Source of the DNA: an uncultured Bacillota bacterium
GTDB taxonomy: Bacteria; Bacillota_I; Bacilli_A; RF39; UBA660
NCBI GenBank assembly: GCA_958428295.1
Contig: CAUAFL010000006.1
Coordinates: 11,745 to 75,744 of the forward strand
Direction of reading: 5' to 3'
DNA length: 64,000 nt
Shown in pieces: positions 1 through 64,000 of this stretch; position 1 is the first letter of the stretch; each line of letters begins with the position of its first letter. The position numbers and the translations under genes were made by a program. The notes beneath the pieces are model-generated. The model made no database searches. It was not told where the DNA came from and worked only from the letters and a program-made list of their open reading frames with translations.

Positions 1-1662
1 AAATGGATAATCACTTATTTGCTTTAAATTTGTCTTTATAGGCGACATTCTAGTTCTTAATATGATAGCTTCGCCAACTTTAAAGTTAATAAGCTCATCT
101 GCAGTAATTAAATCACGACCAGTAAGTGATGTGTCAGATGACAGATTGAAATCAACTTTTCCATATCTATTAGAAGATGATGTTCTAGTAGTGGCAATCG
201 TATATTTTCCAATTCTATTTGATAACTCGTGAGCGGTATTATAATCGTTTGTAGAGAGATAAACCCAATTACTAGTGTTAGACTTAATAGTACCAGCCAT
301 TTCTTTATAATTTTCTTGCAACTGATTAAAATCTTGAATTACTAAATAAAATCTAACATTTCTGGATCTTGCTACTGTAAGTTTTTTAGAAAATTCAGCA
401 ATCTTTACCATATTAGAAAACTCATCTAGTATGAAGTTTACCCTAACAGGAAGTGTACCAGAATTTTCTTTTTGAGCTTCTTCTACTAAAACTTGATAGA
501 CTTGATTGATAAATAAACTACCTATGAAATGCCTAGAAATTTTTTCATCTGGAATGATAAGGAAGATAGCAGTTTTTTTCTTACCTATGTCCCTTATATT
601 GAATGAAGTTTTACTAGTCATATAACTAACACCAGTATCTCCAAAAACTCTTAATTTTGACGCTAGAATGGAAAAAATAGTAGCCCTTGTTTCCCCACGA
701 GCAAAGTTTCCTGTAGAGTAAAGATTTTTTGCAGTACTTCCAAATGGACGATCACTAAAATACTTATCAAGTGAATTCTGATCGCCATACTTTTTAGCAC
801 CGTGTTCCACAAGTAAGTTATAGATAGAATGAAAGTGTATTTGACTTTCACTTTTTGCGTCTTCTAAAAGAGCAAGACATAATGCACTTAAAACAGAAGA
901 TGAAGACTCTTGCCAGTACTTATCACGACTAGTAACATCTTCACATATTGCACCTGATAAATCATTGATTGTTTCAATCTCTTTTTCAAAATTATTCTCT
1001 TTAAAATACTCATAAGCGATCGTGAGTGGATTCCAAAAATCACTATTACTTGTATTTCTTAAATTGATAATCTTAATATCATAATCTTTCTTTTTTAAAT
1101 AATCATAAGTAGTTTTGTAAAGTTCGCCTTTGACATCATTGATAATCATTGATTCGCCAGTGTCAGCTAAATTAAATATGAGTGGATCAATTACTGAAAC
1201 TGTTTTACCAGATCCAGTATTACCAATAATCAATGTATGATTAGAGCTAGTATCTACATAGTAATTATTATCATCTATTGCAACAACCATACCACCAGAC
1301 TTATTATTCTTATTAAATCGCCAAGTAGTAAAGTTTTTTCTTACTTCCTTAATAGTAGCAAAGGTACTACTACCAAATTCATTACTATTGATTCTTTTAG
1401 GTACACCATTTGTACTGTTAGAGTTTTTAATTTTAAAACTATATTTATAATATAATAAGGCCAAAAGAAAAAGACATTCTATTAAAGAAATGCCTACTAA
1501 AATATTTCTATCTTTTGAAACAATACTAATTATATCTAAAAGATTATATATAAATTTTAATTCAAAATTACTTTTCATACATACAACAAAATTAGTAATG
1601 ATGAAAGTAAAAAACAATAAAGAAATAATAACTACTAGTATGTAATTAAAATATTTCTTTAT
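1..1662 (-). CDS. Type IV coupling protein (VirD4/TraG/TcpA-like); C-terminus runs off the window start; start codon uncertain
   Basis: My translation of the minus frame is open from 1662 to 1. It gives IKKYFNYILVVIISLLFFTFII..., a second hydrophobic segment, Walker A LIIGNTGSGKT (1201-1227), and ...GRDLITADELINFKVGEAIILRTRMSPIKTNL at the window edge. It is absent from the ORF track because it is truncated and has no ATG/GTG/TTG next to its SD. Confidence 0.8.
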   Translation of the reverse strand, partial: MKKYFNYILVVIISLLFFTFIITNFVVCMKSNFELKFIYNLLDIISIVSKDRNILVGISLIECLFLLALLYYKYSFKIKNSNSTNGVPKRINSNEFGSSTFATIKEVRKNFTTWRFNKNNKSGGMVVAIDDNNYYVDTSSNHTLIIGNTGSGKTVSVIDPLIFNLADTGESMIINDVKGELYKTTYDYLKKKDYDIKIINLRNTSNSDFWNPLTIAYEYFKENNFEKEIETINDLSGAICEDVTSRDKYWQESSSSVLSALCLALLEDAKSESQIHFHSIYNLLVEHGAKKYGDQNSLDKYFSDRPFGSTAKNLYSTGNFARGETRATIFSILASKLRVFGDTGVSYMTSKTSFNIRDIGKKKTAIFLIIPDEKISRHFIGSLFINQVYQVLVEEAQKENSGTLPVRVNFILDEFSNMVKIAEFSKKLTVARSRNVRFYLVIQDFNQLQENYKEMAGTIKSNTSNWVYLSTNDYNTAHELSNRIGKYTIATTRTSSSNRYGKVDFNLSSDTSLTGRDLITADELINFKVGEAIILRTRMSPIKTNLKQISDYPF

Positions 1663-1675
1663 AGTTATAACCCCC

Positions 1676-3106
1676 TTAAATATCTTTGCCTTGAAGTTCC
1701 TTTTCTAAAAGTTCAAGCAAAAATTCTTCTTCTTTTTTTGTTTCAACCATTAAATAATAATTTGCTTTCTTAATAAATTGTTTGAATCGTAAATTCTTAT
1801 AAAATGATTTTTCTTTATAAGTATCATATCTTTCTTTAGTATATCCAAGATGTGATAATGCTTTATAAAAGTCAGTAACATTTATATCTTCTCTAGTATT
1901 AGAAACAGCATTAAATAGTAAATCTACATTATAATTGATTTTTGATTTCTTGATCCATTTTTCCAACAACTTTTTTATATCACTATCAGAGAGTGAAGCA
2001 AGTTTACCCAGCTTATAAAGTTCTGTTGCGTGTTTGATTATGGTAGATTTCTTTTTAGTATTTCTACTAATAAATTCCATATTCATTATATTGATTTCTA
2101 AAAATTCTTTTTGATATTCTAAAAAATCTTTTGAATTATAAACTTTAAAATTATATAAAATATCATTTCCAATTTTAGAGTAAAGTCTTTTCATTTTGTT
2201 TTCCACATACTTGTTATTTTTAGAATTACCATATAACTTTTTTTGCTCACGTTCTATTGATTCCAAAGAGTGATAGTACTTTTCAAAATCATATTTTATT
2301 TTGTCGTGATATAAAATCTTTTCTATAATTTTATCTATATCTTTACGACAGTAATCTAAATTTTTTGAATTATATTGAAGACGACCTTTTTTAGGAAGTT
2401 TTTTATAAAGACTTAACAAATCTTTATTCAAACTTTTTCTAAACTTATTAGAAAAAAATAACTCTTGATCTACTTTAGTATAATTACTTTTTCTAATTTT
2501 ATAATCAAGACCTAAAAGCAGATAATCTTGATCTTTATAAAAAGAAGTATTATCTACTAGATAAGAAGCAATATTACTTTTTAAATATTTCATAGCTGTT
2601 TTTTCTAATGTATCTTTTTTCCTAGTTTCTTCCAATTCAAAAAGATTTATGTGTAGATGTGGATTGTCGGTGTCCTGATGAAGACTAGCATACCACTTTG
2701 TATTAGTCAGATCCAAATCATTATCTAGTATAAATTTTGGCATAATAGCTTTAGTCATCAAATAATAATCTTGTTTTGTTTTAAGACCTGATTCAAGAGC
2801 AAAGTCTGGTGGAAATGATAAAACTAACGTCCACATACGACCTGATTTATCTTTAGGCAAATCTTTTAAAATATCTTGTTTTGAAACATCGCCGTTCTTA
2901 TCCCAGATATAACATTCTTCTGATTCTTTAGTATCATCATATATCCCGAGTTCTTTTTCATATAAGTCATTGACAGAAGAAAAATCTCTTAAAGATTTTC
3001 CATTTGCTCCGTCCTTTGAAACGTACTTACACCAACCACCAACTAACCTTTGAAAGTTCACATCTTTTTTATATCTAACTCTTGTAACAATATTACTTTT
3101 GCTCAT
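1676..3106 (-). CDS. Relaxase (MOB_P-like histidine-triad nuclease domain plus long C-terminal region)
   Basis: 476-aa ORF with the motif HQDTDNPHLHINLF (HxDxDxxHxH type, as in RP4 TraI motif III). Sits between the accessory RHH genes and the T4CP. Confidence 0.75.
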   Translation of the reverse strand: MSKSNIVTRVRYKKDVNFQRLVGGWCKYVSKDGANGKSLRDFSSVNDLYEKELGIYDDTKESEECYIWDKNGDVSKQDILKDLPKDKSGRMWTLVLSFPPDFALESGLKTKQDYYLMTKAIMPKFILDNDLDLTNTKWYASLHQDTDNPHLHINLFELEETRKKDTLEKTAMKYLKSNIASYLVDNTSFYKDQDYLLLGLDYKIRKSNYTKVDQELFFSNKFRKSLNKDLLSLYKKLPKKGRLQYNSKNLDYCRKDIDKIIEKILYHDKIKYDFEKYYHSLESIEREQKKLYGNSKNNKYVENKMKRLYSKIGNDILYNFKVYNSKDFLEYQKEFLEINIMNMEFISRNTKKKSTIIKHATELYKLGKLASLSDSDIKKLLEKWIKKSKINYNVDLLFNAVSNTREDINVTDFYKALSHLGYTKERYDTYKEKSFYKNLRFKQFIKKANYYLMVETKKEEEFLLELLEKELQGKDI

Positions 3107-3533
3107 CTACATTGTCCTTTTGACTTCGTAATTCACGAATATTTTTTAGTACTTGTTCTCTAGCCACTTCTGTTATAGGGTGGTTGACTAGATGAGTATT
3201 AAGTTCTGATCTTGTTTGTGGAATATCAAAATATTTATAAGTCATATCATTTTGTAATATGATAGTTTCAATTCCTATATTGTTTTTGTTAATCATCGTC
3301 AAGATTTTATAAAATTGTTTTTCGTTTGCGTCTGTAACTGTTTCAATAATAAGTTCTCTTAATTTCTTTTGACTATCTAAAAGCATTGTCTGATCCAAAT
3401 TGTCTAGTAAAACATTTTTACAATATTCACTTATTTTCATATTATTTTTGGACGCCTGATCTTGTAGTAATTGTTTTTTATATGGATCAACTCTAAAAGC
3501 AATAATATTGCCATTCTTATTTTGTTCTTCCAT
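3093..3533 (-). CDS. MobC-like relaxosome accessory protein (N-terminal RHH-like)
   Basis: 146-aa ORF. N-terminus IAFRVDPYKKQLLQDQASKNNMKISEYCKNVLL resembles the MobC/RHH pattern. Overlaps the relaxase start. Confidence 0.5.
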   Translation of the reverse strand: MEEQNKNGNIIAFRVDPYKKQLLQDQASKNNMKISEYCKNVLLDNLDQTMLLDSQKKLRELIIETVTDANEKQFYKILTMINKNNIGIETIILQNDMTYKYFDIPQTRSELNTHLVNHPITEVAREQVLKNIRELRSQKDNVDEQK

Positions 3534-3696
3534 TATTCAACATAATACAATCAAGATTTTCAAAGATATAATCTTTTAGCATATTCTCTAAAACTTCCTG
3601 AATTGTAAGCCCTTTAATTTCTAAAATTTTTCTAAAAGCATTATCTGTTTTATTATCTACGAGTACCTTTAAATATGTACTTTTTTTATCATTCAT
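3517..3696 (-). CDS. Small ribbon-helix-helix-like protein (59 aa), below the ORF-track cutoff
   Basis: My translation: MNDKKSTYLKVLVDNKTDNAFRKILEIKGLTIQEVLENMLKDYIFENLDCIMLNNGRTK. The pattern is strand-helix-helix. GGGGG SD lies 8 nt upstream of the ATG. The stop overlaps the next gene's start. Confidence 0.45.
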   Translation of the reverse strand: MNDKKSTYLKVLVDNKTDNAFRKILEIKGLTIQEVLENMLKDYIFENLDCIMLNNGRTK

Positions 3697-3844
3697 TTAT
3701 ATAACCCCCTTTAAATTCAAATTTAATCTAACAAATAAATTCTTTTATGATAGATTAAAATTTTTCTAATTTTATTTTTATCTTTATCAAATATAGTGTA
3801 GCAATTTCCAAAAAACAATTTCCATTTCCATAGAAAAGATTTCA

Positions 3845-3982
3845 TCATTTACCACCAGACTTTTTATAATTTTCTTTTTCCATTGATTCATCAGCTATAC
3901 TAGCAACCTTACAAGCACAAAATAAAAAAACTAATGAAAAGATTACTATATTGATGAATAATATGATTAAAAATAATTTCAT
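3845..3982 (-). CDS. Small membrane or lipoprotein-like ORF (45 aa)
   Basis: MKLFLIILFINIVIFSLVFLFCACKVASIADESMEKENYKKSGGK. AAAGGAA SD upstream. Hydrophobic N-terminus followed by Cys. Confidence 0.3.
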   Translation of the reverse strand: MKLFLIILFINIVIFSLVFLFCACKVASIADESMEKENYKKSGGK

Positions 3983-3997
3983 ATAATTTCCTTTCTT

Positions 3998-4303
3998 TTA
4001 GGCCTAAACTTCGGCCATAATCACGACCATAAAATAGTCAAAAACTCAATAATTTTAACAACATATTAAAAGCAGGATAAACCCTGTTTACAAACAACTC
4101 GCCAGTGGCGAGTTTAGCCTTATTTCATAAGGTATTGATGAAAAACACAAGTGTTTACATTTTACTAAATTGTTATACAATCGTTTACTTTGAAACCCTT
4201 ATAAAATCTAGGGTGTGTAACAATCGTACACACTTTAAACTTGATATTTTTCTAAATTCTCGCCACCTTTAAGATGTTTTTTTATAAAAGTGTTAGGCCT
4301 AAA
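3998..4303. promoter_or_regulatory. Structured non-coding block, candidate oriT / relaxosome assembly site
   Basis: Bounded by two identical TTAGGCCTAAA palindromes (3998-4008, 4293-4303). Contains a perfect 9+1+9 palindrome AACTCGCCA-G-TGGCGAGTT (4096-4114). Hairpins at 4118-4132, 4143-4156 and 4213-4233. GTTTAC occurs three times, ACAATCGT twice and AAACCCT twice. Confidence 0.35.
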
Positions 4304-4963
4304 TTATGGACCAACACTTGGAAGACTTGGTGCATAAGGTTTTAATTCTGGAAGTGTAGGTATTTGATACCCACCACCATTTGAATTGTCATAATCATAC
4401 AAGTTATATTCTTTTGCGCTAATCTTATTATTGATTACAATACTAGGATCTGTTCGTTCAAATTGTTGACTACTAGCATTAAATTTTTGTAAGGAAAAAT
4501 GAAGATGTGGACCAGTAGAGTACCCAGTACTTCCCATAATTCCAATTTGTTGACCTTGCTTAACTTGATCGCCTACATTTACAACCCTAGAATTTTCTTT
4601 AAGATGATGATAACCAGATCTATAAACTTGACCACCTAGTTTATGTTCTATAATGATACTTTCGCCACCCATATCTTGGACTTCACTTACAACAACTGTA
4701 CCGTCTGCAACAGATACTATATTAGAAGAAGTAGGAACGACATCTATACCAGAGTGAAAAGATTTTTCGCCACTTATAGGATCTATTCTTTCGCCGTATG
4801 GGGAAGTAATAGTATAGGTGTTAGTATCAAATGGAAGAACGAAAAAAGATTGATAGAAAGCCGTATCACTTCCAAAAAGTGCAGCCAATATGGATAGAAT
4901 AATTAAAACAATCATTATAATTCCAATAACTGGAAGAAGTGCTATAAGCATTTTTCCTTTCAT
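4304..4963 (-). CDS. Membrane-anchored M23 (LytM-type) peptidoglycan hydrolase of the transfer apparatus
   Basis: N-terminal TM helix. HSGIDV (HxxxD) and GPHLHFSL (HxH) motifs. Confidence 0.85.
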   Translation of the reverse strand: MKGKMLIALLPVIGIIMIVLIILSILAALFGSDTAFYQSFFVLPFDTNTYTITSPYGERIDPISGEKSFHSGIDVVPTSSNIVSVADGTVVVSEVQDMGGESIIIEHKLGGQVYRSGYHHLKENSRVVNVGDQVKQGQQIGIMGSTGYSTGPHLHFSLQKFNASSQQFERTDPSIVINNKISAKEYNLYDYDNSNGGGYQIPTLPELKPYAPSLPSVGP

Positions 4964-4986
4964 AATTCCATTAGTAACTTGTTTAA

Positions 4987-7341
4987 TTATCGTCCACCAC
5001 CTTTGCCAAAAAGTTCTTTTTCTTCTGTGCGAAGATGTACGAAGATAGGAATTCTTTTGTCGTGAGAAATAACAAAAAGTGCTTGTCCTTTTCCAGCCGT
5101 TTGTAAAAAACGGCGTTCATTATCACTTAACCTTAATACCTTTTGTAATGAAATGATTTCTTCACTTCCTTGTGCCATAATAAACTGATAATCTGAATTA
5201 TCTACTATAACTTGACCGTATCTAACAACTTCTGGAGAAGTAAAGTCAATCATATTTTGAGTACATACTATAAGACTTCCTGCATACTTCCTGATTCTTT
5301 TACTAGTCTTTTTCAAAAACTCTAAACCGTCCTTATTATCTGGATCAATAAGAAGATGAGCTTCATCAACAATTAGTATAACTTGTTCTTCACGATTCTG
5401 ACTTATGATGTTCCAACATAAAGATAGAATATTGAAAAATTGTGTTCGTAAAATTGTTTCGTCGCTTTCAAGAAGACTATGTATATCAAAGACGATTAAA
5501 TCAGAATTTAAGTCAAGATTACTATAATCATTCCATAACTTACTATCAACACCAGTAGCCATACGGCGGACAATAGCTTCTATCTTTTCTAATGATTTTA
5601 CATTATCATCATTGACACGTTTATCATTTTTTGCCTTATCTAATTCTTTTATTATTTCATTATGAAAATCACTTATTATAGGATAATCTTTTGAAGAAAG
5701 TGTACTAACATCAGTATCTAAAGTAATATTCTTTTTCTTATAAGTACGAAGTAGTATTTCTTCAATTTTAGTAAGTTCTAATTCTGTTAGATCTTTAAAA
5801 TAGTATTTAATAAATGTTCTAAATGTTTGTAAATGTCTTACAACAGCGGCATTATTATCTTCATCATTAGTAGAGTTTTTAATTTCTAATGGATTGATGA
5901 TACAACCTGATCCACTTCCTGCGTCTATCCATTTTCCATTAAGTGAAAGACATAAGTCTTTATATTCACGTTCTGGATCTACAATCAAAATTCTAGTTTT
6001 TTTAGAGCCACCACCACGAGCAAAATTACCACGTATAAGTTTCTTTATTAGGGTGGACTTACCACTTCCACTTTTACCTATAATACACATATTAGAGTTT
6101 GTTCTTTTGTTAGTTCTTTTCCATAAATCAAACAAAGTAAGACCGCCGTTTATGTCATCGCCAAGAATTATGGAATTACCATTATCTTGTATAGATTCAA
6201 AAACAAATGGAAAAGAAGCAGCTACCGTAGTAATAGGCATAGGAAGACCAAAACTTTTTTGAAGTGGCATTTCTAAAGTAGGAAGTGATGTTTTAAGGCC
6301 TTGTTCTTGTTCAAAAATAAGTTGTGATCCACGAAGATTAAGAGAAGACAAAGCTGACTTAATTTCTTTAACTCTTTTCTGTAATTCTTCTTGTGTATTT
6401 GCATAAGAAAAAAATACTACCGACATTAGTAGCATTTTTTCATTTTCACGATCCATTTTATTAGTAAGTTTTTCGTAATCTTCTAATTGATTTTTAAGGA
6501 CTATCTGATCGTTTCTATCACTTGTATTGATATACTTACTACGAGTTTCACTCATACCTTTTTTTAGTGTTTTAGATACTTCTACATTATCCATTTGTTC
6601 AACACTAATCATCATACGAGTATTTTTAATATTAGATAACATTCCTAACCAACTACCACGAGCATAGGACGGGAATGTATCAATAATCATACTAGTAGCA
6701 TAACAATCGCCTAGTAAAATGTCTTTATCATTAAATTTCATAGCTATAGGTGCGATTTTTTCTTTTAATGATTTCAAACTTGAATCTTGTTTAAAAACTT
6801 CTAGTGATTCGTTAGGATTAAGGAAAGTAAAAAGTAATTCCTTAATATCATCAGTTTTTGCTTGTTCTGATGATAAACCTATATTAGATAATTGAGAAAC
6901 AAGATCATTGATTTTTGATTTTAGTAACTTAATATTATCTTTGCTTTCTTCAATCAATAAGTAAAATTCTCTATTATTGACTAGATTTTTACTCATAATA
7001 TTATCAGCATAATTGATGTCTTCATCAAGTAATTTTTGTTTTATTTCATCATCAGTATTTTTAGCAAGATATACTAAATTATCTATGTGATCTGTAAGAG
7101 AAATAGGTTTATCTAGTGCTAGTATTTTAAAAGGATATTCCATACTTAATAATACTTTTCTAAACTGGAATATCTTTGAATCTTGTTCTTCACTAGAACA
7201 TAACTGTAGGTTAATACTATTGACTTTGATAACACCTACAATTTTGTCATTTTCTAAAAAGAGTAAGTCGTTCCATACTTCCTTAAAAGGAAGCCACTCT
7301 AAAATAGACTTATCAATCTTTTTCTTTTTATCCTTTTTCAA
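4987..7341 (-). CDS. VirB4/TcpF/PrgJ-like conjugative ATPase
   Basis: 784 aa. Walker A IIGKSGSGKST, Walker B ILIVDEAHLL. TTG start 7 nt after the GGGGG SD. Confidence 0.9.
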   Translation of the reverse strand: MKKDKKKKIDKSILEWLPFKEVWNDLLFLENDKIVGVIKVNSINLQLCSSEEQDSKIFQFRKVLLSMEYPFKILALDKPISLTDHIDNLVYLAKNTDDEIKQKLLDEDINYADNIMSKNLVNNREFYLLIEESKDNIKLLKSKINDLVSQLSNIGLSSEQAKTDDIKELLFTFLNPNESLEVFKQDSSLKSLKEKIAPIAMKFNDKDILLGDCYATSMIIDTFPSYARGSWLGMLSNIKNTRMMISVEQMDNVEVSKTLKKGMSETRSKYINTSDRNDQIVLKNQLEDYEKLTNKMDRENEKMLLMSVVFFSYANTQEELQKRVKEIKSALSSLNLRGSQLIFEQEQGLKTSLPTLEMPLQKSFGLPMPITTVAASFPFVFESIQDNGNSIILGDDINGGLTLFDLWKRTNKRTNSNMCIIGKSGSGKSTLIKKLIRGNFARGGGSKKTRILIVDPEREYKDLCLSLNGKWIDAGSGSGCIINPLEIKNSTNDEDNNAAVVRHLQTFRTFIKYYFKDLTELELTKIEEILLRTYKKKNITLDTDVSTLSSKDYPIISDFHNEIIKELDKAKNDKRVNDDNVKSLEKIEAIVRRMATGVDSKLWNDYSNLDLNSDLIVFDIHSLLESDETILRTQFFNILSLCWNIISQNREEQVILIVDEAHLLIDPDNKDGLEFLKKTSKRIRKYAGSLIVCTQNMIDFTSPEVVRYGQVIVDNSDYQFIMAQGSEEIISLQKVLRLSDNERRFLQTAGKGQALFVISHDKRIPIFVHLRTEEKELFGKGGGR

Positions 7342-7360
7342 ATTATAACCCCCTTATTTT

Positions 7361-7627
7361 TTATAAATTCATTTTGATATTATTGTAATCATCGTGGAAA
7401 ATACTATTCTTATCATCAGCACCCATTTCAAATAGACAACTTAAAATTTCATCTGATGACATTTTAGTAGTGATAGCATAATCAACAATAATATTGTCAA
7501 TATCTTCAACAATACTATTATAGTATGGTTGCCAATCTTTATTTCTAACTTTTTCTTTTGTATATTTTGCAATATTTTCTTTTGCTTTTAATAAAGTCAT
7601 ATAGACTTCATCATTTGTTTTATTCAT
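7361..7627 (-). CDS. Hypothetical protein (88 aa), paralogous to the N-terminus of the next gene
   Basis: GGGGG SD plus ATG. Its N-terminal 65 aa or so align by eye with 7631..8488 (TLLKAKE-I...DN-IVDY-I..KM...EIL.C). Confidence 0.6.
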   Translation of the reverse strand: MNKTNDEVYMTLLKAKENIAKYTKEKVRNKDWQPYYNSIVEDIDNIIVDYAITTKMSSDEILSCLFEMGADDKNSIFHDDYNNIKMNL

Positions 7628-7630
7628 AAA

Positions 7631-8488
7631 TTATAACCCCCTTAAATTTTTTGTTTCTAAATTCATATTGATACTATTATCAACATAATTGATATTACTA
7701 CGAGATTTTTTTAGACTTCTTTTATCACTAATGAAATTATCCAAATTGCCATATTTATTTTTAAATTTATCAAAGTCATTTCTGATGTCCTTTGCTGATA
7801 CACTATCATCAATAGAGTAAACAATAGCTTGATCTAAAGAAGAAAATTTTACAAGTTGTGATTTTTCAATATCAGAATTGTGAATATTATCTGATTTTCT
7901 ATAAACAAAATAATTATCATTATCTTGAAAAATGAATGTACCAGCTTTATTTACATCAATTATTTTAGCCATTTCTTTATCTAAAACTAGAATAGGCCTA
8001 TCCTTATCAATATCTAAATTGTCATCTATGTTAATAATACCATTATTAACTATAGAAATATTTTTATCTTTAAAAAAGTCTTTTTTATTTTCTTTTGTTT
8101 CTTCTAGTGTAGTAGTTTTCTTACGATCTTCATCAATCATTGTTTTTAACTTGTCTTTGACGAGTAGGACAATTTCTTCTTCGTATTTTTCCCTAATTTG
8201 TTTTTTTTTATGATTTTCAATGATTTTATTTTTAGTTCTTTGAATAAGTTTACTAGGACTTAAATTTTTGATTTTTTCCATAAACTTATTTTTTCCTTTA
8301 TGTTCATATAAAGACATAGCACAATCTAAAATTTCTTTGTTAGTCATTTTATTTTTAATTGTATAATCAACAATCATATTATCTAAACCTGTAATAATAT
8401 CATTATAAAAGCCATTATTAGATTTGTTCATTATATCTTCTTTTGCCTTTAATAGAGTAATCATTACATCATCTACTTTATTATTCAT
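7631..8488 (-). CDS. Hypothetical protein (285 aa): N-terminal domain shared with 7361..7627, Lys/Glu-rich middle
   Basis: GGGGG SD plus ATG. Contains an A9 tract (T9 on the plus strand at 8201-8209) inside the coding sequence. Confidence 0.6.
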   Translation of the reverse strand: MNNKVDDVMITLLKAKEDIMNKSNNGFYNDIITGLDNMIVDYTIKNKMTNKEILDCAMSLYEHKGKNKFMEKIKNLSPSKLIQRTKNKIIENHKKKQIREKYEEEIVLLVKDKLKTMIDEDRKKTTTLEETKENKKDFFKDKNISIVNNGIINIDDNLDIDKDRPILVLDKEMAKIIDVNKAGTFIFQDNDNYFVYRKSDNIHNSDIEKSQLVKFSSLDQAIVYSIDDSVSAKDIRNDFDKFKNKYGNLDNFISDKRSLKKSRSNINYVDNSINMNLETKNLRGL

Positions 8489-8505
8489 CTTTAACCCCCT
8501 TATCT

Positions 8506-8536
8506 ATAAAAAAAGATTAGTCAATAACAACTAATC
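8506..8536 (-). terminator. Intrinsic-terminator-like hairpin inside the transfer gene string
   Basis: GATTAGT-N8-ACTAATC (8515-8536) followed on the minus strand by a T-run (plus-strand A-run 8506-8514). Lies about 15 nt upstream of the SD of 7631..8488. Confidence 0.45.
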
Positions 8537-8696
8537 ATAATGTAAAAAAATAATATATATTATTCCATAAAAAAACAATCTCTATATAGCTTGAGATTGA
8601 TAAACTTCTTTACTTCATCAACAGGGCACTTCATTGCTATTCCCTGTTCACAATATAAGTATATATGAAATTGTCGTACTTTGTCAATATTTGTAA

Positions 8697-8972
8697 TTAA
8701 AATTTTTTATATTTCTTTTGACTTGACCTAAACTTTATCATTTTTATTATGATACTTAAAATATTGCCTGATCCATTTGGCATAGGCAAAGTAATTAAAA
8801 ATGTAAGAATAGGAAAGAAGCAAAAGAAGAATATTTTAATTAGCCCTGTTCCAAAAATTTTTGCAAGTATAAAACCTACAAGAACAGATAGACCAAGTAG
8901 TAATATCTCTTTAATTCCATATCCTTTAAATATTTCTCTTTTAACCCTTATGTTCTTCGGTATTAGATACAT
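8697..8972 (-). CDS. PrgI/VirB3-like small membrane protein
   Basis: 91 aa. N-terminus MYLIPKNIRVKREIFKGYGIKEILLLGLSVLVGF fits the PrgI-family pattern and is followed by two TM helices. Overlaps the VirB6-like gene. Confidence 0.45.
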   Translation of the reverse strand: MYLIPKNIRVKREIFKGYGIKEILLLGLSVLVGFILAKIFGTGLIKIFFFCFFPILTFLITLPMPNGSGNILSIIIKMIKFRSSQKKYKKF

Positions 8973-10350
8973 TTACATTCCCCCAATCTGTAGTAGTTTT
9001 ATATAAAGTACTAGATTCTTGATTAAATGAATAATTGTTATTATCAATCATATCTTTGTATGTATCAATTCTATCAGCAAGTGAAGTGGTGTTAGACATA
9101 TCATCATTATAAGTAGGTATATCATTACTTCCACTATCCATAGTAGGACTACTACTTTCTGAATTAGAATTTGAAGAATTATCTTGATTAGAAGATTGAC
9201 TTGCAGATTCCAAATTAGAAGATGAAGAATTTGATGTCATATTAGGATCATTACCACTTGAATTACTGTCTGGTGTAGAAGAAGAATTATCATTACTATT
9301 ATTTGAATTAGTAGAGTTATCTTCTGTTTTCCCATATCTTGACATAGCTATCATACTTGTACCTAGTGCAGCCATACTATGTAATTCACTCATATTCGCC
9401 ATTGTTCCAGTATTTGCATTTAACAAAGCACTTACTAATTGTGGCGATGATATGATAAAGAGTAAAGCACCTATGATGATAAGTATAACAGACATAGCAT
9501 AAGAAGTACCTTTTACAACTGTACCAAAAACATTAAATAATATTCCAATACATAGGTACTGGACAGCAGTAACTAGGAATGTACCTAAAACACCTTTTGC
9601 CCATACTTCAAATGTATGTGATCTATTTGATATTAAAGACGTACACACAAACGGTGCGATTGCCTTATATAAAGCCAGTTCTATCACTCGTTTAGCAACT
9701 TGAATTCCAATAAAAAATAAAAGAACGACGACGACTAAACCAACTATGAAAACAGAAAAGGTATGAAAACTATATTTATATTCCCCTGAATCAAAAAGAC
9801 CGTCATTCATAACAGCATTATAATCAACCGTCCACCAGTTCTCTATAAAGTATTTTTTATCAGATTCGTCCATTTTGCTATCATCTGCAAAAGCCGTAAG
9901 TATCATTGAAGACATACTAGCTTCAAAAGAAGTAGGACTTGTTTCTGCAGTAGATGAAACTGATATTGTATATTGTGTAAGTTTAGATGATACATCATAC
10001 CCCCAATTAAATATAGGTGGAATTAAAAACATCATTACTATACAAAAAATGATACCCCTAAATACCCTAGTAGGGGAAGAATTATCATCTTGATTGACAA
10101 AATATCTCATTATAATTTCAATAATAACTTTCAGTACTAGCCAAGTACAGGCCACAATGATTGCAGCCGAATAAATCTTATTTACATACGGATTATCAAA
10201 AAACTTAAATTTCCATATATCATTGATAATCAAAAACATACCGTCTAGTAAAATGAGTACACCTTTTGCCAACATCCAAAATACCCAACGGATCGCGTCT
10301 GTTATCCAACCTGCAGACTCGTGTTGTACTGTTAATAACTGTAACATCAT
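8941..10350 (-). CDS. Polytopic membrane protein (VirB6/TcpH-like channel component) with Ser/Asn-rich C-terminal tail
   Basis: 469 aa. Multiple TM segments. The tail is low-complexity SNSNNSNDNSSSTPDSNSSGNDPN... (about 9060-9320). Confidence 0.5.
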   Translation of the reverse strand: MMLQLLTVQHESAGWITDAIRWVFWMLAKGVLILLDGMFLIINDIWKFKFFDNPYVNKIYSAAIIVACTWLVLKVIIEIIMRYFVNQDDNSSPTRVFRGIIFCIVMMFLIPPIFNWGYDVSSKLTQYTISVSSTAETSPTSFEASMSSMILTAFADDSKMDESDKKYFIENWWTVDYNAVMNDGLFDSGEYKYSFHTFSVFIVGLVVVVLLFFIGIQVAKRVIELALYKAIAPFVCTSLISNRSHTFEVWAKGVLGTFLVTAVQYLCIGILFNVFGTVVKGTSYAMSVILIIIGALLFIISSPQLVSALLNANTGTMANMSELHSMAALGTSMIAMSRYGKTEDNSTNSNNSNDNSSSTPDSNSSGNDPNMTSNSSSSNLESASQSSNQDNSSNSNSESSSPTMDSGSNDIPTYNDDMSNTTSLADRIDTYKDMIDNNNYSFNQESSTLYKTTTDWGNVNVSNTEEHKG

Positions 10351-10361
10351 ACAAACACCAC

Positions 10362-11264
10362 CTACATTGTCATTTTATTTTCTTTGGTATAGTCGTGTTC
10401 TAATTTTATTTCTAAACCACCTATATCAGCAAATAATCTTTTTGTCATATATATAGCGTCTGGTGTAAGTTTTCTTTGCCAACATTGATTTTTAGGCGAC
10501 CACTTGTAGGCGTGACTTTTTAATTCTTCTATTACTTCTTGACTTGGTTTTTCATCAAAGAATATTTTGACACGATTATCTTCTTTATCAAAACGGACTT
10601 CGCCATTATTAAAATAGTAGTCATTCATTTGTAGTTTATCCATTTTTTCTAACTGTTTTAAACGATCCTTTACTGATTTTATATTTTGATTAGAGTTCGC
10701 TAATACATAAGGTGGAAGTGGATCTTCATTATTTTTTCTAGCTTTCTTATTATAATTCAAATATGATTGATGATTTTCTTCTAAAAATTCTAATTTTGCT
10801 TGTAATTTTTCTTTTACAAGTGGATCGTCACTACTAATTGGCTCATTATATCCATTTCTATACTTACTTATAATTTCTTCTTTTGTATAAGCATTTTTTA
10901 ACATATCATCAGTATTTTTATAGAATCTCTTTATCTTGTCTTCAATAGTATAAAGTGTGTTATCTATTTTAGCTTGGACCTTACACATTTTTTCAACAGG
11001 ATATTTTGCTGGACCAGCCACATTGACAGGCACAAAATTTGCATTAACTCTTAATAATTCATTATAACTGTCAGTAATTAGCTCTTTAAATTGTTCTTTT
11101 CTTTTATTTACAATTTCTAATTGTTTTTCGTTTAGTTCTCTGATTCCGTATAATTCAACAAATCTTTGATGTTCGTGATTAGCGTCATCTTGAATATGAG
11201 TGCCACGATTATACATACTCTGATTATCAGAACGTCTTACTAAATCTTTATCTAATTCTATCAA
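10362..11264 (-). CDS. Hypothetical conjugative-element protein (300 aa)
   Basis: TTG start 7 nt after GGGGG. C-terminal ...HAYKWSPKNQCWQRKL motif. I recognise no catalytic motif. Confidence 0.55.
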   Translation of the reverse strand: MIELDKDLVRRSDNQSMYNRGTHIQDDANHEHQRFVELYGIRELNEKQLEIVNKRKEQFKELITDSYNELLRVNANFVPVNVAGPAKYPVEKMCKVQAKIDNTLYTIEDKIKRFYKNTDDMLKNAYTKEEIISKYRNGYNEPISSDDPLVKEKLQAKLEFLEENHQSYLNYNKKARKNNEDPLPPYVLANSNQNIKSVKDRLKQLEKMDKLQMNDYYFNNGEVRFDKEDNRVKIFFDEKPSQEVIEELKSHAYKWSPKNQCWQRKLTPDAIYMTKRLFADIGGLEIKLEHDYTKENKMTM

Positions 11265-11277
11265 TTTTTAACCCCCT

Positions 11278-11940
11278 TTACATTTTTATAGTTTTTTCAT
11301 CTTTGAAATTAAAACAACCGTCGCTTGGTTTCCTATATGGAAGACCGAAGTCATCGTACAAATCTTTTTCTCTAAAGTTACGTCTATCATAATTTTTTCC
11401 AAGATATTGTTCTATAAGCCGACAATTTTCTTCCCATTCAAAACCCAAAGATGAAAATATAAGAATATCCTTATATAATAAATCTGTTTCATAATTTGAA
11501 GCTAACCCTAAAGCATTTTCAATAGTGGAAGAAAACTCTCTTGTACCACTACCTAAATTGATTTTAAAATCATATTCTTTCTTTGGATCAAACTTAAAAT
11601 AATCACGATGATAAATATTATTTTTTTCACAAAAAACATCTTGACTAACAAGATACTTTTTATAATCTTTACAATCATCTTTGTTAGTATTATATTTCTC
11701 AATAACTTGTTCAGTTGTAAGTTCATCATCTACTAACCATATAAGACATTGTAATTTGTTTTTAAATTCTTCTTCCCACCATTCATTAGTGGAATTATCA
11801 ACACCAAAATATCCTTTACCATTTTTATTTTTTACAAGGAATTTTCCAGTTAAATAACTAGGCATTTTACCATAGTCAGAGTTTTCTCGCTCATTAAATA
11901 AACGACTATAAAGATTAAAATCTATTTCATATATCTTCAT
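11278..11940 (-). CDS. Hypothetical protein (220 aa)
   Basis: GGGGG SD. The ATG overlaps the stop of the upstream RHH gene (ATGA). Confidence 0.55.
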   Translation of the reverse strand: MKIYEIDFNLYSRLFNERENSDYGKMPSYLTGKFLVKNKNGKGYFGVDNSTNEWWEEEFKNKLQCLIWLVDDELTTEQVIEKYNTNKDDCKDYKKYLVSQDVFCEKNNIYHRDYFKFDPKKEYDFKINLGSGTREFSSTIENALGLASNYETDLLYKDILIFSSLGFEWEENCRLIEQYLGKNYDRRNFREKDLYDDFGLPYRKPSDGCFNFKDEKTIKM

Positions 11941-12137
11941 TTATAACCCCCTGATAACTTCTTATTGAAATTATCCACATCATAAATATTTTTATCTTTT
12001 TCCAAAGTATTAGAAACAATTTCACATTCCTTTAAATCTTTTTTTATTAGTGTCCTTATATAATCAGACATAGAAATATCTAATTCTTTGGATCTTTTTC
12101 TTATATCTTTTTTGAGATTTTTTGTTATGTAAAACAT
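11937..12137 (-). CDS. Small RHH/CopG-like DNA-binding protein (66 aa)
   Basis: KRSKELDISMSDYIRTLIKKDL is a typical RHH helix pattern. Confidence 0.45.
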   Translation of the reverse strand: MFYITKNLKKDIRKRSKELDISMSDYIRTLIKKDLKECEIVSNTLEKDKNIYDVDNFNKKLSGGYK

Positions 12138-12166
12138 AAACTTTGTATTATATCTTTTAATTTTAA

Positions 12167-12781
12167 TTACCCCCTTAATTCACATATAACAATAAGTCGT
12201 TGCTTACTATTATTTTTACAAGTAACAAGTGTTAATTGTTTTTTGTCATTTATACTATTGAAATAAGACATATCATTATCATTGATTGTATGTTTACTGA
12301 TAATAGTAAAATAGTAAGTATTTTGATGAGTAACAATCTTTACTTGATCGCCAACTCTCATATAATGTAATTTTTGAAACACATTACTGGTGCTATGGCC
12401 TGCTAGAATCATATTACCAAATTCATCATCTAAATTAGCAGATACAGATAAAGTACCAACTAAATTTTTATCTAAAACTTTTTTTGATGTTCCTGTTGTG
12501 ATAAGTCTTTTAATTCCATACCCAGAAAGTTCTATATATCCTAAATAGTTATCAGTTAATACAAATTCCTGTTTTGGTGTTTCAATTATAGTAGGTGTTT
12601 CTTCTGGTATTTCTACTTCTGGTGTAGGAACATCTGGAAACAAATCATTGATAATAGTTTCTGTTTCTTGTTTATCTATTTCTTTATTATGTAGAAAACA
12701 ATAAGTAGAAAGGATCGCCACTATAATTAGTAACAATCCAATCACTACAAGTATTTTATTTATTATTTTTCTTTTTAGCAT
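12167..12781 (-). CDS. Sortase (Cys transpeptidase) dedicated to the adjacent adhesin
   Basis: N-terminal TM. LAGHS (His), TLVTC (Cys) and QRLIV (Arg) motifs. Overlaps the adhesin 3' end by 26 nt. Confidence 0.8.
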   Translation of the reverse strand: MLKRKIINKILVVIGLLLIIVAILSTYCFLHNKEIDKQETETIINDLFPDVPTPEVEIPEETPTIIETPKQEFVLTDNYLGYIELSGYGIKRLITTGTSKKVLDKNLVGTLSVSANLDDEFGNMILAGHSTSNVFQKLHYMRVGDQVKIVTHQNTYYFTIISKHTINDNDMSYFNSINDKKQLTLVTCKNNSKQRLIVICELRG

Positions 12782-15494
12782 ATAATAGAAGACCTAACCC
12801 TACTAGGGCAGTACCCATAATAGTAATAACACTAGTTATATCAGTATTGAATGTTTTAGGCATTTCTACTTTTTCATTAGTCATTGTTGCTTTTACAACT
12901 TCGCCATTCTCTAAAATTTCAAAATACATTTTTTCTTCATTCAAAATATAATTTTCTGGTGCTTCTTTTTCAAGAATGTAGTACTTACCATATTCTAAAT
13001 CTTTAATGATGATTTTACCGTTTTCATCAGTACGACCAGAAAAGATAAGTTCTTCTGTTTCAGCATTATATACTTCAATCAATGTGTTAGGAAGTGGATC
13101 GCCAGTAGATAAATCTACCTTTGTAAATTCCAAATCTCCTTTAAATTTTTCATTAGTCATACTAGCTTTTACAACTTCGCCATTTTCTAAAATCTCAAAA
13201 TATACTTTCTCATCAGATAATTTATAACCTGTTACTGTTTCAGTTTCAATTATATAGAATTTTCCAATAAATAGATTTTCTATTTTGATTTTACCGTTTT
13301 CATCAGTAACACCACTATAAATAAGTTCATCGTCAGAAGTATATATTTCTATTTTTACATTAGGAAGTTCCTTACCACTTGTTAGATCAGTTTTACGAAA
13401 ATCTAAACTTCCTTTTCCTAGATAGTTTTTAAGAGTAAATGTTTTTTTGATTATAGGTGTATATTGATCCTTATATTCAAGAACAAACTCATATTCTTCA
13501 TTATCTAAAATATGATTTCCAGTAGTAGAAATTTCTTTTATAATATACTTTCCAAGTTTTAAATCTTCAAATCTTACAAAACCTTTATCATTTGTTTCAA
13601 GTGTTTTAATAAGATTACCTGATTCATCATATAAACCAAATACTACATTAGGAAGTTCTATTTCTTCATAAGTATATGTACCATTTTCAATTACTATTTG
13701 TTCGCCAACTTTATTTAATTCAATAACACCTTTAACTTCTTGATTTTCAAAATGAATTTCAAGTATGGCGTCAAAGTCATCAGTTTTCTTAATATCGGCT
13801 TTCTCATCTATAGTAAATGGAAGTGGTGTAGAATTCCAAACATACCCATAAACAACTTGATTTACTTCTTCTAATTGATAATTACCACTATTTAATGGAT
13901 ATGGTGTAATTAAGACACCGTCCTTATCAGTTTCAAATTCACAATAAGTTGTTGTAGTAGGATAAGATACTGTTTGACATACATACTTACCAGTTGCTAA
14001 ATCTTTAATTTTAAACTTAATACCAGCTTGTGTAACATTATTACCGTCTTGATCTACTTTAACTACTTTTAATCTTGATGTGATTTCAGCATTTGAGAAA
14101 ACCTTATTGATAGTAGGACCTAAATCTCTAACTTCAAAATGATAATCTTCTATTTTTTCAAACCCACTTGTAGAAGTAAGTTGTCTTAATGTGTAATCGC
14201 CATAAGGAAGTGAAAAGTAAATCTTACCGTCTTTATCTGTAGTTTCTATTGATACTAAATTATTATTATGATCATAGATAGCAAATTCAACCCCAATCTC
14301 TGGTGTCATAATTTGTGTTTTATCAGAAGCATAAACTTTTGTAATTTCATATTCACGAGTGATTACTTCTTCGTAAACATCTACTTTAACAAGTAAATTA
14401 TTTTCATCTACTGTGAAGTAATACTTTTGAGTATCTAATTTATATCCTTGACTAGGTGTAATTTCTTGCAAATAAAATCTACCTAAATCAGGTAGATAAT
14501 CACTTCTTGCAAAAGCATTATTATCCGTTGTTATTGTTCCAACAAGATCGTTTGTTTCGGCATTGTATATTCCATAAGTGGCATTAGAAAGTGAAGCTAA
14601 TCCCTGTGGAATTACTTCGCCTGTGTCTTTATCTCTCTTTGTGATTTCAACACGACCACCAACTACTTTTAAATTGATAGTAGAATATAAAGGATCAAAT
14701 GATCCAACTCTAAATACATTTTGAGTGCCTTCCTTAAAATATACTACTGGTGGTGTAGGATATAAAGAATCTTCCTTTGATAACTTAATAGTAGCATTTC
14801 CGACACCAGTAGCAGTAATTGAAAGTGAATTACCATTGATACTTGCACTTGCATTACTTTGTTCTTTTACTCTATACCCATTTAAAACATTATTTACATC
14901 ATTTAATGTAATAGTTTTTCCTAAAGGTAGTGTAATAGATTCTGAATTAAAGTTAGGCCTTTTATTGTGTTGAGCAACTAAACTTTCAATCTCATTTATT
15001 TCATCAATAAATAAATTGTCATTTCTAGTACCATTTAAACCGTCAGTAAAGTAAATAGTACTTGTTGGCTCTGCAGTACGCCAAATCAATACTTGTGTAA
15101 CAGCATACCATTTTGGGGTATTATGATTTCCATATCCATACCCATAATAGGCAAGTAAACTAATTCTATCCCATTGTTCTGGTGTCATATTAAGATAAGT
15201 TGCATAATCACTTCGTGCAACATTATAAATAAGGTTATTATCAATATCAACAAATGGTTGAAGACAATAAACAAAAGCATTATCTTCACTACGACGCATA
15301 AATCTTGCTTGTTTATAAGCAACATAACCGTCGGATCTTGCTTTTTTCAAATATACATTTGAAATATATTCGCTAGGCCAAATAGCTTGTCCTGCATAAG
15401 TTTCAGCTTTGACTTCTAAAGTAGAAGTGGCAAAGCCTAAAACTATACCCAGTAAAATGGGTATAGCAAGTAAAATTTTTCTTTTTATATTCAT
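12756..15494 (-). CDS. Surface adhesin: signal peptide, N-terminal thioester domain, multiple CnaB/SpaA-type repeats, C-terminal sorting signal
   Basis: 912 aa. VYCLQP (Cys77) and AVTQVLIW (Gln134) match the Cys...TQxx(I/V)W thioester-domain signature. Repeats begin ITKRD, VKVD, LNKVG, FRKTD, FTKVD. The tail is MPKTFN, then a hydrophobic stretch, then KKKNNK. Confidence 0.8.
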   Translation of the reverse strand: MNIKRKILLAIPILLGIVLGFATSTLEVKAETYAGQAIWPSEYISNVYLKKARSDGYVAYKQARFMRRSEDNAFVYCLQPFVDIDNNLIYNVARSDYATYLNMTPEQWDRISLLAYYGYGYGNHNTPKWYAVTQVLIWRTAEPTSTIYFTDGLNGTRNDNLFIDEINEIESLVAQHNKRPNFNSESITLPLGKTITLNDVNNVLNGYRVKEQSNASASINGNSLSITATGVGNATIKLSKEDSLYPTPPVVYFKEGTQNVFRVGSFDPLYSTINLKVVGGRVEITKRDKDTGEVIPQGLASLSNATYGIYNAETNDLVGTITTDNNAFARSDYLPDLGRFYLQEITPSQGYKLDTQKYYFTVDENNLLVKVDVYEEVITREYEITKVYASDKTQIMTPEIGVEFAIYDHNNNLVSIETTDKDGKIYFSLPYGDYTLRQLTSTSGFEKIEDYHFEVRDLGPTINKVFSNAEITSRLKVVKVDQDGNNVTQAGIKFKIKDLATGKYVCQTVSYPTTTTYCEFETDKDGVLITPYPLNSGNYQLEEVNQVVYGYVWNSTPLPFTIDEKADIKKTDDFDAILEIHFENQEVKGVIELNKVGEQIVIENGTYTYEEIELPNVVFGLYDESGNLIKTLETNDKGFVRFEDLKLGKYIIKEISTTGNHILDNEEYEFVLEYKDQYTPIIKKTFTLKNYLGKGSLDFRKTDLTSGKELPNVKIEIYTSDDELIYSGVTDENGKIKIENLFIGKFYIIETETVTGYKLSDEKVYFEILENGEVVKASMTNEKFKGDLEFTKVDLSTGDPLPNTLIEVYNAETEELIFSGRTDENGKIIIKDLEYGKYYILEKEAPENYILNEEKMYFEILENGEVVKATMTNEKVEMPKTFNTDITSVITIMGTALVGLGLLLYAKKKNNK
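12870..13409 (-). repeat. Two tandem repeats of about 264 bp encoding near-identical CnaB-like modules
   Basis: ...GKFYIIETETVTGYKLSDEKVYFEILENGEVVKASMTNEK followed by ...GKYYILEKEAPENYILNEEKMYFEILENGEVVKATMTNEK. DNA similarity is visible, for example near 12890 versus 13160. Confidence 0.7.
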
Positions 15495-15539
15495 TAAAAT
15501 TCCCCCTTATAAATTCATAAAAAAAAGACCTTTACGGCC

Positions 15540-16154
15540 TTATGATTCTAATTCTATATATTGAATGTGATAACCTAAAAATTTACCAGAGTAACTATAA
15601 GTTTCATCACATCTAAAACGATAATTTTCTAACCCTGTATAATTTGCACCTGCATTATAACAAGCATTTTTTGTTTCTTCCATACTTCCTAATTTATTTA
15701 CATCAAAATCTACTGTTTTCCAAGAAATCTCTGGACTATTGTAATAATCATATTCACTAATACCTAATTTTTCCCATTCTGTAGGTTGTTTAGGTTGTGG
15801 AACAACAACTTCTGGTGTAGTAGAAGTTTGTACTTCTACCTTATTATTTTGAGAAGTTTGTACTTCCTGTTTTGGTTGAGAAGTATTTTCTTTTTGAATA
15901 ACAACTTCTTGTTTTACTTCTGGAGCAATTTCTTCTTGTTTTGTTTCTAATACTTCTTGATCTTCCTTATTATCTAATAGAGAAGTAATTATGTCTTCAT
16001 CTATTAACTCTTGTTTTTCATTTGATGATGAATCAACTATGAGATTGTCTTTTTGATTAGTTTTTGTTTCTTGATAAATATATCCTTTCACAAACACACT
16101 AATAAAACCGACTAATAAAATAATACCACTAATTTTAAATATTTTCTTTAACAT
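15540..16154 (-). CDS. Membrane-anchored or secreted protein with acidic/Gln-rich linker
   Basis: I prefer the internal ATG (MLKKIFKISGIILLVGF...) after the AAAGGA SD. The track ORF extends to 16199. Confidence 0.5.
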   Translation of the reverse strand: MLKKIFKISGIILLVGFISVFVKGYIYQETKTNQKDNLIVDSSSNEKQELIDEDIITSLLDNKEDQEVLETKQEEIAPEVKQEVVIQKENTSQPKQEVQTSQNNKVEVQTSTTPEVVVPQPKQPTEWEKLGISEYDYYNSPEISWKTVDFDVNKLGSMEETKNACYNAGANYTGLENYRFRCDETYSYSGKFLGYHIQYIELES

Positions 16155-16228
16155 ACATAAGCACGTCCTTTCTTTAAATGAATAATAACGCGCTTTCAAA
16201 AAAAATACAGCCCCTAAATTGAAAAAAA

Positions 16229-16564
16229 TTACATTTTTACATTTTTTTCTTGATCTATATCATCTTTTATTGATTTAGATGATGATAAAAAAGATATTCT
16301 TTCGGCAATTATAGAAATTTTATTATCCTTACCTTGTAATCTTCCTTTTATACCTAAAATATCGCCTTTTTTACAATATTCAGCGGTACTTTCTGCTATA
16401 GTATTCCAAACACTTACAGGAAAAAAATCTGTTTCATATTCGCCATTAGCATTTTTGAAAGGCCTAGAAACAGCTACAGTAAAATTACATACCTTTTTAT
16501 TATCTTCTAATTCTTTTATGGTAGGATCGCCAACAAGTCTTCCTACAATAGACATCATATTCAT
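16229..16564 (-). CDS. ssb: Single-stranded DNA-binding protein, short form
   Basis: 111 aa. OB-fold signature IVGRLVGDPTIKE...FTVAVSRPF...DFFPVSVWN. No DDIPF-type acidic C-terminal tip. Confidence 0.85.
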   Translation of the reverse strand: MNMMSIVGRLVGDPTIKELEDNKKVCNFTVAVSRPFKNANGEYETDFFPVSVWNTIAESTAEYCKKGDILGIKGRLQGKDNKISIIAERISFLSSSKSIKDDIDQEKNVKM

Positions 16565-16565
16565 T

Positions 16566-16829
16566 TTATACCCCCTTAAATTCTAAATTTAATCTTATTT
16601 TTTCTAACTCTATAAGAAGATTTTTTAATCTTTGTTGATTAAGATTCTTCTTATAAAGATTTTGATTTTTCTTTTTGTAGAATATATTAAGTAAATTCTC
16701 TACAAAGATAATGTCTTCTAAACCGTCAATTATCTTTTTTTCTACAAAACAAGTTTCAACTTCATATTCCATAATTCTAAAATATTTACACGTTTTTATA
16801 ATTTCTTTTACTAATTTTTCTTGACTCAT
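16566..16829 (-). CDS. Hypothetical protein (87 aa)
   Basis: ORF ends ...EFKGV, and these codons form the GGGGG SD of ssb. Confidence 0.5.
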   Translation of the reverse strand: MSQEKLVKEIIKTCKYFRIMEYEVETCFVEKKIIDGLEDIIFVENLLNIFYKKKNQNLYKKNLNQQRLKNLLIELEKIRLNLEFKGV

Positions 16830-16833
16830 ATGA

Positions 16834-17073
16834 TCACTTAAAATAAGTTAAGATCCAGTTTACAAATTGCACTACAAGAAATACAGAAACACCAGCGATT
16901 AGTGTTGTTCTAATTTTACGAAGCGAAGCAGCTTTCTGATGATCTTCAGAAGCTACCATATAAAAGATACAATCTTTTAAAACAAAAAAGCCCGTCGCAC
17001 CTGCAACGAACATTTTTAAATAATTTGTTGCGTCATTGATTAGACGCAAAATATCATTAAGTATTGATTCCAT
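16834..17073 (-). CDS. Small two-TM protein (VirB2/Maff2-like size and topology)
   Basis: 79 aa with two hydrophobic helices. GGGGG SD plus ATG. Confidence 0.4.
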   Translation of the reverse strand: MESILNDILRLINDATNYLKMFVAGATGFFVLKDCIFYMVASEDHQKAASLRKIRTTLIAGVSVFLVVQFVNWILTYFK

Positions 17074-17084
17074 TTATAACCCCC

Positions 17085-17585
17085 TTATATTTTGTATGTT
17101 TCTAAAAGTTCTTCAATATTTTTGTTTTCAAGTTGTTTTTTAGTTTCTCGACACGCCTTAAAAATTAAACCTAATTGATTATCAGAATTTATTTCTAAAG
17201 TTTTATTGTTAAATTCATATTCAAACTCTTTTTCTATATTACCACTATGCGAATTATACATTGATACTTCTATAGTAGTACTATTATCATTTACTGATCC
17301 TACTTGAAAACTAAATTTGTAATCATCTTTTTCAATATCATTAAACATATTTATAATTATGTTTTTTGGATATTGTAAAGATTCATTTGTAAGACTAGGA
17401 TAGTCATCGCTATAATTATCATCGTAATACTTAAATACTTCTTGTAATCTTTTTAAATCATCATTACTTACATCTAAACCTTTACAAAGATATTCTTCAT
17501 AAGCAAGTAATGCAGTTCCAATTTCTGATCTTGAACAATCTTTAAATTGTTTTATAAGTTCTTCTAATTTATTTATAAAAACCAA
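17085..17585 (-). CDS. Hypothetical acidic protein (about 163-166 aa); start codon uncertain
   Basis: The track TTG start abuts the GGGGG SD with 0 nt spacing. An in-frame ATA lies 9 nt after the SD. Confidence 0.5.
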   Translation of the reverse strand: MVFINKLEELIKQFKDCSRSEIGTALLAYEEYLCKGLDVSNDDLKRLQEVFKYYDDNYSDDYPSLTNESLQYPKNIIINMFNDIEKDDYKFSFQVGSVNDNSTTIEVSMYNSHSGNIEKEFEYEFNNKTLEINSDNQLGLIFKACRETKKQLENKNIEELLETYKI

Positions 17586-17643
17586 CCCCCAATATTCTTT
17601 TAGTGAAATATTTTAGACTTTTCTTTTTAACACCCCCAATCAT

Positions 17644-17670
17644 AAAAAATAGATGTTATCTAAAACATCT
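17644..17670 (-). terminator. Intrinsic terminator after the sigma-like regulator gene
   Basis: AGATGTT-N6-AACATCT (17651-17670) followed on the minus strand by ATTTTTTAT. The hairpin overlaps the stop codon. Confidence 0.6.
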
Positions 17671-18111
17671 ATCATCAAGACCAAGAGCACTTACAAACTT
17701 AATACAACCACTTTTTCTAATTTCTCTGACTTTATCTTTACCATAATTCATAATAGACAATATCTCATCTTCTTCTTTGCACTTATAAAAGGTTAGATCA
17801 AAAACTTGAAGTTCTATATCATTCAATTTACGAAGTGCCAAAGTAATTTTTGAAAGTAATTGTCTTCTTCTGTTTTCAAGTTTAGTTTCTAACATCATAT
17901 TTTTAAGAACACAATTTTCTACTGTTGATGATTTAACAGGAATAAATTGTTCATATCTAACCCTGTAATCGCTAGTAATCTTTGGAATAGCAATTTTGTC
18001 ATCAGTTCTTTTTAGATATTTTAGTAATTTGAAAACATCTAAAATAATGTTTCTTAACTTGACATAATCATATAAAGATAGCTCGTCCTTTCCTAATAAA
18101 GTATTGTTCAT
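17656..18111 (-). CDS. ArpU-like / sigma-70 region-4-like transcriptional regulator
   Basis: 151 aa. The C-terminal part ELQVFDLTFYKCKEEDEILSIMNYGKDKVREIRKSGCIKF resembles a region-4 HTH. Its position equals that of Tn916-type orf7-like regulators. Confidence 0.4.
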   Translation of the reverse strand: MNNTLLGKDELSLYDYVKLRNIILDVFKLLKYLKRTDDKIAIPKITSDYRVRYEQFIPVKSSTVENCVLKNMMLETKLENRRRQLLSKITLALRKLNDIELQVFDLTFYKCKEEDEILSIMNYGKDKVREIRKSGCIKFVSALGLDDRCFR

Positions 18112-18308
18112 AAATTTGCCCCCGATCTAGTACTCAATGAAAAAAGGACAATCGCAAATAAGAACATAATTGTCCTATCTTTGATTATCCTTTTAATAAT
18201 AACAAAAGCATTTCTAGGTTGATTTTCTGATTTTAGGGGTACGATATCTAATAGTTGTTTTGTTTTAATAAATACAGCTTGCATTGTTAAGTTAAGACAT
18301 AGACTCAT
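18108..18308 (-). CDS. Upstream (leader-type) ORF of 66 codons, overlapping the regulator start (ATGA)
   Basis: GGGGG SD 6 nt before the ATG (18315-18319). Its 3' end carries the SD of the regulator. It contains a terminator-like hairpin. The peptide has no recognisable domain. Confidence 0.3.
   Translation of the reverse strand: MSLCLNLTMQAVFIKTKQLLDIVPLKSENQPRNAFVIIKRIIKDRTIMFLFAIVLFSLSTRSGANL
18140..18176 (-). terminator. Terminator-like hairpin embedded in the leader ORF
   Basis: AGGACAAT (18145-18152) and ATTGTCCT (18169-18176), 8-bp stem, 16-nt loop, followed on the minus strand by TTTTTT. Confidence 0.5.
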
Positions 18309-18319
18309 ACCTTACCCCC

Positions 18320-18386
18320 TAAAAAAGGAAGTAGATGCCGTTAAGGTTGTAAGCAACCTTAAAATCAGGATACATACTACTTCCTT
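18320..18386 (-). promoter_or_regulatory. Composite (nested) hairpin followed by U-tract, immediately 5' of the leader ORF SD
   Basis: Outer stem AAGGAAGTAG/CTACTTCCTT (18325-18334 / 18377-18386). Inner perfect 9-bp hairpin TTAAGGTTG-TAAG-CAACCTTAA (18341-18362). On the minus strand the 3' arm runs into TTTTTT, then A, then GGGGG. Confidence 0.5.
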
Positions 18387-18424
18387 AACTTCTTATAAAC
18401 AACAAATTTCTTTAATTGCTGTTT

Positions 18425-18453
18425 ATAATATACCAAAAACTACCAAAAATCAA
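18425..18453 (-). promoter_or_regulatory. Candidate sigma-A-type promoter for the leader/regulator transcript
   Basis: Minus strand reads TTGATT (18453-18448), 17 nt, TATTAT (18430-18425). Confidence 0.35.
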
Positions 18454-18486
18454 GCGTTTCAATCTAAAAACACTTAAAATTATTAC

Positions 18487-18543
18487 AAAATACGAAAAAA
18501 CACCAGCAAGTGGTGTTCCTTGAGTACATTTATTTCGTATTTT
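18487..18543 (-). terminator. Intrinsic terminator with complementary A-rich and T-rich flanks
   Basis: AACACCA-GCAAG-TGGTGTT (18499-18517) followed on the minus strand by TTTTTCGTATTTT. Outer 11-bp complementarity AAAATACGAAA/TTTCGTATTTT (18487-18497 / 18533-18543). Confidence 0.55.
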
Positions 18544-18627
18544 ACTATATTATATCACGCCATTGTTTATAGTCAATTAGGAATAAATGTTGTAGAAAAC
18601 ACGCCTAAAATGTCTGATGAAATCATC

Positions 18628-18646
18628 GTAAACACTTGTAAACACT
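18628..18646. repeat. Tandem direct repeat GTAAACACT-T-GTAAACACT
   Basis: Read directly from the sequence. The 12-mer GTAAACACTTGT also occurs, inverted, at 4147-4158 in the oriT-candidate block. Confidence 0.8.
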
Positions 18647-18737
18647 AGGTTTTTGTAAAAAGATACTTTGGTGGATAAAGCATTATTGAAAGCATTATGT
18701 AATTTTAATACAAGCATAAATGACTAAAATCTGCATA

Positions 18738-18761
18738 AAATAAAAAGAGATTTTACTCTTT
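18738..18761 (-). terminator. Terminator after the HTH gene 18781..19098
   Basis: AAAGAG-N6-CTCTTT (18744-18761) followed on the minus strand by TTATTTTAT. Confidence 0.45.
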
Positions 18762-18780
18762 TACATCTGTGTCCTTACAA

Positions 18781-19098
18781 TTATTTAATAAAGTCATCAA
18801 CATTTTTTTCCAATATGATAGATAGTTTGATTATCTTATCAAGTGGCATTTGTTTAGTACTATCAGTTTCACTTTCAAATCTTTTGTAGTGATTGTGATT
18901 ATAATCTAATAAAGCTGCAATATTTTCACTTGAATATGGGTTAATTGTACTGTTTGAATTTTGACTCTTAAACTCGTTGTATTTTTCCACACGAAACTTT
19001 TTGATGTTCTTACAAATCGTATCATAAATTATGTTTTTATCTACTGTGGATACTAGACCTTGTAGTTCTTCAAATCTTCGCATAGTCATTATTCCCAC
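18781..19098 (-). CDS. XRE-like HTH protein (105 aa)
   Basis: ICKNIKKFRVEKYNEF...SSENIAALLDYNHNHYKRFES...LDKIIKLSIIL has HTH_XRE-like spacing with an insertion. Confidence 0.45.
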   Translation of the reverse strand: MGIMTMRRFEELQGLVSTVDKNIIYDTICKNIKKFRVEKYNEFKSQNSNSTINPYSSENIAALLDYNHNHYKRFESETDSTKQMPLDKIIKLSIILEKNVDDFIK

Positions 19099-19200
19099 CT
19101 TTCTAAATAATTATCTCATTTATCAAAATGCAAAATAGCCACAAGTTCACACAAAATGGTGGTAAAAATCAAAAAAACTATGTTATAATAAATTAGGCAC

Positions 19201-19225
19201 AAAAAAAGAATAAGTAGTATTATTC
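19201..19225 (-). terminator. Terminator after the XRE gene
   Basis: GAATAA-N6-TTATTC (19208-19225) followed by T7 on the minus strand. Confidence 0.5.
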
Positions 19226-19498
19226 TTAGCGTCTTGGTATCCGATGATTTTCTACGGTGTTTCTTTCAATAAATAATTGTTCTAAAGAAATACCAAGAGT
19301 ATCAGCAATATGACCTATGTAATCAATTCGTGCATTTCTTCTTGCATTTTCTAAATTAGAAACATAAGTTGTGGTAGTTCCAAGTTCTTCTGCAAAATCT
19401 TCTTGGGACCAGTTCTTTTTAATTCTAAAATAGACTATGTTATTAGCAAGAATTTTACGAGCACAATCTTCATAGTTTTTACTCTGAATTATCATCAC
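19226..19498 (-). CDS. XRE-family HTH transcriptional regulator
   Basis: NIVYFRIKKNWSQEDFAEELGTTTTYVSNLENARRNARIDYIGHIADTLGISLEQLF is a canonical Cro/C1-type HTH. Confidence 0.85.
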   Translation of the reverse strand: MMIIQSKNYEDCARKILANNIVYFRIKKNWSQEDFAEELGTTTTYVSNLENARRNARIDYIGHIADTLGISLEQLFIERNTVENHRIPRR

Positions 19499-19663
19499 AC
19501 CCTTTCTTTATAACTTACTAATATTGTAATAAGTATGCTGTTTTTCAACCATACCAACTATGTAGTATTGTACTTATAATAATATTAAAAATAGTATGAG
19601 AAATTTGACGAAAAAGTGCTAGAAGGTAGGCAAAAATATAGAAAATGAGAAGGAGCTAAAAGT

Positions 19664-20188
19664 ATGAAAGTACAAAAAAACAATCTACAAGAATGTGCAG
19701 ATAACATTTCACAAAAATTAGAAGAAAGGATCAAAAAAATAATGGCTATTGAGTACCATTATAATTTATTAGACTTTTTTAAAGAAATTGATAAATTCAC
19801 AGAAGAAGAACAGCTTTTTGCCTATGAATTATTGATGAATGATTATTTAAAAAAGATTAAAGATTTTGATTCTAATATAATACTTGACAGAAAACAGGAT
19901 CGTAAAATTGATGATATAACTGATTTCTTTGACTATGATTATTACTCTAAAAACAAAGATAATGTAAGTAATGATGAATATTATGATGTAATGGAAGAAG
20001 CAGAATATGTTGTTGCTAATTTCATTTCAAAAATATTTAATCAAAAAGGTAGAACATTAACACTACCTGTTACGATTCAAAATATAAAAGATTATGGTGT
20101 TAGTAGTGTTGTTCCAGAAAAAGATATGAAAAAGGTTATCTACTGGATCATATTAAAATTAGCAGTAATTTATAATTATTATGTGTAA
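19664..20188 (+). CDS. Hypothetical protein (174 aa), divergent from the XRE gene
   Basis: GGAG SD. Acidic, Tyr/Asp-rich, with a hydrophobic C-terminus. Confidence 0.5.
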   Translation: MKVQKNNLQECADNISQKLEERIKKIMAIEYHYNLLDFFKEIDKFTEEEQLFAYELLMNDYLKKIKDFDSNIILDRKQDRKIDDITDFFDYDYYSKNKDNVSNDEYYDVMEEAEYVVANFISKIFNQKGRTLTLPVTIQNIKDYGVSSVVPEKDMKKVIYWIILKLAVIYNYYV

Positions 20189-20241
20189 TTAAAAATAGTA
20201 GTATTAGTAGTAAATTAGCAGTACCAAAAACCTACTTTCTA

Positions 20242-20265
20242 AAACACTCTGTTTGAGTGTTTTTT
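20242..20265 (+). terminator. Intrinsic terminator
   Basis: AAACACTC-N5-GAGTGTTT followed by a T-run. Confidence 0.6.
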
Positions 20266-20419
20266 AATATGATATAATTAACTCACAAACAAATAGCAAT
20301 TTATAAGTTAGATTATCAAGTAAAATTGATAGGCTTTTTCTTTAAAATAAAAAACATAGATTAAATCTATGCCCCTAATTATCAATGAATTCTGTTGATT
20401 TTATTTATTTTCTTGTTTT

Positions 20420-20884
20420 GTGGATAATGTCATCGGACCAACGGGCCCTAGCGGATTACCAGGCCCCAGCTTTAATGCTACACTCTATGGAACCGTCACC
20501 ACTTCCCAAACAGTACCAACAAATGCTAACATAACTTTAGATAATATTCCTATCATTAATACTATTACCTACCAAAATGGCAACATTACGATACAAGAGG
20601 ATGGCTTATATTCAATTAATGTAGATGCGCTAGTGAGAACGGCATCAGGACAAGTAATTAGACTTGAAATACAAAGAATAACTCCTACCCAAGAAACAAT
20701 TCTACCACTATCTTCAGGAACTTATGTAAATTCTGGAACCACAGTCGACATACACGGAAACGCGTTATTTTATGCGAATGCGCTCGATGTCATAAGCATA
20801 GTAAATACGAGCGAACAACCAATTACGCTAGAAACAACAGGTCAAAATGCTCTTAATCTCAGTATTTTTAAAATCGCCGAATAA
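20420..20884 (+). CDS. Collagen-like / BclA C-terminal-domain-like protein, probably 5'-truncated
   Basis: Only four GXY triplets (GPTGPSGLPGPS) precede a beta-rich domain of about 135 aa of exosporium BclA/C1q-like type. GTG start with no SD. An in-frame TGA lies 22 nt upstream. Composition jumps exactly here. Confidence 0.5.
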   Translation: MDNVIGPTGPSGLPGPSFNATLYGTVTTSQTVPTNANITLDNIPIINTITYQNGNITIQEDGLYSINVDALVRTASGQVIRLEIQRITPTQETILPLSSGTYVNSGTTVDIHGNALFYANALDVISIVNTSEQPITLETTGQNALNLSIFKIAE

Positions 20885-20975
20885 TAAAGGAAAGATATTT
20901 TACTAAATGAAAACATCATTGTCAAAAATACCAATATATAGTATAATAAACATAAAGAAAATGGGAGAAATAACA

Positions 20976-21440
20976 ATGAATTTAGCAGTATTTATAAGAG
21001 AAAAAGTCTTTCTATATGTGGAAAACAAAACGTTTGAATTAATTAAGAAATCTCTTAACCAACCTTTATCAAAAAAAGAACAAGAACAACTACTACAATT
21101 AATGCAAAAGCGTATTCATTATTTAGAAGAGGAATTTACTAGTAAACAAAATGATGATAATAGCTTTATCATGGCTCGATTTCTAACAAATGGTCTCACA
21201 TTAATTGCTGATGTGTTTAAGGGCTTAGAAACTAGTAAACAACAGCCCATCACTAAAAATCTTCAGCAACTAGCAGCGCATTACCAAACCATCAGTGATT
21301 ATGAGCAACAAGTTCTCATTTACAAAGAAGAACCTTCCTATGAACATTATTATCTAGCGGAAGAAAAATATCAGGAAGCGCAAACCTTAAAAGAAGGCTA
21401 TGAGCTACCTAAAATACTTTCTAAAATTAAAAATCAGTAA
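20976..21440 (+). CDS. Hypothetical protein
   Basis: I prefer the ATG at 20976 (GGGAG SD 8 nt upstream) over the track start at 20907. Confidence 0.5.
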   Translation: MNLAVFIREKVFLYVENKTFELIKKSLNQPLSKKEQEQLLQLMQKRIHYLEEEFTSKQNDDNSFIMARFLTNGLTLIADVFKGLETSKQQPITKNLQQLAAHYQTISDYEQQVLIYKEEPSYEHYYLAEEKYQEAQTLKEGYELPKILSKIKNQ

Positions 21441-21450
21441 CAACTGATTT
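21431..21450. terminator. Bidirectional terminator between convergent genes
   Basis: AAATCAGT-AACA-ACTGATTT, a perfect 8-bp stem with A/T runs on both sides. Confidence 0.6.
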
Positions 21451-22455
21451 TTATATTAGACTTTTTCTAGTAAATGTCTCAACATTAGGAGAAAGATAAA
21501 CATTAAGCATACCTTTATTAACAATTTTAACAAAACCTAATCCGCTAATACACAAATCTTCTTCATACTTCATCTCATAGGTATGTTTTGATAAAGTCTT
21601 TAAATCATCGCGCTTACTAGCAATTCTTTTGATCTTTAATTCATTAGATACAAAAAATGTAAAACTATTACGTTCCCCTTCAACATAATCGATCCGTACC
21701 AAATCCTCAATCAACAAACTTTGTCCTTTTTTCAGTTGATAAGTACGAGGTTTAATTTCTTTCTTAGGACTAATTTTCTTAAACATTTCTTGACTAATGG
21801 TGTTCACAATATTCATAGGATCCACAAGTCCTGGTGTATCAATTAAGATTAAATAATCATTAATTACAATCTTAACTGTATTGAGGGTAGTAGAAGGTAA
21901 TGGCGAAATTGTTAACTCCTGCGTATTGTCCGAATAATTACGCAACAATTTGTTAATTAAAGTGGATTTTCCAGCATTGGTATGTCCTACTACATACACT
22001 TCATTACTGGTTTGATATAGTTTGATTTGTTTTAACAACTCATCAATATTTTCATTCTTAGAAGCACTGACGACTAAAATTTTTTCAAAAGGAATAGTCA
22101 TCTGACTAAAATACGCCAACAGCTTTTTTTCTTTAACTGATTTAGGAAAAACATCTTTTTTATTTAAAACCAATATCATTTTATTAGGAATATATTGTCT
22201 TATTTCCGTTAGATCATGCTCCAAATTTAATAAATCAGCAATATACAATACCAAATTTTTAGTTTTCCCAACCTGCTTCAAAATTTCAATATACTCGTCA
22301 TTATTCTTAGCAACAACTTGATAATCACCGTAGTTTTTAATTCTAAAACAACGTTGACACAGCGTATTTTCTAAAGACGCAGTATATCCTTCCTGCAAAA
22401 CATTTTCATCTTGCAACTTAACGCCACAACCCTGACAATATTTAATTGGATTCAT
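21451..22455 (-). CDS. yqeH: Ribosome biogenesis GTPase YqeH (circularly permuted)
   Basis: N-terminal CQGCG...CQRC zinc motif. Motif order NKKD, then GHTNAGKST, then DTPG. The ATG at 22455 follows the AGAGGGAAG SD. Confidence 0.85.
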   Translation of the reverse strand: MNPIKYCQGCGVKLQDENVLQEGYTASLENTLCQRCFRIKNYGDYQVVAKNNDEYIEILKQVGKTKNLVLYIADLLNLEHDLTEIRQYIPNKMILVLNKKDVFPKSVKEKKLLAYFSQMTIPFEKILVVSASKNENIDELLKQIKLYQTSNEVYVVGHTNAGKSTLINKLLRNYSDNTQELTISPLPSTTLNTVKIVINDYLILIDTPGLVDPMNIVNTISQEMFKKISPKKEIKPRTYQLKKGQSLLIEDLVRIDYVEGERNSFTFFVSNELKIKRIASKRDDLKTLSKHTYEMKYEEDLCISGLGFVKIVNKGMLNVYLSPNVETFTRKSLI

Positions 22456-22975
22456 AATACTTCCCTCTTTCAAACAACTTTTTAGTTTGATACTTCATCA
22501 TAATTTTCTGTTCAAAATAGCGATTAATACCAGTCACTTTCAAATCCTTAGTTCCTAAAGCATCCACAAAGATGGTAAATAATCCTAAGCGATTTCCCAA
22601 AGCCATATCTGTTAAAAATTGATCGCCAATCAAAGCCATTTCCTGGACCTTAAAATGATAAGTGTTCATAATTTTCCGAACAGATCTAGCAAAAGGTTTT
22701 ATTGAAAACGGATAAGCTTTAACAGCGAGCGCTTCACCAAATGGTTGAACTCGTTTATTAGGGCTATTAGAAATAATAAACACATGAAAATCTTGTTTTA
22801 AATTAGTAATTAAGTCAAGCACTTGCGGATTAGGAAGGGATTCTGAAAGTAGCGCCAAAGTATTATCTAAATCAAAAATTAAGCAACGAATTCCTCTTTG
22901 TAATAGTTTTTGATAAGGAATGGTAAAAATAGATGATTGGTACATATTGGGTAAGTATCTATTCATAAATGACAC
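22442..22975 (-). CDS. yqeG: YqeG-family HAD phosphatase
   Basis: LIFDLDNTLA motif I. Sits upstream of yqeH in the conserved order. Confidence 0.75.
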   Translation of the reverse strand: MSFMNRYLPNMYQSSIFTIPYQKLLQRGIRCLIFDLDNTLALLSESLPNPQVLDLITNLKQDFHVFIISNSPNKRVQPFGEALAVKAYPFSIKPFARSVRKIMNTYHFKVQEMALIGDQFLTDMALGNRLGLFTIFVDALGTKDLKVTGINRYFEQKIMMKYQTKKLFERGKYYESN

Positions 22976-23012
22976 CTCTCTATACTATTATACACAAATT
23001 ACAACAAACTTT

Positions 23013-24431
23013 CTAGTTATTGACTTTTTGTTTAACCATTTCGGTTCCCAGCGTAATAGCTTCAAAGTGATACCCATTCGCTTTGCCATATTGAATAATG
23101 GATGCTAAAGCATCCCTTGTATAAGGTTTTACATCATGCATCAAAATCATATTAATACGATCTTTAGATAGCTGCTTAATTACATTTTGATAAATCGACT
23201 GACTATCCTTCAATCCCGCTGCATCACCGCTACTAATATTCCAGTCATAATACTGATACCCTCGTTTAAGGACTTCGCCCGTTAACATAGACATAATACC
23301 TTTAGTATACTTACGACTAATAGTATTACTACTTCCTCCGGGAAAGCGAATAATGCGCGGATCCTGCCCTGTAAGACGCTCTACACGATCATGAACAGCT
23401 TGTAAATCTTCAAAATAAGAGGCAACAGAAGCATAGACTGTTCCATAATTATGACTAGCTGTATGAAGCGCTACGGTGTGTCCCTCGGCTGCTTCTCGTT
23501 TAATCAGTTCATCTGGTCCATGATTGGTCACAAAGAAAGTAGCCTTTACGCCTTCCGCTTTTAAAATATCCAAAATAACATCCGTCGTACCACTACGTGG
23601 ACCATCATCAAAGGTTAAATAAATGGTTCCCGGACTACCATGCTGTACCACCCGAATGATCCTCTCTACTTCTTTTTTATTATCACTTTGATCAGTAACC
23701 GTATAACGTAATTTTTGTTCTCCTATTTGAGAAGTGTCAATAGTTCCTGTCACCTTGACAGCCTTAGTTACATCTCCATCACAACGATCCTCTGCCTGAT
23801 ACCCAGGTTCTGTGAACGCCTCATTCAAAAATACAAAAGTAACCTCCCCACCTTGCAAAGTAAGTTGTGGTGCCTCCTTATCCTTTTCTATTAATTGCCG
23901 CTCCACACGAGCACTATTATGAGCTTTATCTTCTACTATATAAATAATTTTAGAACCTTTTTTTTCAACCTTAACTTGCTTCGTAACATCGCCATCCACA
24001 TTATCATGAGCCTGATACCCCTCTTCTTGATAATGACTATTAGGACAAATAAACGTCTTATTCTCACCTTGCAAAGTGATAATAGGTGCTTCAATATCAG
24101 CAACTTTAACCGTCCTCACCACTTTGGAACGCAATCCATTTTTCTGAAATGTGTACACCACCTGGTACGTTCCTTTTTTCTTCATATTAATCGTCTTATG
24201 AACCTTAACTTTGGAACTAACATCTTTGCCTAAATAAGTCGCTTTATAACCTGGATCTTTAAATGAAGAACCAATATTTACGGTAAGTACCGTTTTTCCT
24301 TTTAAAGTAATACGTGGCATAAGCAACACAAAAGAGAAAATAAGAACAAATAAAACCATTGAAACAACGGCTAATAAAATTTCCTGTCTTTTAAAATTAG
24401 CATCTCTTCTTGGTTTTATTTTTCTCATCAT
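23013..24431 (-). CDS. Polysaccharide deacetylase (NodB domain) with N-terminal TM and repeated Ig-like domains
   Basis: LTFDDGPRSG...HTASH NodB motifs. Two repeats of the form EAPxITLQG...EPGYQAxDxxDGDVTKxVKV. Confidence 0.8.
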   Translation of the reverse strand: MMRKIKPRRDANFKRQEILLAVVSMVLFVLIFSFVLLMPRITLKGKTVLTVNIGSSFKDPGYKATYLGKDVSSKVKVHKTINMKKKGTYQVVYTFQKNGLRSKVVRTVKVADIEAPIITLQGENKTFICPNSHYQEEGYQAHDNVDGDVTKQVKVEKKGSKIIYIVEDKAHNSARVERQLIEKDKEAPQLTLQGGEVTFVFLNEAFTEPGYQAEDRCDGDVTKAVKVTGTIDTSQIGEQKLRYTVTDQSDNKKEVERIIRVVQHGSPGTIYLTFDDGPRSGTTDVILDILKAEGVKATFFVTNHGPDELIKREAAEGHTVALHTASHNYGTVYASVASYFEDLQAVHDRVERLTGQDPRIIRFPGGSSNTISRKYTKGIMSMLTGEVLKRGYQYYDWNISSGDAAGLKDSQSIYQNVIKQLSKDRINMILMHDVKPYTRDALASIIQYGKANGYHFEAITLGTEMVKQKVNN

Positions 24432-24522
24432 ACATTCCCTTCCTCAACTATCCTCATTATAAAGACAAACAAGGTATAAGTCCAGGTTTTTCCTAAGGTT
24501 AGTATGTAACTTAACACATTTT

Positions 24523-25227
24523 CTATTCCATATTTTCGTAATGATTATGCTTAATGAATTCACGTAAAATTTTAGTTAATGCACGCTTTTCAATTCGTGA
24601 CACATAACTTCTAGAAATATTGAGTTCACTAGCAATCATCTTCTGTGTCTGTTCCTTCTTTCCTGCCAAACCATAACGACGAATAACAATTTCCTGTTCT
24701 CGCTTAGTTAAAATTTTCATATATTCACTCAATAAGGCCACATTATCCTTTAAATGAATTTCTTCAATAAAATCTGGCTTAGGAGCTTTTAAAATATCTA
24801 AAATAGAAATCTCATTTCCTTCTTTATCAAATCCAACTGGTTCATTTAACGAAATATTTTTAGTATTTTTATTATTGGCCCGAAAATACATCAAAATTTC
24901 ATTTTGAATACATTTGGCACAATAAGTTGTTAATCGATTTCCCTTACTACTAGTAAAAGTATCTACACCTTTAATTAAGCCAATTGTTCCAACACTAATT
25001 AAATCATCCTGGTCAACATTTTTATAGTCAAACTTCTTAACAATATGAGCAACCAATCGTAAATTGTGCTCAATTAACTGATTGCGAGCCTCAACATTGC
25101 CTGTCTGCATTAAAACAATACAATGCTCCTCTTCTTCTTTGGAAAGCGGTTCTGGAAACACTTGATTAGAATAAGAGGCTGTCAAAGTAAAAAATCCCCG
25201 TAAACTATCAAACAAATGAAATAACAT
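24523..25227 (-). CDS. sigK: Sporulation sigma factor SigK (pro-sigma form), uninterrupted
   Basis: FPEPLSKEEE, IEHNLRLVAHIVKKF, DLISVGTIGLIKGVDTF and SRSYVSRIEKRAL closely track B. subtilis SigK as I recall it. Confidence 0.75.
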   Translation of the reverse strand: MLFHLFDSLRGFFTLTASYSNQVFPEPLSKEEEEHCIVLMQTGNVEARNQLIEHNLRLVAHIVKKFDYKNVDQDDLISVGTIGLIKGVDTFTSSKGNRLTTYCAKCIQNEILMYFRANNKNTKNISLNEPVGFDKEGNEISILDILKAPKPDFIEEIHLKDNVALLSEYMKILTKREQEIVIRRYGLAGKKEQTQKMIASELNISRSYVSRIEKRALTKILREFIKHNHYENME

Positions 25228-25320
25228 AATTTATCACCTAATAAATTTTATGTCGAAAAAAGGAAAGCATGAACTTATTTGTAAAGAACCAAAAAAAGAA
25301 GCCTTCTTGACTTCTAAAAA

Positions 25321-25656
25321 TTATTGCAAAACTTCATTATTTTGAAAACCAATTATCTTAGGTGCTATCATTTTTTTAACCATCACTGAAGACTGTTCCT
25401 GATAAACACTTAACAATTGAGATTCACTCATCTTTCGAGTTTTCTTTTCAATCGGTAAAAAAGTGGCCAAAGGTTCTACTTCCCTAGGATGAAAATAATA
25501 TCTTGTTCCTGTAAACACACAGTGATACGAAGGATCTATCCGTTTATCTAGTAAAAACTGGGCTACCATTTTTAATTTAGAACACTCTTTAACAATCACA
25601 GCAGATTGAATATTTCCAGAATTTACTATCCCCACATATAAATTTTTTACTTTCAT
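25321..25656 (-). CDS. Hypothetical protein (111 aa)
   Basis: ORF only. Confidence 0.4.
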   Translation of the reverse strand: MKVKNLYVGIVNSGNIQSAVIVKECSKLKMVAQFLLDKRIDPSYHCVFTGTRYYFHPREVEPLATFLPIEKKTRKMSESQLLSVYQEQSSVMVKKMIAPKIIGFQNNEVLQ

Positions 25657-25933
25657 AGTCTATATTCCTTTCAAGTAAAAAGTATAATAAGCTTTAAAAG
25701 TTTCTTTGTCAAGTAAAATGATGCCTAGATGAATAAATTACTTGAAATAAATAACAAGATATATTTCATAGACTTAATCGTTTAGAGATAACTATTACAT
25801 TAAAAAGACTAAAATAACAATTGTCATCTTAGTCTCTAATTAATAGATAAATACTATCACTTATAAAAGTGTACATTTAAATATCTTACTTTTCTACACA
25901 AGATCAAAGTTACTCTTGTTTTTTCGTTTTGAA

Positions 25934-28564
25934 TTACTTTTTCATCCCTGACTTGATTGCTGCTGCCGCTGCTGCTAAACGCGCTACTGGAACTCTAAAA
26001 GGACTGCAAGAAACATAAGTTAAACCAATATTATGACAGAATTCAATGGTAGCTGGATCTCCACCATGTTCTCCACAAATACCAAGTTTTATCTCAGGCC
26101 GCGTTTTTTTACCAAGTTCAACAGCTGTCTTCATCAACTGTCCAACGCCCTCTTGATCAAGTGTAGCAAAAGGATCTTGCTCGAAAATCTTTCGATCATA
26201 ATAATCCTTTAAGAACTTAGCAGCATCATCCCGAGAAAAACCATAAGTCATTTGCGTCAAATCATTGGTTCCAAAAGAGAAAAACTCAGCTTCAGAAGCA
26301 ATGGCGTCAGCTGTTAGGGCAGCTCTTGGAATTTCAATCATCGTGCCTACTTTATAGGTCAAATCACTACCTGCTTCAGCAAGCAGTGTATCAGCTGTTT
26401 CAACGACAATCTTCTTAACAAAAGCTAACTCCTTCTTATCTCCAACTAAAGGAATCATAATTTCCGGTGTTACCTCGATTCCCTCTTTCTTCACCTGTAA
26501 AGCAGCCTCAATTACTGCTCTTGTTTGCATTTTGGCAATTTCAGGATAGGTAACTGCTAAACGACAACCACGATGTCCCATCATCGGATTAAACTCTTTT
26601 AAAGACTCTATTTGATTTTTTAAAGCTGCAAAAGAAATTCCTAAACTCTCCGCTAAAGGTCGAATTTCCTCATCCGTATGTGGTAAAAATTCATGAAGTG
26701 GTGGATCAAGAAACCGAATTGTTACACCGTAGCCCTTCATTGCTCTAAATAAAGCTGCAAAATCATCACGTTGATAAGGAAGAATTTTTTCTAGTGCTTC
26801 TTCCCTCGCCTCTAAAGTTGTAGCAGTAATCATTTTTCGAAAATGAAAGATTCGCTCACTATCAAAGAACATATGCTCTGTCCGGCATAGACCAATCCCT
26901 TCTGCTCCAAAAGAACGAGCCATCAAAGCATCTTTAGGATTATCAGCATTACACCGTACTTTTAAAGTACGAACCGCATCTGCCCACTCCATAAAGGTCT
27001 CAAAGTTACCACTAATCTCTGGTGCTACCGTAGCAATTTTTTCACCATAGACATTACCCGTCGTACCATCTAAGCTCATATAGTCACCTTCATGAAAAAC
27101 TTTTCCATCTTTTGTCATCAATGTCTTATGTTCCTCATCAATCACTAACTCTCCACAACCAGAAACACAACAAGTTCCCATGCCACGTGCTACAACAGCT
27201 GCATGAGAGGTCATTCCTCCACGAACGGTTAAAATACCATGGGCTAAATTCATTCCTTCAATATCTTCTGGAGAAGTTTCTAGACGAACAAGTAAAATAT
27301 CAGTTTCTCCTTCTTCATGAGCTCGCATTACATCAGAAGCCGTAAAATAAATTTTACCCGTTGCGGCACCTGGAGAAGCAGCAAGACCCGTCGCTACCAC
27401 TTTGGCCTCTTTTAAGGCTTTAGCATCAAAATTAGGATGAAGCAATTGATCTAGTTGAGTAGGTTCTACTTTTAATAGAGCCTCCTCTTTCGTCAACATT
27501 CCTTCCGCAACTAAATCAACAGCAATCTGTAACGCTGCTTGAGCAGTTCGTTTCCCATTACGAGTTTGTAGCATAAACAAATGTCCATCCTCAATAGTAA
27601 ACTCCATATCCTGCATATCTTTATAATGATTTTCAAGTATTTTGCAAATGCTAGTAAACTCCTCATAACACTCAGGCATTACTTCTTTTAGCGTATCAAT
27701 CGACTGTGGCGTACGAATGCCAGCAACAACATCTTCGCCTTGAGCATTCATTAAATACTCTCCATACAGTTTCTTTTCACCAGTGGAAGGATTTCTAGTA
27801 AAGGCTACCCCTGTACCACTAGTATCCCCACGATTACCATAAACCATTTCCTGTACATTAACCGCCGTACCCCAACTAGAAGGTATATTATTCAAACGGC
27901 GATAAGTAATTGCTCGATCATTGTTCCAACTTCTAAATACCGCTTTTACCGCTTCTAAAAGTTGAACTTTAGGATCCTGAGGAAACGCCTGCCCAGCATG
28001 CTTTTGATATTCTTCTTTATAAATGTCAACAACTTCCATTAAATCTTCAGCCGTTAATTCTGTATCATAAGTAACCCCTTTTTGATCTTTAATTTTATCA
28101 AACAAACGCTCAAAAGAACTTTTAGGAAATCCCATGACAACATCCGCAAACATTTGAATAAACCGGCGATAGCTATCATAAACAAAGCGCGGATTATTAG
28201 TAACTTTACTAAATCCTCTTGCTACTTCATCATTCATTCCTAAATTAAGAACTGTATCCATCATTCCTGGCATAGAAGCTCGAGCACCACTACGCACCGA
28301 TACTAATAAAGGATTAGTAGCATCTCCCATCACCTTTCCTGACGTTTCCTCCAAAGTCTTTAATTGCTCAAAGATCTCAGTTTCCACCTCTTTAGCTAAT
28401 GTCTCTTGATCATCATAATATTTTAAGCAAGCCTCCGTGGTCACTGTAAAACCTCTTGGAACAGGCAATCCAAGTCCTGTCATTTCAGCTAGATTAGCCC
28501 CTTTTCCACCAAGTAAGTTACGCATGTCTTTATTACCTTCTTTAAAGGCATAAACATATTTCAT
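25934..28564 (-). CDS. ppdK: Pyruvate, phosphate dikinase
   Basis: MKYVYAFKEGNKDMRNLLGGKGANLAEM, GGMTSHAAVVARG, CGEHGGDP. The start is set at the internal ATG after the AAGGAAG SD; the track extends to 28660. Confidence 0.9.
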   Translation of the reverse strand: MKYVYAFKEGNKDMRNLLGGKGANLAEMTGLGLPVPRGFTVTTEACLKYYDDQETLAKEVETEIFEQLKTLEETSGKVMGDATNPLLVSVRSGARASMPGMMDTVLNLGMNDEVARGFSKVTNNPRFVYDSYRRFIQMFADVVMGFPKSSFERLFDKIKDQKGVTYDTELTAEDLMEVVDIYKEEYQKHAGQAFPQDPKVQLLEAVKAVFRSWNNDRAITYRRLNNIPSSWGTAVNVQEMVYGNRGDTSGTGVAFTRNPSTGEKKLYGEYLMNAQGEDVVAGIRTPQSIDTLKEVMPECYEEFTSICKILENHYKDMQDMEFTIEDGHLFMLQTRNGKRTAQAALQIAVDLVAEGMLTKEEALLKVEPTQLDQLLHPNFDAKALKEAKVVATGLAASPGAATGKIYFTASDVMRAHEEGETDILLVRLETSPEDIEGMNLAHGILTVRGGMTSHAAVVARGMGTCCVSGCGELVIDEEHKTLMTKDGKVFHEGDYMSLDGTTGNVYGEKIATVAPEISGNFETFMEWADAVRTLKVRCNADNPKDALMARSFGAEGIGLCRTEHMFFDSERIFHFRKMITATTLEAREEALEKILPYQRDDFAALFRAMKGYGVTIRFLDPPLHEFLPHTDEEIRPLAESLGISFAALKNQIESLKEFNPMMGHRGCRLAVTYPEIAKMQTRAVIEAALQVKKEGIEVTPEIMIPLVGDKKELAFVKKIVVETADTLLAEAGSDLTYKVGTMIEIPRAALTADAIASEAEFFSFGTNDLTQMTYGFSRDDAAKFLKDYYDRKIFEQDPFATLDQEGVGQLMKTAVELGKKTRPEIKLGICGEHGGDPATIEFCHNIGLTYVSCSPFRVPVARLAAAAAAIKSGMKK

Positions 28565-28656
28565 ATTTTTTCTTCCTTTCTTACTTATCCTAAGTTCAGT
28601 ATAACAAAGCTTATGAGGAATAGAAAGAGAAAATTTAATTTTTCTCTTCGACAAAA

Positions 28657-28845
28657 TCACTCACAATAATGATGTACCTTATGTCGCTTATGCGTAATTG
28701 CCTCTTCTTCAAAATCACTCTCACACTCTGGAAATCCCAAATCTCGATATTTTTCCCTATCAAGATATCTTTGTTGTGTTAAACAACTAGAAAATGTCAC
28801 ATATGTCGACTGCGAATGAAAGCGGTTAATCCGTTTCAATTTCAT
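28657..28845 (-). CDS. Possible small basic protein (62 aa)
   Basis: ATG preceded by GGAAGAAGGAAG. MKLKRINRFHSQS...HKRHKVHHYCE. No homology that I can name. Confidence 0.25.
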   Translation of the reverse strand: MKLKRINRFHSQSTYVTFSSCLTQQRYLDREKYRDLGFPECESDFEEEAITHKRHKVHHYCE

Positions 28846-29216
28846 CTTCCTTCTTCCACTTCTGTTTAAATGTTTTTTCTCCACAGTATTCTATCCTTTC
28901 TTAATTTTAGGCTATACTGCTCACCTAAGGAACAATCATCGACAAATTATCCCACTGGACTCATTTTATCAAACAAAAAATTACTTCACCAACTAAAAAC
29001 AAGCAAATTTAATGTAATTGACAATTATAAAACTTTAGCCACAAGAAAAAACATCAATCATTATATGCTATTAAAACATATTTGATAGTTTTTAACTTGA
29101 CACTAGAAAAAGTAAACAACGCAAACATAGTCTTATTTAAAAAGAGCGGACAAAATACTAGAAAATACTTGCCAAACTGACTCGTTATCTGTTAAAATAA
29201 ATTTGCAATATGAAAT

Positions 29217-29293
29217 GGCGGTATTGGTGAAGGGGTTAACACGCTGGTTTGTGGCACCAGTACGCAAGGGTTCGAGTCCCTTATACCGCCCCA
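29217..29293 (+). tRNA. tRNA-His (anticodon GTG) with encoded G-1 and CCA
   Basis: Manual fold. G-1, then acceptor GCGGTAT/ATACCGC. D-arm GGTGAAGGGGTTAACAC, as in Firmicute tRNA-His. Anticodon stem CTGGT/ACCAG with loop TTGTGGC. T-arm AAGGG-TTCGAGT-CCCTT. C73 then CCA. Confidence 0.85.
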
Positions 29294-29374
29294 AAAGGAT
29301 TTTGTCGAACTATAAAAATGTAGTTCGTTTTTGTTTTTATATCGCATTATGATATAATAATACTGGTGATTTAA

Positions 29375-30292
29375 ATGGAAAAAAATGAAATCGATTTTTA
29401 CTTATACAACATATTAAAAAAACAATTGCAAAAATTCAGAGTTTCAAGCTATGGATTATATTCAACACTAAAAAACGTTAATAAACAATTGAATAGTATT
29501 ATAAAACATTGGAATGATAAAGAATTTCTCGATATAATATTTTTAACAACGATGGAAGAAGGAAATTTCTATGAGCCAATGGTAAATAAGCATATAGGAA
29601 ATTTAATAGTATTAGGAGTTAGGAATAGCTTACTAGAAATAATAGCCAGTAATGATTATAAAAGTTTTGGCCTGAAAAAGAATATCAAGGATAGCGATAT
29701 TAAAGAAATTACCAGTACAGCAATTGAGTATTTTAAAAATATTGATTTAGAAAAATTATCTTCTAAAATTACTACTGAAGATGATTATTACTATGATACT
29801 ATTCAAAAATATAAGATTTCATATCAAGTGCTTTCCAAATTAAGTAAATGTTCAATTGATCAACTTGAAATAGAATTTCCTCCCATAAAATGCGAACCTT
29901 ATTTTATAAATGAAATATATTCATCTAATGATAAAGGTACTACTTTAAAAGTAAGAGAAGTAATGAGTGGCATTAGTGAAAAAATTGATCAAAGTCTTTT
30001 AAGCCTTTTAAAAGGAATATTAGAGGAAAAAGCAAGTTTTTTCTATGTTGATTCTTTTAAATATTTATCAAGAAACTTTGATAAAAATTTAAAAATTTTA
30101 GAATTTATTCTTACACATAATGGAATCTTTCTAACAAATAATTATTTTATAAGTAATGGATACGTATCAAGACGAAAGGAATTAATTAGAGCTAATCATG
30201 GAGATGATTTTAATTTTGAAGCAATCAATTCAATAGAAAATATTTCAGAAAAATACAAAGATGAGTTGAAAAAAAACTTTTTAGTTAGATAA
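29375..30292 (+). CDS. Hypothetical protein (305 aa), orphan gene in the AT-rich islet
   Basis: Long ORF in an AT-rich context. I see no recognisable motif. Confidence 0.55.
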   Translation: MEKNEIDFYLYNILKKQLQKFRVSSYGLYSTLKNVNKQLNSIIKHWNDKEFLDIIFLTTMEEGNFYEPMVNKHIGNLIVLGVRNSLLEIIASNDYKSFGLKKNIKDSDIKEITSTAIEYFKNIDLEKLSSKITTEDDYYYDTIQKYKISYQVLSKLSKCSIDQLEIEFPPIKCEPYFINEIYSSNDKGTTLKVREVMSGISEKIDQSLLSLLKGILEEKASFFYVDSFKYLSRNFDKNLKILEFILTHNGIFLTNNYFISNGYVSRRKELIRANHGDDFNFEAINSIENISEKYKDELKKNFLVR

Positions 30293-30475
30293 AAAGGTAC
30301 TATCACTAAGATAGCAATGAATTATTTATTTGATATATATCATCAAGAATTTAGTCCAGCTTTATTGAGTGACAATGGTTCCAATCAAAATATAAAGAAA
30401 AGTTACCTATAAATTTAATAATTTAAGATTGTTTGAGAGTTAAGAAAAATATAGTATAATGAAAAGAATTTTAAA

Positions 30476-31055
30476 ATGAGCAATAAAATAAATTATCCAA
30501 TTAAATATGCAGTATTAGAATTAAAAAAAGAAGGCGATTGGTCTCTCGGGTACGAAAATATTACGTAAGGCTTTATCGTTTCAAAATGTTACGTAGTGGA
30601 AAGTAATATCGTATATCATTCTGATGGAAGCAATAAAATAACCCATAAAGTGTCTTCCCTTTTAAAAATATCTCTTCTTTGCAAGAGTCATTTATGACTA
30701 GTAGGAAAATATTGGCGAAGAAAATATACCTTTTTATGATGCTTGCAATAGGTCATATCCAGTTAATGCAATTACAAATTTATTTGATTCATATAAAGAG
30801 GCTAAAATAGTAGCAGAAAAACAAAATGAAAAATTCAAACATAAATTAATAACAGAAGTATCTGTATTAAACCCAAATTGGGAGGAACAACTTGAAATAT
30901 TAAAACAAGAATTTGAACAAAAATTAGAATTATGTTATTTATTTGAACAATTAATATTAGAAAAAACAAAAAATACGGATATAAGTGAGCCATTAACCAC
31001 TGAGAAACAAGAGTCTTTTGTTAGAATTTTAAGACCGGTAAGAAAACAAGGATAA
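30476..31055 (+). pseudogene. Disrupted gene of unknown function (in-frame TAA plus at least one frameshift)
   Basis: ATG at 30476 gives MSNKINYPIKYAVLELKKEGDWSLGYENIT, then TAA (30566-30568), then GFIVSKCYVVESNIVYHSDGS... The C-terminal part ...NIPFYDACNRSYPVNAITNLFDSYKEAKIVAEKQNE...VRKQG continues in another frame to 31055. Confidence 0.6.
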
Positions 31056-31086
31056 GCACCTAAATAGTAATTAACAAATAAAAATA

Positions 31087-31113
31087 ATCGGTAGAACGCT
31101 ACTACCGATTTTT
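31087..31113 (+). terminator. Intrinsic terminator
   Basis: ATCGGTAG-N7-CTACCGAT followed by TTTTT. Confidence 0.6.
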
Positions 31114-31203
31114 AAATTTTATGAAAGATAATCCAAAAACTAGTATTTCAAGAGATATTAGAAGAATAAATTATATTGATTGGTAAAGAAAAGTATATTT
31201 ATA

Positions 31204-31662
31204 TCAGTTCAATAACCATATTCCTATTGTTAGATAAGTGGCAAATAAAATCCACAGTAAATAAGGTAATAATAAATAAGCTGCTAGTTTATCTTTTTGG
31301 TAAAATGCTTTTATTAATTTTATAACCAAAAAAACTAATAATAAAATCCATAAAACAGCTATCAACCGAAATTTAAAAACAAAAAAGATAATTGACCATA
31401 GTAAATTTACCAATAACTGACCATAATAAAGTTTGATTGTCCCCTCCTCTTGTTGTTTAGTCTTCTTCTGAAATAAATAAAAAGCAAGACCCATTAATAA
31501 GTACAGAATCGTCCAGGCAATAGGAAAAACAATTTTAGGTGGTGCCAAAAGCGGTAAATTTAAAGAACCATAATCCATAGAAAAAGAAATTAAAAAACCA
31601 ACGATCCCTCCTGCTATTACCGGAAAAAATAATTGAAAAATAGACCGAAAAATAGTATTCAT
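31204..31662 (-). CDS. tspO: TspO/MBR family tryptophan-rich sensory protein
   Basis: Five TM helices. PPKIVFPIAWTILYLLMGLAFYL and LLVNLLWSIIFF signatures. ATG at 31662 follows the AAAGGAAG SD. Confidence 0.7.
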   Translation of the reverse strand: MNTIFRSIFQLFFPVIAGGIVGFLISFSMDYGSLNLPLLAPPKIVFPIAWTILYLLMGLAFYLFQKKTKQQEEGTIKLYYGQLLVNLLWSIIFFVFKFRLIAVLWILLLVFLVIKLIKAFYQKDKLAAYLLLPYLLWILFATYLTIGIWLLN

Positions 31663-31796
31663 GATCAACACTTCCTTTCTAATGATCAATATTAGTATAT
31701 GAATATAATTTCAAGATTATTGTAGAAATATTTTTGCAAAAAATAGAATAATTGTCTCCATAGTGGATAACATAATAAAAGAGAAAAGTTAATTTT

Positions 31797-31823
31797 TTAG
31801 CATTCTCTATTGACAAGTGCTAA
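31797..31823. promoter_or_regulatory. CIRCE-like inverted repeat (HrcA operator)
   Basis: TTAGCATTC-N9-AAGTGCTAA versus consensus TTAGCACTC-N9-GAGTGCTAA (16/18 match). Confidence 0.6.
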
Positions 31824-31838
31824 AGGTCGTGTTATAAC
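31810..31838 (+). promoter_or_regulatory. Sigma-A-type promoter of hsp20, overlapping CIRCE
   Basis: TTGACA (31810-31815), 17 nt, TATAAC (31833-31838), with TGT as an extended -10. Confidence 0.55.
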
Positions 31839-31855
31839 ATAGTTGGAAAGGAAAG

Positions 31856-32254
31856 GTGATGAATAATATGTTACCAAGAAGATTTTATTTTGATAACGCA
31901 ATTGATCAATTCTTCGAAAGTGAGGAAAGTAAAATGAAGTGTGATATTTATGAAAAAGACAATATCTATCATGTTGAAATGGATGTACCAGGCTTTACTA
32001 AAGACGAAATTAAAGTAGAATGCAATAAAGGAAATCTTGTCATCATAGCTGAAAAAGAACAACATAATGAGGCTAACGATGAGGATAAAAAATATCTTCG
32101 TCGCGAAAGAATTTTTAGTAAGTATTCACGTAGCTTCTACCTAGGAGATATTAACGAAGAGGAAATTGAAGCAGAATATAATGATGGTACGCTTCATATT
32201 ACCATTCCAAAAATTGATGAAGAAAAAAACAAAAAATATATTGATATAAAATAA
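31856..32254 (+). CDS. Hsp20/alpha-crystallin small heat-shock protein
   Basis: YHVEMDVPGFTKDEIKVE...SFYLGD...AEYNDGTLHITIPK. The start could be GTG 31856 or ATG 31859. Confidence 0.85.
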   Translation: MMNNMLPRRFYFDNAIDQFFESEESKMKCDIYEKDNIYHVEMDVPGFTKDEIKVECNKGNLVIIAEKEQHNEANDEDKKYLRRERIFSKYSRSFYLGDINEEEIEAEYNDGTLHITIPKIDEEKNKKYIDIK

Positions 32255-32276
32255 AAAACCTTCACCGGTTTTTTAT
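32253..32276. terminator. Bidirectional terminator
   Basis: AAAACC-ttcacc-GGTTTT, flanked by A and T runs. Confidence 0.5.
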
Positions 32277-32686
32277 TTTTGCTTATCATACCAAAATAAT
32301 ATAAAAGTATTAAGAATAACACCAAGCATCACAATCGATAAAATAATAAAATTTGTTTTAAAATATTCCATATTAACTGTATACAAACTACTTATCTGCA
32401 ACCGACTATCAAAAAAGAAACGACCAACAATCACACCTAAATAACAGGCAAGAGCAATAATAATTAAATTATAACTGATACTCTCTTGAAGTATTCTACG
32501 TTGAGTTAATAAACTCCATAAAATAATCAGCAAAAAAAGGCACGTCATAATAAGAAAAATAATTCCTGCCCAGTGACTTTTAAAAACTAAAGGTAATAAG
32601 AAAAAAATCATAATAATATAGAAACCCACGCTAATACTACGAAGATAATAAAGAATCTTTCTAAGCATAACCATAACCCCGATCAA
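32273..32686 (-). CDS. Four-TM membrane protein (137 aa)
   Basis: Hydrophobic profile. Its start overlaps the 3' end of the AAA+ gene by 26 nt. Confidence 0.5.
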   Translation of the reverse strand: MIGVMVMLRKILYYLRSISVGFYIIMIFFLLPLVFKSHWAGIIFLIMTCLFLLIILWSLLTQRRILQESISYNLIIIALACYLGVIVGRFFFDSRLQISSLYTVNMEYFKTNFIILSIVMLGVILNTFILFWYDKQK

Positions 32687-33593
32687 GGCCCTCTTCTATC
32701 TCTGTTTTAAAAATTTCCTTAAAACGGACCATTTCCTTTTTTATAACATCAGGATAAACATTTTTCGTATTTAAAATAGCTTTTTCAATATCAAAAATTG
32801 TCACTTGTTGCCGATTATCATAAATAGCAAAAGAAAAAGCTTGTTGTAACATAGTAAGAGCAATATCTGGATAACGTGAACCAATTTCATAAATACGACG
32901 ATATTCGCTCGTTAATTCTGTTAAAAATGCCATAATTTTTTGTTGTACATAAGGATCATACAATAACTTAGCACCTGTTTTCTTTTCAATCTTAGGCAGC
33001 GTTCCCATACAAATAGCAATCGTTTCTTCTTTTGTTGGTTCAGGAACATCAACCTTTTGAAATCGTCTTACAAACGCCTTATCACGCAAAATATAACGTT
33101 CATACTCATCACTAGTCGTCGCTCCTATTACCTTAATATCTCCACGATCTAACCCAGGCTTAAACATATTAGCAAAATCGAGAGCTTCGCCTTTACTACC
33201 CATTAAAGTATGAATTTCATCAATAAATAAAATTAAATTATGATATTGTTTTAATTCATCTAATAAAATTTGGATTTTGCTTTCTCCCGTATCTGGATCA
33301 ACACCTAACAAAGCAGAAGTATTAACCTTTACAATTTCATAACTTTTAAGAGCATCAGGAACATTTCCTAATTGAATACGATAAGCCAAACCTTCTACTA
33401 ACGCTGTTTTACCAACCCCAGGTTTTCCTACTAAAATAGCAGATTTTTCTGGCGTTAACAAAATTAACACTAGTTGCTTAATCTCCTCCTCACGTCCGAT
33501 GGCAGGATTAGTAATGAATTCTTTTTTTGTAAAATTATCGCCATAGCTTTTTAAAATACTGACATGACTTTTCCGTATGAGCTCATCATTCAT
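32661..33593 (-). CDS. Stand-alone AAA+ ATPase resembling the first nucleotide-binding domain of ClpA/B/C
   Basis: GREEEIKQLVLILL...VGKPGVGKTALVEGLA, LFIDEIHTLMG, IGATTSDEY, RRFQKVDVPEP. There is no N-domain and no second NBD. Confidence 0.7.
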   Translation of the reverse strand: MNDELIRKSHVSILKSYGDNFTKKEFITNPAIGREEEIKQLVLILLTPEKSAILVGKPGVGKTALVEGLAYRIQLGNVPDALKSYEIVKVNTSALLGVDPDTGESKIQILLDELKQYHNLILFIDEIHTLMGSKGEALDFANMFKPGLDRGDIKVIGATTSDEYERYILRDKAFVRRFQKVDVPEPTKEETIAICMGTLPKIEKKTGAKLLYDPYVQQKIMAFLTELTSEYRRIYEIGSRYPDIALTMLQQAFSFAIYDNRQQVTIFDIEKAILNTKNVYPDVIKKEMVRFKEIFKTEIEEGLDRGYGYA

Positions 33594-33648
33594 AGGAAAA
33601 CCTCCTTATTCCTACCTAGTATATCATAAAAAAAACAAATAGAAAACC

Positions 33649-34080
33649 TTAAAGTACGGTTATTTCATATCCCAAATCAGTCAAAAAATTCAGGTCTTTT
33701 TCTTTTACTAAGATAGTCACCTCTAATAAGGAAACACCGACTCTTTCTGCTTTTTCTATGACATCATAAAAACCAAATTTTCTTAAAAATAACTGATATT
33801 CTTCTTCTAAACGTTTAATTTCTGTAACCGAAATAGCAGCTAAACTTTTCTCAATTATTTCATCCGTATAAGGAAGAGTATTTTGAATTTTGCCACCTTG
33901 TAATTGGAACTTAATATTTGCTAATCTTTGTGGCAAATTTCTAGTAGTAACAGTTTCCTTTAAAAATTTAATAGTAGCAAGTACTTCACTTTCTCTCTTG
34001 AATTGTCTTTTTCCATTAACAGGCACTACTAAAGAAAAAACAAGTATAAAAGAACTAAGAAACAGAACAATTTTTTTCAT
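33649..34080 (-). CDS. Secreted hypothetical protein
   Basis: MKKIVLFLSSFILVFSLVVPVNG signal-like N-terminus after the GAGGTG SD. The track start at 34164 is less likely. Confidence 0.45.
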   Translation of the reverse strand: MKKIVLFLSSFILVFSLVVPVNGKRQFKRESEVLATIKFLKETVTTRNLPQRLANIKFQLQGGKIQNTLPYTDEIIEKSLAAISVTEIKRLEEEYQLFLRKFGFYDVIEKAERVGVSLLEVTILVKEKDLNFLTDLGYEITVL

Positions 34081-34208
34081 TTTTCGACACCTCATTTTTA
34101 ACATGGTTGAAATAATGAAAAATATGCCTATAATTTTTGATTTAAAAAAATTTATAAAAACCACTTTGAAAGTCTTAAAAAGAATACTTTTTATATAAAT
34201 AATCCTAA

Positions 34209-34616
34209 TTATCTATTTTTGATTTTCATAACCGCCTGTGTTAAATCAAGCATATACTGTCTTTGCTGTTTCTTTAAATAAAGTTTAGCAAAAGGGCGCA
34301 TCCATGCATGAGTCACCGTTATTTCCTCTGTAAAATCAAGCTGAACAGCACCATCTGATAACTCTTCAAAATACCCTTTCCACTGGCCAGTCATATGACT
34401 ATTCTGTAACTGAAAGCGATATACCTGACAAAATGTTTTCTCGATTATTTCAAAATATGTCGCAAATTCTTTGTTTGTATATTCAATAAAGTGCTTATCA
34501 TTGATAACTTCGATTCTTTTTATATCACTACGCCATGACCAATCCGTAAGATCGGTAACCATGTTCCATAAAGTTTCTTTATCACAATCAAATGTTTTTT
34601 TAATATTAGCAATCAT
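34209..34616 (-). CDS. SRPBCC-superfamily protein
   Basis: 135 aa. The size and the pattern (LWNMVTDLTDWSWRSD...) are typical of the family. Confidence 0.4.
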   Translation of the reverse strand: MIANIKKTFDCDKETLWNMVTDLTDWSWRSDIKRIEVINDKHFIEYTNKEFATYFEIIEKTFCQVYRFQLQNSHMTGQWKGYFEELSDGAVQLDFTEEITVTHAWMRPFAKLYLKKQQRQYMLDLTQAVMKIKNR

Positions 34617-34642
34617 TTTAACTCCTAACCTTGATTACAAAT

Positions 34643-35317
34643 TTAATTTTTTTCAGCTTTATTTTTTATTTTACTATATTTTTTCAAAAATTTTTCAGCT
34701 TTATTAACCACTGATTGGCGGCTACTATGACAACATTCCTTTATAAAACTCATCATTTCCACCTGATAATTTGAATTAGAATAAAGTCTCGTAAAACAAT
34801 CAATAATATGACTTTTAGCAACTTCTAAGCAAGCGCTTGAAGGTCGACCGTGATTTAAAAAAGTATGACTAGAAACGGCTAGTAATTGTGGAACAATAAT
34901 ATCCTCTTCCTCTTGATAAACCGATAAAATCTGAGGAACACCTTTCACAACATTACTGAATGCAACAACCTCTTGGCTCGTTAAAAAAGAAAGAAACTGC
35001 TCTCTTACCGCTAACCATTTTTTATCTTGATCAACACCTAACAAATTAGGTATTGTCATTAAAAAGCCCCACTGTAAAAAATGATTATCACTATTAAGCA
35101 GCGCCACCATTCGATCAAAATAAGGATATACTAACGTTGGTGTTTTTTTACTTAAAAAACGTATTACCTTTTCCGCCTGATAATGAATAGGTGTTGTATT
35201 CTGCTCACAAATACTAAAAAGTTCCTCAATTAACAGGGGATTTTGAGAAAGTTCCGCAATATAATGTTCAGGCTCCTTCTTTTCTATTAATGCTTGTACT
35301 AACTTTTCTTTTGTCAT
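34643..35317 (-). CDS. Hypothetical all-alpha (HEAT-like) protein
   Basis: ORF only. A possible AlkD-like fold is a guess. Confidence 0.3.
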   Translation of the reverse strand: MTKEKLVQALIEKKEPEHYIAELSQNPLLIEELFSICEQNTTPIHYQAEKVIRFLSKKTPTLVYPYFDRMVALLNSDNHFLQWGFLMTIPNLLGVDQDKKWLAVREQFLSFLTSQEVVAFSNVVKGVPQILSVYQEEEDIIVPQLLAVSSHTFLNHGRPSSACLEVAKSHIIDCFTRLYSNSNYQVEMMSFIKECCHSSRQSVVNKAEKFLKKYSKIKNKAEKN

Positions 35318-35396
35318 AAATACCCTCCTATATTAACTATACCACAGACGAATAATGTTTCTTATAATTTTAAGAATTTTTTAACTAATTTAACGC

Positions 35397-36398
35397 CTAG
35401 TTAAACGATAACAATGAACCTTTAGGAAATACTAATATTACCTCTGTATACCGATTTTCTTTAGAATTAATACTTATACATATTTCTAAACGCTCACACA
35501 ATTTTCGAACCAAATAAAGACCCATCCCCGTAGAATTCTCCTTCCTACGATCAGTTCCCGTAAAACCTTTCTCAAAAACCCGTGATAAATCCGCTTGCTG
35601 AATTCCCTTTCCGTTATCACGAATAACTAACGTCACTTGACAAGCTGTCTCCTTCGCTGTAATCGTTATATTGGGATCTTTTACTTGGTGATATTTAATT
35701 GCATTTTGAATGATTTGACCAATAATAAAACGAAACCACTTTTCATCAGTATAAACATTAAACTTTAAGTCTTTAATAATTAAATGAATATTACTTTCTA
35801 AAATATAATCTTTATATTTTAATAAAACAGGATGTATTAACTCATCCAAGGACAATTTTTCAATAAAATAATCTTTTTCCGTAGTATCACTTCGTGCATA
35901 AAACAAAATTTGTTCCACTAAATGATCGATTTTAGCAACTTCTTTTTTTAAACTAAAATCAGCCCGATTATCAGCATATAACGATAAGGCCGCAATTGGT
36001 GTCTTCACTTCATGAACAAAACTTTCAATATATTCTTGATAAGATAGACGTTCTTGTTCAATTTGACCAATCTTATCATTCATCGCTTTACAAGCTTTTT
36101 TTAAAGCATAATAATAACCATAATTAAGCATCTCTTTAGGCGCTTGTAAAATCTCTGCAATTAAGTACTGTTCTTCCAAATCATCAACCAAAGCAATCAA
36201 GCGCCGAACTTGATGACGCTTTCTGCGATAGTCTATGATTAAAAAAAGAAAATAACCTCCACCTAATAAACAACTAAATAGAAAAATATATGATTTAGAA
36301 ATACTTAACAACAAAAAGGTAATAATAAGAAAAAAAGTAAACAATAAAAAGCCTAAAAGTGCCCAAATTTTCTCTTCCAAATATGCTAAAAAAGTCAT
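35397..36398 (-). CDS. Intramembrane-sensing histidine kinase (BceS-like)
   Basis: Two N-terminal TM helices with a minimal loop. H-box FVHEVKTPI. N and G boxes NAIKY, DNGKGI, GMGLYL. Confidence 0.8.
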   Translation of the reverse strand: MTFLAYLEEKIWALLGFLLFTFFLIITFLLLSISKSYIFLFSCLLGGGYFLFLIIDYRRKRHQVRRLIALVDDLEEQYLIAEILQAPKEMLNYGYYYALKKACKAMNDKIGQIEQERLSYQEYIESFVHEVKTPIAALSLYADNRADFSLKKEVAKIDHLVEQILFYARSDTTEKDYFIEKLSLDELIHPVLLKYKDYILESNIHLIIKDLKFNVYTDEKWFRFIIGQIIQNAIKYHQVKDPNITITAKETACQVTLVIRDNGKGIQQADLSRVFEKGFTGTDRRKENSTGMGLYLVRKLCERLEICISINSKENRYTEVILVFPKGSLLSFN

Positions 36399-37057
36399 AC
36401 ACGATACCCCTTACCCCGAACTGTCTCAATAAAATTATCTGCCAAACCTAAAGACTGTAATTTTTTACGTAATCGATTTATATTAACCACTAAAATACTC
36501 TCATCCAAATAATATTTATCATTCCAAAGATATTCAATCAACTGATCTTTACTTAATATTTTTTGTGGATGTAAAAAGAAATAATATAAAATCCGAAATT
36601 CATTACGAGTCAGCTCTACTTTTTTATCATTAAAAGAAACCTTGGCTAAATGTAAATCCAAGGTAACGCCTTTTACTGTTAACTCTTTAAAATTCCTAAC
36701 ATCATGCTGCTGAAGTGCTCGCTCAATTTTATGTAATAGTAATGCCTTATCATAGGGTTTAGTAATAAAATCTGTGCCCCCCATAATAATACTTTTGAGT
36801 TCATCCTGTTGAGTATTACGACTAGTTACAAAAATAATGGGAATACTGATGCTTTCTCTTAAGGTTTTACAAATATGAAATCCATCCAAATAAGGTAGAT
36901 TAATATCTAATAATAGCAAATCTCCTCTAAAAGTTCTAACCTGTTCAATCACTGTATTAAAATCAGTAATTTGAACAACTTCATAGTTTGCATGAGTTAA
37001 TAAAATTGTCAATTCTTCGCGAATTTTAGGATCATCTTCAATTACTATAATCGTCAC
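36395..37057 (-). CDS. OmpR-family response regulator (BceR-like)
   Basis: Receiver domain with LLLLDINLP and a winged-helix C-terminus ...TVRGKGYRV. Confidence 0.85.
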   Translation of the reverse strand: MTIIVIEDDPKIREELTILLTHANYEVVQITDFNTVIEQVRTFRGDLLLLDINLPYLDGFHICKTLRESISIPIIFVTSRNTQQDELKSIIMGGTDFITKPYDKALLLHKIERALQQHDVRNFKELTVKGVTLDLHLAKVSFNDKKVELTRNEFRILYYFFLHPQKILSKDQLIEYLWNDKYYLDESILVVNINRLRKKLQSLGLADNFIETVRGKGYRV

Positions 37058-37093
37058 GCTACCACCTCTTTTTGTTTATTATACCATAACCAA

Positions 37094-39067
37094 TCAAAAA
37101 CCTAAGTTTTTCTTAAAGCCGAAATAAGTAGCTAAATAGTAAATAAAATAGACAAAAAGGAATAAAGCACTGCAAGTTATATAAATAACGATATATTGCG
37201 TATTACTCATTAAAAAGTTACCAAACACCTTATTTAATGACCAAGTTACTAAAAAACTAATCACTAAAGGATAGATTAACGGAAATAGAAAGAAAAGTAA
37301 TAACTGACAACGGATTGTTTTGAAAATACTTTGCTTATTGAGGCCCAGTTTCAATAAGACCTGATAACGATAACGATAGTTAGTAGCGTCACTTAAAGCT
37401 TGAATGGCAAGAATTGCTCCTACTACTGTCGTAAAAATAAACGCAAGATAAAATAAAGAAAAAGATAAAATTGTCGTCATTGACTGATTATCAGAAAGAA
37501 CTTTCCCCCGAACAAACATATTGGAAGTCATATAACAAATTGACTCACCAGTTTGATCATCCTTTTGACAAATTCGATGACTAGAAAGACTAGTTAACTT
37601 TGTATGAAGTTTTTCATCAGTATCTTCTTTTGTATCTATAATCAAAATATCATCATTTTTTTCTAAACCATCTACTGCTTTATCAGGAACAATTAATACA
37701 TAACCACTACCATAACCATAAACCATTGCATAAAGTTTTTTATCAAATACCTTCTTTTGTAAAGATACTCCATTACTTAATACAATATTATCAAGAATAG
37801 AAACCTCCTGCAAAGCAGAAAATAGTTCACTTGCACAAGATAAATAATATTCATCCTCTAAAAGCGTGATAGGTTTTTCATTACGTAATTGTAATAAATG
37901 ATTAAAATCACTAAGTTTTATAACAGTATCATACTGCTTCCAAGGTCTTTGTGACGAAGGTATTTGTTCGTAAATAACGCCATTATCATTTTTATAGTCT
38001 TCATATATAAAACTTTCTCGAATCGTGTAGTCTTCTTCAACCGCTTCTAAATATTTAGGAAATTCACTGTTAGCCTCATTAACATAGATATCATAAGGCG
38101 TCAACATATTCGTTTGCTGTTGTAATAACTCATTAAATAAAGTTGAAACATTTAAAGATACAAAAGTAAAAACAACCAAAAGGGAAAGGGTACCTAACGT
38201 AAAAGCCATGGTATTTATCTTGGAAGTAAACTGCCGTAGAATAAATAAGCGATTTTTCTCAAAAAGAAACTTTTTGTTCTTTAAAAAGAAAGCTAGCAGC
38301 AAATTTCCAAAGGTTAAACTAACACCGTAAATACTTAAAATAAGAAAGATAGTAATGCCTATTAGAAGAACAAAATTAGGCTCTACACCCACAGCAAATT
38401 GTTGATCAAATAGCCATAAGGCTACCCCACCCACTATTAAAGAAACACAAAACAAAATTTTCATTATCCATGGATGTGAAATTTTAGGCTGTTCATTTCT
38501 TTTATCTAATGCTAACAAGTCATATATTTTCATTTTTCTAATTCGACGATAAGACCAAAATAAAACTAATATATATATAACAATAAAATAGACAAAAGAT
38601 AACAAAACAGGAGTCGATAAATCAGATGTTAAAGTTACCTGATAAGGTTGATTAAATACATTCATAATTAAATAACTAATCAAATGACCAAATACAAAAC
38701 CAACAAAAAAGGATAAAAGTAAGGATAAAAAACCTAACAAAATATTTTCTAATAAAAACATTTTGGTAATATCCTTTTTTTCAATTCCCAGAACCATATA
38801 AGTGCCAAATTCTTTACTACGTTTTTGAAACATAAATTTAATTGTATAATTAATCAAATAGCTTAACACAAAGACAACAATCACATTGACAAAGATCATT
38901 GCTGTTTGAAAATTTTCCATTGAACTAGATAATTGTAAAATATCTTTAGCGTTAGAAATCAAATTGAAAGAAAACATTAAGGCAAAAGCCAAAGTGATAG
39001 TAATAATATAAATTGCATAGTCCTGAAAACTTCTTTTAATATTGCGAAAAGCAAGCTTGGCTAACAT
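37094..39067 (-). CDS. FtsX-domain ABC permease (BceB-like, 10 TM with large extracellular domain)
   Basis: 657 aa. Topology and adjacency to the ATPase and the two-component system. Confidence 0.75.
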   Translation of the reverse strand: MLAKLAFRNIKRSFQDYAIYIITITLAFALMFSFNLISNAKDILQLSSSMENFQTAMIFVNVIVVFVLSYLINYTIKFMFQKRSKEFGTYMVLGIEKKDITKMFLLENILLGFLSLLLSFFVGFVFGHLISYLIMNVFNQPYQVTLTSDLSTPVLLSFVYFIVIYILVLFWSYRRIRKMKIYDLLALDKRNEQPKISHPWIMKILFCVSLIVGGVALWLFDQQFAVGVEPNFVLLIGITIFLILSIYGVSLTFGNLLLAFFLKNKKFLFEKNRLFILRQFTSKINTMAFTLGTLSLLVVFTFVSLNVSTLFNELLQQQTNMLTPYDIYVNEANSEFPKYLEAVEEDYTIRESFIYEDYKNDNGVIYEQIPSSQRPWKQYDTVIKLSDFNHLLQLRNEKPITLLEDEYYLSCASELFSALQEVSILDNIVLSNGVSLQKKVFDKKLYAMVYGYGSGYVLIVPDKAVDGLEKNDDILIIDTKEDTDEKLHTKLTSLSSHRICQKDDQTGESICYMTSNMFVRGKVLSDNQSMTTILSFSLFYLAFIFTTVVGAILAIQALSDATNYRYRYQVLLKLGLNKQSIFKTIRCQLLLFFLFPLIYPLVISFLVTWSLNKVFGNFLMSNTQYIVIYITCSALFLFVYFIYYLATYFGFKKNLGF

Positions 39068-39822
39068 GAAATATCGCCTCCAAGTAAAGTTAAAACATCA
39101 AGAATTTCTTCAAAAAACTGTTTTCTTGTTTTATCTCCTTTAAAAATCTCCGTAAAAATCTTACCATCCTTTAAAAAGAGCACACGTTGACAAAAGCTAG
39201 CGCTAAAAGCATCATGGGTCACCATTAAAATAGTCGCTAATAACTGTTCATTCATTTCTTTCATCGTTTCCAGTAACATCTGACTACTTTTAGAATCAAG
39301 AGCACCCGTTGGTTCATCTGCTAAAACTAATTTAGGATGATTAACAAGTGCCCTAGCACAAGCACAGCGTTGCTTTTGGCCACCAGATACTTCATAAGGA
39401 TATTTCATTAAAATATCAGCAATATTTAATCTTTTAGTGACCGCTACTACCTCCTGTTCAATAGCTGCTTTATCTTTATGGTTAATAATTAAAGACAAAG
39501 CAATATTTTCTTCAATCGTTAAAGTATCTAATAAATTAAAATCCTGAAAAATAAATCCTAAATTTTCACGACGAAACGTAGCTAATTGCTCTTCTTTTAA
39601 TGTTGTAATATCTTCTCCTTCTAAATATATATGGCCGCTCGTTACCTGATCAATGGTAGAAATACAATTGAGAAGCGTCGTTTTACCAGAACCACTAGCG
39701 CCCATAATTGCTACAAATTCCCCTTCTGAAACTTCTAAAGAAATCCCATTGACAGCTTTTGTAATATTCTTATTAGTACCATAATATTTTTTGAGTTGTA
39801 CTAAACTTAATACTTTCTTCAT
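39061..39822 (-). CDS. ABC transporter ATP-binding protein (BceA-like)
   Basis: GASGSGKTT, LSGGQKQR-type VSGGQKQR, LVLADEPTGALD. Confidence 0.9.
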   Translation of the reverse strand: MKKVLSLVQLKKYYGTNKNITKAVNGISLEVSEGEFVAIMGASGSGKTTLLNCISTIDQVTSGHIYLEGEDITTLKEEQLATFRRENLGFIFQDFNLLDTLTIEENIALSLIINHKDKAAIEQEVVAVTKRLNIADILMKYPYEVSGGQKQRCACARALVNHPKLVLADEPTGALDSKSSQMLLETMKEMNEQLLATILMVTHDAFSASFCQRVLFLKDGKIFTEIFKGDKTRKQFFEEILDVLTLLGGDISC

Positions 39823-39834
39823 CTATCGTCCCTC

Positions 39835-39969
39835 CTATTGTTTATGAAAAAATTTTAACCGCTGTAAACCAAAAAGCAATAGTGCTATCAGACAAAAAAG
39901 CGGTATTGACATCACAAACAGAAATACACACAAACTCATTCCTAAAATGCCAACCAAAAATTGTTTCAT
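39835..39969 (-). CDS. Possible 44-aa hydrophobic peptide at the head of the Bce-type operon
   Basis: MKQFLVGILGMSLCVFLFVMSIPLFCLIALLLFGLQRLKFFHKQ. Its stop (TAG 39835-39837) lies inside the AGGAGGG SD of the ATPase gene. Confidence 0.3.
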   Translation of the reverse strand: MKQFLVGILGMSLCVFLFVMSIPLFCLIALLLFGLQRLKFFHKQ

Positions 39970-40195
39970 AAACTTTCTCCTTTCTTTTTAACAATACCAT
40001 TATATCAATAAAAAACCGTAATAATTATTACAGTTTTGTTATCTTCCCCTACACCTTACCTCATTTTAAGATCAGCACTTTTTAGGACAGTTTTAAAATT
40101 TAATGGATATTAATATTACAATCGCATTCATAGTTTCTATCAGCTTAACTATTGATTCTAATTTATTAAATTGTTAAGGCTATTTTTGATCCCAA

Positions 40196-40903
40196 TTACA
40201 TTATATCTTCTATTAAGTTATAGACATTATCGTATAATTTATTGGTTATATCTAGTACACATTGTTCAGATTTAGTCATACCATAACCATTATATTTCTC
40301 AATCATTTCAACATCATTAGAACCATCACCTATTGTATATACATGTTTATTATCTATATTTTCAATCTTTAATAATTCTTCAATTGCTTCACTTTTATCA
40401 GTTTTAATAGAAATGACTTCAACCAATGTATATTTATGAGTTGAAATAACATAAGATTTAACTTCCTTAAAACTACTATTTATAAACTTTGATACTTCTT
40501 GGCCAATATTAGGACTATCTACTTCAATCATTAATTTTGTTAAATCATCGCTATCAATAGAAACATTACTCTCATAAGCATTAAATAAAATATTCCTTTT
40601 TATGCCTTGTATAGTTGCTAAGCTATCTAATAATATACGCATTAATTTATTATTTATTGTATAGATTTTAATTATTTTTTTGTTATTATCCAAAATAACT
40701 GTTCCATGACTTAATATTAAATAATCAAAGGATACAGGGAATTCTTTTAACTTTCTATCTAAATCTAAATAGGAACGACCAGTTGCAATAACAAAAAGAT
40801 TACCATGTTCTCTAAACTTTTGAATCATATCAATATTAATTAACATATTTTCGTAGTCTGTATATAAAGTTTTATCATAATCACTGATTATTATCTTTTT
40901 CAT
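40196..40903 (-). CDS. Cof-type HAD-IIB hydrolase
   Basis: IIISDYDKTLY (motif I), ATGRS, GDGSNDVEM. I prefer the ATG at 40903. Confidence 0.75.
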   Translation of the reverse strand: MKKIIISDYDKTLYTDYENMLINIDMIQKFREHGNLFVIATGRSYLDLDRKLKEFPVSFDYLILSHGTVILDNNKKIIKIYTINNKLMRILLDSLATIQGIKRNILFNAYESNVSIDSDDLTKLMIEVDSPNIGQEVSKFINSSFKEVKSYVISTHKYTLVEVISIKTDKSEAIEELLKIENIDNKHVYTIGDGSNDVEMIEKYNGYGMTKSEQCVLDITNKLYDNVYNLIEDIM

Positions 40904-41132
40904 ATGCCACCTCACTGCCATAATTTTAATAAAATATTTCATTTCAAACTTCTTTTAATCCTCTAAATTGTTATTTCTTTTTTGTATCTCTTCTTTGCTT
41001 AGTATTGTAAAATTATTTTCTCTTAAATACTTTTTAATGAATATAAAGTCAATATTAGAGTCTTCTTTACTTTTCACAAATAATATAGTATTTACTTTCA
41101 ATTTGAAATAACTTTTTAGTAAATTTCCAAAA

Positions 41133-42836
41133 TTATTTTTGTAAAATTTGATAATATTTATTATTCGCTACTAAATTTTTATGATTATCTTTTCCAACAA
41201 CTCTACCTTTATCTATGACAATTATATCATCAGCAATTTTCATTAAGTTAGGTTTGTGAGTAATAATTATAACTGTGTGATCTTTTTTTAAATCTTTCAA
41301 TACCTTAACAACTTGTTTTGCTGTATTTGGATCTAACGAAGATGTTACTTCATCAAATAATAATATTTCTGATTTTGATAATAATGTTCTTGCTAAACTA
41401 ATTAATTGTTTTTGACCACCTGATATATCAGTAGCATCTTCTTTTAATAAAGTATTATATCCTTTTGGTAAAGACATAATAAAGTCATGTATTCCCACTC
41501 TTTTACAAGCTTCTATTTGTCTTTCTTTATTGGAATCAACCAAATTTAAATTTTCTCTAATACTCATATTAAATATAAAAGGTTTTTGTGTAGCAATAGA
41601 AACATTAGATGAATATACTTCTTTTGAATAATCATAAATACTTGTTCCATCAATATATATACTACCTTTATCTAGTTTATATAATCTTAATAATAATCTA
41701 AATATTGTTGATTTCCCACTACCACTTTTGCCAACTATTGCAGTAAGTGAATGACTATCAATATCAAAACTGACATTATCTAATATTAGATTATTTTCAT
41801 AAGTGAATGACACATTTCGAAATGATACATTTCCAAATATTTCATCATTTGCATTTTTACCAAATTCTAAAATATTTTTATTTTTATAATACATTACATT
41901 ATATAATCTATCTATTCTTACACTACTATTACAAATCTTATTTATCCGCTCAAAGAATTCTATATTTTCATTTTCAATTCTATCAATATAGCTAATTACT
42001 AGTACCAACATTCCAACATTCATATTTCCCTTTGCTATACCAATTATGACAATAATGTATGCAATAACTTTTGATACCATAATTAACATTGGTAATAGAA
42101 CTTTACTCCTATCCCAATATTTTCTTTTTAAAAAATATTGTTTTGTCCAAGATTTCTTATTAATCTCTAATATTTCATTTAATTTATCTTTCATATCAAA
42201 AGATTTTATTTCCTTTGTCCCATCAAGAGTTTGAGCAAACATTTCTACAATTTTATCTTGTTGCTTCCTTTGTTCATTTAAATAATAATCTTTTTTCTTT
42301 TGATATTCACTTAATAATAATAGATATAAAAGATTAAATATTAAAACAATAATGCCTATATATAAATTGTAAAACAATAATATTCCAAGTGCTATTACTA
42401 AACTCATAAAATGAGTAATTGCATCCATCATTCTATCAGCAAACATGCATACTTCCCAAGTATCATTAGCTGTTGTATTAACTAAATAGGATTTTGATAT
42501 TTTTTTAGTAAAGTTTTCATCATAAGTTGCAACTTTTTCAACAACATTTTCTTGCAATTTTGTATAAACATAATTTGTATTATCTCTATAAGCAACATAA
42601 TTCCAATGATAAACTATATTATAAATTAAGTAATTAATTCCTAAATAAATTACATTAAGAAATGCCCCTGTATAATCACCATTGGTAGCATATTCAACAA
42701 TTTTTGCAGAGAATATTGGAAAACCTAAAATTGTTGTACTCCTTAAAAATGCTGATAGGAATAAAAATAATAATAGTTTTTTATCATTCGCATTAAGTTT
42801 AAAATACTTTTTACAGATTCTATAATACCTAATCAT
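41133..42836 (-). CDS. ABC exporter, fused permease-ATPase (half transporter B)
   Basis: Six-TM N-half. GKSGSGKST, ISGGQKQ, LLFDEVTSSLD. Confidence 0.85.
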   Translation of the reverse strand: MIRYYRICKKYFKLNANDKKLLLFLFLSAFLRSTTILGFPIFSAKIVEYATNGDYTGAFLNVIYLGINYLIYNIVYHWNYVAYRDNTNYVYTKLQENVVEKVATYDENFTKKISKSYLVNTTANDTWEVCMFADRMMDAITHFMSLVIALGILLFYNLYIGIIVLIFNLLYLLLLSEYQKKKDYYLNEQRKQQDKIVEMFAQTLDGTKEIKSFDMKDKLNEILEINKKSWTKQYFLKRKYWDRSKVLLPMLIMVSKVIAYIIVIIGIAKGNMNVGMLVLVISYIDRIENENIEFFERINKICNSSVRIDRLYNVMYYKNKNILEFGKNANDEIFGNVSFRNVSFTYENNLILDNVSFDIDSHSLTAIVGKSGSGKSTIFRLLLRLYKLDKGSIYIDGTSIYDYSKEVYSSNVSIATQKPFIFNMSIRENLNLVDSNKERQIEACKRVGIHDFIMSLPKGYNTLLKEDATDISGGQKQLISLARTLLSKSEILLFDEVTSSLDPNTAKQVVKVLKDLKKDHTVIIITHKPNLMKIADDIIVIDKGRVVGKDNHKNLVANNKYYQILQK

Positions 42837-44574
42837 TATTAAACACTCCTAACTTACTTGCACTTTTTCTTGCCTGTAACCATCTATAATGTTCGTTATT
42901 TTCTATTAAATCTTTATGTTTTCCATCTCCAACAATTTTACCTTCATGTAGTACAATAATTCTATCTGCTTTTTTCATTAAATCTGGTTTATGTGTAATC
43001 ATAATGATAGTATGATCTTTTTTTAAATTTTTCAAAATTTTATCAATATGAGATGCAGTGTCAGAATCTAGTGATGATGTTATTTCATCAAATAATAATA
43101 TCTCTGATTTTGATAATAATGTTCTTGCTAAACTAATTAATTGTTTTTGACCACCGGATATATTATTGGCATTTTCTCGTAGAATAGTATTATATCCTTT
43201 TGGTAAAGAAACTATAAAATCGTGTATTCCAACTTTTTTACAAGCTGCTATTTGATGTTCAATATTCTTATCCACAAAATCCAAATTCTTTCTAATACTC
43301 ATATTAAATATAAATGGTTTTTGATTAACAACACTAACATTGGATTTATATATTTCTTTTGAATAATCGTAAATATTGATACCATCAATTAATATTTTTC
43401 CACTACTAGGTTTATATAATCTTAATAACAAATTAATTATAGATGTTTTACCCGTTCCACTTTGACCTACTATTGCAGTAATCGAATTAGATTTTATTTT
43501 AAAGCTTACACCTTTTATTATTTCTTTTTGATTATAACCAAATCTGACATTATCAAATTCAACTATTCCTTCAATATCATCTGAATAATTATTTCCAAAA
43601 GTTATTTCACTACTTCCTTTATAATTTAAAATAGTGTCAACTCTTTCAACAGATACATTGACTTCTCTTATAGTTGTAGTTGAATCTATTAATTCATCTA
43701 AATAAGTTATCGTAGTTTCAAAATAACCAATTACCAATACTAATATATCAATTTTAATCTTGCCATTCATCATAAGAACTAATAAGATTACATATAAAAG
43801 TATTTTAAAACCATGAGTCATAAATCTTATATCATTATCTCTAATTGTTAAATACTTTCTTTTCATAGTATAGTTCTTACTATATTTATTTTTTATTTCA
43901 TTTAATTTTGATTTTAATTTTGATAACATATCAAAAGTTTTTATTTCTTGAAGTCCTGATAAAATTTGAGAAAATAAACTACTATATCTATCAACTTGGT
44001 GTTTTTGACCTTTTAAGTAAATTGAACTTTTTCTATCGGTATAATTCCTAATACCAATATATAATAAAGAATAAATAAAGAAAATTAATGCAACAATAGG
44101 GCTATATAAGGCGACTATGATACAAACTGCACCAACCTGAATTAAAGTCGTCATCAATTCAGATACTTGATCACACATATCACCAATATCTATAACATCA
44201 GAATTTATTGAGTTTAATAATTTACCCTTACTAATATATTTAGTAAAATTATCATCAATAGTCACTAATTTATTAAGAAGTCTTGTTTGAAGTCCTCTAT
44301 AACAATAATTCATATTTTTACCATATAATTTAATATTTATATAATAAAATAATTTATAAAGGCAATAAGATAACGTTAATGCTCCTAGACTAATATATGT
44401 CATTCTTAAATCATTATCAGTAGCATATTTTATAATCCATGAAGCAAATAGTGTATTTAACAAAAGAAAACCTTTATATCCAAGTGCAGTTATTATCATT
44501 CCAACAAAATAACTGGTTTTGGTTTGGGCAAGTTTTAAATATGATTTAATAAAATTATAATATTCTCTAATCAT
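42829..44574 (-). CDS. ABC exporter, fused permease-ATPase (half transporter A)
   Basis: GQSGTGKTS, ISGGQKQ, LLFDEITSSLD. 8-nt overlaps with both neighbours. Paralog of 41133..42836. Confidence 0.85.
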   Translation of the reverse strand: MIREYYNFIKSYLKLAQTKTSYFVGMIITALGYKGFLLLNTLFASWIIKYATDNDLRMTYISLGALTLSYCLYKLFYYINIKLYGKNMNYCYRGLQTRLLNKLVTIDDNFTKYISKGKLLNSINSDVIDIGDMCDQVSELMTTLIQVGAVCIIVALYSPIVALIFFIYSLLYIGIRNYTDRKSSIYLKGQKHQVDRYSSLFSQILSGLQEIKTFDMLSKLKSKLNEIKNKYSKNYTMKRKYLTIRDNDIRFMTHGFKILLYVILLVLMMNGKIKIDILVLVIGYFETTITYLDELIDSTTTIREVNVSVERVDTILNYKGSSEITFGNNYSDDIEGIVEFDNVRFGYNQKEIIKGVSFKIKSNSITAIVGQSGTGKTSIINLLLRLYKPSSGKILIDGINIYDYSKEIYKSNVSVVNQKPFIFNMSIRKNLDFVDKNIEHQIAACKKVGIHDFIVSLPKGYNTILRENANNISGGQKQLISLARTLLSKSEILLFDEITSSLDSDTASHIDKILKNLKKDHTIIMITHKPDLMKKADRIIVLHEGKIVGDGKHKDLIENNEHYRWLQARKSASKLGVFNND

Positions 44575-45058
44575 TTTGCACCTTTAATTCATATGTGCTA
44601 TCACTTGCTTTAAAACCAAATTTTTTATACATATTTATAGCAGTGTCATTCAAACTACTTAATTTAAAATTTGTAATACCCATCTTTTTTGCATATTCAA
44701 AGCAAAAACTAAAAAGCTTATTTTGATAACCTTTATTTCTATATTCTTCCCTTGTAAAAACATTGCAAATATATCCTAACATCCCACTTGAGTTATTATA
44801 TGTTGGAAAATGTCTATCTAAATAAAAGCCACAATTTGCTACTAATTCATTATCAACAATAACACCAAACATAAATAGTGTTTTATTTAAGTTTTCCTTA
44901 ATATAATCTCTCGTTTTTATTTCTAATTCATTTGGATTAAGTAAGATAGATTTTTCATCAATATACCTTAAATCATAATTTTGAATTCCTAATCTTAACA
45001 TTATCATATCATCTAAATCATCAATTTCTAACTTTCTAATTACTTCCATATAAAACAT
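44567..45058 (-). CDS. GNAT-family N-acetyltransferase
   Basis: 163 aa. RNKGYQNKLFSFCFEYAKKMG matches the acetyl-CoA binding motif A pattern (R/Q-x-x-G-x-G/A). Confidence 0.7.
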   Translation of the reverse strand: MFYMEVIRKLEIDDLDDMIMLRLGIQNYDLRYIDEKSILLNPNELEIKTRDYIKENLNKTLFMFGVIVDNELVANCGFYLDRHFPTYNNSSGMLGYICNVFTREEYRNKGYQNKLFSFCFEYAKKMGITNFKLSSLNDTAINMYKKFGFKASDSTYELKVQND

Positions 45059-45133
45059 CCATTCCTTTCACTTCATTCAATGCATATATAACGTTGAAAA
45101 ATATAACTATTTTTCAGGCTAAAACCTAATTCC

Positions 45134-45781
45134 TTATTTTTCTGTTTCTTTATTTTTTTCTTCACATATTTTAATAAATTCTTTAAATATATTATTCATA
45201 TTTTTGTCTTTTTTATATAAGCTTTCAGGATGAAATTGAACACCAACATAAAATTTTTTATTTGAATCTTCAACAACTTCATCTATTCCATTGGGAGAAT
45301 ATGCAACTGCTTTTAAAATCCCTAAATCAGAAGAATAACCTATATGTCTTGAATTAACCATTATTTCTTCTTTACCAATTATTTTATAAAACTTTGAATC
45401 TTTATTTATTTTTATAGAATGGACATATGGTTCTTAACTATCATGTTCTTTATTATCTAAATTTCTTTTTATTTCACCTAATGCTTTTACCATCATATGT
45501 TTACCATTACAAATTCCTAAAATAGGAATATCATATTCATAACAATATTTGGCTATAAAGCATTCATATTCATCAGCAAAACCTCCGCCTTGTAAAATTA
45601 TGCCATTACATAATGCTATTTGATCATAAAGGTTATGTTTTTCAATAGTGGTTAATTGATCTTGCCAATTATCTTTTAGATATACTTTATCTTCATTTGG
45701 TAGTAAAATCCCTATTGCAACTCCACCATTATCAAATATAGCTTGTTCTACTTCGTCACGAATAAATGTTTCTAATCGCAT
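45134..45781 (-). pseudogene. Class-I glutamine amidotransferase / peptidase C26-like gene interrupted by one in-frame TAA
   Basis: The N-part (45434..45781) has ILGICNGKH (nucleophile Cys). TAA sits at 45434-45436. The same frame continues EPYVHSIKINKDSKFYKIIGKEEIMVNSRH...VGVQFHPE. Confidence 0.7.
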
Positions 45782-45941
45782 TGAATTATTGTTTTTATTA
45801 AGTTTCTTAACTTGTAATTCATTTTACAATATACTCTATATACCATATATAATGATAACATAAAAACGACAAATCTCCTATGAATTGTTGTTTATTTTCT
45901 TGAATTATAATCGTTTTTATGACATTAATGACATTTAACTA

Positions 45942-46676
45942 TTATTCATTATCTTCTAAAAAGTAATTAACCATTTTTTCATAATTATCTTGACTATTTA
46001 AACAAGTATCTATTAAATAACCTTTTTCATTATTAGTTTGGTATTCTTTTATACCCCTTATATAAAAATCTTTATTTCTATCCTCAATAAAGAAAGGCAT
46101 AATATCATTATATAAACATTCTCTAAACATTATCATTCTTCCAACACGACCATTGCCATCTTGGAAAGGGTAAATTTTCTCAAATCTAACATGAAATTCA
46201 ATAATATCCTCAATAGTTTTTTTATCTATTTTATCATACCACTCTAATAATTATTTCATATCACTAGCTACATTACTTGGTAAAGATGTTGTAATATTTC
46301 CAACAAAGTTCTTTTTGTATTCTCCTACATTAAACCATTCTTTTTCACTATCAGTTAAAGTACCATCTTTTAAGATAAAGTGAAATTTTTTTATCATATC
46401 TTCAGATAATTTATCCTCAATAGTGTCTAACATATATTTAAATAAAGTAAAATGATTCTTTGTTTCAGTAGCATCTTTTAAAACAATAACTTTATCTTTG
46501 CTCGTTAAAATAGTTCCTGTATCATAAATACTGGCTGTTTCATCAGGTGTTATTGTTGATCCCTCTATATGATTTATATTATAAGAAAAATCAAGTTGTG
46601 TTTTATGATAAAGACTACCTGATAAACCAATATTTTTTTGTTCAATTAATGCTTTTTTAATTTTACTTACTTCCAT
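45942..46676 (-). pseudogene. Fic-domain protein gene interrupted by one in-frame TAA, with the catalytic His replaced by Tyr
   Basis: ...VASDMK, then TAA (46251-46253), then LLEWYDKIDKKTIEDIIEFHVRFEKIYPFQDGNGRVGRMIMF... The motif reads YPFQDGNGRVGR instead of HPFxDGNGRxxR (TAC at 46170-46172). Confidence 0.75.
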
Positions 46677-46866
46677 TTTTTTTGCCTCCCTTTAAAATTA
46701 ATTCTACTTCTTTCATAGTTCTATCAACAATTGCTAGTGATAAAAAGTTACAGATAAATGCCATGCTAAGTAATCCTAAAATTGTTCCAAATTGATACAT
46801 AAAATCTTTAATCCATATATCAGCAATTACACAAATACATATAACTAAATAATATGATACGACCAT
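46663..46866 (-). CDS. Small hydrophobic protein (67 aa)
   Basis: Two TM segments. The upstream 46867-47105 holds further broken hydrophobic reading frames. Confidence 0.3.
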   Translation of the reverse strand: MVVSYYLVICICVIADIWIKDFMYQFGTILGLLSMAFICNFLSLAIVDRTMKEVELILKGGKKNGSK

Positions 46867-47105
46867 AAAGAATATAAATTCTGATGATTTTCTAGTTAAG
46901 TTTTTATCATAACTTTTATCTATTTTTCTATTTCCTGTTTTCCCTCTTTAGACCATTTTGTAATAAACATTAAATAGCCAACATATTTAATCCTAAAGAT
47001 ACCCAAAAGAAATTTGTACTATTATTTATATTAAAACAAACTAAAATAAATGAAATAACTAATAATATTAGACTAACAACTTGAATCTTATTTAATCTCT
47101 TTAAA

Positions 47106-47597
47106 CTATTTACCATTTCTAAACTCCTCAATAGCATTACTATTTAATAATTTCATAATTTCTTCGTTTGTTTCATTTTGATATTCAAGATCCTCTATTG
47201 TTTCTAATAATACATTTTTCTTTCCTTCATCTGAACTAACAGAAGCATTTTTTAATGATTCTATAACTACTTTATTATTGCTAATTGAACTTTCTATACT
47301 ATCCATTGCTTCTTTTAATTCTTTTCCTCTTAACTTAGAGTAATGTTCAAGTAAATATGGATTAAGTGAACTAACTTGTGATCCTAAACCTGAAGCATAC
47401 ATTAAATCATTATAATTAACTCCTATGTATTTACTTATCTTTCTTAATAATTTGGGATTAGGTACTTCTCGTTCTCCAGATTCTATTCTTGAAATATCAG
47501 AAGAACTAATATTTGCAAGTTCTGCAAGTTGTCGCATAGACAAATTATTTTCTTTTCTACCTTGCTGAATTAACTCTCCAACTTTAGTTTTAGCCAT
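47106..47597 (-). CDS. XRE/cI-like repressor with C-terminal coiled-coil-like extension
   Basis: LIQQGRKENNLSMRQLAELANISSSDISRIESGEREVPNPKLLRKISKYIG. Confidence 0.85.
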   Translation of the reverse strand: MAKTKVGELIQQGRKENNLSMRQLAELANISSSDISRIESGEREVPNPKLLRKISKYIGVNYNDLMYASGLGSQVSSLNPYLLEHYSKLRGKELKEAMDSIESSISNNKVVIESLKNASVSSDEGKKNVLLETIEDLEYQNETNEEIMKLLNSNAIEEFRNGK

Positions 47598-47643
47598 ACT
47601 TTCACGTCCTTTCTGAATTGATTATAACACATTCATTGCTTTT

Positions 47644-47720
47644 TTGCAACGATTTTAATTTATTTTTGCAAAAAAGGTTGATTTTTGAATTTGTGGTGTT
47701 ATGATGATGTTAGATTGCAA
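47644..47720. promoter_or_regulatory. Divergent control region: plus-strand promoter plus three TTGCAA half-palindromes
   Basis: TTGATT (47678-47683), 16 nt, TGT-TATGAT (47697-47705). TTGCAA at 47644, 47666 and 47715. Confidence 0.4.
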
Positions 47721-47910
47721 CAGAAAAAGTAATTTGAAACAAAAATAAAATAAGGTGTTAAGATAAAGACATAAAAAGTTTAAAAAAGTTCTTTGAAAAT
47801 TGAATAGAGTTAGAAATCGCCGATATGCTGACTCATTAAATAAGTACAAGGCAAAGCCCCTATTGGTACGGGAGTTCTAGTTTAACTTAAAACTAAAATA
47901 TAAAAAAGAA

Positions 47911-48084
47911 ATGGAGGAAAAATATGGAAGCACAAGAAACACTAATTTAATATCTAAACAATGGTGTACATTTGAAGAGTTGATGACATTAGGAGAATTT
48001 GGTAGAAACTCTGCTTTAAAAGTAAAAAGAGAGATTAAAAATAAATTAAATGATATTGTAAATACCATAAATAATTTAACTTAA
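47911..48084 (+). CDS. Small excisionase/HTH-like ORF (57 aa), possibly frameshifted at its 5' end
   Basis: MEEKYGSTRNTNLISKQWCTFEELMTLGEFGRNSALKVKREIKNKLNDIVNTINNLT. The good SD (GGAGG 47913-47917) serves an out-of-frame ATG at 47924 that stops after 8 codons. Confidence 0.3.
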   Translation: MEEKYGSTRNTNLISKQWCTFEELMTLGEFGRNSALKVKREIKNKLNDIVNTINNLT

Positions 48085-48183
48085 ACTAAATTAAACCACC
48101 TTAAACTTTTAAAAAAACACCATTTTGGGTAGTTGAATGGTGGTTGAAACTAAATAAATTAAACTAAAACCCTTTAAATACAA

Positions 48184-48207
48184 CAAAAATGAGCCCAAAA
48201 TGGGCTC
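48184..48207 (-). terminator. Intrinsic terminator downstream of metK
   Basis: GAGCCCA-AAA-TGGGCTC followed on the minus strand by ATTTTTGTTG. Confidence 0.6.
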
Positions 48208-48348
48208 TTCAGGGGGTTCGGTTGAATATAACTCCACATACAATCGTGGATTATAATCAGCATGACAAATAAGTTATCTATCATGCATATTAATCATAAC
48301 TAAAATTTGGGCTCTTGTCAATTTTATTTTTACATTTTGTAAAATTAA

Positions 48349-49365
48349 TTATTCAATTTGACCATAACGAGCTTTTTCCTCATAACAAATCTGTCGCAAC
48401 TGTAATTGTTCTATCATTATGGGCACTTGACAAATTTGATAATATTTTTGTTCTACATCTAAATAGCCTTTATCACTAACTACAAAAATGCTAACAGGAG
48501 CTTTTTTCCCAATGACGTAAGCTAATTGTACCAAACACCACTTCAAATGATACTGAATTAAATACTCCTTAGCAATCTGGCGCGCCTGATATTGAGCACT
48601 ACGATCAACTTTTGTTGGATCCTTCCCACTAAAGGAACCCCCTCCAACAGGTGCAAAACCTTGATATGTATCAACGACAATTTTACGGCCACTAAGTCCC
48701 GAATCAGCAGCAAAACCACCCAGCGCAAAACGACCTGTTGGATTTAATAAATAGGAATCTACTGCCACCTGATATTTTTGACAAATAGCATTACATTGAT
48801 CGATAATTAACTGATCGGTAACTGAACGATTCTTTTCATCATTTTGGTAGGAGATCACAAAACAGCGAATCCGTTGTAACTTTCTATCAGCACTATAAAC
48901 TGCCGTAATTTGTGCTTTACCATCTGGAAATAAATGTTCATTTTCTCGTTGAACCAAATCATACCACTGACTCAATTCTTTTAGAATTACCATTGCTGTT
49001 GGCAACAATTGTACCGTATCATCACAAGCATAACCAAACATTAGCCCTTGGTCTCCTGCCCCTCCTACTTCTTCTTTTGTTCCCATAGCAATATCAGGAC
49101 TCTGCTTGCCAATATTATTGATAATCTCATAAGAAGTATCATACCCAACATCTATTAAGACACGTCGTACAATTTCCTCAACTGGTACCAAAGCAGTGGA
49201 ACTAATTTCGCCCGTTAAAAAGATTTTTCCTTTACCACCCATCGTCTCAACAGCACAACGAGCATACGGATCCTTCTTTAAATAAGCATCTAAAATAGCA
49301 TCACTAATCTGATCACACACCTTATCAGGATGACCACGAAAAACAATTTCATTACTAAAAAGCAT
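48349..49365 (-). CDS. metK: S-adenosylmethionine synthetase, compact divergent form (338 aa)
   Basis: GHPDKVCDQISDA, GAGDQGLMFGYA, DGKAQIT, NPTGRF, GRKIVVDTY, GGGSFSGKDPTKVDRSAQY. Confidence 0.8.
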   Translation of the reverse strand: MLFSNEIVFRGHPDKVCDQISDAILDAYLKKDPYARCAVETMGGKGKIFLTGEISSTALVPVEEIVRRVLIDVGYDTSYEIINNIGKQSPDIAMGTKEEVGGAGDQGLMFGYACDDTVQLLPTAMVILKELSQWYDLVQRENEHLFPDGKAQITAVYSADRKLQRIRCFVISYQNDEKNRSVTDQLIIDQCNAICQKYQVAVDSYLLNPTGRFALGGFAADSGLSGRKIVVDTYQGFAPVGGGSFSGKDPTKVDRSAQYQARQIAKEYLIQYHLKWCLVQLAYVIGKKAPVSIFVVSDKGYLDVEQKYYQICQVPIMIEQLQLRQICYEEKARYGQIE

Positions 49366-49421
49366 TCTTTTCCTCCTCTATGTTATTTTAACAAAAAAAG
49401 AGCCTTTTAAAGACACTTTCT

Positions 49422-51413
49422 TTAACTATGGACAATTAATGACATTAAACGTTGCTTCAAGGCATCTTCATCACTTTCCTTACACTGTAAATACTCATAA
49501 GAATCCTCTTTAGCTTGCAATAAAATTTTATAATCACGGGCTAAATCAGCGATTTTGAAAGTCATATCACCACTTTGTTTCGTTCCAAATAAATCACCAT
49601 GTCCTCGTAATTTAAAGTCCTCTTCACTAATTTCAAAACCATCATCCGTTTTTTCCATGATCTCTAAACGTTTGGTGTCACTATCACTGATCAAAAGACA
49701 ATAAGACTGCAACTCACTTCTTCCAACCCGTCCTCGCAATTGATGAAGTGTTGATAAACCAAAGCGATCGGCATCAAAAATAACCATCATGGTTGCATTC
49801 GCAACATCCACCCCTACTTCAATTACTGTCGTGCTAATTAAAATTTGAACTTGATTATTACAAAAATCTTGCATTATTTTTTCTTTATCATCCGCTGCTA
49901 ATTTCCCATGAATTAGACCAATTTTAAATTTACTGCCAAAAGCCAAATTCATCTTATCACGCAATTCATTAACATTGGTTAAATCACTATTCTCACTCTC
50001 CTCTATTAAGGGAGCAATAACATAAATTTGGTGAAAAGAAATTAGTTGTTGGTACATAGCGGCCAATACTTCCTTTATCTGCTCATTCTTTTTTATTTTT
50101 GTCTCAATTTTTTTTCGTCCTTTGGGTCTTGTTTTGATTGTTGAGACATCCATATCGCCATAAATCGTTAAGGCATAAGTTCTAGGAATAGGGGTGGCAC
50201 TCATGTATAAAGTATCCGGTTTTTGACCTTTATTCTCTAAATTAGCCCGTTGATGAACACCAAAACGATGCTGCTCATCAGTAATGACTAATCCTAAGTT
50301 ATGATATACTACTTCTTCTTGAATTAAAGCATGTGTTCCTACAACCATATCAATCGTTCCATCTGCTAACTGTTGGTAAATTGCTAACTTTTCCTTCTTA
50401 GTTAAAGAACCCGTCAATAAGGCTATGGTTATATCATAATCCTTTAAAAATTGTTGTAAACTAAGATAGTGCTGCGTCGCTAAAATTTCTGTGGGAGCCA
50501 TTAATGCACTTTGATAACCACTCAAATAATTGGCATACATGGCAATAAAAGCAACAATTGTCTTACCGCTACCAACATCTCCTTGCAACAACCGGTTCAT
50601 ACGTCCTTTCTGCTCCAAATCAACTAAAATAGCCTCCATAGAAAGGAGTTGATCTTTCGTTAAAGAAAAAGGTAACGTCTCAATAAACTCTGTAATTTTC
50701 CTACGGTCGATAGTTCTAGACAGACCAACATTTAGACGGCGATGTTCTTCCTTTAAATAATTGATTTTAAACATAAATTCAAACAATTCTTCATATTTTA
50801 AGCGAATAAGCGCTTCTTTCAACTTGTCACTTGTTGGTGGATTATGCACAATATTTAAAGCTGTTTTCTTATTCACAAAATGATACTTTGCTTGATAAGT
50901 TGCAGGAATGGCATCCGTAATCTCCTTACTATTTCCAAGAAGAGCCATATTAATATAAAGAGCCATATTTTTATTAGAAATACCGTTCGTCAAATGATAA
51001 ATTGGTTCAATCTTTACCTTGTTAGACAAAGTTTCCATTTTAATATCTGAAGCAGTTATGACATTTTTTTTCTTATCTAATTTACCAATCACCGTTACTC
51101 CTGTTCCAACTAATAATTGATTTTTAAGGAAAGCCCGATTAAAAATTGACACCCCCACAATGCCACTAGCGGTCACTAAGCGAAAATTCATTTTATTAAG
51201 TCCCGCTTTAAAACGAACCAAAATAGGACTACTTTCTATTTTTCCATCAATAATAATATGCGCTCCATCTTCTGTTTCTTGCAGATTACCACGTTTTAAC
51301 ACTTCATAGCGAAATGGATAATGATTCACTAAATCATTCACCGTATATATTCCCAATTTATTAAGCAAAATCACTGCCCGAGGACCAACGCCTTTCACAT
51401 CCTGTAATGCCAC
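49422..51413 (-). CDS. recG: ATP-dependent DNA helicase RecG
   Basis: GDVGSGKT, DEQHRFG, QLRGRVGR. I prefer the GTG at 51413, because the GTG at 51422 lies inside the AGAGGTGG SD. Confidence 0.9.
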   Translation of the reverse strand: MALQDVKGVGPRAVILLNKLGIYTVNDLVNHYPFRYEVLKRGNLQETEDGAHIIIDGKIESSPILVRFKAGLNKMNFRLVTASGIVGVSIFNRAFLKNQLLVGTGVTVIGKLDKKKNVITASDIKMETLSNKVKIEPIYHLTNGISNKNMALYINMALLGNSKEITDAIPATYQAKYHFVNKKTALNIVHNPPTSDKLKEALIRLKYEELFEFMFKINYLKEEHRRLNVGLSRTIDRRKITEFIETLPFSLTKDQLLSMEAILVDLEQKGRMNRLLQGDVGSGKTIVAFIAMYANYLSGYQSALMAPTEILATQHYLSLQQFLKDYDITIALLTGSLTKKEKLAIYQQLADGTIDMVVGTHALIQEEVVYHNLGLVITDEQHRFGVHQRANLENKGQKPDTLYMSATPIPRTYALTIYGDMDVSTIKTRPKGRKKIETKIKKNEQIKEVLAAMYQQLISFHQIYVIAPLIEESENSDLTNVNELRDKMNLAFGSKFKIGLIHGKLAADDKEKIMQDFCNNQVQILISTTVIEVGVDVANATMMVIFDADRFGLSTLHQLRGRVGRSELQSYCLLISDSDTKRLEIMEKTDDGFEISEEDFKLRGHGDLFGTKQSGDMTFKIADLARDYKILLQAKEDSYEYLQCKESDEDALKQRLMSLIVHS

Positions 51414-51501
51414 TATTACCACCTCTTTACTGCCTCATATTATAGCATGTTTTTTGACATTTTTAAAGAATAAAAACATAAAATTCATTAAGGAGGATTT
51501 T

Positions 51502-52245
51502 ATGAAATTAATAGCGGACGGCGGAGCCATTACTAAAAATGCCACTGCCAATACTAGAGACTCCATCATTTTAGGACTAAACAAACCTTATATTGATGGA
51601 TTTCGTTTGAATATTTATATTACAAAGGACAACGAATTAGTTACAACAAGTGAAGAAATAGCTGATTATTTTGAAAAGAACAATAAAAGGATAAAAGACC
51701 TTCCTCTTCGTAAATTAATAGGTTATAACGTGGGAACAAAAATTCATCATCAAAGAATTATGACTCTCAAAGAAGTATTAGAAATTTTTAAAAGTTACAA
51801 TAAAGATTTAATATTAAACCTTCAGGATCAAGGAAAGGACAATGCCTTATTCATTGACTTAGTATTAGTCACAATTAGACCCTATGCAAAATTAAACATT
51901 TACTTAGAAAGCGAAAATAAAGAAATCATTTCCTACTTACAAAGTAGTCATTCCTGCCACCCAATTGGTGCTGTGGTCAATGAAAATAATATTGAAAACT
52001 GGCAAATGCAAGTTGACTTCTACGATATTATTGTAACATTACTAACAAAAGTAGATATTCGTCAAAAAATTAATAATAACAAACTAATCATGATTCATGA
52101 AATTAATCGCCAAGAAGTTTTTGATTTAATTTATAACGAATACAAGGATATTTTCAACTCCATTTTTATTATTACCTCCTATATTGCTGCCATCAATTAT
52201 AATCCTATCGTCACAAACAACAATCACAATTTAGAAAGTTACTAA
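51502..52245 (+). CDS. Glycerophosphodiester-phosphodiesterase-like protein with substituted catalytic residues
   Basis: AAGGAGG SD then ATG. KLIADGGAITKNATANTRDSII...ITKDNELV aligns by eye to the AHRG...PENT...E.D...T.D motif, but the His/Arg/Glu/Asp positions are changed. Confidence 0.4.
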   Translation: MKLIADGGAITKNATANTRDSIILGLNKPYIDGFRLNIYITKDNELVTTSEEIADYFEKNNKRIKDLPLRKLIGYNVGTKIHHQRIMTLKEVLEIFKSYNKDLILNLQDQGKDNALFIDLVLVTIRPYAKLNIYLESENKEIISYLQSSHSCHPIGAVVNENNIENWQMQVDFYDIIVTLLTKVDIRQKINNNKLIMIHEINRQEVFDLIYNEYKDIFNSIFIITSYIAAINYNPIVTNNNHNLESY

Positions 52246-52261
52246 TTTTTTTAAAAAACGG

Positions 52262-52290
52262 TTGACAAAAGAGCCTAAAGTGATTATTAT
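52262..52290 (+). promoter_or_regulatory. Near-consensus sigma-A promoter with no downstream ORF
   Basis: TTGACA (52262-52267), 17 nt, TATTAT (52285-52290). Confidence 0.5.
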
Positions 52291-52295
52291 AAAAA

Positions 52296-52399
52296 GCACC
52301 AATTCGGAAATTAGGCGAATTGGTCGCTAGTATCACACTAGCCAACCCCTTTTTATTCTTTTTATGAAGCTGTCCCTAGGGGGTGCAGCTTCTATTTTT
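52296..52399 (+). ncRNA. Candidate small structured RNA of about 100 nt (or tandem terminators)
   Basis: Hairpin 1 ACCAATTCG/CGAATTGGT (52298-52324). Hairpin 2 GCTAGT/ACTAGC (52326-52342). U-rich spacer. Terminator GAAGCTG-N13-CAGCTTC followed by TATTTTT (52366-52399). Confidence 0.35.
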
Positions 52400-52430
52400 G
52401 TGTCTACCAAAGTTTTGCAAAAAAAAAAGA

Positions 52431-55400
52431 TTACTCTTTTTTTTCGGTATTAGCTTTCATTTGATAATATTGATACCGTTCCTCGGCATGTTCAAGATTC
52501 GCTTGTAACAAGGAAGCCGCTTCACTACGATTAATTTTATTTAGACTACGATAACGATCTTCTCCTTGTAAAAATTCTGAATAAGTAGAAAAGTCCACCT
52601 TACTATCCATTATAAGTTTCTGTGTCTCTGGATGGTAATGGAAAATCGGAAAATATCCAGAAGTTGCGGCCTTCTTCATTTCCTCAAGAGAATTACTCAT
52701 TCCTTGTAAAATCCCTTGAGCAATACATGGTGAATAAGCAATAATAAGGCTAGGTCCTTGATAGGCCTCAGCTTCCAATAACACCTTAATAGTAGCGGCT
52801 GGATTAGCGCCAAGAGAAATACAGCCAACATAAACATGAGGATACGTTAAAGCAATCTTAGCTAAATCTTTTTTAGGAATCTTCTTACCATTAGAAGCAA
52901 ACTTACAAACAGCCCCTAAACGACTAGACTTGCTAGCTTGTCCTCCTGTATTAGAATATACCTCAGTATCAAGCACTAAAATATTGATATTGTCACCACT
53001 AGCTAAGACATGATCAATTCCGTCATAACCAATATCATAAGCCCAGCCATCTCCTCCCACCATCCACAAGGAAATTGGCGCTATATATTTTTTTAATACT
53101 TTTAAAGCTCTTATTCTACTATGATCTACGACGGCTAATAAGGCTTTGGCCGTTTCTTCAGTAATTTCTGTAACATAATTTTGATAAATCTCACGCTCTG
53201 TTTCTTCAATTTTTGATAAATTCTTTTCAATAAGCATTTTTATTTGGCTTTTTTTAACTTCATCCGCAATTTTCATACCATAACCAAATTCTGCATTATC
53301 TTCAAATAAAGAATTTGCCCAAGGGATAGAATAAGGTGTCGATGGAGAGCTTGCACCATAAATAGAAGAACAGCCCGTAGCGTTAGCGATCATTAGTCGA
53401 TCACCAAACAATTGTGTCAACAACTTCAAATAAGGCGTTTCTCCGCAGCCAGCACAAGCTCCACTAAACTCAAACCGCGGTCTTCTAAACTGACTGCCTT
53501 TAATAGTATTAGGACTAAGTACTTCTTTGGTACTAACTTCCGTAAATAAATAATCAGTCTCCTCTAACTTCTCAACGGTCATCATTTTCTCTTTAGAAAC
53601 TAACTCCAATGCCTTTTGGTGCTTTTTACCAGGACATACGGCCACACAAAGACCACAGCCAGTACAATCTTTGAGAGAGATTCCCACAGTATAATAATAG
53701 GATTCACCCAAAGAGGTTGGAATTAACTCTTTTGACAAAGAAGCAGGGGATCCCTCAACTTCCTGTTGATTTAATAAGAAAGGTCGGATAACGGCGTGAG
53801 GACACACTAAGGAACATAAATTACAAGTAATACAGTTTTCTTTAATAAAACGTGGGGCAACCTCACTAATATCTCGCTTTTCTAAGCGACTAAGTCCTCC
53901 TTCAACGGTTCCATCCGGTCGCTCAAGAAACTGACTAACTGGTAACGTATTTCCTTCTCGACGATCAATAATAGCAAAAACCGTATTCCTTACTTCCTGC
54001 ACGGGGATATAATCTTGCTGATCTTGACTAATTTCTACAAATTGGCAGGCTTCTATGGCTTGTTTGATTGCCTGAATATTTTTTTCTGCTAAGGCATTGC
54101 TTTTAGCTTCAAAACGTTTATGTAACGTATCCTCCATTGCCTTTAAAGCATAATCATAATCAATAATATGACCAAATTTAAAAATTAAGCTCTCCATAAT
54201 CGCACTAATTTTATTTCCAAGACCTACTTTTTTAGCAATAGAAGAAGCATCAACAATGTAAAATTTAATTTGCCGTGAAACTAATAAGTCTTTTACTTCT
54301 TTACTAAGATGCTTTAACACTTCCTCTTTTGTCATTGAAGTATTTAATAGGAAAACCGCATGGGGGGTTAATGCATGAAACACATCAAACTTATCTAAAT
54401 AACTATCCTGTGTACAAACAACCAACTTTGCTTGTTCTACATAATAAGTAGAACGAATAGGCTGCTTAGAAAAACGCAAATGGCTAATGGTAACTCCACC
54501 ACTCTTTTTAGAATCATATTGAAAATAGCCTTGCACATAAGCATTGGTAGCACCCCCTGTAATTTTCATTAAATCCTTACAGGCACTGACCATTCCATCA
54601 CTACCATAACCATATACTAAGAAAGCCGTTTCTTCTTTCTTAACAATTTTGAAATCCTCCTCTACCGGTAAACTTAAATGCGTCACATCATCGATAATTC
54701 CAATAGTAAATTCATCTCGCTGGGGATTACTTAAAAAATCATAAACTGCCTTCACCATTGCAGGAGTTGTATTCTTACTTGATAAACCATAACGTCCCCC
54801 TACCACTTGAATCTCTGGACGAATACCACTAAGAACATTACTAACATCTAAAAAAAGTGGTTCACCAGCACTACCAGGTTCTTTCGTTCGATCGAGGACA
54901 GCTACTTTGACAACTGTTTTAGGAAGTGCTTTTAAAAAATATTCTGTGGAAAAAGGGCGATACAAATGCACCTCTACAAATCCTACCTCTTGCTGTTGTT
55001 GCAGCAAATAATCCACCGTTTCCTTGATCGTCTCGGAGATACTTCCCATCGCTACGATTACCTTAGTTGCTTTTTTACTACCATAATAATTAAAGGGGGC
55101 ATAATTTTTTCCCGTCAAGTCATTAATCTTTTGCATATAAGAGTTGACAATATCAGGTAAGGCTAAATAATAAGAATTCCGTACTTCTGTCGCCTGAAAA
55201 TAAATATCATCATTTTCAGCAGTTCCTCTCGTGACAGGATTATCAGGGTGCAAAGCACGCTTTCTAAATTCTTCTAGCGCTTGTTTATCTACTAATGCCT
55301 TTAACTTATCTGTATCAATAACATCGATTTTTTGTAACTCATGACTAGTTCGAAATCCATCAAAAAAATCAAGAAAAGGAACACGCCCCTCGATCGCTGC

Positions 55401-55865
55401 TAAATGTGATACGGCACTTAAATCCATCACTTGTTGGACAGAGCTAAAAGCAAGCATCGCAAAACCGGTACTACGTGCTGCATAAATGTCTTGGTGATCA
55501 CCAAAAATTGATAAGGCATGCGTTGCTAAACTACGAGCTGCCACATGAATTACACAAGGGAGCAATTCCCCTGCCATCTTATACATGTTGGGTAACATCA
55601 ATAATAACCCTTGACTAGCCGTATAAGTAGTCGTCAAACACCCAGCTTGCAATGAACCATGAACTAACCCTGCTGCGCCTTTCTCACTTTGCATCTCAAC
55701 CACTTTAACTGGTTGCTGAAAATAATTGAATTTTTTCTCATTAGCCCATTTATCCACTAATTCTGCCATAGGAGAAGCTGGAGTAATGGGATAAATTCCT
55801 GCTACTTCCGTAAAATTATAAGAAACATAGCTGCATGCTTCATTCCCATCCATGATTTTTTTCAT
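52431..55865 (-). CDS. nifJ: Pyruvate:ferredoxin (flavodoxin) oxidoreductase
   Basis: 1144 aa. MDGNEA...IYPITPASPM. Two 4Fe-4S CxxCxxCxxxCP motifs. GGDGW TPP site. Confidence 0.9.
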   Translation of the reverse strand: MKKIMDGNEACSYVSYNFTEVAGIYPITPASPMAELVDKWANEKKFNYFQQPVKVVEMQSEKGAAGLVHGSLQAGCLTTTYTASQGLLLMLPNMYKMAGELLPCVIHVAARSLATHALSIFGDHQDIYAARSTGFAMLAFSSVQQVMDLSAVSHLAAIEGRVPFLDFFDGFRTSHELQKIDVIDTDKLKALVDKQALEEFRKRALHPDNPVTRGTAENDDIYFQATEVRNSYYLALPDIVNSYMQKINDLTGKNYAPFNYYGSKKATKVIVAMGSISETIKETVDYLLQQQQEVGFVEVHLYRPFSTEYFLKALPKTVVKVAVLDRTKEPGSAGEPLFLDVSNVLSGIRPEIQVVGGRYGLSSKNTTPAMVKAVYDFLSNPQRDEFTIGIIDDVTHLSLPVEEDFKIVKKEETAFLVYGYGSDGMVSACKDLMKITGGATNAYVQGYFQYDSKKSGGVTISHLRFSKQPIRSTYYVEQAKLVVCTQDSYLDKFDVFHALTPHAVFLLNTSMTKEEVLKHLSKEVKDLLVSRQIKFYIVDASSIAKKVGLGNKISAIMESLIFKFGHIIDYDYALKAMEDTLHKRFEAKSNALAEKNIQAIKQAIEACQFVEISQDQQDYIPVQEVRNTVFAIIDRREGNTLPVSQFLERPDGTVEGGLSRLEKRDISEVAPRFIKENCITCNLCSLVCPHAVIRPFLLNQQEVEGSPASLSKELIPTSLGESYYYTVGISLKDCTGCGLCVAVCPGKKHQKALELVSKEKMMTVEKLEETDYLFTEVSTKEVLSPNTIKGSQFRRPRFEFSGACAGCGETPYLKLLTQLFGDRLMIANATGCSSIYGASSPSTPYSIPWANSLFEDNAEFGYGMKIADEVKKSQIKMLIEKNLSKIEETEREIYQNYVTEITEETAKALLAVVDHSRIRALKVLKKYIAPISLWMVGGDGWAYDIGYDGIDHVLASGDNINILVLDTEVYSNTGGQASKSSRLGAVCKFASNGKKIPKKDLAKIALTYPHVYVGCISLGANPAATIKVLLEAEAYQGPSLIIAYSPCIAQGILQGMSNSLEEMKKAATSGYFPIFHYHPETQKLIMDSKVDFSTYSEFLQGEDRYRSLNKINRSEAASLLQANLEHAEERYQYYQMKANTEKKE

Positions 55866-55946
55866 CTTATCACTCTTTCTAACTTTATTACTATTATATA
55901 ATAAAATTTCTTCTTTTAGCTATCCAAATTGAAAAAACTAGTATTG

Positions 55947-57197
55947 CTAGCTTACAATCTGTTCTAACCTAGCAACATTAGTCATCGACTGCACGGTATA
56001 ACGTGGCACTTTATAAGGATCAATTCCTGGCGTTACCTTTCTGGAACCACCAATAAAAGATATTTTAAAACCTGCTCGTTTCACCAACTCAATAGAGTAA
56101 TCACTATATTCATAAAAGGGAAAACTAAGGGCCACAGTCTGATTTAAAGTATCCCGACTAGCTTTTAAATCTTTTAAAATAACATCTTCCGAAAGACAAT
56201 TAATTCCCCCACCCTGCCCAGTAGGACAAACTCCTGTATCGTGCATATTATGCGTATGACTAGCAATTTCTAAATAAGGAGAAGCAAATTTCTCTTTAGG
56301 ATACCAAGAACTAACTAAAAATAAAGTGGCGTTCAACTTATATTCTTCTAAAAAAGGTAAAAAGTTCTCTACTCGCGCCCCATCATCAATCGTAATCAAC
56401 AATGACTTTTTGGGAAAACGCAAACTTCCCGTGATAAACTTTAACATTTCATCAGTAGTTAGAGTCATATACCCTTGCTCTTTCAAATAGCCAAAATGAC
56501 TACGTATTTGATCCTCACTATGACAAATCATCTCTTGACAACTACTATCACCTGTTAAATAAATAAAATGATACAAAATCGTAGCGATCCTACTAGTCGT
56601 CTCTACTTGACTATTCTTTTGCTCCACTACTTTTACAACTTGCTCCTTTGGTACAAAAACAAGTTGAGAAAACAGTGAAATACCATAAAAATCTTCCTCA
56701 TTTTCAATCACCGTCGCTTCCACCGGACTATCTAACTGAAATAACACCTCACCACTACGATTCATAAAAGTCGATTTTGCCTGGGTAATAATTTTTAAAT
56801 CAAAAGGCACATATTTTAAATAACGCTGATCCATTTGCTCTTTTGTTGGGATAACTACCTCATAAGGAACATAATAAGAACTATCTTTAATTTTAAAATA
56901 AGGAACTTCCGCCTGGAAAGTAGCTACTTCCTCCAAAGAAATTACCATTCCTTTAGAAAGAGATCCCTTTTTTTGATACTTTTTATCAACAAACTGATAA
57001 AGAGCACTATCTTTTGTAATAACAACCAAAGAACTATAATGATCCTTCATAGACTTGACTAAAGACTGCTGTTGTTTGTTACTCTGCTTTTTCTTTGTGT
57101 TTTCTTTTTCTTGTTGATATTTTAAATAAAAACCACTACCCAGCAATATACTTCCTAACACAAACAAACATAAAACTAACCACCATTTACGCTTCAT
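55947..57197 (-). CDS. Membrane-anchored polysaccharide deacetylase (NodB domain)
   Basis: N-terminal TM. LITIDDGARV...ASHTHNMH. Confidence 0.7.
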   Translation of the reverse strand: MKRKWWLVLCLFVLGSILLGSGFYLKYQQEKENTKKKQSNKQQQSLVKSMKDHYSSLVVITKDSALYQFVDKKYQKKGSLSKGMVISLEEVATFQAEVPYFKIKDSSYYVPYEVVIPTKEQMDQRYLKYVPFDLKIITQAKSTFMNRSGEVLFQLDSPVEATVIENEEDFYGISLFSQLVFVPKEQVVKVVEQKNSQVETTSRIATILYHFIYLTGDSSCQEMICHSEDQIRSHFGYLKEQGYMTLTTDEMLKFITGSLRFPKKSLLITIDDGARVENFLPFLEEYKLNATLFLVSSWYPKEKFASPYLEIASHTHNMHDTGVCPTGQGGGINCLSEDVILKDLKASRDTLNQTVALSFPFYEYSDYSIELVKRAGFKISFIGGSRKVTPGIDPYKVPRYTVQSMTNVARLEQIVS

Positions 57198-57289
57198 CTC
57201 TCACTCTCAACCTCCTATTATTTTTATCTAATCACAATAAAGACAAAATAACAAGTGATTATTCATATACTTTAACAGAAGGTGATAAA

Positions 57290-57889
57290 ATGGACGGTTA
57301 TATTACAGGATTAATGACTAATCTAGGCTACTTTGGCATGTTTCTAGGCATGGTACTAGAAGCAGTGATTATTATTATTCCCAGTGAATTAATACTCGCT
57401 ACGGGCGGTATTCTAGCTAGTCAAGGCATTTTTAGTTTTTTAATGGCTTTTTTAATAGGTATCATAGGAAGTGTTTTCTGTGCGATTATCATTTATGCCA
57501 TGGGCTATTATGGTGGAAGGCCCTTTGTTAAAAAATATGGTAAATTCTTTTTCATGAAAGAAGAAGATATTGAAAAATGTGACGCCTGGTTTGCTAAATA
57601 TGGCTCCTGGGCTGCCTTTCTAGGACGCAATTTTCCCATTATTAGAACACTAATCTCCCTACCAATGGGAATTAGTAAAGTTTCTTTTCCCAAATTTGTA
57701 CTTTACACAACACTAGGATCTATCCCTTGGACTTTTGCTTTTGTCTATGTAGGTTATGCCTTAGGTAGTAATTGGATTGTCCTTGATCATTTTGTCAAAA
57801 AATTAAAGGTTCCTATTTATATACTACTTATCCTATTAATTGTCTCTTATTTATACAAAAAAATAAAAAAGAAATGGCAAAAATCATAA
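57290..57889 (+). CDS. dedA: DedA-family membrane protein
   Basis: PSELILATGG...GRNFPIIRTLISLPMG. The ATG at 57290 follows the GGTGA SD. The track start at 57095 overlaps the divergent gene. Confidence 0.8.
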   Translation: MDGYITGLMTNLGYFGMFLGMVLEAVIIIIPSELILATGGILASQGIFSFLMAFLIGIIGSVFCAIIIYAMGYYGGRPFVKKYGKFFFMKEEDIEKCDAWFAKYGSWAAFLGRNFPIIRTLISLPMGISKVSFPKFVLYTTLGSIPWTFAFVYVGYALGSNWIVLDHFVKKLKVPIYILLILLIVSYLYKKIKKKWQKS

Positions 57890-58126
57890 CCACTTCCCTT
57901 ATCGAAAAATAAAATCATTACGATGCTGTCATAGAAGCATCTTCATTAGAAACACCATTAACATAAAAGTGAATTTTACTTTGTCCATGGTCAAAAACAT
58001 AAGCCTCTCTCATCCAATTACTAGCAACTATCTTAGTACCACCACTAGTCCAGTCTACTGTACCATTATTCCACATAAGTTTTGAGTATTTTTTCATAAT
58101 TAATAATAAGCAATTTATTATAATAT

Positions 58127-58990
58127 CTATTGATCATTTCTTGAACAAGTATAACCTGAATTTTTCAAAGTTTGTTCAATAGTAGAGATATTCTGATCAA
58201 GTTCATAACTAGGATAAAATCCCTCAAATTCAGCAATATTCTGAGAAATAGACTTTATATCTAACTTCGTATAATCAATCTCTTGCACCGTCTTTTGGAT
58301 AGTAGCACTCACTGTACAACTAGCACTCATACCTACAACACCTGTTAATACGGATTTCAAATGATCACAATCTTGTTGCTTTTCTGTTAAAATTTGATTG
58401 TCTTTCGCTTGCTCTGTCAATCTATTTGTTGTAGTAGTCTCTGTCTTCTTCAGCTTATTGGTAGTATAATGAAACAAAGTTGAGACTGTATAAGTAAGAT
58501 CATTACTTGTCTTTGTTAAAGAACAGGTCATCGTCCCTGTTTTCATCGAACCGTCGTCACCTTTTTTATTTTTATAATCTGTAATAAAATTAGTAATCTG
58601 TGGCAATAAAAGAACAAAGACAATCAAAAAGACAAATAATAAAATAAGTAAAATATTAGGTCCTTTTTTTGATGGTTTTTCTACCGGAGTCACAGTGGTA
58701 TGAACCGGTGGAACATTACTCCCTTTTTCTTCCTGTTTATCAGAAGTAGATTGGAATGCTGCTACCTCTTTCGCTCTTTCAACTTTAACCACTTGCGGTT
58801 TGCTATCTGCCCGCGGTGTTGTTTGATAACTATTCGCACCGATCATTGCAGCATCCGTTGCAGAAGGGATCTCCACTTCTGCCTCCGTAGGAATAACAAC
58901 ATCACTAGTAGGTATTTCACTAGTCTTTTGAGATCCCATTGTTTGGTTTGTAAGTTCTATCTTTTCCTTCTTTTCTTCATTCATAAACAA
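58127..58990 (-). CDS. Single-pass membrane protein, unknown function
   Basis: Pro/Thr/Glu-rich N-terminal region, one TM helix, extracellular Thr-rich domain with Cys residues. Confidence 0.5.
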   Translation of the reverse strand: MFMNEEKKEKIELTNQTMGSQKTSEIPTSDVVIPTEAEVEIPSATDAAMIGANSYQTTPRADSKPQVVKVERAKEVAAFQSTSDKQEEKGSNVPPVHTTVTPVEKPSKKGPNILLILLFVFLIVFVLLLPQITNFITDYKNKKGDDGSMKTGTMTCSLTKTSNDLTYTVSTLFHYTTNKLKKTETTTTNRLTEQAKDNQILTEKQQDCDHLKSVLTGVVGMSASCTVSATIQKTVQEIDYTKLDIKSISQNIAEFEGFYPSYELDQNISTIEQTLKNSGYTCSRNDQ

Positions 58991-59024
58991 CCCTCCTTAT
59001 TCTCATACAGTATAACATAAAATC

Positions 59025-59663
59025 TTAGTAACGTAAATTATTGATTGCTTCCTGCATATGATGACTATTTACGATATAACTACCACTAACAACCATATCT
59101 ACTTGCTCTTTTACCTTGTTAATACTCTCCTTCGTAATTCCTCCATCCACACTAACTTTAATAGAAAATTGTGGATAAGACTTTAACAAGGCTTTTACTT
59201 CGCCAATCTTAGCGATGGCACTATCCCTAAAAGACTGCCCCCCAGCACCGGGTTCCACAGCCATCACTAAAATTAAATCAAGATAAGGTAAATAAGGAAC
59301 AATTTCTGCAACCGGCGTTTCTGTCTTTAGACAAAGACCTGCTTTAATGGCATAACTTTTAATGAGTTGTAAAGATTTTAAAACCACCTCATCCTCTAGT
59401 TCACTATGAATTGTTAAATACTCTGTATTTAAACTAGCATAATTCTCAATAAACTTTTGAGGTTTTTCAACCATTAAGTGAACATCAAGACGTTTCGATG
59501 TAAACTTATAAATATGACGCATTTCTTTAAAAGGCATTGTTTTTTGTTTTACAAATTTCCCATCCATAACATCAACATGAATAAAATCAACATCTGTCTC
59601 ATTTAATACTTTTAACGTTTGAGGAATATTGTCACTACTCAAAAAAGAAGCACTCACTAACAT
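59025..59663 (-). CDS. rpe: Ribulose-phosphate 3-epimerase
   Basis: HVDVMDGKFV, HLMV, MAVEPGAGGQ, VDGGI. Confidence 0.9.
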   Translation of the reverse strand: MLVSASFLSSDNIPQTLKVLNETDVDFIHVDVMDGKFVKQKTMPFKEMRHIYKFTSKRLDVHLMVEKPQKFIENYASLNTEYLTIHSELEDEVVLKSLQLIKSYAIKAGLCLKTETPVAEIVPYLPYLDLILVMAVEPGAGGQSFRDSAIAKIGEVKALLKSYPQFSIKVSVDGGITKESINKVKEQVDMVVSGSYIVNSHHMQEAINNLRY

Positions 59664-60493
59664 TTCTTTCCCTCCTCTAAAAATCGCAAATAACTTTGAT
59701 AACGGCTTTCTAAAATCAACCCCTCTTGTACTGCCTCTTTAACAGCACACTGGTTTTCTTTTGTGTGAGAACAATTTCGAAAGGGACAGGAATATTGAGC
59801 AAATTCAACAAAAGCAGAACGAATTTGTTCCTTTGTAAATTCATGAAAATCAAGGGCTGAAAAACCAGGTGTATCAAGTACCTTTCCTCCATTAAAATGA
59901 TAAAGCTCCACATTGCGAGTCGTATGCTTACCACGACCTAGACTTTCTGAAATCGCATCGGTTTTAAGCTCCCAAGAAGGTTGCAATTGATTAAGTAATG
60001 TAGACTTTCCCGCTCCTGTTTGGCCAGTAAAAACACTAGTTTTATTTTTCAGTAATTCTTTTATTAAATCTAGTTGGCGATTAAAGACCACCTGATAGCC
60101 CAGCTTTTGGTAGTAAGCAAAGAAAGGACGAAGTTTCTCTAATTGACACGCTTGCATAAGATCTTCCTTAGAAAGACAAATAACACTATCGACTTTATGT
60201 AATTCCATTAACGTCAGAAAGCGATCTAAAAGACCTGATGAAAAATCTGGTTTTACTAAGCTAGTAACAATAAACGCCTGATCAATATTACTCACTAATG
60301 GTCGCACAAACTCATTGCGACGTGGCAAAATTTTATCAATTGTTTTCGTTTGCTCATCAAAGACAACATAATCGCCAACCCGTGGTAAAATTTTATCTTT
60401 GCGAAAAATCCCTCGAGGAATTAAGGTATAAACTTGCCCCTTACTTTCTACCTGGTGATGATTACTACTGATTTTAATAATCTGTCCTTGCAT
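59657..60493 (-). CDS. rsgA: Ribosome small-subunit-dependent GTPase A
   Basis: OB-fold N-terminus. GQTGAGKSTLLN, DTPGF. C-terminal CPFRNCSHTKENQC zinc knuckle. Confidence 0.9.
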   Translation of the reverse strand: MQGQIIKISSNHHQVESKGQVYTLIPRGIFRKDKILPRVGDYVVFDEQTKTIDKILPRRNEFVRPLVSNIDQAFIVTSLVKPDFSSGLLDRFLTLMELHKVDSVICLSKEDLMQACQLEKLRPFFAYYQKLGYQVVFNRQLDLIKELLKNKTSVFTGQTGAGKSTLLNQLQPSWELKTDAISESLGRGKHTTRNVELYHFNGGKVLDTPGFSALDFHEFTKEQIRSAFVEFAQYSCPFRNCSHTKENQCAVKEAVQEGLILESRYQSYLRFLEEGKKC

Positions 60494-60501
60494 AACTCCC
60501 C

Positions 60502-62292
60502 CTAACTAGTTTTCTTATCAGTTTGATTACTAGTCCCTCCTGTTGTACTATCAGCAGTAGGATTATTATTGTTGTTATCAGAAGAAGAGCCATTCGTAGG
60601 ATTGTTATTATTAACTACTGGTTTTTTAGCAACAGTCACAGTGATAGAAGCACCACTAACAATAGGACTGCCAGCAGCACGAGACTGCCGTATCACCTTG
60701 CCCTCCTCATAAGCGGTCGTTTCTTCTTCCTTAATTGTTAAATTTAAATTATATTTCATCGCAAAATCTTCGGCATCTTCGCGTGACCAATTTTGTTCCT
60801 GCATATCTGGATAGGTCTCCGTAATATTAGGAATATATAAAGTGATACTATCTCCCTTGGCTAATTTCTGGCCCTTAACCACACTTTGACCGATAATCTC
60901 TTGTTCGTCATAAGAACGTTCTGTATCAACATCGCGTTTTTCAACGGTTACCTTAAGACCGTAGACACTTTCTAATTCCGTTTGAATAGCAATATAATTT
61001 TTTCCTGTATAATCTTCTACCGTATATTTACTTTCTCCTGTCGAACGATATAAGGTAATGGTCGTTCCCTTTTTAAGACTTCTTCCAGCCTCCGGATCCG
61101 TTTTCACAATCTTACCCTTGGCTATTTCATCATTACTAACATCCTTGATTTTAGCTGCCACTTCAAAACCTTTATCCTGTAACTTTTTTTCAGCTTTAGA
61201 AACACTAAGACCCGCAACATCCGGTACCTTAATATCTGGTTCTCCCATAATAGCAGGTACTACAAAGAAAATAATCAAGCAAAGTGCCACAATGGCAGAA
61301 GCCACAAGTGCTAATATCTTCACTACTTTATTTGTTTTCTTTACTTCTTCATCAACAATAGGAGTAGCAATCGCCTCTTCTGAAGTATCTAACTTTTTCA
61401 TAATTTTAGTTGTTTCGTCTACTTCATGTTCTGGATAAGGATAAGCATATGGTTCTTCCGTCATCCGATCATCATTTAAGGCCGTTAACAAGTCACTATG
61501 CATTTCCTTGACATCATGATAACGATTTTTAGGATTTTTAGCGGTTGCTTTCAAAATAACATTCTCAATACTTTGAGGAATGTCTTTATTACTCTCATGA
61601 ACATCAGGAAGCGGATCCTTCATTTGCTTCAAAGCGATCTCTACGGCACTATCTCCTTTAAAAGGTAGTTCACCCGTCAATAACTCATAAAAAATAATTC
61701 CCATCGAGTAAATATCACTCTTAATAGTAGAGCCTTTGCCAGCTGCTTGTTCTGGTGGTAAATAATGAACTGAACCCATCACAGAATTTGTTTGCGTCAA
61801 CTGTGTAGAATTTAAAGCCATAGCAATCCCAAAATCCGTGATTTTTATTTGTCCATCATCCTGGATCATAATATTTTGTGGCTTTAAATCACGATGAACA
61901 ATATAGCTATCATGTGCATGAGCCATACCATCGGTAAGTTGTAACATGATATCAATCGCTTCACTAAGCGTAAGACTTCCTCGTTTTTTCAACAATTGTT
62001 TTAATGTTTTTCCTTCTACATATTCCATAACAATATAATAAAGGCCATTATCTTCTCCAACATCGTACATGGCAACAATATTAGGATGTGATAAACTAGA
62101 AGCAGAAAGTGCCTCTCGCTGAAAACGACGAACAAACTTCTCATCGGTTGATAAGTCACCACGTAACACTTTAATGGCTACATTTCTATCTAAAATAGTA
62201 TCATAACCAAGATAGACATTCGCCATACCACCTTCACCAATCGTTTTGATTATCTCATAACGATCATTTATTTTTTGCCCCTTTACAATCAC
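60502..62292 (-). CDS. prkC: Ser/Thr protein kinase with PASTA repeats (PrkC)
   Basis: GEGGMANVY, HRDLKPQN, DFGIA. One TM helix, three PASTA-like repeats, Asn/Ser/Thr-rich tail. Confidence 0.9.
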   Translation of the reverse strand: MIVKGQKINDRYEIIKTIGEGGMANVYLGYDTILDRNVAIKVLRGDLSTDEKFVRRFQREALSASSLSHPNIVAMYDVGEDNGLYYIVMEYVEGKTLKQLLKKRGSLTLSEAIDIMLQLTDGMAHAHDSYIVHRDLKPQNIMIQDDGQIKITDFGIAMALNSTQLTQTNSVMGSVHYLPPEQAAGKGSTIKSDIYSMGIIFYELLTGELPFKGDSAVEIALKQMKDPLPDVHESNKDIPQSIENVILKATAKNPKNRYHDVKEMHSDLLTALNDDRMTEEPYAYPYPEHEVDETTKIMKKLDTSEEAIATPIVDEEVKKTNKVVKILALVASAIVALCLIIFFVVPAIMGEPDIKVPDVAGLSVSKAEKKLQDKGFEVAAKIKDVSNDEIAKGKIVKTDPEAGRSLKKGTTITLYRSTGESKYTVEDYTGKNYIAIQTELESVYGLKVTVEKRDVDTERSYDEQEIIGQSVVKGQKLAKGDSITLYIPNITETYPDMQEQNWSREDAEDFAMKYNLNLTIKEEETTAYEEGKVIRQSRAAGSPIVSGASITVTVAKKPVVNNNNPTNGSSSDNNNNNPTADSTTGGTSNQTDKKTS

Positions 62293-63036
62293 TTATACGT
62301 CACCTTCTTCTCTTAATTCTAAATACGCCACTGAAATATTATCCGTGCCACCTCGATTATTAGCCTTCCGGATTAACTTGATGACTTTATCCTCTATATC
62401 ACCATCTGATACTAATACCTTCTCAATTTGTTCTTCCTCTAACATATTAGTAAGGCCATCACTAGATAACAAAATAGCCTCAATATCCATATCACAATCA
62501 AATACATCTATATCAATTGGATCATTCGCTCCTAAAGCTTTCATCAACACATTTTTCTTAGGATGATCTTTTGCTTCCTCTTTTGTTAATTCTCCTGCCG
62601 AAACTAGTAAATTAACTAAGGTATGATCATAAGTCACCTTATGAAGATGAGCCTCTTTCATAACAAAACCAGAAGAATCGCCAATATTACCAAATAAAAT
62701 ATACTCCTTAGTCACAATTGCAGTTACCAAAGTTGTTCCCATCCCCTTACTTTCAGGATGATTTTTTTCATGTTTAAAAATTAAACTATTAATTTCATTG
62801 ACACTATCACGTAACCAGGTAACAGCTTCTAATTTTGTCATATTAAAAAACGTCTCATTAAAATGTTTCCCTAAATAAGTAATCGCAATAGAAGAAGCAA
62901 CTTCCCCCGCTGAATGACCCCCCATTCCATCAGCAATCGCCATTAATACTTCTTCTTGATTATTCTTAACAATCAAGACACTATCTTCATTGTGATCTCG
63001 TACTTTGCCAGCATCGGTTAAATAGAAAGACCTCAT
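62293..63036 (-). CDS. prpC: PP2C-family Ser/Thr phosphatase (PrpC/Stp)
   Basis: RDHNEDS, ADGMGGH, SSDGL, DNISV. Confidence 0.9.
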   Translation of the reverse strand: MRSFYLTDAGKVRDHNEDSVLIVKNNQEEVLMAIADGMGGHSAGEVASSIAITYLGKHFNETFFNMTKLEAVTWLRDSVNEINSLIFKHEKNHPESKGMGTTLVTAIVTKEYILFGNIGDSSGFVMKEAHLHKVTYDHTLVNLLVSAGELTKEEAKDHPKKNVLMKALGANDPIDIDVFDCDMDIEAILLSSDGLTNMLEEEQIEKVLVSDGDIEDKVIKLIRKANNRGGTDNISVAYLELREEGDV

Positions 63037-64000
63037 ACTTCCTCCTTTTTACTTCTAAGTTGTCCACAAGCAGCGCTAATCTTTCGACCAAACTCACGCC
63101 GTATGGTCACACATATTTTATTTTTCTTTAGTATATCATAAAACTTAGCAATTTGAATAGTACTACTTCTAGCAAATTGTAAAGAAGCTGTTTCATTATA
63201 AGGGATTAAATTAACATAGGCATTGATACCCTTTAATAAATTAACTAGAGCAAGAGCATCTTCCTCCCGATCGTTAACGCCACTTAATAATATATATTCA
63301 AAAGTCAACCTACGATGCGTCATAGCTACATATTCCTTGAGTACAGAAAGTAACTCCTTAAGTGGATACACCTTAGTAATAGGCATCAATTTTTTTCTAA
63401 GATCATCATTTGCTGCATGCAAACTAATCGCTAGATTTACCTGATAAGGAAAATGCATAAATTCTCTAATTTTAGGAACAATTCCACAAGTAGAAATCGT
63501 AATATGCCGAGCTCCAATCGCTAGCCCCTTACAATGATTCACAATTTCAATCATACGACAGATATTATCATAATTGTCAAAAGGCTCCCCAATTCCCATC
63601 ACTACAATATGACTGATTCGACTTCCACAATTTTCTTCCACCAATAAAATTTGTTCTACCATCTCTCCAGCTGTTAAATCACGAACTTTTTTACGGCGTC
63701 CTGATTCACAAAATTTACAGCCCATATTACAACCAACTTGACTGGAAATACATAAAGATAAACCATAATCGTGGTACATCAACACAGCTTCAATATGTTC
63801 ATGATCAGCTAAAGTAAATAAGTATTTTTTTACATCCTTATCTTCTTCAACCGTATGAATTTTAACAGTTTGAAAAACAAATTCCCGCTTTAGGCGATCT
63901 CTTGTTTCTTTTTTCAAATTAGTTGCTTCCTCAATCATCGTAATCCGTTTTTGATACAACCATTCAAATAATTGCTGGGCATAAAATTTTTTTTCTCCCT
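63033..64000 (-). CDS. rlmN: 23S rRNA/tRNA (adenine-C2)-methyltransferase RlmN; N-terminus beyond window end
   Basis: Radical-SAM CNMGCKFC. MGIGEP. C-terminal CGQL. The frame stays open to 64000 (...FYAQQLFEWLYQKRI). Confidence 0.9.
   Translation of the reverse strand, partial: GEKKFYAQQLFEWLYQKRITMIEEATNLKKETRDRLKREFVFQTVKIHTVEEDKDVKKYLFTLADHEHIEAVLMYHDYGLSLCISSQVGCNMGCKFCESGRRKKVRDLTAGEMVEQILLVEENCGSRISHIVVMGIGEPFDNYDNICRMIEIVNHCKGLAIGARHITISTCGIVPKIREFMHFPYQVNLAISLHAANDDLRKKLMPITKVYPLKELLSVLKEYVAMTHRRLTFEYILLSGVNDREEDALALVNLLKGINAYVNLIPYNETASLQFARSSTIQIAKFYDILKKNKICVTIRREFGRKISAACGQLRSKKEEV

Follow-up and report, generated by a model that had tools for sequence, protein, structure and literature searches.

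Intrinsic terminators within a translated frame, or shortly behind its end, are suppressed by ribosomes (PMC4824070; for pyrBI, PMC5021804). In E. coli pyrBI, a ribosome that closely follows the polymerase blocks the terminator hairpin of the leader (PMC5021804, citing Roland et al. 1988; PMC4824070). Transfer genes of conjugative elements need to stay silent until the appropriate moment. Attenuators are likewise known in front of conjugation operons, namely in pLS20, pCF10 and Tn916, and the post-initiation silencing of transfer genes by Gram-positive elements has only recently been resolved for these three. In pLS20, a highly structured leader of ~450 nt, the cATT, separates the main conjugation promoter from the first gene; it comprises a strongly conserved 5' stem sequence, a long-range helix flanked by an upstream stem-loop and a terminator, and an intrinsic terminator just before the first gene, ConAn1, and its zipper-extension RNA antiterminator forms by default (PMC13401043). 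The conjugative Firmicutes element Tn916 has to overcome terminators before its regulatory and transfer genes, and translation of a short ORF has been implicated, with a sigma-like regulator (orf7) encoded downstream (PMC11658703). In pCF10 (prgQ/Anti-Q) and in the F plasmid (FinP/traJ), antisense counter-transcripts, small RNAs complementary to the leader, set the OFF state, in pCF10 by termination at IRS1. The Tn916 orf12 is a short leader upstream of tet(M) whose slow translation permits the terminator via alternative hairpins, and the Tn916 canT is a processive cis-acting RNA antiterminator.

Here, we describe a leader with partly the same logic in a window of 64,000 nt, the whole stretch of DNA that was analysed, from an uncultured Bacillota bacterium. 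As in pyrBI, where pyrL has this arrangement, an upstream ORF (uORF) with its own Shine-Dalgarno (SD) sequence and start codon runs through a hairpin with U-tract (T3) and ends beside the regulated gene, and there is no competing antiterminator hairpin. The original prediction, drawn from the DNA sequence, that no equivalent has been described was therefore too strong. Unlike pyrBI, the leader belongs to another organism and serves another regulated function, has two more terminator-like tiers farther upstream as well as another promoter and long-range helices, and resides in a host lineage that may not couple transcription and translation; moreover, the pyrBI signal is UTP-sensitive pausing, and none was identified in this leader. 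With pLS20 it has in common a structured leader of similar length, the terminator just before the first gene, the conserved 5' stem sequence and the flanked long-range helix. However, its terminators are folded in all predictions, its first gene is ArpU-like and it contains a uORF, which pLS20 does not. The zipper/conAn type was rejected, as no upstream stem-loop extends into an antiterminator and no ConAn1 homologue (PF17362) was found among the 30 element proteins scanned. The presumed need to overcome terminators before regulatory and transfer genes, the short ORF and the sigma-like regulator are reminiscent of Tn916, whereas neither orf12 nor canT embeds a terminator in a 66-codon frame. 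Attenuation of the classical trp/his or orf12 type was likewise rejected: no alternative fold opposes T2 or T3, and the uORF, being variable in sequence, offers no conserved runs of regulatory codons. Unlike the pCF10 and FinP RNAs, the complementary segment of this leader, termed A, is encoded in the same direction, ~390 nt upstream. A conserved antisense promoter was not seen.

For the comparison we used 45 related loci representing about 14 lineages, and pair counts and invariance of leader elements refer to 30 distinct leaders. Leaders of the L008 type are common in assemblies from the human gut. Every coordinate of the leader features initially predicted checks out on the minus strand (Table 1), and the hairpins as well as the uORF are kept in related loci, which rules out that these features arose by chance. 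The predicted dense structure was borne out by fold energies, as T2, T3 and the whole 471-nt leader (z -4.74) all yield strongly negative z-scores. While the features are real, their interpretation is only partly supported by the comparison: the two tiers of the predicted stack are present, but there are three, together with a second promoter and long-range helices. Three items had been overlooked, namely the promoter P1, the stem-loop SL1/T1 and the long-range helices that reach from the 5' leader to the segment adjoining the regulator SD. Rfam searches of the window (gathering threshold) and of 17900..19300 (E<=10) returned no known RNA family in the leader. No remoter relatives emerged from a second genome scan with protein alignment, a viral collection likewise gave no match, and the family is narrow. 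For uncultured gut Bacilli, the leader is a compact and well-conserved case with ample signal for comparison.

Table 1. Features of the leader and the adjoining regulator gene, ordered in the direction of transcription.
Feature	Position	Strand	Description
Leader	18576 to 18108	minus	~470 nt; conserved, multi-tier, upstream of ArpU-like gene
P1	18549..18576	minus	TTGACT-16-TG-n-TATAAT; near-consensus sigma-A, extended -10
SL1/T1, outer stem	18543-18533 / 18497-18487 (element 18487..18543)	minus	covarying stem-loop just after P1
A	18520..18527	minus	GUACUCAA; SL1 internal loop, complementary to A'
SL1/T1, inner hairpin	18515-18511 / 18505-18501	minus	followed by U6 at 18500-18495
X	18431..18487	minus	5' strand of helix; includes RNA copy of P2 -35 and spacer
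P2	18425..18453	minus	TTGATT-17-TATTAT
Hairpin B	18393..18428	minus	predicted 13-bp stem; 5' arm overlaps P2 -10 and start region
T2	18321..18386	minus	composite terminator-like hairpin with U-tract
T2, parts	outer stem 18386-18377 / 18334-18325; inner hairpin 18362-18341; T6 18326-18321	minus	inner hairpin of 9 bp
uORF SD	18315..18319	minus	GGGGG; one nt 3' of T2
uORF	18108..18308	minus	66 codons; TGA overlaps regulator ATG
X'	18195..18254	minus	3' strand of helix, in uORF; holds conserved CCCC and AAAAUCAA
T3	18140..18194	minus	compound terminator-like hairpin with U6; uORF codons 39-57
T3, minimum-free-energy (MFE) form	18194-18183 / 18153-18142	minus	plus inner stem
T3, short form initially predicted	18176-18169 / 18152-18145	minus	AGGACAAT / ATTGTCCT; Ts to 18140
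A'	18130..18137	minus	UUGAGUAC; inside uORF, between T3 U-tract and regulator SD
Regulator SD	18119..18123	minus	GGGGG; conserved, unpaired in predicted folds
ArpU-like regulator gene	17656..18111	minus	151 aa; first of transfer-gene array

The regulator matches the ArpU model TIGR01637 over positions 6-134 of 136 (E 3.1e-7), though its 30.7 bits are below the curated cut-off of 43.1, and matches PHROG 248 and 36 (transcriptional activator/regulator) at about 1.5e-6. The ArpU match spans the full length; we consider the protein a distant relative rather than a certified family member. By analogy with the ArpU/RinA family, it may act as an activator of the transfer genes. The gene is under strong purifying selection and is followed by genes for a T4SS pilin-like protein, SSB, an adhesin, a sortase, TrbL, VirB4 and a MobL relaxase, and further terminator-like sites are found within these downstream transfer genes. 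The 105-aa product of 18781..19098 had been labelled an HTH protein, a label for which searches of Pfam, NCBIfam and PHROG returned no family match.

P1 is the best promoter-like site in the 20-kb element (1..20000), with 11 of 12 matches plus the TG; its -35 and extended -10 are invariant or nearly so among the 30 distinct leaders, and it is also carried by lineages without a uORF. P2, the promoter initially recognised, is present and conserved, yet it is neither the sole nor the best one. Its -35 and -10 boxes are conserved at 17-nt spacing, while the spacer differs in L012-L014, the pattern expected for a promoter. Hairpin B is predicted in every main-clade lineage, with stem sequences that differ between the per-lineage folds; since its 5' arm overlaps the -10 and start region of P2, it would be complete only in P1-derived RNA. 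No strong promoter-like site was found on the plus strand in 18100..18600, and other lineages do not conserve the plus-strand TATAAT that coincides with the P2 -10.

The first stem-loop, SL1/T1, is predicted to fold with -15.7 kcal/mol (z -4.97; inner hairpin alone -10.1 kcal/mol). Its outer stem shows compensatory changes at 5 of the 11 pairs, its inner stem varies among lineages in length and sequence, and its U6-7 tract, which the main clade has, is missing from L013, L014 and L071-75. T2 is found in all lineages (-24.6 kcal/mol, z -4.61) and has the 10-bp outer stem and the perfect 9-bp inner stem initially drawn. The outer stem is 98.7% paired among the distinct leaders, with one-sided changes only, and partition-function folds of nascent RNA begun at P1 or P2 give T2 a pair probability of 1.00 in 12 lineages. 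The 5' arm of T2 and its apical segment, AAGGAAGUAGUAYGUAUCC, are invariant. A second copy of this 19-mer does not exist in the element, the sole other match with <=3 mismatches being in chromosomal DNA outside, and extra copies serving as a binding site of the regulator or as a promoter were rejected on this ground. T1, T2 and T3 each consist of a stable G+C-containing hairpin followed by a U-tract, U6 in every case, as is characteristic of intrinsic terminators, and the tracts are conserved among lineages except for the T1 tract as given above.

Two side observations concern T2. Read as codons, the 19-mer encodes KGSSMYP, and its chance database matches are S24 peptidase genes; a relic of such a gene was rejected, as stops flank the motif and the motif is broken at the Y position, and we treat the resemblance as a coincidence. 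In addition, a frame opening at an AUG inside T2 reaches the regulator ATG in L014 (33 codons) and is open in L013. It is probably a chance ORF, since L071-L074 have AUA or ACG in place of the start codon and early stops, and it is not conserved in the main clade.

The 66-codon uORF with its GGGGG SD and the ATGA overlap at 18111-18108 proved to be as initially described. In all uORF-bearing leaders, both the G-run and an ATG that follows it by 6-9 nt are invariant, and the frame is intact at 64-67 codons in 32 of the 34 uORF-bearing loci. It is open in all lineages, with no stops as compared with 3-14 in the other two frames, the chance of such openness being 0.001-0.0075 per lineage. Frameshifted uORFs in L015 and L016 were ascribed to homopolymer errors, given that the regulator gene carries a frameshift there as well. 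The peptide, in contrast, evolves almost without constraint: pN/pS is 0.77-1.42 (regulator gene, 0.07-0.11), a third-position bias is absent, and within one cluster a compensated frameshift replaced KKIDVRA by KILIFRA or vice versa. Together, these comparisons support a frame that is under selection and translated, with a peptide that can vary almost freely in sequence. They also make it highly unlikely that the product of the uORF is a functional small protein, with T3 merely setting its ratio to the regulator. Such a protein would be in keeping with the maintained length and with weak common motifs (SYI..Q near the N-terminus, F.P in the middle and FSLDTRSG at the C-terminus), but the conserved C-terminal residues fall on nucleotide elements (U-tract, A' and SD), the peptide matches no Pfam or NCBIfam family and, with T3 upstream of the stop codon, terminated transcripts would yield no complete peptide. 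The proposed translational coupling holds for some lineages, in which stop and start overlap, but is not universal, as the stop codon is 3-4 nt upstream of the regulator ATG in others and 72 nt upstream in L012, where the shorter uORF ends inside the 5' arm of T3.

As predicted, T3 lies inside the uORF, an arrangement that recurs in all main-clade lineages. Its MFE form (-20.2 kcal/mol, z -5.82) is longer than the 8-bp stem originally drawn (-9.6 kcal/mol, z -4.35). In 11 lineage representatives, T3 has -20 to -26 kcal/mol (z -2.8 to -6.6) and always ends on a U-rich tract ~28-37 nt before the regulator ATG. The stems themselves are unrelated among lineages (AAAAGGAUAAUC/GAUUGUCCUUUU in the window, AGAGCAAUAGGUAUU/GGUAUCUGUUGCUCU in L008, GGGCGAAAUUCUUA/UAGGGAUUUUCGCC in L012 and GGAACAAUGGC/GCCGUUGUUCC in L076). 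With the MAFFT alignment out of structural register, covariation of T3 is documented by these per-lineage folds and not by a pair count. In nascent RNA begun at P1, P2 or a local start, T3 pairs with a probability of 0.72-0.98, and partition-function folds of the nascent RNAs excluded a zipper or other RNA antiterminator for T2 and T3. Moreover, uORF and T3 are linked, both being present or both absent in every lineage; in the six lineages without a uORF, T2 is the only tier of the T2/T3 pair.

Given that T2 and T3 are predicted to fold unconditionally, the hairpins might be constitutive insulators against read-through from upstream or spurious promoters, like T1 of Tn916, with escape by leakage or by a protein or RNA antiterminator acting at the invariant T2 segment, and with uORF translation serving only mRNA stability or ribosome delivery. 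We regard this explanation as unlikely. The invariance of the T2 5' arm and apical 19-mer exceeds the needs of a stem and suggests a sequence-specific partner, the terminator-like sites within the downstream transfer genes would fit as well, and the combination of terminator and antiterminator is common in Gram-positive conjugation operons (PMC8191782, PMC11658703). On the other hand, the element proteins scanned include no ConAn1 and the T2 motif has no second copy in the element. Neither the strict co-occurrence of uORF with T3 nor the location of T3 within the frame would be accounted for, and transcripts ending at T3 would be non-stop mRNAs, which is odd for a simple insulator.

The leader furthermore contains two long-range helices. 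A and A' (95% of cells paired) keep their complementarity, and its position, throughout the main clade and in L014; individual lineages extend it, L014 to 12 bp and the L008 type to 10+5 bp. A double compensatory event (n=1) changed GUAUCC/GGAUAC to GUACUC/GAGUAC in the window lineage, and the z-scores of the duplex are modest in each lineage (-0.5 to -2.4). In the lineages without a uORF, a helix of 17-22 bp (z -2.3 to -5.4) connects the segment after SL1 with the segment just before the SD; the sequences are unrelated, and the 3' strand occupies the interval matching A'. X pairs with the uORF interior with -29.4 kcal/mol in the window (RNAduplex; z -2.7). The X-X' helix reaches z -4.0 to -5.4 in L002, L003 and L012, is significant in L013 as well and is not significant in the L008 type. 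Within X', AAAAUCAA is the complement of the P2 -35 CUUGAUUUU and covaries with it in L013 (UUGAUAUU / AAUAUCAA). Both helices flank T3 without invading it, and T3 stays folded in the predictions. The SL1 loop has no additional target within the window.

These helices raise the question whether RNA-RNA pairing itself is the main switch. SL1, acting in trans as a short P1-T1 RNA or in cis within the read-through RNA, would bind A' beside the regulator SD and, together with X-X', clamp the leader and repress translation or direct mRNA processing, comparable to FinP on traJ, with uORF and T3 as accessories. The fixed position of A-A', its compensatory change and lineage-specific extensions, the unrelated helices of the uORF-less lineages and the significance of X-X' in the window, L002, L003, L012 and L013 speak for such a role, and the presence of helices where uORF and T3 are absent points to an older, more general feature. 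Nevertheless, we consider it unlikely, as the covariation of A-A' represents one evolutionary event with modest duplex z-scores, SD and AUG lie outside A', the effect of pairing could be positive, negative or merely structural, and the open uORF frame and the T3 U-tract are left unaccounted for.

The reading that we prefer, and to which we give an even chance of being correct, is that the leader keeps the regulator off by default, the protein being made only upon escape from T1 and T2 combined with efficient translation of the uORF. Each of the tandem sigma-A promoters would lead straight into a U-tract hairpin, P1 into SL1/T1 and P2 into T2. Without a competing RNA fold, T2 and T3 should both terminate on their own, and a translating ribosome would be the only encoded antagonist of T3. 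RNA extending past T2 would carry the uORF with T3 in its last third. A ribosome translating the uORF would cover the arms of T3 and thereby release the polymerase, or the finished mRNA, from T3; it would also cross A', which may otherwise be paired with the SL1 loop, and would end on the UGA at or beside the regulator AUG, where it might reinitiate. This default-off reading is supported by L012, in which even the shorter uORF stops within the 5' arm of T3. The variable distance between stop and ATG and the six uORF-less lineages with T2 alone count against it, and since the regulator has a strong SD of its own, unpaired in the predictions, coupling would not be obligatory. In B. subtilis, RNA polymerase is reported to outrun the ribosome (Johnson et al., Nature 2020), which, for a host within the Bacilli, would weaken any relief of T3 during transcription. 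The same data fit a post-transcriptional variant, in which T3 and A-A' are unfolded by translation and the start site is freed.

If the default-off reading is correct, the onset of transfer-gene expression would be tied to strong firing of the promoter and to the translational capacity of the cell. The decision appears to hinge on the translation of a uORF whose peptide is irrelevant, and the locus would exemplify how ribosomes override a terminator beyond the pyrBI paradigm of enterobacteria, in a lineage for which coupling of transcription and translation is doubtful. The invariant T2 element and the covarying helices could, in addition, bring to light a novel RNA-binding factor or a control step based on RNA-RNA contacts. 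A wider reading, which we put forward as improbable, combines these elements: leader-derived SL1 RNA would clamp the initiation region of the regulator, a sigma-like master regulator in this view, by covarying long-range pairing, the peptide-indifferent uORF would serve as a translation sensor whose ribosome overrides T3 and strips the clamp, and the invariant 19-nt element of T2 would dock a factor. Three mechanistically different checkpoints would then be united in one 470-nt leader, an undescribed control module in conjugative elements of uncultured, reduced-genome gut Bacilli.

Finally, genetic code 4 (TGA = Trp) was ruled out for the source genome, as long genes use TGG for Trp and contain no in-frame TGA; TGA is therefore a true stop. 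Database proteins of 217 aa correspond to code-4 gene calls that read through the TGA of the uORF.

The original prediction had placed one promoter, two terminator-like hairpins and a 66-codon upstream frame (uORF), whose TGA overlaps the ATG of an ArpU-like regulator gene, in this leader. All of its listed features were confirmed where it had located them; however, the leader actually holds three hairpin tiers and two predicted sigma-A promoters, as P1 and SL1/T1 had been missed. The best-supported reading is that the leader is default-off and multi-tiered.

Features of the leader and its gene neighbourhood, in order along the minus strand
Feature	Position	Strand	Remarks
HTH_3 gene	19226..19498	-	first element gene
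105-aa gene	18781..19098	-	without family match
Leader, 471 nt	between 105-aa gene and ArpU-like gene	-	whole-leader z -4.7
P1	18576..18549	-	near-consensus promoter with extended -10; top promoter-like site in the whole element
SL1/T1	18543..18487	-	starts ~8 nt 3' of P1; -15.7 kcal/mol, z -5.0
T2		-	-24.6 kcal/mol, z -4.6
T3, 8-bp version as first predicted		-	-9.6 kcal/mol, z -4.35
T3, MFE compound hairpin	18194-18183 / 18153-18142 plus inner stem	-	-20.2 kcal/mol, z -5.8
ArpU-like gene, 151 aa	17656..18111	-	directly after leader
T4SS pilin-like gene, SSB, TED/SpaA adhesin, sortase, TrbL, VirB4, NikA-like gene, MobL relaxase		-	after regulator, in this order

For comparison, 16 loci were retrieved by searching with the regulator protein, 21 metagenome loci by searching with the T2 motif, and 5 loci of a uORF-less sister clade by protein look-ups; one further lineage was hidden behind mis-called 217-aa proteins. 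The related loci represent ~14 lineages, with regulator identities from 99% to 63%. The public 217-aa gene calls (P0030, P0114 and similar; L076:352-1005) are the uORF and the regulator fused by reading the uORF TGA as Trp (code 4); in the L076 lineage both lie in the same frame, with the TGA 3 nt before the ATG. The window uses code 11 with TGA as stop, its long genes encoding Trp by TGG and containing zero in-frame TGA. Loci L015 and L016 are two regulator-cassette copies ~90 kb apart in one closed MAG chromosome (CP091726.1), where homopolymer-length differences frameshift the uORF in both copies and the regulator in one; these are probably assembly errors.

P1 is invariant among the relatives. 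The second promoter, P2, retains its -35, its -10 and their 17-nt spacing while the spacer drifts in L012-L014, which is a promoter signature. In SL1, 5 of the 11 outer-stem pairs have undergone compensatory change. The outer stem is followed by an internal loop of 14 nt, then by an inner hairpin that contains G+C and ranges from 5 to >20 bp across lineages, and then by a U6 tract; the U-tract is present in the main clade and absent from the sister clade. SL1 is thus foremost a structured element, which may also act as a terminator. T2 was found in all lineages (98.7% paired), and its 19-nt 5' arm and apical segment (AAGGAAGUAGUAYGUAUCC) is essentially invariant, exceeding the need of the stem. 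This 19-mer (18368..18386 on the minus strand; L019, L020, L027, L032) is identical to a common coding sequence of the S24 (LexA/CI) peptidase active site, KGSSMYP, and its unrelated database matches are S24 peptidase genes; we treat this identity as coincidence.

T3 occupies a constant position in every uORF-bearing lineage, closing each time with a U-rich tract 28-37 nt before the regulator ATG, with energies of -20 to -26 kcal/mol and z-scores of -2.8 to -6.6. Since place and shape are kept with stem sequences that are unrelated from lineage to lineage, covariation is strong, in a qualitative sense, as MAFFT left the T3 stems out of register for a formal pair count.

The SD and ATG of the uORF are invariant in uORF-bearing leaders, and the frame is intact, with 64-67 codons, in 32 of the 34 uORF-bearing loci; both broken frames come from one long-read-like assembly in which the regulator is frameshifted too. 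Across ten representative uORF-lineage leaders (L012 not included), the uORF frame contained 0 stops and the other two frames 3-14, and dinucleotide shuffling left the uORF open in just 0.1-0.75% of trials. In one cluster, a local frameshift is restored a few codons downstream. Within the large cluster pN/pS was 0.77 for the uORF versus 0.07 for the regulator, and between the window and L002 1.42 versus 0.11, with uORF differences spread equally across the three codon positions. Judged by these substitutions, the uORF peptide is almost unconstrained. An open frame kept with a near-neutral peptide is the signature of a frame that needs translation and whose product is irrelevant. The six uORF-less lineages lack T3 as well, and T2 lies ~110 nt from their regulator ATG. 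In L012, a 35-codon uORF stops within the 5' arm of T3.

Strand A (18527-18520, GUACUCAA), in the SL1 internal loop, has its complement in A' (18137-18130, UUGAGUAC), which is located 3' of the T3 U-tract and 5' of the regulator SD. Other lineages pair GUAUCC.. with ..GGAUAC; the window lineage differs at two adjacent pairs, both strands being changed. The helix reaches 12 bp in L014, and in the L008 type an insertion adds 5 bp. A second predicted helix, X-X', pairs a segment 3' of T1, which spans the transcribed P2 -35 and spacer, with the uORF interior immediately 5' of T3. The sister clade forms 17-22-bp helices of unrelated sequence between post-SL1 and post-T2 segments. Taken together, these helices indicate that the family as a whole has a predicted 5'-to-3' clamp ending beside the regulator ribosome-binding site. 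Where a uORF is present, the 3' strands of A-A' and X-X' both fall inside that frame, so that translating it would open them.

In nascent RNA ending at the respective U-tract, the stem pair probability was 1.00 for T2 (12/12 lineages, starting from P1 or P2) and 0.72-0.98 for T3 (nine lineages with the stem correctly delimited), and no fold competing with either hairpin was seen in these sets. With no RNA antiterminator acting on T3, the folding model points to the uORF ribosome as its sole encoded antagonist. Nascent-RNA folding in the 12 lineages offered no explanation for escape from T2. Under the default-off reading, T1 and T2 would reduce transcripts from P1 and P2; surviving transcripts would meet T3, overridden only if the uORF is translated; and the same ribosome would remove the clamp and finish at or beside the regulator start. 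The core of the original prediction, that uORF translation overrides the embedded T3, thereby stands as the best-supported reading, although a co-transcriptional version in a Bacilli host is uncertain; the proposed coupling at the stop/start is plausible but not universal.

A leader attenuator ahead of conjugation genes is established for pCF10. Such attenuators likewise precede conjugation genes in pLS20 (PMC13401043) and Tn916 (PMC11658703). The present leader shares this placement, but of the hallmarks defining the pLS20, pCF10 and Tn916 attenuators, no RNA antiterminator or zipper was seen in the predicted folds and no ConAn1 among the 30 proteins scanned; as regards a counter-transcript, no strong plus-strand promoter-like site lies in 18100..18600. 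In the E. coli pyrBI leader, a terminator is embedded in the leader frame (PMC5021804, PMC4824070), the same logic as here. The leader is therefore a variant within a known kind of control. Its distinguishing points are the clear evolutionary mark of a sequence-free uORF, the stacked design and the covarying long-range helices.

Conserved direct repeats lie 5' of P1 (18563..18645, minus strand), GTGTTTAC and GACATTT occurring twice each, arranged as GTGTTTAC-AA-GTGTTTAC (18645..18628) and GACATTTT...ACATTT; these repeats probably serve as operators. The adjoining regulator genes vary by lineage (in the window, co-directional HTH_3 and 105-aa genes; in L005 and L008, a 90-aa HTH gene in divergent orientation), indicating a modular cassette. 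In the sister clade (L013, L014, L071-L075), the cassette P1, SL1, P2, T2 and regulator adjoins chromosomal genes (copper ATPase, PepSY); next come genes for a 157-175-aa protein and a large TED/SpaA adhesin or, in L013, directly one for a 1088-aa surface protein. This setting may represent a reduced or different element.

In the window (G+C 30%), the conjugative element occupies the minus strand between ~20 kb and 1.7 kb, and chromosomal genes begin at 21451. The sole Rfam match, a tRNA gene (29218..29290, plus strand), lies 8 kb past the apparent end of the element and is thus not obviously its integration site. Against ArpU (TIGR01637), the regulator gives a full-length match under the curated cut-off (E 3e-7), and it matches PHROG transcriptional activators at ~1e-6; its relatives were found only in gut-sample MAGs labelled Bacilli, Tenericutes or Mollicutes. 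An 88-aa DUF1492 protein (7361..7627, minus strand; PF07374, E 4e-4, slightly below cut-off), with zero PHROG matches, is encoded amid the T4SS genes. With it, the element would encode two members of the RinA/ArpU/DUF1492 activator superfamily. A terminator-like hairpin with T6 (16990..17011, minus strand) lies within the 79-aa T4SS pilin-like ORF (16834..17073), and a second such site (15525..15541, minus strand) between a 219-aa gene and the adhesin gene; terminator-like sites thus also punctuate the transfer-gene array 3' of the regulator.
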